In this document: one piece after another, positions 1-36,470 of the stretch | Position numbering within the stretch: position 1 is the stretch's first letter | Layout of the letters: each line of letters begins with the position of its first letter | Assembly: GCA_039930405.1 (NCBI GenBank) | Contig: JBDTTW010000221.1 | Span: 1-36,470 of the forward strand | DNA from: a bacterium | Lineage (GTDB): Bacteria; Acidobacteriota; Blastocatellia; Pyrinomonadales; Pyrinomonadaceae | DNA: 36,470 bases | Direction: 5' to 3' | Made by a program: the position numbers and the translations under genes | Notes under the pieces: generated by a model | Seen by the model: the letters and a program-made list of their open reading frames with translations, nothing else | What the model was told of the DNA's origin: nothing | The model's database searches: none

Positions 1-1240
1 GATAGTTACGCTCGAGGTCGCCCGCAAACGCGCGCGCCTGATCGACGTTTCCTAAATTGAAATTCGCCTGCGCCATAAAGTAGAGCCCGGCGCGCGAGTT
101 TGGTTCCTGAATCAGCACTTCTTTCAAATCTTCAACGGCAGCCAGCAAATCATTCGACTCGCCGGTTTGGGCGCGCACCCGAGCGCGCAACAGCAACGCC
201 TGACGATCGTGCTGGTCCTTCTTAAGAATTTCATCGATTTGCGCAATCGCACCCGCAGTGTCACCACGCATCAACATGATTTCGCCTAAGCGATAACGCC
301 CCTGGGTGAAATCAGGCGACTGGGCAATGATGTCCTTGTAGATATTGATTGCGTCGTCCAAACGATTAACGGACGAATAAAAGTCTGCAAGCACTGCGCG
401 GCCTTCCGGCTTATCCTTGTTCATTTCCGCCAGCGCTTTGTAGGCAACTTCCGCCTTATCAAGTTGTTTGTTGACCAGATAAAAACTGGCGAGGACAAAA
501 CGCGACGAGCGGTTGCTGGGTTCAACCTCGACGGCCTTGCTCATCTCTGCTTCCGCTTCCGCCCCGCGGTTCAGCTGCACCAGAAACTTGCCGTACTCGG
601 TGTGCGCCAGGCCGGAGTTGTAGCTAATGCCAATCGCGCGTTTGAAGGTGTCTTCGGCCTTGGCGTTGTCGTTAGTAACAATGTAGAAGCGCGCCAAGCT
701 GAGGTACGAATCAACGCGTTTTGGATCCAACTCGATCGCGTGGTTCATTTCGGCGAATGCTTTGCCGGGTTCGTTCTGCGCGAAGAAGATGCTGCCCATC
801 AGGATGTGACCTTCAACGTGGTTCGCATTCTTTTGCAGAATTTCTTTTGCCAGTCGTTCGGCCTCGGCAATCATCTCCGGACGGCCCTTGGCGCCGGCGA
901 TGTAGTAATTGCCAAGTTTTACGCGCGCATCAAAATTATCGGCGTCGAGTTCCGTAGTCTTGCGCAACTCATCAAACGCTTCCGGAAAACGCTGCAATCC
1001 CTCGAATGCGCGCGCCAGTCCCCAATGGGCCGGGGCAAAGCGCTCGTCGATTTGAATCGCATTACGAAACTCAAGCGAGGCTTCCTGAAACTTTTCATCT
1101 TTCAGGTAGACCTCGCCTTTTTCGACGTGGGCGACTTTAGTTTTTTCGGGATTGGCGCAGCCGCTGATAGCGAAGATGGCTGCGAAAAGAACTGATAAGA
1201 GGGTGGCGTAATAGACCCTGGTTCGGCACTCGATATTCAT
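1..1240 (-). CDS. prsT: TPR-repeat lipoprotein, PEP-CTERM-system PrsT-like. N-terminal ~413 aa only; the C-terminus runs off the left edge.
   Basis: Absent from the ORF track because no stop lies in the window. My translation of the minus strand starts at ATG 1240..1238, with AGGAGAG 5 nt upstream. It gives MNIECRTRVYYATLLSVLFAAIFAISGCANPEK, a lipoprotein signal with lipobox AISGC. Open TPR-like repeats then continue to position 1 (EASLEFRNAIQIDERFAPAHWGLARAFEGLQRFPEAFDELRKTTELD...). The + ORF 464..1195 is its antisense shadow. The position next to exosortase/EpsI fits the PrsT family. Confidence 0.72.
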   Translation of the reverse strand, partial: MNIECRTRVYYATLLSVLFAAIFAISGCANPEKTKVAHVEKGEVYLKDEKFQEASLEFRNAIQIDERFAPAHWGLARAFEGLQRFPEAFDELRKTTELDADNFDARVKLGNYYIAGAKGRPEMIAEAERLAKEILQKNANHVEGHILMGSIFFAQNEPGKAFAEMNHAIELDPKRVDSYLSLARFYIVTNDNAKAEDTFKRAIGISYNSGLAHTEYGKFLVQLNRGAEAEAEMSKAVEVEPSNRSSRFVLASFYLVNKQLDKAEVAYKALAEMNKDKPEGRAVLADFYSSVNRLDDAINIYKDIIAQSPDFTQGRYRLGEIMLMRGDTAGAIAQIDEILKKDQHDRQALLLRARVRAQTGESNDLLAAVEDLKEVLIQEPNSRAGLYFMAQANFNLGNVDQARAFAGDLERNY

Positions 1241-1597
1241 TTTTGCTCTCCTGTCGTGAACCCGCTAGGGCGGGCTCGCGTTTTTTGTCTTCACTTTCGT
1301 TTTTCCCAACCGGCGGCGGGCAATGCCACCGGTGGGTACGAGAGCGCGACACTAGTACGAAAGGCTTAATTCTTCAGAGGTTCCGCAAATTACTGTTGAA
1401 GCTGATTGCCAGTTGCAGGCTGCGAGCGGATGTTGAAAGTACTACAAGTCACGAGTCACTTAGCAATTGCTGAACCACGCGCGGTAAACCGGCTGGGGTA
1501 AATCAAATTTGGCAAACAAGCCGAACCTAATTGCAGGTTGAGTTTGGACCGCTCTCAGTTTGCGTTCGACGCTGGTCTGTTTGATTCCTGATTGACA

Positions 1598-2242
1598 TCA
1601 ATCTGGAATGAATTCAGGCAGGATGGTCGATGTCTCGGCAGCCAAATCGACCGACGCTTTTAGGGCATCAGCTTCCGAACTTTCGATAGGAGTGGTAATA
1701 CGCACCATCGCGCCATCGGAACGGCGCCGGCGCACGCTGTCGAGCACGGTGTAGACCTTCCCCCAGTACTCGCTGGCTACCGCGCGCCCGCGACCCTGGT
1801 ACCAATAAATGAGCAGTTCTTTATGGTCGCCGTTTTGAATGATGTATTTGTTCGCGACGAATGCCGGTCTTCCCTTTGGCGAGATAGTGATTCGGTCCGG
1901 CTCGCTCATTACCCAACCGGATCCGGGTAAACAATTCAATGGGCTGTGATAGGTAGCGCCCTCGCGCTGGCTGGCGTAGTAACCAACATAGAAATTTAAT
2001 ACGCGGCCGTCGGTAGCGCGATAGTTGCGCAGCAGATAGTCGCTGGCTCGCAGCACCGCCATAGTTTTTTCGTCAAACTGTTCATCGGCGCCCAACTGTT
2101 TCCAACTTTCGATCTGTGCGGGAAAGCCTTTCAGCTGCTTGCGGTCAACATGCGCTTCGCCCAGATAAGCCCAGGCATTAACCACCAAGCCGCCAACGAC
2201 AAGTAACCCGAAGAAGATTGCAAAGCGCCACCTTTTCATCAT
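1598..2242 (-). CDS. epsI: EpsI-family exosortase-associated protein
   Basis: 214 aa with one N-terminal TM helix (FAIFFGLLVVGGLVVNAW) followed by a ~185-aa soluble domain. Its ATG overlaps the exosortase stop as ATGA at 2239..2242. Size, topology and the tight pairing with an exosortase match the EpsI family. Confidence 0.75.
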   Translation of the reverse strand: MMKRWRFAIFFGLLVVGGLVVNAWAYLGEAHVDRKQLKGFPAQIESWKQLGADEQFDEKTMAVLRASDYLLRNYRATDGRVLNFYVGYYASQREGATYHSPLNCLPGSGWVMSEPDRITISPKGRPAFVANKYIIQNGDHKELLIYWYQGRGRAVASEYWGKVYTVLDSVRRRRSDGAMVRITTPIESSEADALKASVDLAAETSTILPEFIPD

Positions 2243-3291
2243 TCGCTGCCCCCCGTCGCGCTTTGAAGATTTGGTAGTCCGCTTTGCAGACCAGCAGCTT
2301 CGCGCCGCGTTTTATTCTCCTGGCGCTGAACGCCGCTGGGCTTCACCCGATCCAGCACCCATCCGACTCCGAATAACATTAGGAAAGCGACGATATAGAT
2401 CACCCATCCTGAGAACGTGTGAAAGAAGCCGTCAGCTACTTTCGTCCCGTAATAGCGGGCCAAGATGCCGGTGCCGCTGACTCGGAGTGCATTCGTAAAA
2501 ATTGCAATCGGAACGGCGGAGAAAAGGATCAGCGCCGATCGCCAGAAGCGAAAACTCTTTAGGCTGGCAAGCATCCCGCCCTTACCGTCCCCCTTTCCCG
2601 GATCGTTATCCCGCGGATGAGTGAAGTAAGCGTAAACAACTGCCAACGTCACCAGGGTCATCAGCGATCTGATGCCGCTGCATGCTTCCACAACCTCGAG
2701 CTTCTTTGTTTCGCGCGCGCCAAGCGGCATCAACTCGATGACGTTGCCCTGACGCAGCACCGGAATATCAAAAAGTTGCATTGCCGAGACAGCACAGCGC
2801 GATGCAAAAAGCTGCAACGGAAACGCGACTTTGTTAAAGATAATTGCGGGAATGGGAATCGCCAGCCACAGCAGGAACAAAGGAACGATCATCAACCGCA
2901 GCAGCTTGAACCCCCAGAAATATATGACTGTCCCGGCGAACAAAAACATAAGCGACGTGCGCTGCAAATAGAGTTCGGCACCGGCCGTCCCAGCCCAGAG
3001 CGTAATCAAACCAAACGAGACAACGGCAAGACCAACAACCATCGCTGGTCGCTGGGGTTCGCGAGCAAAGCGCTGCCGCTGACTCCAAAGTATGTAACCG
3101 ATGACAAACGGAACAAGCAGACCGTGCGAATAGTTTTCGTCAGTCCACCAGTCATGCCCCAGTTTGCCGAGCACAGCGGCATAAGCCAGCACTATGGCCG
3201 ACGTTATGGCAAAGACTCGCCAGAATTGTTTGACAGGGATGCTTGAGGCGACACTCATTAGATAGGTTTGTTTTCTTGAGAAAAAGGGCAA
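2239..3291 (-). CDS. Exosortase (EpsH/Xrt family, multi-pass membrane transpeptidase)
   Basis: 350 aa and polytopic. It carries the exosortase catalytic signature in the expected order: VVEACSGIRSLMTL (Cys), FTNALRVSG (Arg), FHTFSGWVIY (His). An alternative start at M12 (3258, MSVASS...) is possible. It is coupled to EpsI downstream. Confidence 0.88.
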   Translation of the reverse strand: MPFFSRKQTYLMSVASSIPVKQFWRVFAITSAIVLAYAAVLGKLGHDWWTDENYSHGLLVPFVIGYILWSQRQRFAREPQRPAMVVGLAVVSFGLITLWAGTAGAELYLQRTSLMFLFAGTVIYFWGFKLLRLMIVPLFLLWLAIPIPAIIFNKVAFPLQLFASRCAVSAMQLFDIPVLRQGNVIELMPLGARETKKLEVVEACSGIRSLMTLVTLAVVYAYFTHPRDNDPGKGDGKGGMLASLKSFRFWRSALILFSAVPIAIFTNALRVSGTGILARYYGTKVADGFFHTFSGWVIYIVAFLMLFGVGWVLDRVKPSGVQRQENKTRREAAGLQSGLPNLQSATGGSE

Positions 3292-3464
3292 CTCTCTCTT
3301 TCGGAAAACCTTAAGTTCAACCCGAGGCGAAACTAACTAGCAGCAAGAGCCACTCAACAGGGGCGGCTCAATTAACTGAAAGTGCTAAAGCGTCCAAGGT
3401 TCCGGCGTTTATGAGTTTTTTCAAATAAAATAAGCCGGGCAATAGCTCACATTTACGGCCCAGC

Positions 3465-3505
3465 TTGATAGCTCTTAGTTCGCGGTGTATATAACCAGCT
3501 GGTTA
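3465..3505 (+). promoter_or_regulatory. Sigma-70-like promoter (TTGATA-N17-TATATA) overlapped by a perfect 14-bp palindrome, TAACCAGCTGGTTA, a putative operator
   Basis: TTGATA lies at 3465..3470, then 17 nt, then TATATA at 3488..3493. The palindrome at 3492..3505 spans the -10 box and the predicted transcription start, 44 nt upstream of the DoxX ATG at 3549. Confidence 0.4.
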
Positions 3506-3548
3506 ATTACTCGCTGGGAAACAACGCGCGAATGTCTCAGGACAAATC

Positions 3549-3920
3549 ATGAACATTGCTCTTTGGATTATTCAGGTGCTGCTAGCGCTTCTCTTTCTGT
3601 TTGCCGGGGGCATAAAACTAATCATGCCGATCGAAGAGATGACTAAGCAGATGCCAATAGCAATTCCAGGACTCGTTCTGCGATTCATCGGTGTGGTCGA
3701 AGTACTCGGCGGGCTCGGTCTGATTCTTCCCATGCTGCTGCGCATTAAGCCCTGGCTGACTCCGCTAGCCGCAATGGGTTTGGTGATCCTGATGATTGGA
3801 GCAGCGGCCTTGTCGCTTATGATCGGCGTAACCGCGGCAATCCCGGCGCTGGTTACGGGACTATTCGCTGCGTTTGTTGCCTACGGTCGTTGGCGGCTGG
3901 CACCGCCGACTGCGCGCTAA
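3549..3920 (+). CDS. DoxX-family small integral membrane protein
   Basis: 123 aa with four predicted TM helices. The N-terminal IIQVLLALLFLFAGGIKL is typical of DoxX-like proteins. It is the only convincing + strand gene in the left half. Confidence 0.65.
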   Translation: MNIALWIIQVLLALLFLFAGGIKLIMPIEEMTKQMPIAIPGLVLRFIGVVEVLGGLGLILPMLLRIKPWLTPLAAMGLVILMIGAAALSLMIGVTAAIPALVTGLFAAFVAYGRWRLAPPTAR

Positions 3921-3994
3921 GATCCTGGCGCTGATATGCGGTGGGTGGCGCCGCATGGCACGGCTTGTCGTGATCAAGCGGATATAACCGGAGA

Positions 3995-4468
3995 CTAACG
4001 AATGAAATACAGCGAGTATGAAGTAAGAAACTCAGCGTTACTGCCGCGCGCAATCAAAAGCACCGCGCGTTCCTTTCCCTGCGCGGCAATCTTCCATTTG
4101 TAAGAATAGTTGATGCCATCAGTGGCGACAGTCGCGTCTTTAGTTTCACCGAGGTCGGAATAGCGAACGCGGTTGGGATGGGCCACGGCGGTGACAAAAA
4201 TCAAGCGGTGCTCGCGATCGAATTTCGTTAGCAGGTAGTTGTAGCGCGCATCTTTCTTCAGTATCCAAACCTCCTGCTCGCTACCTTCTTCCTTTTCACG
4301 CTCTTCCTTTTGTTGCGTGGCAATCTTTCGCATTCTCTTGTGCACCGCTGCTTCGCTCATCCCCAAGCTTAAGCCAAACACTTCGCGCGAAGGTTTTGCG
4401 GGCGCAGACTGGATACTGCTGGAGAGCAACAAGAGCAGGAGAGAAATTAGAAATGGTTTGCGCTTCAT
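3995..4468 (-). CDS. Secreted hypothetical protein
   Basis: 157 aa with a clear signal peptide (MKRKPFLISLLLLLLSSSIQSAPA), a charged KEEREKEEGSEQE segment and a beta-rich C-terminus. I recognise no family. Confidence 0.55.
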   Translation of the reverse strand: MKRKPFLISLLLLLLSSSIQSAPAKPSREVFGLSLGMSEAAVHKRMRKIATQQKEEREKEEGSEQEVWILKKDARYNYLLTKFDREHRLIFVTAVAHPNRVRYSDLGETKDATVATDGINYSYKWKIAAQGKERAVLLIARGSNAEFLTSYSLYFIR

Positions 4469-4708
4469 TGATTAAGTTTCCAATAACGTTTCGTTGAAAG
4501 GCAACAGCCGAGTAACGCGTCGCCAATACACCTGGCCTCCGGACATTAGGTCGAGGGGCCCCACTTTAAAAAGGACGGCTTGAGAAATCCTTGAGCGGAG
4601 ACTTGAGACTCGAAATAGGTAGAATTCGCTGGCTATTTGGCGTTCTACAAATGAAAGACCCGCGCTTTCGAGCATGCCCTGATTCCAAGCGGCGTTAGCA
4701 CGCTTCAA

Positions 4709-5839
4709 TCAAAGCTCGCGGTAGATTCTTAGTGTTTCGTCGACTGCCATTTCCAGGGTGAAGTGTTGGGCCACTCTCGCGACCGCCTGTTGGGCCATCC
4801 GTTTTCTTAAAGCGTGATCGCGGCCAAGTTTCTCTATTCCGTCCGCCAGCGCGACTGGATCCATCGGGTTCACCAGCAGTCCTGTTTCGCCATCCTTGAT
4901 TACTTCAGGAATCGCGCCTGCACGGCTCCCAATAATCGGAACGCCACAGGCCATCGCTTCCGCCAACACCAGGCCGAAAGCTTCGCCGACCGTGGCCAGC
5001 AGAAAAAGATCTGACGCTTGCAGCAAACTTACCGGGTCAGGAACCAAACCCAGCCAATGAACTCGCTCGGCAATCCCGAGTTTTTGACTAAGTTGTTTTA
5101 GCTCATCGAGCATCTCGCCGTCACCAGCAACGATCAGGTGCGCGCGCAAACCGCGTTGGGCCAACACGCTGCAGGCCTCTACAATTATTTGCGGATTCTT
5201 GATGGGACGAAGATAAGAGACTGTCGAAAGAATCAACTCGTCATCGGGAATGGCAAGCTTCCTGGCCCAGGCTGCTCGTGCCGAAGCGTCAGGACGAAAG
5301 CGTTGATTATCAATGCCGAGATAACGAACGACGATCTTTTCTTCGGGAATGCCGGCCGCCACCAACTGTCCTTTGATGTAATCGGAAATTGCAATGATGC
5401 GCACCAGTGGTGCGGTCATAACTCGGTTGCGCAGGTGCAGCAGTTCTTTCTTCCAGGACTTCGCTCGAAAGAGTCCCCCGTTCCCCATTTCATAAACAAT
5501 GGATTTCAGACCTTGCGAACGGGCAAGCCAGGCAACTGCGCGAAAGTAATCGAAGAACGCAATGTGCACGCGTTCGATCGCGTGCCGTTCAATAAGCTTT
5601 CGCAGTTCCCTGGAATAGTGAGCGAATCCGTCTTCATAGTTGATCGCAGCCACAGACACGCCGGCTTGGTTAAAGCGGTCTTCAATTTCCGGCGGTAGTT
5701 TTGTAGCAAACACGAGCACAGGCTTGCTGCCGCAGGCGCGCAACGCCTGACACAAACGCAGGTGATGCTCTTCCAGGCTGCTCCAGGTGCGCGGAGCAGA
5801 GTCGAGTAGGAATGCGGTGTTTGGAAAGTCCCTTTGCAT
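4709..5839 (-). CDS. Glycosyltransferase, GT4 (GT-B, retaining)
   Basis: 376 aa with the C-terminal E-x7-E region EAFGLVLAEAMACGVPIIGSRAGAIPEVIKDGETGLLV. It is the last gene of the long minus-strand array. Confidence 0.85.
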   Translation of the reverse strand: MQRDFPNTAFLLDSAPRTWSSLEEHHLRLCQALRACGSKPVLVFATKLPPEIEDRFNQAGVSVAAINYEDGFAHYSRELRKLIERHAIERVHIAFFDYFRAVAWLARSQGLKSIVYEMGNGGLFRAKSWKKELLHLRNRVMTAPLVRIIAISDYIKGQLVAAGIPEEKIVVRYLGIDNQRFRPDASARAAWARKLAIPDDELILSTVSYLRPIKNPQIIVEACSVLAQRGLRAHLIVAGDGEMLDELKQLSQKLGIAERVHWLGLVPDPVSLLQASDLFLLATVGEAFGLVLAEAMACGVPIIGSRAGAIPEVIKDGETGLLVNPMDPVALADGIEKLGRDHALRKRMAQQAVARVAQHFTLEMAVDETLRIYREL

Positions 5840-5851
5840 GTTTGCGGCTGT

Positions 5852-6985
5852 TTAGATGTTGTAGAGGTCGACGAGCTGCGCGACGTTTGTTCTGAGATCG
5901 AATTTTTCAGCAACCAGATGTTGTCCGGCCGCTCCCATCTTATGTCGCAACTCCGCATCCTGTATTAGCCGCAGCAGTTTCTCAGCGGCAGCCGCAGTGT
6001 CATTGCGCTCAACCAGGAACCCCGAGACACCGTCGATCACCAATTCAGGAATACCGCCAACTTGGGTGGCGACGATCGGTTTGCCATAAGACATTCCTTC
6101 GGCAATCATCCAGCCAAACAATTCTTCCCACTGCGACAGTTGGCAGATGATATCGGCAACGTCGTAGACGCCCGCGCCGAAGGGGTCCTCGATCAGTCCG
6201 GTCCAGGTGATGCGGTTGCTCAATCCCAATTTGGCAGCATCGTTCATGAACTGCTGGCGCTGCGCTCCCTCGCCCACCAAAACAAAATGTGCGTTGGCAT
6301 TCTGTGTCGCCAAAATGCGCGCGGCCTCGAGTAAGGCCGGGATTCCCTTTTCCTGAATCATCCAACTGACCTGCACAATGACAACTCGATCGTCAGGGAT
6401 GCTGTAGCGCTTGCGAAACTGCGAGGCGCGTTGCGCATCCTGAGACACGCGCGAAAGATCCACTGCGTTGTAAATGAGTGCGTGTCGCTCGTTTGGCAGC
6501 AAGTCCAATGTCGTCAGACAACGAAGACCGTAGTCACTAACGCAAATTACTTTTGTCAGGGGCTGATTGATCGTGCGTGCGATCGCTCGCTTCCAAAGCG
6601 GGGCGCGTCGCAAAGTATGGGCCGCAGGACGTGAACTGTGATCTGTAAAGAAAATCTGTTTCACGCCTAACAATCGCGCCAGCCAAACGTACGGCCCCAG
6701 AAAGCCCGTAAAATGCAGGTGCAAAACTTTCGGTGAGTAACGGCGAATAATTCTGGCAAGCTTCCGGGCGGCAGCGAGATTAAAATGCGTGGCGTCTGCG
6801 AGCAGTTCAATCGATACGTTTGGCAAGCTTAGAAACTCGCGCACTTCTGCCGTCGGTGCTTCAAGAAAACACAGCACACTTTTCCAGTTGCGCTCGCCCA
6901 GTTGATGCGAAAGCTCGCGCGCAAAAGTTTCGGTTCCCCCAATTCGGAATGGTCTGACTCCGAAGACCGAAACTACCGTTTGCAT
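5852..6985 (-). CDS. Glycosyltransferase, GT4
   Basis: 377 aa with the motif EELFGWMIAEGMSYGKPIVATQVGGIPELVIDGVSGFLV. There is a 12-nt gap to the next GT4. Confidence 0.85.
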   Translation of the reverse strand: MQTVVSVFGVRPFRIGGTETFARELSHQLGERNWKSVLCFLEAPTAEVREFLSLPNVSIELLADATHFNLAAARKLARIIRRYSPKVLHLHFTGFLGPYVWLARLLGVKQIFFTDHSSRPAAHTLRRAPLWKRAIARTINQPLTKVICVSDYGLRCLTTLDLLPNERHALIYNAVDLSRVSQDAQRASQFRKRYSIPDDRVVIVQVSWMIQEKGIPALLEAARILATQNANAHFVLVGEGAQRQQFMNDAAKLGLSNRITWTGLIEDPFGAGVYDVADIICQLSQWEELFGWMIAEGMSYGKPIVATQVGGIPELVIDGVSGFLVERNDTAAAAEKLLRLIQDAELRHKMGAAGQHLVAEKFDLRTNVAQLVDLYNI

Positions 6986-7038
6986 AGTTGCTCCCGCGAT
7001 CGAGGATTGCCGTTTGGAATTAGCTGGCCAGGTAGAGG

Positions 7039-8013
7039 TTAACTGAAGATGCGCCGCAGCCGCATGCTGACGCGGCTGTTGAAGTGCTTTAACGCGATCT
7101 CGGCATCGTAGCCGGCGCTGAGAAGCCGGTAAAGGATCGAAGGCTGACCAGCGCGGACGAACGCCGGACGAAAATTTAGTTTGTTGCCAAAACCGAGTAT
7201 GCGTCGATCCTCATCCGAAAGATTGCCGAGAAACGCCGCGTTAAGAATCAGCGGATGATAACGATAGTAATCCAGGTCTTCGCGTTGCAGCGTAATGTTC
7301 GGATCGTGGTAATTGAAGAAGCAGGCCTGGCGCTCCTCGCGCATCGGCACGCCCTGACGATGGATGCCGGAAGTGTCAAACAGAATTGCAGTGCCCGCCG
7401 GACCAGTAACATCGAGAACTTGTTCTGCAGCGACATCGCTCACTTCGGCGTTCCTCACAATGCGCGGGTGCTGTTTTTGGTGGCTGCCTTTAATGTAGTT
7501 TAGTCCGCCGCTGCGCACGTCGGTTAAGTAGATTCCTAACTTAACCTCGCGATGAATCGTGCCGCTGACACTCTGGTCGTACCAGGCATCGCCATGCCAG
7601 CCATGGAAATCGCGCTTGGTCGGCAGTGACTTCCAGCCCTTCGCTTCTGTCAATTCGTATTCATCGCTCAGGTAGCGATTAAGAACTGCCTTAACAAGCG
7701 GATGCAGCACCAGGTCGACAAATCCCTGATCCAGCGTCAGAACATCCTCGACCAGAAGCCGATAAGGTTCGGTCTTCTGATAACCCTCAAAATTATTCCA
7801 ACGGGCTCTCTGCAATCGAGTCGAAAAAGCTTTCTGCATTGCCTGCAGTGTTTCGAGCGACACTAATCCCGGCAAGACTGCAATGCCGTCCTGGTCCAGA
7901 CGCGAAAAAACGGCATCGACCTCGGTGCGGTCGGGCACGGCACCAGGGAACGTTGCGATTTCGGTGATTTGCAGTTCGTCTCTCATTTCTGATTGGTCCA
8001 TGCTCCGGTTCAA
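7039..8013 (-). CDS. Fe(II)/2-oxoglutarate dioxygenase, PhyH (phytanoyl-CoA dioxygenase) family
   Basis: 324 aa. It has HxD in FHGWHGDAWYD, then GGLNYIKGSH, then the distal His in AILFDTSGIHRQG, which is the PhyH-type facial triad order. The track start is a TTG at 8013 overlapping the upstream stop. An ATG at 8001 (MDQSEM...) is an alternative. Confidence 0.6.
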   Translation of the reverse strand: MNRSMDQSEMRDELQITEIATFPGAVPDRTEVDAVFSRLDQDGIAVLPGLVSLETLQAMQKAFSTRLQRARWNNFEGYQKTEPYRLLVEDVLTLDQGFVDLVLHPLVKAVLNRYLSDEYELTEAKGWKSLPTKRDFHGWHGDAWYDQSVSGTIHREVKLGIYLTDVRSGGLNYIKGSHQKQHPRIVRNAEVSDVAAEQVLDVTGPAGTAILFDTSGIHRQGVPMREERQACFFNYHDPNITLQREDLDYYRYHPLILNAAFLGNLSDEDRRILGFGNKLNFRPAFVRAGQPSILYRLLSAGYDAEIALKHFNSRVSMRLRRIFS

Positions 8014-9215
8014 CTCAATACCAGCTCTGCTTCCCTTTCATCAACAAGTTCGGGTTTCTCTTGCATGATTTGGCGAAGCTTATAGTCGCGAAACAGTCCT
8101 GGCTCGCCCGGCTGATCTTCAACTGCGGCCGCTACCATATTGAAAGCCTCGCGCGCGGTCGCAAAGTGAATCTTGAAATTATTCTGTCCTGCATTGTCGA
8201 GCACCTCGTTCATGAATCGTTTCATCTGCTCGCCAATCATCGCATCCTGGTCCGCTTCGAAGAACGCGTGGGAAAACAACTTCACAAAAACCCAATCCGG
8301 TTTCCCAGCGACACTGATGGATGCGCCGCGCCAGCGATGGAATCGATCAAGCGTCAAGGGATAATTATGCGCAAGCGCGCCGTCGTCGACTCGTGGAACC
8401 GGCAAGCCGTGCACGCGACGTGTCCAATCGAAAACGAGCGGGCCGGCAAAGATCACCGGAAGTTTCAATTCGGCTCCAACTTTTACAGATGGCCCACCGC
8501 GATGCGGCTTTGCTTCGCCAAGCGGATAACCGCATTGGTAAATCGCGTTGAGGCGCGGCACCTGTGACTGAAAAGGCACGGACGGCAGCGTGAAATCGGC
8601 ATAACAACCTGTGTCCGCCAGAATCTGCATCTCGTTGTCAACGCCGCAAAAACGGCCACCCGCGGAGTTTGCCAGCGCCCAGTTTCCATGAACGAATCCA
8701 TACTTAGGCATACCGCCGGCATTCTCACGCGACAAACATTTGTGTTCGTACGCCAGCACATCGCGAAAGTTTTCCAACATGAATCTTGTCTTCGCAGCGG
8801 TGTCCGGCTGGTCAACGCCGTGATGTAAATGAATCTCCACTTCACCGAATCCGTCGCGTTGCAACTCGGCCAGCATGTCGAGCAACGGCCGTTCATATTG
8901 TTCAGCTGGAAAAAAGTTTGTATGACGGAAAGGCGCGCCGTCGTGATCGCGAATGGCATCACCGGTCGCGCGGGCCAACTCGCACCACTGCTCCTGACGC
9001 CGTAGGGCAATTTCGCCGAGTCCCGGTTCGAAATGATTGGCAACTACGAAAATCACATGAGTCTGCTTCGCATCGGTGGGCCGGCGTGCAATTTCACCCG
9101 CGCGCCAAAACGGATAACGCAACAGCCACGGCAGCGACCACCTGACCTTGTCGAGTAACTTCGTGTTTACAAAATCATCAGCCATAACATTGTGTCTTGA
9201 GTGGCGCCGCACCAC
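8010..9215 (-). CDS. Conserved hypothetical protein, His-rich; possible metal-dependent hydrolase or deacetylase-like enzyme
   Basis: 401 aa and soluble. Motifs are VIFVVANHFEPG, EVEIHLHHGVD, YGFVHGNWALAN and CGVDNE. I cannot assign a family. An alternative ATG start lies at 9185 (MADDFVN...). It is embedded in the operon between the beta-helix and PhyH genes. Confidence 0.5.
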   Translation of the reverse strand: MVRRHSRHNVMADDFVNTKLLDKVRWSLPWLLRYPFWRAGEIARRPTDAKQTHVIFVVANHFEPGLGEIALRRQEQWCELARATGDAIRDHDGAPFRHTNFFPAEQYERPLLDMLAELQRDGFGEVEIHLHHGVDQPDTAAKTRFMLENFRDVLAYEHKCLSRENAGGMPKYGFVHGNWALANSAGGRFCGVDNEMQILADTGCYADFTLPSVPFQSQVPRLNAIYQCGYPLGEAKPHRGGPSVKVGAELKLPVIFAGPLVFDWTRRVHGLPVPRVDDGALAHNYPLTLDRFHRWRGASISVAGKPDWVFVKLFSHAFFEADQDAMIGEQMKRFMNEVLDNAGQNNFKIHFATAREAFNMVAAAVEDQPGEPGLFRDYKLRQIMQEKPELVDEREAELVLS

Positions 9216-9240
9216 CTACAAACTACCATCTCCTTCACAG

Positions 9241-10863
9241 CTAACGCCTTTCGAATCTGCCTCCCGTGCGAGCAAGATTCACCCCTGCTGCAATCAAAGC
9301 CTCGGTGTCCACCCCTGGGTCTTTGCCATCGCTCCCTCGGTTGCGCGTGCGGCTGTTTGCTGCCAACCGCCAATTGCCATGCGCAAAATCGCTGAAGCCG
9401 ATTCGTTGATACGAACCAAAAAAGTAGTTACCAGATGGATACTTATCCGGCAGACGATCGTTCGCAGCAATGCCAAGGTTGTCAGCAAAGACATTGCCCT
9501 TGAACACGGCGCCGGGAAAGCAGTTGCAAAACATGTTCTCCGGACCGCAGTCAGAACCATCCGTCAGACACACGATGCCGTACTGGTTGAGCTGAACAAT
9601 GTTGTCACGAAAAACAAAACTGCGGCTGGGCAGGCCGTAAGCAGTAATCACATTTCCTGCTTGCTGTACGGTGTTGTGCTCCACGGTGATTTGCTGGCCG
9701 CCATTAGTTTGCAGAAAGTAGGGAATGTTACCGGGATCGTTGGCTACGATGTCGACTAACAAATTGTTGGCAATGCGAATGTTTTTCGCTTCCTGACTGC
9801 GATGTTCGTTGTCATTGCCAAGAATGTTTATGCCGCTACTCGCGTGACGCACGATATTATTCTCGACCACAACGTCCTCTATTACGCTCCAGGGCGCCTT
9901 GCCACTCTGGTTACGAACTGTCAACACGATTGCAGTCGTAAGTATGTCGCTTTCGATCAAATTCCCGTCAATCACAACGCGCCGCGCGTTCTTCAATTCC
10001 AGCGTGCCTTTGATACCGGCGCGTCCCAGCCATTCCTTTGGTTTGCGTAGAAAGTTTCGGCGAATTTCAATGTCCGACGGCACCAGATTCGCGATTGACG
10101 GATCACCGCCGCCAATCAGAATCACTTCACCGGCGCCTTCCAGATAATTGTTGACGATATGAAATGGACCAGGCCCATTCCAGCCGGCAATTGCCTGCGT
10201 TTCATCACTCGCGCCTGCAAATCCGGAGACGTGCGAATTGATGACTGAAGTTTCGACGCTGTTCAAAGCAAACCCGCGACGCGCGCGGTTCAAGCCGGTG
10301 GAGTGAACATAACAACGATCGAAAATAAGGTGGTGAGGAAATTGAGCAGTCGACGTGTAATCCGAACTGCCCAGTTCCACAACGTTGTAGACATAAGCCG
10401 CATTTTGCGCCGGCATAAATTCCACGCCAACAAATTTGTAATGATGCGCGCCTGGCTCGGTAGCGACAGCAGGTTTTTCATTCGGCGCGACGATCTTAGG
10501 TAGCGCGCGTGACTGAACCTCCGGCTTGATGCGTTCTCCGTCCGACGCAATCGCAGCTAGATCAGTCGTGCGAATGGTGATGTAGTCGGCATCGGTCCCT
10601 GAACCCGCACCCTTGAAGGGAAGAATTACCGGCCCGCTAAAAGTCGCGCCGGCTTCCAGGACGATGGTGTCGCCAAAGCGTGCCGACTTGACTGCCGCTT
10701 GCAAGTCATCGCCCGCGCGCAGCCTGATCGTACGACTGGGCGCGGCAACACGTTGCGCCCTTTGGGTGAATCCGGAAACCGCCCAGGTTCCCAGCGCGAC
10801 ACAAAAGACAGCCAGCCCCATTTGAAATTTGAATTTCACAGTCGTTAGATCTTTCGTCGTCAT
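9241..10863 (-). CDS. Secreted or membrane-anchored right-handed parallel beta-helix repeat protein; candidate polysaccharide lyase, hydrolase or epimerase
   Basis: It has an N-terminal hydrophobic anchor (GLAVFCVALGTWAVSG). Repeated beta-helix rungs follow: INSHVSGFAG, VNNYLEGAG, VENNIVRHASSGINILGND, IANNLLVDIV, VEHNTVQQAGNVI, RDNIVQLNQYGIV, KGNVFADNLG. The ATG at 10863 (MTTKDL) forms an ATGA overlap with the DUF218 stop. The track ORF extends to 10884. Confidence 0.7.
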   Translation of the reverse strand: MTTKDLTTVKFKFQMGLAVFCVALGTWAVSGFTQRAQRVAAPSRTIRLRAGDDLQAAVKSARFGDTIVLEAGATFSGPVILPFKGAGSGTDADYITIRTTDLAAIASDGERIKPEVQSRALPKIVAPNEKPAVATEPGAHHYKFVGVEFMPAQNAAYVYNVVELGSSDYTSTAQFPHHLIFDRCYVHSTGLNRARRGFALNSVETSVINSHVSGFAGASDETQAIAGWNGPGPFHIVNNYLEGAGEVILIGGGDPSIANLVPSDIEIRRNFLRKPKEWLGRAGIKGTLELKNARRVVIDGNLIESDILTTAIVLTVRNQSGKAPWSVIEDVVVENNIVRHASSGINILGNDNEHRSQEAKNIRIANNLLVDIVANDPGNIPYFLQTNGGQQITVEHNTVQQAGNVITAYGLPSRSFVFRDNIVQLNQYGIVCLTDGSDCGPENMFCNCFPGAVFKGNVFADNLGIAANDRLPDKYPSGNYFFGSYQRIGFSDFAHGNWRLAANSRTRNRGSDGKDPGVDTEALIAAGVNLARTGGRFERR

Positions 10864-11510
10864 TGCAAGTTCAACCGATAACACAACAGCTTCCCGTACT
10901 CCTTACCCACTACTTGCCAACCAAATGACTTGAACCACCAGGTGGCCGGCGACGGCGTATCAATCCCTGCCGCTACCGGGTCCATTCCGATTTGGGTTTC
11001 GGTGTCGCTGAACACTTTTCGAAAAGTGAACAACGCGCGACGCGAGTGATAGCCTGACGTGACCACAACAATTGAATGAATGTTATGACTTTCGGAATAG
11101 ACCTTGATTAGACAGGCCTCGTGATATGTGCCCAGAATCGGATCCATCAGCACTTCAATGTTTTGTTCCGGAACGCCCAACTGAATTAATTCATCTTTCG
11201 CTCGCTCGTAGTAAAACGGATTCCGTTGTTCCTTCTCGGACCAACCACTCTGAAGATTATCATTCGTCAAAATGATTTTCGGGGCGACGCCCTGGTTGTA
11301 AAGCTGCGCTGCGTGTCGAGCGCGTTCGTGAAAAGTGGCCGAGCCGCTCATCATCACAATGATGTCGGCGTGCGCCACCGGCGCGCGTACAACTAACAAA
11401 CGGGCAGCGCCCCAAGCCAAAGCGGGCAACAGCGCCAGCACCGCCACGACGGCGATCATTAGCACCCAGACAATTTGATTCTTATTTTTCAAAACCAGAT
11501 TCCCAATCAA
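10860..11510 (-). CDS. DUF218 (YdcF/ElyC/SanA-like) membrane-anchored protein
   Basis: 216 aa with an N-terminal TM helix and DUF218-type motifs: IIVMMSGS...ERARHAAQLYNQG...IILTND and VVVTSGYHSRRA. Its start abuts the algD stop (11510/11511). Confidence 0.7.
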   Translation of the reverse strand: MIGNLVLKNKNQIVWVLMIAVVAVLALLPALAWGAARLLVVRAPVAHADIIVMMSGSATFHERARHAAQLYNQGVAPKIILTNDNLQSGWSEKEQRNPFYYERAKDELIQLGVPEQNIEVLMDPILGTYHEACLIKVYSESHNIHSIVVVTSGYHSRRALFTFRKVFSDTETQIGMDPVAAGIDTPSPATWWFKSFGWQVVGKEYGKLLCYRLNLQ

Positions 11511-12827
11511 CTACCAACAGATCCCCTGGTACAGGCCCTCAGCAACTGCTGGTTTCTCAAACAGCCGCACCAGGTCAATTACGATCTGCCCATTCCGAAT
11601 TTCGGATTCAATACTCCGAAACTCTTCAGCTTTGTTACCGATTACCAAAACGTCTGCGTCATTCACGACTTCGGCGACGCTGCCGCGCATCAGTTGCGAA
11701 ATGTGCGGGATCTCGCGTTCGATGTATTGCTTATTGGCGCCGAACAGTTTTGCCAGTGAAACATCTTTATCGTAAATCGCGAGCTGAAGGCCTTTGCCAA
11801 TCAGCGTTTCAATCAGCGTGACCATCGGCGATTCACGCAAATCATCAGTGCCGGCTTTGAAACTAAAGCCCAAAACTCCGACGCGCTTCTTGCCGGTTGC
11901 GAGCACCATGTTTACTGCCCGCTCAATCTGGAGGCGATTACTCGGCAAGATTGCTGAAAGCACCGGCGCTTCCACGTCGAGTTGTTTTGCTTTGTAGTTG
12001 ATGGCGCGCAAATCTTTCGGCAGGCATGAACCGCCGAAGGCGAAGCCCGGCGTGAAGTAGTACGGCGACAAGTTGAGTTTCGTATCTTGCGTGAAGACGT
12101 TCATCACTTCATGACTGTCGATTCCCGCCGCTTTGCAGATGTTCCCAATCTCATTCGCGAAACTAACTTTCAGCGCGTGAAAACAGTTGCACGCATACTT
12201 GACCATCTCGGCGGTTTTGAGCGACGTCACAAACAGCGGCGCTTCAATGCCCTCGTAGAGTTTGCCGATTAACGTCGCCGTTACTTCATCGTCAGCCCCG
12301 ACTAAGGTGAATGGCGGCGCGTAAAAATCTTTCAGCGAACTGCCTTCGCGCAGGAATTCCGGATTGATGCAGACGCCAAAATCCTTGTTTGCCTGCTTGC
12401 CTGAATGCTCTTCCAGCGTCGGAATAACTACGCTTTCGATTGTGCCCGGCAGCATCGTGCTACGAATAACAACGGTGTGTCGTGCAGCTTTGGACTTCAT
12501 CGCCGTGCCAATGTCTTCACAAACTCGCTTGACGTGACTGAGATCCAGGCTGCCATTCGCGTTGCTAGGCGTGCCCACGCAAACGAGCGAAACTTCTGTC
12601 TCGCGAATCGCGTCGCACGGACAAGTGACTGCGCGCAAACGACCAGCGCCAACCATCTCGGCTATCAGCTCTTCGAGCCCTGCTTCGACGATGGGACTCT
12701 TGCCAGAGTTAATGATTCCAACCTTTGTTGGGTTGAGGTCGACGCCGATCACGCCGTGGCCCGCTTTCGCGAAGCACGCTGCTGAGACGCAGCCGACATA
12801 GCCAATACCGAAAACGCTTATTCTCAT
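11511..12827 (-). CDS. algD: GDP-mannose 6-dehydrogenase (AlgD-type nucleotide-sugar dehydrogenase)
   Basis: From the ATG at 12827 it is 438 aa. It is collinear with P. aeruginosa AlgD as I remember that sequence. Matching stretches are MRISVFGIGYVGCVSAACFAKAGHGVIGVDLNPTKVGIINSGKSPIVEAGLEEL, CVGTPS, NPEFLREG, PGFAFGGSCLPKDLRA, SFKAGTDDLRESP and the terminal QGICW. The track ORF start at 12926 would overlap the upstream GT2. The 12827 start lies 7 nt after that stop. Confidence 0.88.
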   Translation of the reverse strand: MRISVFGIGYVGCVSAACFAKAGHGVIGVDLNPTKVGIINSGKSPIVEAGLEELIAEMVGAGRLRAVTCPCDAIRETEVSLVCVGTPSNANGSLDLSHVKRVCEDIGTAMKSKAARHTVVIRSTMLPGTIESVVIPTLEEHSGKQANKDFGVCINPEFLREGSSLKDFYAPPFTLVGADDEVTATLIGKLYEGIEAPLFVTSLKTAEMVKYACNCFHALKVSFANEIGNICKAAGIDSHEVMNVFTQDTKLNLSPYYFTPGFAFGGSCLPKDLRAINYKAKQLDVEAPVLSAILPSNRLQIERAVNMVLATGKKRVGVLGFSFKAGTDDLRESPMVTLIETLIGKGLQLAIYDKDVSLAKLFGANKQYIEREIPHISQLMRGSVAEVVNDADVLVIGNKAEEFRSIESEIRNGQIVIDLVRLFEKPAVAEGLYQGICW

Positions 12828-12834
12828 AAATGAC

Positions 12835-13908
12835 TTAGCCTCGAGGCGATGGATGCACGAGTCCAACCAGGAAGCTCGTTCCCCAGGAAATGTGTATGGT
12901 GAAAAAGATGACCGGCAGCAAAGCAATCATGCGAGCGTCTCTCCCGTACTTTTCACTCGTAAATGCAAAACCAAATCCCGCCAGCGCATGACTGGCCAAC
13001 AGGAAAGTCAACGCATACAGCGCAACAGGACTCAGAAAACCAAGCGCCGCGAGAAAGAGAATTGCGAGAATGAAAGCCGGGGCAGCGGTGTGGCGCAGCT
13101 TCAGCGAACGAGGTTGTTGTTTCAACATTTGCGCTTTCCAATATCCATAGCGCAGGTACTGGCTGACCAACGAACCTAACGTTGCGCGCGCAAAGTAGTC
13201 GCAGTGTTCACTGCGATCGAGCACCACGCGCTCCCCGCGCTCCCGCACCCGGTAGTTGAAATCGTAATCTTCGTTAGTTAACAGCTTTTCATTAAAGCCC
13301 CCCAGCGACTTCCATAACGATCTTCGGAAACAGGCAAACGCAACAGTGTCGACCTCCTCCGGTTCCGCAAAACTTGGCGCGACATCGAGGCGATACTTGG
13401 CATCTCCAATTCCAAAGCGATGAGAAACTGCGACGGCGATTGCGCGGGCCATCGGGCTTTCGGCGCTGGGCCGGACGCGACACGGCATACCGACGACCGC
13501 TGCCCGGCGCTCATTTAGGACGGCCACGCAACGGCGAATGTATCCGGCCGAGGGCGCCGCGTGTGCATCGATGCGCGCAATGATCTCGCCGCGGGCGGCG
13601 GCGATACCGAGGTTAAGCCCATGGGGAATAGTGCGGGTGGGATTGTCGATAATCGTTAAGGCAATGTCCGGGTGCATCCGTTGAAACTCTGTAACCACGG
13701 CACGAGTGCCGTCTTCCGACATGCCATCGACGATTACTATCTCGTAATAGTCCGCTGGGTATTGACCGACAAGATTCGCCAATGCTTTACCGATAAACTT
13801 TTCCTCGTTGTAGCAGGGAATAATCACTGACACACTTTCACTTGCCGGCCACGCAAAAGCGGCCGGAGCGGGAAAGGTCATCAGTTCTGCAAAAGTAGAA
13901 GTGCTCAT
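12835..13908 (-). CDS. Glycosyltransferase family 2, ExoA-like, with C-terminal TM helices
   Basis: GT-A motifs are VSVIIPCYNEEKFIGKAL, EIVIVDGMSEDGT, IIDNPTRTIPHGLNLGIAAARGEIIARIDAHA. The C-terminal third is hydrophobic. The ATG at 13908 (MSTSTF) forms an ATGA overlap with the upstream GT4 stop. The track start at 13989 is less likely. Confidence 0.8.
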   Translation of the reverse strand: MSTSTFAELMTFPAPAAFAWPASESVSVIIPCYNEEKFIGKALANLVGQYPADYYEIVIVDGMSEDGTRAVVTEFQRMHPDIALTIIDNPTRTIPHGLNLGIAAARGEIIARIDAHAAPSAGYIRRCVAVLNERRAAVVGMPCRVRPSAESPMARAIAVAVSHRFGIGDAKYRLDVAPSFAEPEEVDTVAFACFRRSLWKSLGGFNEKLLTNEDYDFNYRVRERGERVVLDRSEHCDYFARATLGSLVSQYLRYGYWKAQMLKQQPRSLKLRHTAAPAFILAILFLAALGFLSPVALYALTFLLASHALAGFGFAFTSEKYGRDARMIALLPVIFFTIHISWGTSFLVGLVHPSPRG

Positions 13909-15167
13909 CAAAAATCCGTCAGTGGTTGAATTCGTTCCCAGACTTTCAGCGCAGCGCCTGGCTGCCTTGCCTTCAATGTCCCTTCGCAAATGTTTGCGAA
14001 ACGTTCTGCAACTTGCTGCCAGCCAAACTCGGCGCGTACCAGCGTAGCTGCTCGTCGACCTAGTTCATTTGCGCGGTCGCGGTCTTGCAAAACTCCAACT
14101 ACCGCAGCAGCAAATGCTTCGGGCGTATCCGCCAGCAGGAGTTCGGCGCCGTCGGTAACCGGCAACCCTTCCGCGCCGATCGTGGTCGAGACGATTGGTT
14201 TCTCCATTGCCATGGCTTCGAAGATTTTCAAGCGCGTGCCGCCACCAACGCGCAAAGGCACCACGTAAGCAGCGGCGCGCTCCATGTATGGACGCACGTC
14301 GTCAACTCGCCCCGTAACGATGATCGAACCGTCGCTTTTTGCCAGCTCGACCAGACCCGGATATGGATTGCGGCCGACGACGGTAAGCGTCGCCTCGGGA
14401 ATTTTGGACTTAATGCGCGGCATGATTTGTTCAGTGAAATAGCGAATGGCATCTTCGTTCGGCAACCAGTCCATTGAACCGGTAAACACGAGGTTGTGCG
14501 GCGCACTTTTTTCCACTCCGCTCGGCCGAAAGAATTCTGTATCGACGCCGGTAGGCACATCAAAGATATTCTCAGCGCCGTACTCACGCTGCATTTGCTC
14601 GCGGTCCTCTTGCGAAACCGCCACCACTGCATCGAAACCGCGGCACATGCGGCGCTCAAACGCGCGCATCTTTTTCCACTGCGCAAAGAGATATGCTTTC
14701 TTCAGAGGATTGGATTGCACTTCACAGTGCCGTTTCCAGATCATCGCCTCAACATTGTGCTGAAACAGCAGCCTTGGCTTGCCGAGGTTTGCCGGCACGT
14801 TTGCGGCCGGCGCTAGAAAGTCACAAACCACAACGTCGCATTCTCCGGCTCGTCGCGAGATTTCCTCGCGCAGCTCACGCGACGCATACTTCTTAATTGC
14901 ATAAGGAAACGGCGACAGCAGATTCGAAAACAACTCCGCATAAAAGCCGGCGGTAAACTTCTCGCGCTGTCGGTGCGGAACACAAACCAGCCCGTGGCAA
15001 TACTCATTGGCGCGCTCACGTGCTGAAGCGTGGGCGGCGCCGTCATCCAAAGTCAGATACGTGATGCGATGATCGCGCTTCAGCTCCTTTAGCATGTTGT
15101 AAGTGCGGATTTTTCCGCCCTTATCAATCGGATGTAGCAGTTCAGTTTTGATCCAAAGTATGTTCAT
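13908..15167 (-). CDS. GT4 sugar transferase of the PEP-CTERM/EpsH1-system-associated type
   Basis: 419 aa. The N-terminus, MNILWIKTELLHPIDKGGKIRTYNMLKELKRDHRITYLTL, resembles the characteristic start of the exosortase-associated 'stp1' GT4 family. The C-terminal motif is GGGTRLKIFEAMAMEKPIVSTTIGAEGLPVTDGAELLLAD. Confidence 0.8.
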   Translation of the reverse strand: MNILWIKTELLHPIDKGGKIRTYNMLKELKRDHRITYLTLDDGAAHASARERANEYCHGLVCVPHRQREKFTAGFYAELFSNLLSPFPYAIKKYASRELREEISRRAGECDVVVCDFLAPAANVPANLGKPRLLFQHNVEAMIWKRHCEVQSNPLKKAYLFAQWKKMRAFERRMCRGFDAVVAVSQEDREQMQREYGAENIFDVPTGVDTEFFRPSGVEKSAPHNLVFTGSMDWLPNEDAIRYFTEQIMPRIKSKIPEATLTVVGRNPYPGLVELAKSDGSIIVTGRVDDVRPYMERAAAYVVPLRVGGGTRLKIFEAMAMEKPIVSTTIGAEGLPVTDGAELLLADTPEAFAAAVVGVLQDRDRANELGRRAATLVRAEFGWQQVAERFANICEGTLKARQPGAALKVWERIQPLTDF

Positions 15168-15187
15168 TAGGGATTTCTTAATTCGTT

Positions 15188-17134
15188 TCAGGCGCGCGCA
15201 AACTCAAGTTGCGATTCTTCAACTGCGGAACCGCGGTCGTTGTCGAAAAACTGTCGTTGCCACATTTCAAAGTTCACCAGCGCCCACAATCTTTCGGCGT
15301 GGTTCTCACCGGCCTGATGTCGCTCCACTAAGGTGCGCACAAAAGCCGGATTAAAGATCCCGCGGTCCACTGTGCGTTCACTGAGGAGATAGTCCTCGAC
15401 GACAGATGCGTACTCGCCCCGGAACCACGATCCAATCGGAACAGGAAAGCCCATCTTGGGGCGCGTCAGAATTTCAGCCGGCAGCACGCTCTTCATACTT
15501 TCGCGCAGAATGTATTTCGTGGTTGCGCCGCGCAGCTTCATGCGCTCCGGCAAGCGCGCGCTGAATTCCACCAACTTGTGATCCAGAAACGGCACGCGAC
15601 TCTCAATCGACGTCGCCATGCTCATCTGGTCCTGCTTCATCAGCAGTTCATGCAAATAGGTTTTTGTGTCCGCGTAAAGCAAACGATCGAGAAATGAGGT
15701 CGCGTCAGTGTTCGTAAAGGCATCGAGCATCCCAGCATAGGGATCAATCGCGCCAACTTGTTCGCGCGCCTTGGCAGTGAACAGCTCTTTTTGCATCGTC
15801 CGCGAGAACACAGCGAAGTTGTCAAAGTAAATGCTCTCGACATCGCTGTTGAGCGCAAGAAAAGTGCGGCGCAGTTTTTGACTCAAGTGTGATTCAGGCG
15901 GCAAGGCCGCTATTCGGTTCTTGATTGCGTTTCGTATATCGCGAGGCAGCAGGGCCTGGTAGCGTTGGCCAAGACTTAGATTTAGCAGCGTCTTGCGATA
16001 ACGCGCGTATCCGGCCAACAACTCATCGCTTCCCTCACCGGTCAGCACAACCTTCACATGCTGGGCGGCGAGTTGTGAAACAAAAAAGAGCGCGACGCTC
16101 GACGGATGCGCAATGGGCTCATCTTCGTGCCACACGAGCTGCGGCAGCGCAGCAAAGAAATCCTTTGGCGTGACAACAACCTCGTGGTGGTTTGTCTTGA
16201 ATGCGCGCGCCACCAGTCGCGCGTATTCCAGTTCATTAGCTTCACGTTCCTGAAAGGCGACCGAAAAGGTTTTGACAGGTTCGTCAACCATGCCGCTCAT
16301 GACGGCGGCGATAGCTGAAGAATCGATTCCACCCGACAGAAACATGCCCAACGGCACGTCGGCCATCAGCCGCAGCCGCACCGATTCGCGAAAGAGTTCG
16401 GACCACTCGGCGACGTAGTCGCTATCGCTGCGCCTGTCGTCACCAGTTCTCACAAAACTAACGTCCCAATATTTATTGATGCGGATTACGCCATCGCGCC
16501 AAAGCAAGGTGTGGCCGGGCAACAAACGCTTGATTCCGGCGAAAAGAGTCTCTTCGCCCGACGTTGCGTGGTTTGCGAGATAATCCGGCAGCGCCTGGTA
16601 ATTGAGTTCAGCTTTTACTTCGCCTGTTTCCAACAGCGCCTTTATTTCAGAAGCGAAGTAAAACGAACCATCGCTGGTTTGCGCATAATAAAGCGGTTTC
16701 ACTCCCAAACGATCGCGCGCCACAAACAATTCACGGTCCTGTTGGTCCCAGATCGCGAAGGCAAACATGCCGCGCAGGTGCTCGACACAACTTTGGCCAT
16801 GTTCTTCGTAAAGATGAAGAATCGTCTCGGTGTCGCAATGCGTTTCGTATCTGTGTCCACGTGCTTCGAGGGATTCGCGAAAGTCCGCGTGGTTATAGAT
16901 TTCTCCGTTGTAAACAATGTGAAGTGTGCCGTCCTCGTTGGTCATCGGTTGATGACCGCTGGCGACGTCAACGATGCTCAGCCTTCTATGACCCAGGCCC
17001 ACTCGCCCATCAATGAACAGACCCGCATCGTCTGGACCACGATGCGTCAACACGTCGCGCATGCGTTCCAGCATCGCCGCACTCACTGTGCGCTGCGATC
17101 TGTTTGATAAGGCTATGCCGTTAATTCCGCACAT
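15188..17134 (-). CDS. asnB: Asparagine synthetase B-type glutamine amidotransferase (exosortase/EPS-associated paralogue 1)
   Basis: 648 aa with an Ntn nucleophile (MCGINGIA), the GATase-II core (RGPDD, HRRLSIVD, YNGEIYN) and the PP-loop FLSGGIDSSAIAAV. Confidence 0.88.
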   Translation of the reverse strand: MCGINGIALSNRSQRTVSAAMLERMRDVLTHRGPDDAGLFIDGRVGLGHRRLSIVDVASGHQPMTNEDGTLHIVYNGEIYNHADFRESLEARGHRYETHCDTETILHLYEEHGQSCVEHLRGMFAFAIWDQQDRELFVARDRLGVKPLYYAQTSDGSFYFASEIKALLETGEVKAELNYQALPDYLANHATSGEETLFAGIKRLLPGHTLLWRDGVIRINKYWDVSFVRTGDDRRSDSDYVAEWSELFRESVRLRLMADVPLGMFLSGGIDSSAIAAVMSGMVDEPVKTFSVAFQEREANELEYARLVARAFKTNHHEVVVTPKDFFAALPQLVWHEDEPIAHPSSVALFFVSQLAAQHVKVVLTGEGSDELLAGYARYRKTLLNLSLGQRYQALLPRDIRNAIKNRIAALPPESHLSQKLRRTFLALNSDVESIYFDNFAVFSRTMQKELFTAKAREQVGAIDPYAGMLDAFTNTDATSFLDRLLYADTKTYLHELLMKQDQMSMATSIESRVPFLDHKLVEFSARLPERMKLRGATTKYILRESMKSVLPAEILTRPKMGFPVPIGSWFRGEYASVVEDYLLSERTVDRGIFNPAFVRTLVERHQAGENHAERLWALVNFEMWQRQFFDNDRGSAVEESQLEFARA

Positions 17135-17143
17135 ACGTTTTGT

Positions 17144-20100
17144 TCAGACTTCCATCTGCTCTTGCACGCTCGCGAACAATGCTTCCAGATCGTGCACCGG
17201 CAAACTCAGGTCGATTGCGCCTTCGGGCGTCTCGAACCTGAAATGATCTCCCACGCGCGTCGCGACTACATACTCAATTGGCCGCGCCGACTTGAGAATC
17301 TCTTTGCCATCGACTTGCAGGCGCTGACCATCCATGACAACTAACTCCAATAGTGCTTCCGCTGTCCGCTCATCGCTGCGGTTGAACCTGGCCCAGGTCC
17401 ATTTAAAATCGGACACGAAGCGCACGGTCTCAATCACACTTAGTGTTTCGTCGCGCAGCATTACGAAGTCGCGATGGTGTTCGCCGGTTATCTCGATCGC
17501 GCGGCCACCGATCGCTTCAACCTCATCCACTTCAAACTGCGGCGTGCCAGCAGCGAGGGGTAATAGCACCGTCAACAGCTCCGTCGGCCCGTTTGAATGC
17601 TCGGAAAAAACGCACACTGGTGCCGGGACTCTGCTTCCATAACAGTCCGAACCTGAGCCATTTTCCCTGCTCCAGCGACCTGATTCGGAAGCGCTGAAGA
17701 CTTGTAATCCGGGCGTTTCGCCGCTTTCCACGATGGGCGCCGCTGATTCCTCGGCGACTCCGGCTTGTGGCGCGGCATCCGGGGCAAAATGAAACCGTAG
17801 CGCGAGGTCGTGTTCGCCATTGGAAGTGACGCGGTCTCGCATCACCCAGTAATCATGTTTGAGGAAAAGAATGCTGCGCTTGTGCGTCGCCGGCTCCGGC
17901 AAACTTTCATAGCCGTTGTGCTTACCTGCAACGTAAGTAAACCGTCGCGCGTTGAGCCACGACAAAGGTTCGCACTTCGCCACTGTTGACCACGAGAATG
18001 GTCCGGCCGGAACGGAAGACGACTGTCCATCGATGTTCAAGGTGTTATGCGCAGCCGAGCTGCGAAACCAGTCGCGCCATTCTTTCGAGCCGGTGTAAGT
18101 GAACGTCCCCGGATCGATCAGCAACGACCGACCCTGCGCTGCAACTTCAATCGCCAACGCATCGGCGTGTGCGTGGCCGCTGTTGAGCGCGCCATGAGGA
18201 CCGCAATCGAATAGCAGATAGTTCGCCTGCGCCGTCCAACCGTCGCGCATGACGTAATAACCCGCCACTGAAAATTCTTTGCTGTCGACGCTCGGCGGGG
18301 CTGCCTTAATCTCGTCAAACTCTTGCGCGCCTTCTGGTCCCAGCAGCCAAAACGTCTCTTCGGCTAAACCGCTCGCGACGAATTTGTAATCGCCGCGATG
18401 AAACAACGCCGCGCCGTTCGACAACGCGGCGCGAAAATCGTTGACCGGGCGTCGGTCAAGAAACAACAGCCTACCCCCATCATCATCGCCAAAAAGCGGA
18501 CTCGTGCCATCAGGCCGCGTAATGTGCATCAGGTGGTCCAGCAACAATTGCAGCGTGCGCTCGACTTCAGCCGGCAGGCGCTCGTCGTTAAGACGCGCGA
18601 GAATCAGGAAATGCGTGTAGAAATCTGCGGTGTAACGGTGGTAGTAACTGGACTGTTCAAAATAGACGCCGTCGGTTCGCACCTGCCGCGAGATCTGTTC
18701 TAGCAGAATTTGCTTTCCCTGCTGGCGCCAACGATTTGCTTCCTTGAAGTCAGGCAACAATGTCCCCAGGTAAAACAATCCCAACGCCTCGCCGGTCAGA
18801 TGGGTGTTGGGGCTGAAGTAAGTTGAAAGATATGTCTCCAGATGCAGCGCGTTGAGATAAAGAAACTTCAAGAGCCGCGAATACAGGTTCGCATTTAGTG
18901 ACGGTGAATCCTTGAAAACTTCCAGCGCCCACAGCCAGGAAATCGAACGAAAGGCAATCTCAAGACTGCTGGCCCAATTGATCCCAACCTTTGGCGGGTT
19001 CTGGTCCATCCATGATTCGAGCTGCGCGACAAACGCTTCTGCGTAATGCTCGTCGCCGGTTAACCAATAGGCCTTGCCCAGCGTCACAAAGTACTGATGC
19101 CGATTCAGCTCCCAGGTAATTTTCTTGTCACCGGCTAACTCGGGATCGAGATAGTTCAAACGACTCCAGTGAATGTTTGGCGCCGCCTTTTTGGAAACAG
19201 GCTCGAGCTGCCAGTTGATAGGCTGGCCGAAATCAAGGCCTTTGAAACCAAGCAAATCAAAACGACTTTCGAGAATGCGATCGGCTTGAGCAACAATCTC
19301 AGATTCGGCTGCCGGGAATCGTCGTCTAAACTCAGCGGTGCTCTTTTCCCGATCAGCAAACGCAGCGAAGAATGCATCACGTTTTTGCACGCGGAAAGCT
19401 GCAAACAATTCGGTCAGGGAACGAAAAGTCTTTCCGCCATTGCTGGAAAGCAGTTTCAACAAACCAACGTCCGATGGCAGCTTCGTTAGACTCGACCAGC
19501 CGTGTCTTTCAGAAAAAGCAGCGACCGCTTGAGCGCTTCTCTCGCGTAGCTCGGCCACACTCATATTGCGCAGCTTCGCGAACCTGCTTGGCTTGTTGGA
19601 TTCTGGGAAGGTTTTCGCTGCAAGGTCGTGATACGACTCAACCCAGTTCTGGCCCAGCGCCTGCCATCCATACTTTTCACATTCGGCTAATGCATTATGA
19701 GTAATTGTTTGCGACAGATTCGGATTCTCAAGCAGACTCAGCGCCCGTTCGGCGAGCGCTTCGTGATCTGCTCTTGCGACGACGAAGCCATTCACGCCGT
19801 CGTTTACCATGTCGGGAATCCCGCCCGCGTCAGTGGTTACAACCGGCAAGCCGCAGGCGAAAGCTTCAAGAATTGAAAGCGGCTGGTTGTCGATTTCCGA
19901 ACCGTTCAGAAAAATGTCTGCCGCTTCATACTGCTCCACGATTGCGTCGTGCTTTACCTGCCCCACGAATTCCGTGTTGCGCAGACCCAGGTCGCGGGCC
20001 AGATTTTCCAAGGCCTCGCGTTTGCTGCCGTCGCCGGCGACGGTGAGGCGCGCATCGGGCAGTTGTTTTTGAATAAGTGCAAATGCTTGTAGCACATGGT

Positions 20101-20716
20101 CCACACCGTAGTGCTTTTCGAGGTTGCGATTCGAAAGAAAGAGCGGCTGGAGCGTCGGGCGTTCACGAAAAGTAAAGTTATTAAGTTCGACAAGGTTGTT
20201 AATCGCGCGCGCTTTTAGTCCAAATTTACTGAACACGCGAACCAGGTACTCGGAAGGCACCACAACTTCATCAACCACTCGTAGCGTCGCAACCGCTGAA
20301 GGCCAGCGGCGCAAATGATCCTCCGCCTCGCCGCTGTGGTAGTTCAGCAACGTCTTCTTGCCAAAAAGCTTTCCGATCAGAATTGCTGGAGTCGGGGCCA
20401 GTACAAATGAAAAGTACGATGCCGAGAAAATATGCAGGACGTCATACCTGGGAACGCGTGCCAGCAAACTGAAAACATAAAACACCGAAGTGACGACCGT
20501 GCGAACGTACTTGATAGCCTGAAGCTTTCGCAGTAAGCCGGGACAACGCGGGTTGATAGCCAGGAAATCCACTTTCAAGGACGGCACTTCATGCAGACGA
20601 GCGATGAGCCGCGCGGCTTGAACTGCCTGCCCGCCGAGAATGTCGAATGAAGGGCCAACCACCAGAATTCGCAGCGGCTTCCCAATAGCATTGATTGTTT
20701 GTGTCTTATGGCTCAT
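17144..20716 (-). CDS. Fusion protein: N-terminal GT4 glycosyltransferase, heparinase II/III-like (alpha/alpha toroid plus beta sandwich) region, and a ~190-aa C-terminal extension
   Basis: 1190 aa. Residues ~15-365 (about 19622..20674) are GT4 ([37 protein letters not shown]). Residues ~470-1000 (about 17717..19309) carry heparinase-II/III-like motifs: [77 protein letters not shown]. Its start overlaps the upstream GT4 stop by 4 nt. Confidence 0.8.
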   Translation of the reverse strand: [1190 protein letters not shown]

Positions 20717-21939
20717 TGTAAATTCGCGCCGGTCGCGACAGGGCGCGATTCGAATTCATCAACAGCATTGGTTTCTACATCGTCGTCTTTCACTCGATTG
20801 CCGTTGTTCAGCAAGAGTCCTTCGTACAGCGCTTCAGTGTTACGAAGCTGCGCGGCGGTTGAAAATTTATCTGCTACGACTCGCTGTCCGCTTTCGGCCA
20901 TCCGGCTTGCTAGCTCCGGATTTTGGAGGAGCGAGATAATCCGCTCGGCCAGCAACTCATCGTCACCGGAACGAACCAGGTAACCGGTTTCGCCTTCAAT
21001 AACCGCCTCGCGCGCGCCGCCGACATCGGTGGCGACAACCGGACAGCCGGCGGCCATGTATTCCAGGATTGAATTTGAAAAGCCTTCCGCTTTTGATGCG
21101 AGCACGCCAACATCCGAAACGCTTAACAGCGTTGCGATGTCTGCGACACGACCAAGAAACACCGTTTTCTCAGCCAAGCCCAATTTCGCGGCAAGACTCT
21201 CGAGCGACCCTTTTAGTTCGCCTTCGCCGGCCAGCAGAAAACTGACGTCGGGCACAACTTTGCTGACGCGCTGAGCCGCGCGCAGGAACATTGGGTAGTC
21301 CTTAACCTCGTGGCGCATGTTGGCAACGATGGTTACGAATCGCTGCGATGAATTCTTTTCAAGTCCAAGTTTGGCGATTGCGTCAACTCTGGAAAAAGTC
21401 TTAACCGAAGCTACTCGGTTGGCATCGAAGCCATTGTAAATGACCGTTATTTTGTCCTTGCGAATACCTTCCGCAATCAGCTTTCGCTGTACTGCTTCAG
21501 AGTTAGCCACGATTTGGTAGGCCAGCGTGTAGGCTGCGCGCTGTGCTTGTAGTTGTGAACGGCTGCGCATCCCGCTGGTTTCGCGACGCGACGCAATGCG
21601 CACTGGAACATTTGCGAGGCGTCCTGCGACCATGCCAAAAATGTTGGTGTAGAAATCGTGAGTGTGAAGCACGTCAATTTTCAGTCGCCGCAGGTCATGT
21701 GCAAACCGGCGAAGCTGAACCAGCGCGTTCGCATCGTAAAAACTGGTCAAAGGATAACAAGATATTTCGCCCAGATCGAGATCCGCGATTTGCGAGCGCA
21801 ACACTCCATCGGCTTTCAAGGAAGCCAGAAAAACCTGATAGCGCCCACTGTCGTGCAGCAAGCGAGTCAGTTGTAGCGCCTGACGCTCAGAGCCGCCTTC
21901 GTCGAAGCTGTCTACAAGTTGAAGAATGCGTGGATTCAT
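20713..21939 (-). CDS. Glycosyltransferase, GT4
   Basis: 408 aa with the motif EGFSNSILEYMAAGCPVVATDVGGAREAVIEGETGYLV and an acidic ~35-aa C-terminal tail. Confidence 0.85.
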   Translation of the reverse strand: MNPRILQLVDSFDEGGSERQALQLTRLLHDSGRYQVFLASLKADGVLRSQIADLDLGEISCYPLTSFYDANALVQLRRFAHDLRRLKIDVLHTHDFYTNIFGMVAGRLANVPVRIASRRETSGMRSRSQLQAQRAAYTLAYQIVANSEAVQRKLIAEGIRKDKITVIYNGFDANRVASVKTFSRVDAIAKLGLEKNSSQRFVTIVANMRHEVKDYPMFLRAAQRVSKVVPDVSFLLAGEGELKGSLESLAAKLGLAEKTVFLGRVADIATLLSVSDVGVLASKAEGFSNSILEYMAAGCPVVATDVGGAREAVIEGETGYLVRSGDDELLAERIISLLQNPELASRMAESGQRVVADKFSTAAQLRNTEALYEGLLLNNGNRVKDDDVETNAVDEFESRPVATGANLQ

Positions 21940-22004
21940 TTACTTCTGCCGCGGATTACCGCGGATTTACACGAACCTGAAAAACCCTTTCGTGTTTCTG
22001 AATT

Positions 22005-23960
22005 TCATTTCCTGATCTGATTCGCGTTTGTCCGCGTAAATCCGCGGCTGAAGTCTTCCTCCGCTGCCACGTTCTTATCTACGTACTGCCGGTGCCACAG
22101 CTCGAGCATCAGTAAAGCCCAAAGCGCCATTGAATGATCGCGTCGTCCGCGTTCATGTTCATCGAGCATTACCGTCACATACTCTTTCGTGACGTAACCC
22201 CTTTGCGTGGTTCTGGGGTCGTTTAAGGTGTCGCGGATGCGTTCGCGCAGTTGCTGGTTGATCCAATGCTGAATGGGAACGCCAAACCCCATCTTGGGCC
22301 GGTTCAAAATTTCGCGTGGCACCAGGTTCGCAACCGCCTGCTTTAACAAATGCTTCGTTTCCGTCCCCATCATTTTCAAACCCGCCGGAATGCGCGTGAC
22401 GAATTCGATGAGCTTGTGATCAAGCAAAGGCACGCGCGCTTCCAACGAGACGGCCATGCTCATGCGATCGACTTTTGTAAGAATATCGCCCGGCAAGTAG
22501 GTCTTGCTGTCGATGTAGAGCAGCGAGTCAAGCTCGGCATCTGTTCTGACGTTGCCGCTCAGTTCTTGAAAATATGCGCGCAGGTGACTGCCGCTTCTAA
22601 GTTGATTGCTGAAGTCCGCGGTATACAGCGCACCTTTGTTAAGTCCACTAAAGACCGAAACGTTGTCGAGGTACCGCGTGATCGGATCAAGCGAGACGTT
22701 GTGCAGATAGTTTCTTCCCCAGGCGCTGTGCGGCAAACTCCGGCTTAATGGACTCATTAAGCCTTCACGCACAAACCGCGGCAGCAAATCGAATTTCCCA
22801 CGCCGCTGCTCGGTGAGATAACGCGTGTAACCGGCAAACAACTCGTCGCCGCCGTCGCCGGTCAGCACGACCTTGACGTGTTCACGCGCCAGCTTGGAAA
22901 CAACATAGGTTGGAATCGCGGAAGAATCTGCGAACGGCTCGTCGAAATGCCAGGCGAGTTGGTCGACAACTTCGCAGATGTCGGGCGTGACCAAAAACTC
23001 GTGATGCTCTGTCTGAAATTTTTCTGCAGTAAGCCGTGCGTATTTCAGTTCATCAAAACTGTCTTCATTGAAGCCTATAGAAAACGTCTTCACTGGCTGG
23101 TCCAGTTGGCGCGCCATCAAACCGACCACCGTGCTGGAATCAACTCCTCCGGAAAGAAAAGCGCCCACCGGCACGTCAGAAACGAGTCGCAGCTTTACGG
23201 ACTCCTCAAGTAACGAACGCAACTCGTCGAGGTAATCCGCCGCTCGATGCCCGTTGCCATTCGTGTGGTAGTCAAAATCCCAATAGCGTTCGACCGACAA
23301 GCGACCGCCGGCAAATGTCAGGTGATGCCCGGGCGAAAGTTTTTCAACGTTCTTGAAAATGCTGAGCGGGTCGGGGACGTAACCCAGCGAGAAGTACGCA
23401 TCCAGCGCGCGCGGATTCGTGTTGCGTTCTACATCCGGATGTTGCAGCAGCGTCTTTAACTCCGAACCAAAAACAAAAGTGCCATTGCGCGTGATGGAGT
23501 AGTACAGCGGCTTCTTGCCCACTCGATCGCGGGCGATGAAAAGTTTTTGCTGTCGCTCGTCCCAGATCGCAAACGCGAACATGCCCCGCAACTGGTCGAC
23601 GCACAATGCCCCGAACTCTTCATAGGCATGAACAATCGTCTCGGTGTCGGAATTCGTCTTGAATTCGTGGCCGCGCGCTTGCAGCAGGCTTTGCAGCTCG
23701 CGGTAGTTATAGATTTCCCCGTTGAAGACGATGGTTACTGAACCGTCTTCGTTCGAGATTGGTTGGTGTCCACCGCTGAGATCAATGATGGACAGCCGAC
23801 GCATTCCAAGCGCGACGCCAGGCTGGACCAATACGCCTTGATCGTCGGGACCGCGGTGCGTGATGACTTGGCACATACGATCGAGGATCTGCGCGCGCTC
23901 ATCCGCGCCGCGCGCTTTCGCCGCGTCCCATTGATCTATGAATCCGGTAATGCCACACAT
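22005..23960 (-). CDS. asnB: Asparagine synthetase B-type glutamine amidotransferase (paralogue 2)
   Basis: 651 aa with MCGITGFI, RGPDD, MRRLSIIDL, FNGEIYN and the PP-loop FLSGGVDSSTVVGL. By eye it is clearly diverged from paralogue 1, so it is not a recent duplicate. Confidence 0.88.
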   Translation of the reverse strand: MCGITGFIDQWDAAKARGADERAQILDRMCQVITHRGPDDQGVLVQPGVALGMRRLSIIDLSGGHQPISNEDGSVTIVFNGEIYNYRELQSLLQARGHEFKTNSDTETIVHAYEEFGALCVDQLRGMFAFAIWDERQQKLFIARDRVGKKPLYYSITRNGTFVFGSELKTLLQHPDVERNTNPRALDAYFSLGYVPDPLSIFKNVEKLSPGHHLTFAGGRLSVERYWDFDYHTNGNGHRAADYLDELRSLLEESVKLRLVSDVPVGAFLSGGVDSSTVVGLMARQLDQPVKTFSIGFNEDSFDELKYARLTAEKFQTEHHEFLVTPDICEVVDQLAWHFDEPFADSSAIPTYVVSKLAREHVKVVLTGDGGDELFAGYTRYLTEQRRGKFDLLPRFVREGLMSPLSRSLPHSAWGRNYLHNVSLDPITRYLDNVSVFSGLNKGALYTADFSNQLRSGSHLRAYFQELSGNVRTDAELDSLLYIDSKTYLPGDILTKVDRMSMAVSLEARVPLLDHKLIEFVTRIPAGLKMMGTETKHLLKQAVANLVPREILNRPKMGFGVPIQHWINQQLRERIRDTLNDPRTTQRGYVTKEYVTVMLDEHERGRRDHSMALWALLMLELWHRQYVDKNVAAEEDFSRGFTRTNANQIRK

Positions 23961-23964
23961 AAGA

Positions 23965-25608
23965 TTATTTCGCAGGCGATCCTTTGAGAGGTTCGGATAA
24001 GAAATCGGGCAGGTGCGCAGTGCGGTGGGCCAGCAGTTCAGACTGACTCTCCAGTGTCGTATCTTTATTTTCCGGCTTTAACAGCAGCATTGAATTCCTA
24101 ACATCTGCCAACGCCCGGCGGCCTGAAGGAATCAGCAACAAAACCAGCAGGCTCGTGATGACGATGAGACTGCCGCAAACAGTCAGCCCGACCACCGGAT
24201 TTCCCAACTTAAAGTAATGTCGAAAAGCCAGACACGCGAAGATTCCCGCGGTCGAAGAAAGCACGAACGGCGCCAGCAGCTTATAGAAGTCTTTGGTGCG
24301 CACCGGACCCGTGCGGCCAACGAACCAGTACATCAGTGGATGCGTAACGAAGATGCGGGTAAGCGAATAGGATGCGGCGACGCCCGTTGCACCCCAGGGC
24401 AAGCCCACAACTATCGAAAGGATTGAGAGAGGCGCACTGATTATTGACCAATAGAGGAGATCGCGTCCGCGGCCCTGGGTTACTAACAGTGAGCCGGCGG
24501 TGTTTATCAGTGGCTGGATCAATCCGGCAAGACCCATGAAGACTAGTATCGGTGCGGCACCTCTCCACTGAGACCCAAGCACGATTCCGACCAGCCAGTC
24601 GGACGCCACGATTAGCAAAGCGACCACGGGCATCACCAGCAGCAAAACCTTTTCCATAATTCGCAGGTAAGCCCTGCGATAACGTTCGGGAGAATCCGCC
24701 AGTCTGCTGAGCGCGGGTACGGTAACTGCCATGACCGGCTCGTGCACCTGGTCGGTAGGAAGCCCAACGAGCTGCGCGGCTTTGTTGTAGAGGCCCAACG
24801 ATTGTGGGCCCCAAAATCTTCCGATCAGTAGGTTGTCTGCGTTCTTGGAAAAATAGTTCACGGTGCCATAGCCGGTTATGTTTCCTCCGAAGCTCAGCAT
24901 CGAACGCACGCCTGTGTTGCGTCTCGGTAAGCCCGGGCGCCATTCGCAAAGAGTCCACACCAGAATTGCGTCTATGGTGAGGAGTGCCAATTGGCTATAA
25001 ACGAGTGACCAATAACCAAAGCCATACCAGGCGAAGGCGACACCAACAACATAACCACCGACCATGGCGGCAAGGGCGACTGCGCTAAGTGCCATAAATC
25101 GCATTTGACGCTTCAAGAGGGCTTCATGCTGCACAGTCAGACCACCAATAAGAAAACCGAGGGCGCTGACAATCGCGATCATCGTCAGACGCGAGTCGCC
25201 GTAAAACCATGAGATAACCGGCGCGAGCAAAATCATTACCAGCATCGTGAGTACGCTCAAGGCCAGGTTCACCCAGAACAGAGTGCTTATCTGCTCGGAA
25301 GTGATCTCAGATTTCTGGACCGTTGCGGTGGCCAGACCCAGGTCCTTGAACATAACGATAAAGTTCGTCGCTACCGCCACCATTCCGATCAAGCCATAGT
25401 CCTGAGGACTCAACAGCCGCGCCAGAATTGCAGTCGCGACGATGCTGACAGCAAACTTCATCCCGTGCGAAGCCATAGTCACTACACCCCCGCGCGCGGT
25501 GCGTCCGCCCAGGCTGTCCATCAGATGATCGGTACGAAAGAACCGTTCAGAGCGGCTGGATCCGTTCGGTTCTGACTCTTCCGTCGTCGATGTTTGGTTA
25601 AGCGTCAT
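23965..25608 (-). CDS. wzx: Wzx-type polysaccharide flippase (MOP/PST superfamily)
   Basis: 547 aa with about 12-14 TM helices. The N-terminal region, MKFAVSIVATAILARLLSPQDYGLIGMVAVATNFIVMFKDLGLATATVQ, is typical of PST-family 'polysaccharide biosynthesis protein' exporters. Confidence 0.82.
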   Translation of the reverse strand: MTLNQTSTTEESEPNGSSRSERFFRTDHLMDSLGGRTARGGVVTMASHGMKFAVSIVATAILARLLSPQDYGLIGMVAVATNFIVMFKDLGLATATVQKSEITSEQISTLFWVNLALSVLTMLVMILLAPVISWFYGDSRLTMIAIVSALGFLIGGLTVQHEALLKRQMRFMALSAVALAAMVGGYVVGVAFAWYGFGYWSLVYSQLALLTIDAILVWTLCEWRPGLPRRNTGVRSMLSFGGNITGYGTVNYFSKNADNLLIGRFWGPQSLGLYNKAAQLVGLPTDQVHEPVMAVTVPALSRLADSPERYRRAYLRIMEKVLLLVMPVVALLIVASDWLVGIVLGSQWRGAAPILVFMGLAGLIQPLINTAGSLLVTQGRGRDLLYWSIISAPLSILSIVVGLPWGATGVAASYSLTRIFVTHPLMYWFVGRTGPVRTKDFYKLLAPFVLSSTAGIFACLAFRHYFKLGNPVVGLTVCGSLIVITSLLVLLLIPSGRRALADVRNSMLLLKPENKDTTLESQSELLAHRTAHLPDFLSEPLKGSPAK

Positions 25609-25629
25609 GAAATATGTTGAGTTTGCAGG

Positions 25630-27384
25630 TCACGACTTCCTGAGCAGAATCGCCACCGTGCGTTCTTCACTGTCACCATCCACGTAGGTGGCAACTGGAC
25701 CCAGTTCAAAGTTTGCAAGCGCTCTTAACTCTGTCAGGTAGAGCTCGAAATCTTTGTAGGTTTCGCCTTCGTGTCCTTCATAAATCATGAACGACCAGGG
25801 AATAGCTCTTAAGGCATCGAGCCAGTTGACGTGACCACGAATCGCTAAATAAGAAATCGCGCAGCCGTCGAGCGACCGAGCGACGTGCGCGGGCACGTCA
25901 GTTATCATTGGTTGTGTGCGTGCTATGTCGCCCGGCGTAGTTGAGAAACGCGTGCAGCCCAAAGCCAACAGCATTCGTTCCGTATGAGGTGTGGTCGTGG
26001 CGCGATCCCAGCCGTGACACCATTTGGCGCCTAACTTCAGATACTGGGCCATCATCATTCCGATGTTGCAACCGACATCCAAAACCACGCGGTCTGCGAC
26101 GGTGACGTTTGCTTCTTTGAATAGCCGGACCAATGTCTTCATCCGGTTTGCGACATCACGTTTGGCCGGAAGGCTGACACCAGGCACAGACTGATAAAGA
26201 TAACGCCCCCCGCGGAGCAGCGCTGTGTCGCCAAAATGGGTTTGCTCGCCCGCGTCGGTGGCCAGGCGCGCCAGGAAGCTTTCATAATCGCCAAGCAGGA
26301 AATTCTGAAAGTCGATGTACCGGAACTGCCCGGTGCTATCGATCAGCGCGTTGTTCCCACAAGCGGGACATTCGAATTCCGGGTCGTCGAAACCTTCGGG
26401 CAGGATGACCTTGATGACGCCCTGCTCATGAAGCTCACGGAGCCTATCCACGCCGGCTTTACATTGCCAAATGCTGGGCGGATTGTTTCCCACGTCCTGA
26501 ATTACATACGCAGTCCAAAGCTGCTCGCCGCATTGCAAGTTAACCAGGTCATAAAGCCGCGGCCCGATTCCCATTGCGTAAAGAAAGTTTGCGACAAGTG
26601 AGAGGTGCCGGTGCCCATGGACCATGCCCAGCTGGATCTTGCTGTCGCCTTTTGCGCGACCAAGAATGTACCCACTCTCGTCGAGTCCACCCGGTTTTTT
26701 CACGAGTTTTAGGCCCGCGTCCGGCGGATAATTCTCAACTAACGATTGAAACGCTGTGCCTCTTAACGACTCTGGCGACAAATAAACTGCGTGCGATCCT
26801 TCCTGGTAAGATGGTTCCATTGACCGCACGTATTCGATCAGCGAGACACCAGCAGGCACATCCGAAACGACTATGTTTCGTGGCGCTTGAACTGGTAGCT
26901 GCTCCTGCCATTTTGTTTGTTTGCCGAAGCTCTCTTTAAGGAGGCGGCTGACCCCAACTCTGCGCATGGTTCGCAGTTCGGAGGTCAACTGATCCTTAGT
27001 CTTACCAGCAGCGGCGTACGTCGCTGGGAAGTGCACTGCGAGCCAACCTTGCGATGAGAGCTTGCCTGCTTCGTCCACTAACTGCTGAGCTTCAGCATAA
27101 TTTGCAAAGGCCTTCTTACCTTCCTCGGTCAATGTCCAATGGTTTCGGTCGGCTGACAGCCAGCCGGCTTTGATTGGACCAACACAGGAAAACGTAAAGT
27201 TTTCAAATGAAGATAGGATACGGTGCCCGTTCCCGTTGCCATGGCCCTTGCCAGCCGGCGGGTGAAGCGAGTTGGTTAGTTCGTCCCAGAGGTCATTGCT
27301 GGACAAACCTTGAGGATGTTGCGCGAGTATTTGAAACACTCGTTGCACAGTCAGCGCCACTTTTTGTTTGTTAGAGATTTTCAT
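25630..27384 (-). CDS. Three-domain protein of unknown function: Mrr_N-like winged helix, ATP-binding-fold-like central region, FkbM-like class I SAM methyltransferase
   Basis: The track ORF runs to 27420. The ATG at 27384 (MKISNKQ) limits the overlap with the upstream Wzy-like gene to 14 nt. Residue numbers follow the track ORF. Residues ~17-107: FQILAQHPQGLSSNDLWDELT...PIKAGWLSADRNHWTLTEEGKKAF. Central region: KKPGGLDESGYILG, AYVIQDVG, ECPACGNNALIDSTGQFRYIDFQNF. C-terminal region: RVVLDVGCNIGMMMAQYLKLGA. Confidence 0.6.
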   Translation of the reverse strand: MKISNKQKVALTVQRVFQILAQHPQGLSSNDLWDELTNSLHPPAGKGHGNGNGHRILSSFENFTFSCVGPIKAGWLSADRNHWTLTEEGKKAFANYAEAQQLVDEAGKLSSQGWLAVHFPATYAAAGKTKDQLTSELRTMRRVGVSRLLKESFGKQTKWQEQLPVQAPRNIVVSDVPAGVSLIEYVRSMEPSYQEGSHAVYLSPESLRGTAFQSLVENYPPDAGLKLVKKPGGLDESGYILGRAKGDSKIQLGMVHGHRHLSLVANFLYAMGIGPRLYDLVNLQCGEQLWTAYVIQDVGNNPPSIWQCKAGVDRLRELHEQGVIKVILPEGFDDPEFECPACGNNALIDSTGQFRYIDFQNFLLGDYESFLARLATDAGEQTHFGDTALLRGGRYLYQSVPGVSLPAKRDVANRMKTLVRLFKEANVTVADRVVLDVGCNIGMMMAQYLKLGAKWCHGWDRATTTPHTERMLLALGCTRFSTTPGDIARTQPMITDVPAHVARSLDGCAISYLAIRGHVNWLDALRAIPWSFMIYEGHEGETYKDFELYLTELRALANFELGPVATYVDGDSEERTVAILLRKS

Positions 27385-28813
27385 GCAGGTCTGGTTTGGC
27401 GGCCCCATCCGAGCCATCAACGGTCAGCAGGCGGTGCAAACAAAAGGCGTAAGCGACCAGGTAATAGACGTACCACTGGTAAGCGACTGAGGCGAAAAAA
27501 CTGACAACCATGTAACCAATTAAACTCGCCTGTAAGCCGATTGCCAGATAATGAAGCGGTGGGTTCCGTTTCGCGACGCGCGTTGCGTGTTCAATCTTTC
27601 GCAGACGACCCAGCGGTGTTAGCAAAAACGAAAGATAGACGATGAGGGCGCCGAGACCCATTTCTGATGCCACTTGAGTATAGGCATTGTGGGTCGCCTT
27701 GTTTGAGTTTGAGTAAAGAATGTAGTTGTCCATACCGACGCCAAGCAACGGGTGTCGGGCGGCAATCAGGATTGAACGCTTTAGATCGTCTGTGCGAGCG
27801 ATGGCCGAGTCGTCACTAGTGGTCGAGATGCGGCTGCGATAAGCGCTCGGTGCGAGAGCAATCGTCGCCAGCATGATCGCCAGCGCAATGCCGCCAAAAA
27901 TAACTCGATTGCGGCTCGCGAGTTTCCAAACCATAAACGCGACCACGCACATAAAACCGAGGAAGCCGCCGCGTGAAAACGTCGCGACCAGACCAGCCAC
28001 CAGCAACAAAGAGCAGCTCAGGTAAAACGTTTTCTTCAGAACTCCGCGCGAACCAATCATGAGGACCAGGCTGATGGGAATCATGGTTACAAGATGGAGC
28101 GCCAGGTCGTTGGGGTTACTGAAGAGTCCGCCGATCAAGCCGGCAATGCGCCGGCCCTCAAGCGCCAGGTGCCCACGCAGATAGTCGGTAAATGCGGCCA
28201 AACTCAACACGCAACTGGAAAACAATACGAGCAAGATCAGTGCCTGCAAGCGTTTCTCAGTTCGCAGGACATTCACCATCACGATGAACATCAATATGAC
28301 CTTGCAAAATTCGATGAAGCTTTGCAGCGCTTTTGCGGGCTCAAGGGCGAAAGGAACCGAGAGGATACCGGTCAGTAAGAGGAGGAATGCCAGCTTAACT
28401 TCGCGCGGTTTGGCTGTAAGTCTGTTTTCCAGTCCAAGCTGGGTTGGAACAAAGACGGCAAGCGTCGCGAGGGCCGCGACCAATGCGCTTTTGGACATCC
28501 AGGAAAGCGACGGGAACAATTCGTAAGGCCGAAAATATACGAGAAATGTGAAGACAAAGAGTCCGGCAAAACTGAGACTATGCCCGCTTTTCGCGAACCA
28601 GTTTTCTGCCTTCAGACTGGTATCCGGCACTAGCGGCGGGGCCAATTGGTCCACTGGTCTGGTAGATGAAGTGATTTGCAATCGCACCGGCACGTCCGAG
28701 CTCGGCAGGCTGCGACAACGCTGCCAATTATCCGCAACCGGCGCAGGTAATTGACGCCGGTGCGGCGCTGCGGTGACTGGCTCGTAGTCGTCTAGTTGAA
28801 GTTTCTTCGACAT
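27371..28813 (-). CDS. Wzy_C / O-antigen-ligase-family membrane protein; candidate Wzy polymerase or exosortase-associated O-glycosylation ligase
   Basis: 480 aa. A ~95-aa cytoplasmic N-terminus precedes about 10 TM helices. The family motif is ATHNAYTQVASEMGLGALIVYLSFL. It is the first gene of the long array and lies downstream of a terminator-like hairpin. Confidence 0.75.
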   Translation of the reverse strand: MSKKLQLDDYEPVTAAPHRRQLPAPVADNWQRCRSLPSSDVPVRLQITSSTRPVDQLAPPLVPDTSLKAENWFAKSGHSLSFAGLFVFTFLVYFRPYELFPSLSWMSKSALVAALATLAVFVPTQLGLENRLTAKPREVKLAFLLLLTGILSVPFALEPAKALQSFIEFCKVILMFIVMVNVLRTEKRLQALILLVLFSSCVLSLAAFTDYLRGHLALEGRRIAGLIGGLFSNPNDLALHLVTMIPISLVLMIGSRGVLKKTFYLSCSLLLVAGLVATFSRGGFLGFMCVVAFMVWKLASRNRVIFGGIALAIMLATIALAPSAYRSRISTTSDDSAIARTDDLKRSILIAARHPLLGVGMDNYILYSNSNKATHNAYTQVASEMGLGALIVYLSFLLTPLGRLRKIEHATRVAKRNPPLHYLAIGLQASLIGYMVVSFFASVAYQWYVYYLVAYAFCLHRLLTVDGSDGAAKPDLHENL

Positions 28814-28871
28814 CTAAAGTTCGTTTTGCTGGCCAATTGGTCGTTTGCCTAGCGACTAATCTTTCGCACTG

Positions 28872-28909
28872 AAAATCAAAAGAAGCTGCTACGCTGAAAG
28901 CGCCGCAGC
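28872..28909 (-). terminator. Putative intrinsic terminator after the sigma-like gene
   Basis: The minus strand reads GCTGC-GG-CGCT-TTC-AGCG-TA-GCAGC followed by TTCTTTTGATTTT. That is a 5+4 bp stem with a 2x2 internal loop and a U-rich tail. It starts 40 nt after the stop at 28949. Confidence 0.4.
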
Positions 28910-28948
28910 CTCGAATCACTTACAAAGACGAATTCCGAAAGATGGAAT

Positions 28949-30145
28949 CTAAACTGCGACCTCGTTTTCCTCGCTCGCCAACACGAGTTCTCTGACTCGC
29001 TGGCGCAACGCTCCTTCAAATCTCCTGGCCTCTTCAACCTCAGAGAATGAAAGCGCACGGAGCTCGGTTTCGATCCGGCGGCGATAATCCGAAACCAACG
29101 AATCCGAAACTCCCAGGACGGCCGCGACTTCCAATTGCGTCGACTGTGTTGGGCTCAAGTAACAGTGCCATAAGACGCCGAGAATGCGGTTGTACTGCTT
29201 GAGTTTGCCGCGGACTGTGTCGTGCAGGTTTTCAAGAAAGTGATCTACAAAGCCTGCTGCTTCGTTTTCCGATTCGCGTCTCAACAGACCCTGCTCGGGG
29301 TTTTCGTGCTTGTCGACCGGCTCGAAATGATTGCCGTCGCCATCGTTGTCGTCGCCATCCAACGGCACCAGATAAATATCCATGACCGGCAGTCGCGACA
29401 TGACCAGGCTTCTGAGCGTCCGAACATCAACCGGCGAGTCAACTGCGTCAAGCACGGAGACAATCAAGTCCTCGAGGTCCGAATTAGTGATGACAACTTG
29501 CGAATCGCCTGTGCAACCAACCATGCGCGTGTCGCGTGCGCGTACCGGAATTATGTGAACGCGCTGTTCGACGTCGTGTGAGTCGCGGCGGCGTTTGCCA
29601 TCCGCCCATTCGCTGAGACCATAAACGCGATCAGCTAGCCGGCGATGCGGTTCATCGCCAGTGCCACTAGTATCAAAGCGGCGGAAATTTGAGCTGGACT
29701 GGATAAGCGTGGAGATGCGTCGAGCCAGCCGATAACTTTCCGGATGACGTTTCCGCAGTTCAGCGGTCAGCAGGTTGGTGAGTTCTATCTGTCCAATTTC
29801 GCACTCGATTTCGTAATCGGTCATCTCGGTATCGAGATAATGCTCAAACCGATTCTTACTTAAGAGCTGAACGAAGAGCTCTTGAGTAAGGTCCGTATAG
29901 GCGCTGCTGGCACCTTCTTCAACGAGCAAGCCCGCACTGCGCGACGCCCTTACCAAAGGATGGTGGGAAACAATGCGGTGCAGTTCTGACCACAACCGGC
30001 TCACATCCGAGCACCTAAGACTCTCAACCCATTTACCACTCTTGGCCATTCGCTCGGCAGTGCGTTTCGCACGGAGCGAGGTCGGCGCCGGACTGGCGGG
30101 AGTTAAATCGGCTTCTTTTGCTACTTTACGGCTTAAAGATTTCAC
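28949..30145 (-). CDS. Atypical sigma-70/ECF-like regulator with a long insertion between region-2-like and region-4-like segments
   Basis: 398 aa with a GTG start in the track; an alternative ATG lies at 30049. The region-2-like segment is YTDLTQELFVQLLSKNRFEHY...IGQIELTNLLTAELRKRHPE. An acidic spacer of roughly 190 aa follows (DGDDNDGDGNHFEP). The C-terminal region-4-like HTH is YNRILGVLWHCYLSPTQSTQLEVAAVLGVSDSLVSDYRRRIETELRAL. Confidence 0.4.
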   Translation of the reverse strand: MKSLSRKVAKEADLTPASPAPTSLRAKRTAERMAKSGKWVESLRCSDVSRLWSELHRIVSHHPLVRASRSAGLLVEEGASSAYTDLTQELFVQLLSKNRFEHYLDTEMTDYEIECEIGQIELTNLLTAELRKRHPESYRLARRISTLIQSSSNFRRFDTSGTGDEPHRRLADRVYGLSEWADGKRRRDSHDVEQRVHIIPVRARDTRMVGCTGDSQVVITNSDLEDLIVSVLDAVDSPVDVRTLRSLVMSRLPVMDIYLVPLDGDDNDGDGNHFEPVDKHENPEQGLLRRESENEAAGFVDHFLENLHDTVRGKLKQYNRILGVLWHCYLSPTQSTQLEVAAVLGVSDSLVSDYRRRIETELRALSFSEVEEARRFEGALRQRVRELVLASEENEVAV

Positions 30146-30702
30146 GACAATTTTTTTCGATCAGGGGTGGACTTTAGATTTTGGAGGGAGCGTTTTCGCT
30201 TATTTGCTACTTGTCTAGGCGACAGAAATGTCGCGGGTCCTGGAATGGGCGACAGTCCGACTGAGATAAAGAGTGGTAAGGCGGTGGAATCTTTTTTACG
30301 GAAAAAGAATCTTCGTTAGTGAATCGGGGCTATTCTGTAGGTCATTGATTTTGCCCGGGTATTCCTGAGAAGACAGGCGGGCTGGCCCTGGAACGAGGGT
30401 CAAAGAGCAGGAGCTCTCTGACTTGACGCCGAGCATCTTAGCAACAATCCTCTCGATGAGCAACAAGTTTTTACATTTCCGGCAAGTTACTGATTCCAGA
30501 CTACAAAACTGGCGGCAGGAGTAAGAAAGTTGTGGAATGCAAACCCAATTGGGTCTATAAAGTCAGTGAACAAGCGGATGACTTTGCGGCTGTGTAGTTG
30601 AGGTTTCGCAAGCTAATTTGCCTCCTTGCTTCCTCTACTGATAGTTAAATTCTGTGCTTGCAAACGGCGCTCAGTGAATCTTGAGTAGATAGGGGCAAAC
30701 AA

Positions 30703-31038
30703 ATGAATTCTGCAACCGCAAAGTCGTTCGCCAAAAAGCTGGCCTGCCCTTCGTCAAACCTTCTACTTTCATTCAGCTCAAAAACGTTGGCGCCTGAAAT
30801 CAACCTTCTGGTGAAGCATCATCTAGCCGCTTGCGATTTTTGCTATTGCGAGCTACCGCTCTTGTCCTTCTACACCGTGCCGGCGAAAGGCGAAACGCGA
30901 ACCCCAGAACTTCCTGTCAATCTCAGGGCGTTGGCTGAGTCAATTTTGCTGGGAAACAGATTGGCAAGGGCGGGGTGTGCAGATGGGAAAAAAGAATTCA
31001 ATACTAGCGAAGCCGAAGACGCACCGAGTTCTAATTGA
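30703..31038 (+). CDS. Small soluble protein with a zinc-finger anti-sigma (zf-HC2 / ZAS) N-terminal motif
   Basis: 111 aa with an ATG start and AGGGG 8 nt upstream. CPSSNLLLSFSSKTLAPEINLLVKHHLAACDFCYCEL matches the anti-sigma pattern C...L...L.pe....v..HL..C..C..EL, including HxxxCxxC. No TM helix is present. Confidence 0.5.
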   Translation: MNSATAKSFAKKLACPSSNLLLSFSSKTLAPEINLLVKHHLAACDFCYCELPLLSFYTVPAKGETRTPELPVNLRALAESILLGNRLARAGCADGKKEFNTSEAEDAPSSN

Positions 31039-31066
31039 GTCAGTTCTGCCGCTTGGTTTCTCACCT

Positions 31067-32902
31067 TCAGGAATAAATTTCTTCAATCAGATCGTGAAAC
31101 TTTTCGTCTACTACGCGCCGCTTAACTTTCAGCGTAGGGGTTAGTTCGCCTTCGTCGATACTAAATTCGTCCGGCAACAAAGCGATCTTTCGAATACGTT
31201 CGTAGTCCGCGAGCTCGCGCGTGAGTTGCAGGATGTCGCTTTGCACCAACTTTATGGCAGGCGGAAACTCCGCCAGCCGGACTCGACTAGCAGGAAACTC
31301 TTCTCCTTTTTCCGTAAGGGCCTGCCGCAACGCTTCCCATTCCGGCACAATTAGCGCTGCCGGTTGTTTGCGGCCAGCGCCCACAACTACTACCTGGCTT
31401 ACCAACTCGCTCTGTTTCAGGAGACTCTCAATCTGCTGTGGCGCTATGTACTTTCCGTTTGAGAGTTTGAAAAGATCTTTCTTGCGATCAGTGATGTAAA
31501 GGTGTCCTTGCTTGTCGACATGGCCCACATCGCCAGTCGCAAACCAGCCATCTTCTAGAACGGATGCCGATTCCTCAGGATGTCCATAATAGCCACGCAT
31601 TACGTTTGGTCCCCGCAACAGAATTTCACCGTCAGCGGCGATTCTAACTTCGATTCCTGCAAAGGGTAGACCGACCGACCCCACCTGATTATTTTCAGGT
31701 CGATTGGCGGAAACGATACAGGTTTCCGTAGCGCCATAGCCCTGCAATATAGGAATTCCGGCCGCCAGGAATGCATGCGAAAGCACCGGCGAAAGCGGCG
31801 CGCCGCCAGAAACGAAGTAGCGCAAACGCCCGCCGACACCCTCCCGCCATTTAGAAAAAACCAACCGGTTGGCCATTCGCTGTTGCAAAGACAAAACTGG
31901 CCACACTCGCCCGCCCTTGTCTTTCCGCTCCGCGTACTGCTGGCCGACTTCAAGTGATCGCAGAAAAATCTTGCGCTTAATTCCCTTTTGAGAAAGGCCC
32001 TTCTTAACAATGCGGTGATAAACTTTTTCGAAGAGCCGCGGCACCGCGGTCATGATCGTCGGTCTTACTTCGCGCAGGTTTTCGCCGACCTGATCAAATG
32101 AGGCGGTGTAATAAACGGAAACGCCGTTATAACAGAAGATGTAAAAGCCTGTTCGTTCGAAGATGTGCGACAGCGGCAAAACCGACAGCGCAACATCGGT
32201 GGGCGCTATTGGCAAACCCGCAGTGATCGTCAACACGTTTGAGATGAAATTAGAGTGTGTCAGCATCACCCCCTTCGGTTCACCGGTGGTTCCAGAAGTG
32301 TAAATGATCGTCGCCAGATCGTCGGGTCTGATTGCCTTGAGATATGCATCGAATGCGGTCGGCTTGTTCTGAGCGCGCTGCCGTCCCGCTTTTTCGAGTG
32401 AGTTGAGCGTGAGCGACCTATCGCCGACAGAATCAGCACCGGGATCAAAGAAAACAATTCGTTCCAGAAAGTCGAGACCTGCCAGCGCCGGCGCGGCATG
32501 ATTAAATAACTTCTTATTGGAAACAAAGATGGCGCGTACGCCGGCGTCAGTAAGGATGTAACGAATTTGATCGATTGCCTGAGTCGTATAGATCGGCACA
32601 TTGATCGCACCAAGACTCAGAATAGCGAGATCGGCTATGGACCACTCGGGCCGGTTTTCTGAAAGCAAGGCAACGCGGTCGCCGGGCTTGACCCCAAGTT
32701 CGGCAAGTCCAAGCGCAACATCACGCACGCGATCGACAAACTCAGCCGCGGAAATATTTATCCACTCATTGCCGACCTTATGGTTAAGCGCGTCATCCTT
32801 CGCATGCCGTAACGCTGCGTCCAGGCAAAGTTCAGGGACCGACGAAACGGTCGGCGATTGGCCACGATTGGATTTTTCAGTTTGAAGAGAGGCAGATGCC
32901 AA
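31067..32902 (-). CDS. fadD: Long-chain fatty-acid--CoA ligase (AMP-forming, FadD/FAA1-like)
   Basis: 611 aa with the AMP-binding motifs IIYTSGTTGEPKGVMLTHSN, GYGATET, GWFATGDVG and TPTLKVKRR. Confidence 0.85.
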   Translation of the reverse strand: MASASLQTEKSNRGQSPTVSSVPELCLDAALRHAKDDALNHKVGNEWINISAAEFVDRVRDVALGLAELGVKPGDRVALLSENRPEWSIADLAILSLGAINVPIYTTQAIDQIRYILTDAGVRAIFVSNKKLFNHAAPALAGLDFLERIVFFDPGADSVGDRSLTLNSLEKAGRQRAQNKPTAFDAYLKAIRPDDLATIIYTSGTTGEPKGVMLTHSNFISNVLTITAGLPIAPTDVALSVLPLSHIFERTGFYIFCYNGVSVYYTASFDQVGENLREVRPTIMTAVPRLFEKVYHRIVKKGLSQKGIKRKIFLRSLEVGQQYAERKDKGGRVWPVLSLQQRMANRLVFSKWREGVGGRLRYFVSGGAPLSPVLSHAFLAAGIPILQGYGATETCIVSANRPENNQVGSVGLPFAGIEVRIAADGEILLRGPNVMRGYYGHPEESASVLEDGWFATGDVGHVDKQGHLYITDRKKDLFKLSNGKYIAPQQIESLLKQSELVSQVVVVGAGRKQPAALIVPEWEALRQALTEKGEEFPASRVRLAEFPPAIKLVQSDILQLTRELADYERIRKIALLPDEFSIDEGELTPTLKVKRRVVDEKFHDLIEEIYS

Positions 32903-32987
32903 GCAACATCCTTAATTGGTCTTTTGTTCGTCGAAACTTGCTAACGCAGGAATCATAATGCGATGACGCTCGCAATCGCATGCGAAT

Positions 32988-34481
32988 TCAGGTTACGGGC
33001 GCAGGTTCCGCCATTTGCGGATTCCCATTCGTGCTCTCTCGCCTTTTCTTTTTGCGTCGGGAATGCACTTCCTCGACCCGGCCATTCATTGTTGCTAACG
33101 CAGCCAGAATCAGGAACAGCAAAGTATTGGACGTTGTATGCAAGGTGAAATCGAAAAAGCTATGGACCAGGACGGCGAAACATCCGGCGAGCGCTCCGGT
33201 CGCCACGCCCCGCCTGAAATCGTCGCGCGACTCGCGCCGCGCAAATCCCATCCGAAACAACGCCGCCAGAAAGACGAGACCAAGAACAGCCCCGACAATA
33301 CCGCCGTCGGACAGTACCTGCAAATAGTCGTTATGGGCCTGCTCTAATCGTGAAAGTCCGTTTCGGGTGTCATAGCCTGTGTAAACAACTCCAAAAGCTC
33401 CCAGCCCCGTACCGATTACGGGATGGTTTTTTATGATGTCAACTGTCACGCCCCAAAAATGCGCGCGGCCCGTGGTCGGGTCATCAGCATTAACGGAGCC
33501 CACGATGCGGGTCAAGGCATCTTCTCCGCCCAGCAACACCACGCCGCCAAAGATAGCGATCACCATCGCCAGTGCTAAGCCGGCTTTCAATGCAGCACTC
33601 TTTATGCGTGGTTTCTTTTCGGTGTGTTTCTTCCGATGGCGGCGCTTAATTCCCATCAGCGAAACCAGGAAAAGCAATTCGGCCACCAGGCTGACAATGC
33701 CGCCGCGGGAATTTGTCATGACCAGGGCCACAGCCATCAAGCCCGCGGCGAATAGGTAAATAAACTTTTTCTCTCGTTCAACTGAGTTCGAAAAGATCAA
33801 CCCCAGTGGCAACGCCATGGTCAGTTCCATGTAACCCGCAAAGTGATGGCGATTGATAAAGGGGCCGAAGGCCTGGCTTTGCGGCAGCTCGCGGACCCAA
33901 TAAACCCGCGTGGGACTGGCAAAAGACTGGGTCAAACCGAAGATTGCCAGAACAAATCCGAATACGGTGATCGTTCTGACGAGCAAGCGGAGACGTTTCG
34001 GCGTATCGACAAAAACCAACGTTGCTGCCAGGTAAATCAGCAACGCGATGACCTCGATCACGATGAAGCGAGTTGCGTATGGGTCGAATGACAAACTCCG
34101 CACGAGCGGCAGCAGTGTCCCGCCACTGTCTGGATTTCGCAGTGGCAGCAGTTGAACCAGACCCAATGCCAGGACACCGATGAGCGGAAGCTGCAGCATG
34201 TTTTTGCTGAGTCGCACCGTGCCCAAACTCCAGCTATCAGCTACCCAAAGCACCAGCAGCACGACGCTGCCAAGGTAAAAAACCGCGAGTGCCCAGGCAT
34301 GCACGGTGCCGTAAGCAAGCGCCGAGAGAATAATTGCCAAACAGATAATCAAAAACGAGAAACGGCTGGCCAGCGTGTGGCGAATACGATAGCTGACATA
34401 GCCCTTGGCCTCGGCCAAACGCAATTCCGTTTCCTGCGAAACGAGGGCGCTATTTTCCGGACTTGAGGTCGAAGTCGTCAT
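32988..34481 (-). CDS. Second Wzy_C / O-antigen-ligase-family membrane protein
   Basis: About 497 aa from the ATG at 34481; the track TTG start is at 34496. It is polytopic, with the motif EQAHNDYLQVLSDGGIVGAVLGLVFL and a basic C-terminal tail, RRKKKRRES. It overlaps the end of the upstream TPR gene by about 32 nt. Confidence 0.75.
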   Translation of the reverse strand: MTTSTSSPENSALVSQETELRLAEAKGYVSYRIRHTLASRFSFLIICLAIILSALAYGTVHAWALAVFYLGSVVLLVLWVADSWSLGTVRLSKNMLQLPLIGVLALGLVQLLPLRNPDSGGTLLPLVRSLSFDPYATRFIVIEVIALLIYLAATLVFVDTPKRLRLLVRTITVFGFVLAIFGLTQSFASPTRVYWVRELPQSQAFGPFINRHHFAGYMELTMALPLGLIFSNSVEREKKFIYLFAAGLMAVALVMTNSRGGIVSLVAELLFLVSLMGIKRRHRKKHTEKKPRIKSAALKAGLALAMVIAIFGGVVLLGGEDALTRIVGSVNADDPTTGRAHFWGVTVDIIKNHPVIGTGLGAFGVVYTGYDTRNGLSRLEQAHNDYLQVLSDGGIVGAVLGLVFLAALFRMGFARRESRDDFRRGVATGALAGCFAVLVHSFFDFTLHTTSNTLLFLILAALATMNGRVEEVHSRRKKKRRESTNGNPQMAEPAPVT

Positions 34482-35751
34482 ACCAGACAGTTCCAAAAAT
34501 CGGACAGACCGGCTGATCAGGACAGCCCGGCCGGTAAACTTTTAGTTTGATCGCTTCAGCATTGGCCGCAGTCTTAAACGACAGCGTTAGCCTTTGCCAA
34601 TTATTATCTCCGCTCGGCGCGGCTGCTGAACTCGCAAGCACTTTGCTTTCGTCTGCAGCATCAAAAATCGCAACGGTCGGCGTCGATGCGCTCTCTAACC
34701 TCTCGGTTTGCACGTAGCATTCAAAATCATATTGCGTGTTCGGAGCTACCGGTATCAATTGCGATACATCAATGTTTTCGACATGAGAACGTACTTGAAA
34801 GAAAAGCCTGAGACTGTGACTTCCTGAATGAGCGACGCGCGCATCTATGCCTATCTGCAACTGCGGGGCAGACTGAACTTGCCAACCAAATAAAGCTCCT
34901 GGACCATGCGCCAGGTTACCTTCCAAGCCACCATCAACAACTTTTCCCAGCTCCACACGATACAAGGGGCCGGGCGCTACGTCGTTCCAAACCTCCATCG
35001 CCTGATGGAAACGTTTCGCGTTGATCAACTCGGCGATAATCAAATCGGCAACCTGCCGGTTCTCCCGTTTTTCGATTTCCGTCAACGAATTCCAAAGTCG
35101 CAGTCCTTCGTCAAACCGCGAGCGCTTGATCAGGTAACTGGAAAACCGCGCGCGCACTTCCGCGGTATTTCCGATCGCGGATTTCTGCGCTTCAAAGTCG
35201 TCCTTGTTGATCTGCCAGGCAAAATTGAAGAGCTGGGCTTGTAGTTCGGGATTGGCCTCACTGGCTTTTCGTAATTCTTCAAACCCCTCAGCGTAACGGT
35301 CCGAGCGCAGCAACAAGTTTCCCAAATACCAGCGCGGAAAGGCATAAGCCGGCGCGAGTTGAACTGCTTCACGCAATGATTTTTCTGCGCTGGCAAAATC
35401 ACCGGCCTGCTCCTGCGCCTCGCCCAAAGACATCCAGAAGCGGTAGTCGTTTGGGGACAGGCTCACCGCCCGTTCATACTCCGCCACGCTTTGAGCAATT
35501 TGATCGGGAGGCATCTCGACTTGGATGATGTTTCCGAGGCGCCAGTGTGTCAGCGGATCTTTGGGCGCCCAGCCAGCCGCCATTTGCGCAACTTCCAGGC
35601 GACGGGTCTCCGGAGAGAAGTATTCCGCGATGGTATTCCCCAGGTACCAACGCACGACAAACCAGGATGCCAACACTGCCACCAGCAAAGTGAGGAGCAT
35701 GATGATTTTCAGAGGCGCGCGCGCCTTCAATTGCATTAACTGGTCAGGCAT
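34450..35751 (-). CDS. Membrane-anchored TPR-repeat protein with a C-terminal jelly-roll / carbohydrate-binding-module-like domain
   Basis: 433 aa with an N-terminal TM helix (IIMLLTLLVAVLASWFVV). TPR units include AVSLSPNDYRFWMSLGEAQEQAGDFASAEKSLREAVQLAPAYAF. The beta-rich ~160-aa C-terminus (GSHSLRLFF...NWQRLTLSFKT...TVWYDDFDLK) resembles CBM4/9-type sandwiches. Confidence 0.65.
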   Translation of the reverse strand: MPDQLMQLKARAPLKIIMLLTLLVAVLASWFVVRWYLGNTIAEYFSPETRRLEVAQMAAGWAPKDPLTHWRLGNIIQVEMPPDQIAQSVAEYERAVSLSPNDYRFWMSLGEAQEQAGDFASAEKSLREAVQLAPAYAFPRWYLGNLLLRSDRYAEGFEELRKASEANPELQAQLFNFAWQINKDDFEAQKSAIGNTAEVRARFSSYLIKRSRFDEGLRLWNSLTEIEKRENRQVADLIIAELINAKRFHQAMEVWNDVAPGPLYRVELGKVVDGGLEGNLAHGPGALFGWQVQSAPQLQIGIDARVAHSGSHSLRLFFQVRSHVENIDVSQLIPVAPNTQYDFECYVQTERLESASTPTVAIFDAADESKVLASSAAAPSGDNNWQRLTLSFKTAANAEAIKLKVYRPGCPDQPVCPIFGTVWYDDFDLKSGK

Positions 35752-35802
35752 AAGGGCGGATGAACTCTGCTGGGAAGCTTCTTCTTCGGCCGTTAGAACA
35801 AG

Positions 35803-36470
35803 TTAGTAATGCGTCAAGTCTTCAAAGGTCATACGCATTCGTTTGACGGCGATCTCGTGCGTCTGACAAATCCCAACGATTTCCAGAATCCGGTCTTCGG
35901 TCATGAGTGAACTCGAAATTAACACCTCGTCAACTTCATGTTGCCTGCAGATGGCGCTAAGATCGCCATTGCCGCCAAAGACCTTGAGGCCATGAATAAC
36001 TTTGCCGTACTTACCCGGATCGTCATCGACAAAACCCACCGGCGCGTATTTCAAAGCGCGATTATTTTGCAGCTCTCTTAGTAATAGTTCGCCCCCGTCG
36101 CCCGCGCCATAGATCAACACGCGCCGTCCCTCACCGGCTCCCGGCGCCGGCAGCATTTGCCGGAACAGGCGAAAAGCCATGCGGCTGCCGGCCAGAAACA
36201 TAAACATCAACATGGCGTCGATAATAAAGATCGTGCGCGAGAAGCCTTCGAAGCGAAACGCAAACAGCACTGCCAGCACGCTCAGCACTGAACTAAGCAT
36301 CACTGCCTTGGCAAAGACGATCAGATCGTCAAGACTTGTATAGCGCCAGATGCCGCGGTAGACACCCATCACCAGGAAAGCCGCCATCTTGACGAATACC
36401 AATACCGGAAGAGTGCGGAGGAAAAGTCTCCAGGCAGCGCTCCCCGAGAGCGCGCCGAATTTAACCGCGT
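35803..36470 (-). CDS. CapD/PglF/WbpM-like N-terminal module only (TM helices plus Rossmann-like linker domain). The N-terminus is off the right edge, and the stop comes before any catalytic domain.
   Basis: The frame stays open from 36402 to the window edge (my translation: AVKFGALSGSAAWRLFLRTLPV-LVFVKMAAFL...). It contains GVYRGIWRYTSLDDLIVFAKA, more TM helices, RVLIYGAGDGGELLLRELQNNRALKYAPVGFVDDDPGKYGKVIHGLKVFG and DEVLISS. It ends at ...MTFEDLTHY*, about where full-length family members continue into the dehydratase or sugar-transferase domain. Confidence 0.55.
   Translation of the reverse strand, partial: AVKFGALSGSAAWRLFLRTLPVLVFVKMAAFLVMGVYRGIWRYTSLDDLIVFAKAVMLSSVLSVLAVLFAFRFEGFSRTIFIIDAMLMFMFLAGSRMAFRLFRQMLPAPGAGEGRRVLIYGAGDGGELLLRELQNNRALKYAPVGFVDDDPGKYGKVIHGLKVFGGNGDLSAICRQHEVDEVLISSSLMTEDRILEIVGICQTHEIAVKRMRMTFEDLTHY

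Follow-up and report, generated by a model that had tools for sequence, protein, structure and literature searches.

How do Wzx flippases recognise their substrates, and how is the decoration of a repeat unit coordinated with its export? These long-standing questions bear on a gene of a member of the Pyrinomonadaceae that lies between a flippase gene and a gene for a Wzy_C-type membrane protein. The stretch of DNA analysed here (the window, 36,470 nt) is one large exosortase/EpsI exopolysaccharide (EPS) locus that encodes Wzx, two Wzy_C proteins and two AsnB-type amidotransferases (Table 1), and no ABC transporter is encoded in the window. The question is what the product of the intervening gene, here called the target, contributes to such a pathway.

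Table 1. Coordinates of the target gene, its predicted segments and other genes in the window
Feature	Position	Strand	Basis
Target coding sequence, 584 aa from ATG 27384	25630..27384	minus	ORF list and translation
N-terminal winged helix, Mrr_N-like (aa 1-95)	27100..27384	minus	AF2 model, profile matches
Helical linker (aa 96-162)	26899..27099	minus	AF2 model, helices 99-162
Predicted atypical protein-kinase-like domain (aa 163-383)	26236..26898	minus	Domain model (pLDDT 81), Foldseek, conservation
Inter-domain segment HFG..RGGRYLYQSVPG..KR (aa 384-410), highly conserved	26155..26235	minus	Conservation
Predicted class-I Rossmann-fold SAM methyltransferase domain (aa 411-584) and stop codon	25630..26154	minus	Foldseek, conservation
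Wzx-type MOP flippase, conserved partner gene	23965..25608	minus	Polysacc_synt_3 2.9e-89
Wzy_C / PEP_O_lig_1-like multi-pass membrane protein (polymerase or ligase type)	27371..28813	minus	Pfam Wzy_C 1.3e-16; TIGR03097 2.5e-37, below cut-off; ten hydrophobic segments
XrtA/PEP-CTERM-type AsnB-like amidotransferase	22005..23960	minus	TIGR03108 2.2e-223, below cut-off
unk401, second uncharacterised soluble protein family	8010..9215	minus	No Pfam/NCBIfam/PDB match
NDP-sugar dehydrogenase	11511..12926		Best score to generic NDP-sugar or UDP-glucose 6-dehydrogenase models

The longest open reading frame at this position has 596 codons and runs from TTG 27420 (25630..27420, minus strand; ORF list and translation). 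Because homologues are 575-585 aa long and their N-termini read MKISNKQ.., the true start is most likely the ATG at 27384 rather than this TTG, and the residue numbers of the initial annotation are ~12 too high relative to the ATG. Translation recovered all of the motifs which that annotation had quoted, in the order it gave, and the coordinates confirm the tight packing that it described: the stop codon lies 21 nt ahead of the ATG (25608) of the Polysacc_synt_3 (Wzx) gene, and at its other end the gene runs into the TAA of the upstream Wzy_C-type gene, with an overlap of 14 nt counted from the ATG and of 50 nt counted from the TTG. Given 445 database matches (E<=1e-3), the best 120 of which are full length with 49-95% identity, and a mean column identity of 63% across 31 diverse family members, sequence conservation marks this as a real gene and not a chance open reading frame. 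No transmembrane segment was found in the protein, which is soluble and cytoplasmic.

With that many relatives the protein is hardly the orphan it was first taken to be; the word fits solely in the sense that neither Pfam nor NCBIfam covers any member and none of them has been characterised. Clustering gave 773 family representatives, all named homologues are labelled "hypothetical", and family members have no significant full-family match in Pfam, NCBIfam or PADLOC. By these comparisons, the family is large. Conservation values given below refer to the 150 best family representatives, which share <=50% identity with one another.

An AlphaFold (AF2) model of the target (pLDDT 82, pTM 0.76) comprises four segments, in the order winged helix, helical linker, kinase-like domain and methyltransferase, so that the three-module architecture initially proposed holds. 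The kinase-like domain and the methyltransferase are never convincingly found apart among family representatives. The most distant relatives (~460-490 aa) cover only profile positions ~110/160-581, and in the alignment the linker is partly kept in shorter (~480 aa) relatives as a basic helical N-terminus. The core conserved across phyla is thus the kinase-like domain plus the methyltransferase; the winged helix, which ~132 of the 150 best representatives do without, is an addition specific to its lineage.

By fold and motifs, the C-terminal domain is predicted to be a class-I SAM-dependent methyltransferase. Its best Foldseek PDB match is CmoB (8e-7), followed by RumA, DnrK, METTL5 and others down to 3e-5, all with a probability of 1.0. 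Motif I reads VLDVGCNIG (VLD436-V-G-C-N-I-G442) and D460 (GWD460) closes beta2; D436, G442 and the acidic D460 recur in 92-94% of representatives, and G476, R479, E536 and R575 in 94-100%. No other part of the protein is as well conserved as these motifs, and invariant Arg and His abound in the pocket. In sequence comparisons, the motif I region gave a weak PRMT/CARM1 match and two family members matched Methyltransf_9 weakly, while no Pfam methyltransferase model reached significance. The class-I SAM fold of the initial annotation therefore stands, but not its FkbM-like label, which had been read from DVGCNxG. Only this motif (DVGxNxG) is similar, structure comparison places the domain closest to CmoB, RumA and DnrK, and neither the target nor 31 homologues match FkbM (Methyltransf_21, PF05050 / TIGR01444), even at E<=1. 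With CmoB-type and other class-I methyltransferases (PDB 4qnv, 1uwv, 1tw3) the target shares the seven-strand Rossmann-type fold, motif I and the acidic residue of beta2, but its methyltransferase is joined to a kinase-like domain by the conserved HFG...YLYQxxPG segment, of which those enzymes have no counterpart. In the inter-domain segment, F384, G385, Y397, Q398, P401 and R409 are near-invariant; residues 384-395 are modelled with low confidence (pLDDT <50).

For the central segment, the initial annotation had left a choice between ATP-grasp and protein-kinase-like folds. Among PDB structures, the 50 best Foldseek matches to the domain model are without exception protein kinases (probabilities up to 1.0), including CK2alpha (E 1.3e-3), RIO2, EGFR and, at rank 22, WbdD (4azt); none of the 50 is an ATP-grasp enzyme, and the ATP-grasp fold is thus unsupported. 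The fold matches are marginal (E at least 1.3e-3, TM 0.38/0.29), and they suggest an atypical version of the bilobal protein-kinase-like fold. Searches with kinase profiles in Pfam and NCBIfam (Pkinase, APH, RIO1, Kdo and others) gave no match at E<=10, profile searches of PDB chain sequences, WbdD entries such as 4azt included, found no kinase at E<=10, and hhalign comparisons with E. coli WaaP and WaaY were not significant (probability <1%).

The key residues of the domain are beta3 Lys226, D279, D/E336, Asn345 and Asp358, set in a loop C-P340-x-C342-x-x-N345 and a motif Y-I-D358-F-Q360-N-F, the DFG equivalent; the strand order beta7-beta8-Asp is canonical in the model. Candidate ATP-Mg ligands, namely a beta3 Lys (K226, 89%), a catalytic-loop Asn (N345, 89%) and a DFG-type Asp (D358, 82%), are all present, and were assigned by position in the model and not by superposition. 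D279 is conserved in 97% of representatives and D/E336 in 84%. At the position of the HRD catalytic Asp (Asn minus 5) the target has P340, and Pro occurs there in 82% of representatives; the Asn minus 4 position is Asp in 38%, commonly in other clades, and Ala in the target. No conserved alphaC Glu is evident in the alphaC-equivalent helix (aa 258-270). Because of the Pro at the HRD-Asp position and the want of an evident alphaC Glu, the domain could be a pseudokinase or perform a different chemistry, and the conserved D279 and D/E336 might stand in for the catalytic Asp or alphaC Glu.

The small (~220 aa) bilobal kinase fold is shared with RIO kinases, WaaP, WaaY and Kdo kinase. RIO2 is among the best fold matches, and we take the 'IDFxQ'-type metal loop to resemble the RIO 'IDxxQ' motif. 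However, profile-level similarity to these enzymes is absent, and the catalytic loop reads [D/E]-F-x-C-P-x-C-x-x-N, in place of H-x-D-x-x-x-x-N. The family would extend the protein-kinase fold by a divergent branch whose catalytic loop is non-canonical.

Polysaccharide loci account for at least 66 of the 69 homologous loci, which supports the pathway membership proposed initially (one homologue, L066, lies outside any such locus). A wzx gene is adjacent or fused to the target homologue in 54 of the 69: in 52 it is the immediate same-strand neighbour (30 downstream, 22 upstream), and in two more it is fused. This adjacency or fusion is found in at least eight phyla, with linkage seen in Gemmatimonadota, Planctomycetota, Anaerolineales and Methylomirabilota. 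Five of the 150 representatives are fusions of Wzx and the core (P0126, P0131, P0225, P0236 and P0264). Others carry a GT2 (P0169), a PAP2 lipid phosphatase (P0256) or an extra methyltransferase (P0184), and these fusions point to lipid-linked glycan or phosphate chemistry. An AsnB-like gene occurs in 34 of the 69 loci, including those of Gemmatimonadota and Gammaproteobacteria. The unk401 family is found in 11, mostly adjoining the target homologue, and one 1028-aa protein (P0121) joins unk401 to the full target.

Taken together, we think it somewhat probable that the target is a soluble cytoplasmic tailoring enzyme, coupled to Wzx, in a Wzx/Wzy-dependent, exosortase-associated exopolysaccharide pathway, with a kinase-like and methyltransferase core that acts on the lipid-linked repeat unit. 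The modification is best read as methylation, possibly together with phosphorylation. We infer that the substrate would be the undecaprenyl-diphosphate-linked repeat unit at the inner membrane face, just before flipping. The kinase-like domain would bind ATP-Mg through Lys226, Asn345 and Asp358, and would phosphorylate a sugar position or otherwise activate it with ATP. The methyltransferase domain would then methylate either this phosphate or else a hydroxyl or carboxylate close by, the enzyme working throughout as a partner of the flippase.

Could the protein be a methyltransferase only? The kinase-like domain would then be a dead pseudokinase that binds substrate, nucleotide or the flippase, and a sugar of the lipid-linked repeat would be O-methylated or methyl-esterified. 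Such an arrangement agrees with the Pro at the catalytic Asp position and the Ala next to it, with the failure of every kinase profile, and with the superior conservation of the methyltransferase motifs; additional methyltransferases also recur in homologous loci. However, retention of ATP-Mg-type ligands at 82-89%, and of D279 and D/E336, is unusual for a dead domain, and the two domains keep constant company. We consider this alternative unlikely, though it is the one to be taken most seriously.

More speculatively, the family could be dedicated to the 'licensing' of Wzx flippases: its enzymes would mark the finished undecaprenyl-PP-linked repeat unit with a small anionic group (methyl phosphate, for example), and the cognate, sometimes fused, Wzx would require this tag for export. 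We regard this extension as doubtful. It is with similar reserve that we suggest that licensing might be the Wzx/Wzy counterpart of WbdD-Wzt quality control, and that a kinase-fold enzyme of independent evolutionary origin, with a catalytic loop (C-P-x-C-x-x-N) that lacks the canonical Asp, would perform it.

The N-terminal domain raises the prospect of regulation. In the AF2 model, it has winged helix-turn-helix topology, with secondary structure H-H-loop-H-H followed by a beta hairpin (helices 5-22, 29-40 and 60-72; hairpin 76-85). Confidence is good (pLDDT 80-90) outside a Gly/Asn-rich loop at aa 42-56, where it is low. The likeness to Mrr_N (PF14338) noted initially shows as a weak signal: 5 of 21 homologues match the profile (best E 1.5e-5), and the target's own segment scores E 0.14 and 12.7 bits against a cut-off of 29.5. 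With the Mrr_N of Mrr-type restriction enzymes the target also shares an AGW(L/I)...W.LT.EG motif, but it has no nuclease domain and its Mrr_N-like part is joined to a glycan-pathway enzyme; the target has no defence-system match. Some enzymes, such as BirA and PutA, also control transcription, and by analogy the winged helix might bind DNA and the enzyme-like part act as a sensor of ATP, SAM or a pathway intermediate, so as to control transcription of the EPS operon. The well-modelled winged helix and a 920-nt low-GC non-coding region ahead of the operon speak for this. Yet only ~18 of the 150 best representatives possess the winged helix, and the Wzx, GT2 and PAP2 fusions put the core at membrane machinery. 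Regulation is quite improbable and would at most be an added function in one clade. The winged helix is an accessory domain of the Pyrinomonadaceae/Blastocatellia lineage, outside the core mechanism.

The closest known parallel is WbdD of E. coli O9a, a bifunctional mannose kinase and phosphate methyltransferase (PDB 4azt) in which an N-terminal methyltransferase is followed by the kinase and a C-terminal coiled-coil, N356 and D369 bind Mg, D351 is catalytic and essential, and Arg/His residues enable methylation of phosphate (PMC3482155). In both, a single polypeptide contains a domain of protein-kinase fold and a class-I SAM methyltransferase, the 13 residues from N345 to D358 equal the spacing of N356 and D369, and both methyltransferase sites are rich in Arg and His. 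As we propose it, the target would also resemble WbdD in having as its substrate a lipid-linked glycan on the cytoplasmic side and in being functionally tied to an exporter. On the other hand, the target has the opposite domain order, no coiled-coil, an N-terminal winged helix, no detectable sequence homology and Pro at the position of D351, and its partner is Wzx in a Wzx/Wzy pathway, not WbdA or the carbohydrate-binding module of Wzt in an ABC-transporter (Wzm/Wzt) pathway. It resembles WbdD in logic and stands outside the WbdD family.

Could it nevertheless terminate chains, capping the polymer with methyl phosphate and so setting its length? The initial annotation had raised chain control, with WbdD as the known example. 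The pairing of domains, the presence of WbdD among the fold matches and the invariant methyltransferase Arg and His, which recall the phosphate-methylating residues of WbdD (PMC3482155), speak for such a role. The reversed order without a coiled-coil, the lack of similarity to the WbdD chains in the PDB, the missing catalytic Asp and a window with Wzx/Wzy genes and no ABC transporter speak against it. Wzy polymerisation is periplasmic, so that a cytoplasmic protein would be unable to reach the growing chain end; chain-length control is mechanistically unlikely on this ground, and we judge the capping role very unlikely overall. Least credible of all is amidation or esterification of a uronic acid of the repeat unit by an ATP-grasp-type ligase: the locus does make a uronic acid through its NDP-sugar dehydrogenase, and the D-x-Q-N motif loosely recalls what we take to be the E-x-N metal site of ATP-grasp enzymes, but the fold matches are all to kinases and amidation is already covered by the two AsnB-type amidotransferases. 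The premise of an AlgD homologue supplying mannuronate is not supported either: the dehydrogenase is best matched by the generic models (Table 1), and its matches include no GDP-mannose dehydrogenase model.

If modification and flipping are coupled, as we favour, this large, unannotated family adjacent or fused to wzx is a tangible candidate for the modifying step, and structural studies could start from the natural Wzx fusions. It also draws attention to an exopolysaccharide chemistry, abundant and unexplored, of uncultured Acidobacteriota in soil (Pyrinomonadaceae/Blastocatellia), whose matrix polymers matter for soil aggregation. Relatives of the target occur in many soil bacteria, and every family member comes from a MAG or a metagenome.

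The gene next to the Wzx flippase gene encodes a member of an unannotated, well-conserved and real enzyme family whose catalytic loop is unusual and whose association with the flippase is striking. Its ORF was confirmed in the ORF list and by translation. Because homologues are 575-585 aa long and share the N-terminus MKISNKQ..., the start is likely ATG 27384, giving a 584-aa protein (hereafter the target); the initial annotation had placed the ORF correctly, but its residue numbers run ~ 12 too high relative to this start. At its start, the target shares 14 nt with the end (TAA) of the upstream Wzy_C-type gene, and its stop lies 21 nt ahead of the ATG of the Wzx (Polysacc_synt_3) gene. The whole window is a single exopolysaccharide locus on the minus strand.

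Features of the exopolysaccharide locus and predicted architecture of the target
Feature	Coordinates (nt)	Strand	Residues (aa)	Remarks
unk401	8010..9215	-	401	uncharacterised, soluble; no Pfam, NCBIfam, PADLOC or PDB-sequence match
NDP-sugar dehydrogenase	11511..12926	-		
AsnB-type XrtA/PEP-CTERM system amidotransferase	15188..17134	-		one of two paralogues
GT4-heparinase II/III fusion	17144..20716	-	1190	
AsnB-type XrtA/PEP-CTERM system amidotransferase	22005..23960	-		one of two paralogues
Target ORF	25630..27420	-		
Target, winged helix			1-95	AlphaFold2 model; Gly/Asn-rich loop 42-56 low-confidence
Target, helices			99-162	AlphaFold2 model
Target, alpha/beta domain			165-383	AlphaFold2 model
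Target, inter-domain segment	26155..26235	-	384-410	poorly modelled
Target, Rossmann-type domain			411-584	AlphaFold2 model
Wzy_C-type membrane protein	27371..28813	-		one of two
unk398	28949..30145	-	398	uncharacterised, soluble; no family match
Low-GC stretch	30146..31066			~ 920 nt, no convincing ORF
Wzy_C-type membrane protein	32988..34496	-		one of two
Exosortase and EpsI				
Polyprenyl glycosylphosphotransferase				fragment only
GT4 and GT2 glycosyltransferases				several
Acyl-CoA-ligase-like enzyme				

Although without annotation, the protein is not the orphan it was first taken for. It matches 445 database proteins at E ≤ 1e-3, the best 120 of them over full length at 49-95% identity, and when 1.84 billion cluster representatives were scanned in full with HMMER, 773 were recovered at E ≤ 1e-3, 246 of these at E ≤ 1e-30. 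Hundreds of conserved homologues rule out a chance ORF. All matches that carry a name are ‘hypothetical protein’ from Pyrinomonadaceae and other Acidobacteriota MAGs, and the cluster names of distant relatives are likewise ‘hypothetical protein’ only. Among GTDB species genomes, scanning located 67 homologous loci, all in MAGs and mostly from Pyrinomonadaceae/Blastocatellia (the nearest, at 95% identity, is in a Blastocatellia MAG), with others from Terriglobia, Gemmatimonadota, Beta-, Gamma- and Deltaproteobacteria, Nitrospirae, Methylomirabilota, Omnitrophota, Planctomycetota and Anaerolineales. Searched as a whole, the target had no Pfam or NCBIfam match up to E ≤ 10 and none in PADLOC; searches of these collections with the target, 31 homologues and isolated N-terminal segments gave nothing significant beyond a weak Mrr_N signal. 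PDB sequences, searched by phmmer and by profile (full family, central domain and N-terminus), yielded just sub-threshold matches at motif I of PRMT/CARM1 and one irrelevant designed protein. We found no description of the family in the literature, where the nearest case is a Wzx/Wzy cluster of Actinoplanes in which a kinase-like protein and a methyltransferase are encoded by separate, uncharacterised genes.

Membership in a polysaccharide pathway, as initially proposed, is borne out by context: at least 66 of 69 distinct homologous loci are polysaccharide loci. Scoring of the 69 with a Wzx HMM, made from sequences of the window, the loci and the fusions, placed Wzx next to the target homologue on the same strand in most of them, downstream in 30/69 and upstream in 22/69; Wzx is fused to the homologue in two, lies at another place in the locus in two, and was not found in 13, of which ~ 4 have truncated flanks. 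The gene order unk398, Wzy_C, target, Wzx, AsnB, GT4, GT4/heparinase is kept down to ~ 50% identity, and the target-Wzx linkage persists through gene-order changes and across phyla; a Planctomycetota locus has the order Wzx, target, Wzy_C, GT2. Among 150 family representatives, the core of kinase-like domain and methyltransferase is fused to Wzx in five (P0126, P0131, P0225, P0236 and P0264), to GT2 in one (P0169) and to PAP2 in one (P0256); another representative, P0184, has an additional methyltransferase. Of all genes, wzx is the one to which the family genes are most closely tied. A role as a defence-system protein is rejected, given the polysaccharide context and the lack of a PADLOC match.

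The AlphaFold2 model of the target, built with 31 homologues, has a pLDDT of 82.4 and a pTM of 0.76, and no transmembrane segment is predicted. The conserved unit of the family is soluble and consists of the kinase-like domain, a conserved loop and the methyltransferase. This loop (HFGD..LRGGRYLYQSVPG..KR, between the two domains) is among the best-conserved parts of the family (HFG, YLYQ, PG, KR) and has a pLDDT < 50 despite this conservation; one possibility is an active-site lid, another a substrate- or Wzx-binding loop ordered only in complex. The Mrr_N winged helix of the initial annotation is reasonable at family level, given its topology and Pfam matches in 5 of 21 isolated N-terminal segments (best E 1.5e-5), whereas the window’s own copy reaches only E 0.14. 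Judged from profile coverage, it is an accessory domain, since only ~ 18 of the best 150 representatives extend over the first 20 profile positions. The majority of relatives, with a length of 460-490 aa, begin at profile position ~ 110-175.

For the central segment, two readings had been offered, ATP-grasp and protein-kinase-like. Modelled separately (residues 160-400, pLDDT 81), it gave protein kinases throughout its best 50 PDB fold matches, including CK2alpha (E 1.3e-3, probability 1.0), RIO2, EGFR, CDK6, CaMKK2, ROCK1 and, at rank 22, WbdD (4azt), the E. coli O9a kinase/methyltransferase chain terminator. The predicted fold therefore favors the kinase-like reading, with marginal scores (TM 0.38/0.29); ATP-grasp, with 0 of these 50 matches, is rejected for want of fold support. 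Profile searches of PDB sequences with the central domain found no kinase similarity, and hhalign of its profile gave no significant match to E. coli WaaP or WaaY, the local WaaY alignment pairing CNGNL..YVDFQ with HRGNFI..IIDLS. Motif order agrees with a kinase fold: a beta3 G-L-K226, the hinge strand TAYV(I/V)(Q/E)(D/H)V, a loop ending at N345, two short strands, and Y-I-D358-F-Q-N-F. Across 150 representatives of ≤ 50% mutual identity, K226 is kept in 89%, D279 in 97%, D/E336 in 84%, N345 in 89%, D358 in 82% and Q360 in 76%. N345 and D358 are 13 residues apart, as are the Mg-binding N356 and D369 in WbdD (PMC3482155). However, the catalytic-Asp position (Asn minus 5), where D351 is essential in WbdD (PMC3482155), is Pro in 82% of representatives, within a C-P-x-C-x-x-N loop. 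By these residues, the domain appears to retain nucleotide and metal ligands and to lack the canonical base, which would make it an atypical transferase or else a pseudokinase that binds nucleotide.

The C-terminal domain had been called an FkbM-like methyltransferase. The class-I SAM methyltransferase fold holds, as Foldseek with the full model returned only such enzymes at probability 1.0 (CmoB at 8e-7, RumA, DnrK, MfnG, METTL5 and others). FkbM membership, for which the DVGCNxG motif was the sole basis, is rejected, the Methyltransf_21 profile matching neither the target nor its 31 homologues. In the 150 representatives, motif I (D436...G442) and the beta2 acidic D460 are 92-94% conserved, and G476, R479, E536 and R575 94-100%. 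The domain has many invariant Arg and His residues, which would suit an anionic acceptor; we infer a parallel here with WbdD, in which Arg and His residues enable phosphate methylation (PMC3482155).

What, then, might the target do? We infer the mechanism, and on the simplest reading the target would act as an enzyme in the cytoplasm, decorating the completed Und-PP-linked repeat unit shortly before it is flipped and using SAM and probably ATP. A combination of pseudokinase and methyltransferase is a serious rival because the catalytic Asp is missing, even with the ligand residues kept. In logic the target seems most like WbdD, and methyl phosphate, as made by WbdD, would be an attractive if unproven product. 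The target is unlikely to terminate chains as WbdD does, because Wzy polymerizes in the periplasm, beyond the reach of a cytoplasmic enzyme. In every test of WbdD membership that could be run, the target differed: its domain order is different, it is without the coiled-coil and the ABC-transporter context, its catalytic Asp is absent, and no sequence homology was found. The target is best filed as an independently assembled version of the bifunctional kinase-fold/methyltransferase glycan-tailoring theme, tied specifically to Wzx.

Nor does the locus point to mannuronate as substrate. The dehydrogenase taken for an AlgD homologue scores as a generic NDP-sugar/UDP-glucose 6-dehydrogenase (best with the AglM and TuaD models, under equivalog cut-offs), with no GDP-mannose dehydrogenase model among its matches, and the AlgD/mannuronate premise is rejected. 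Both Wzy_C proteins fall below the cut-off of TIGR03097, the exosortase-associated ‘putative O-glycosylation ligase’ model; one may be the polymerase and the other the ligase.

Two further families of the locus accompany the target. That of unk401 occurs in 11/69 related loci, mostly adjoining the target, and P0121 (1028 aa), another of the 150 representatives, joins it to a full-length target in one protein. It is probably a second unknown enzyme of the same step or pathway and, going by its His-rich motifs (EIHLHHG, GFVHGNW), might be a metal-dependent hydrolase or esterase. unk398, present in 31/69 loci, is always immediately upstream of the Wzy_C-target pair in Pyrinomonadaceae; because its C-terminus, LEVAAVLGVSDSLVSDYRRRIE, resembles a sigma-70 region-4 or HTH segment, it may be a locus-specific regulator. 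The ~ 920-nt stretch upstream of unk398 has the lowest GC of the window (0.489 versus ~ 0.54) and is likely where the promoter or regulatory elements lie for the operon that starts with unk398, Wzy_C, target and Wzx.

Several related loci differ in detail. One Acidobacteriota MAG (CAWGWK01) carries two target paralogues on separate contigs, one with complete conserved synteny (L045) and one with no adjoining Wzx gene detected (L036). A distant homologue (31% identity; L066 8001..9332) in a Gemmatimonadales MAG lies outside any polysaccharide locus, flanked by ClpB, a phage-type integrase and a DnaB-like helicase, and may be on a mobile element. An AsnB-like gene stands alongside the family even in Gemmatimonadota and Gammaproteobacteria. 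The second half of the GT4-heparinase fusion is a heparinase II/III-like (polysaccharide lyase or epimerase-type) domain, and the two halves are separate genes in several related loci, such as L002, where AsnB and a class-I methyltransferase form one protein of 911 aa.
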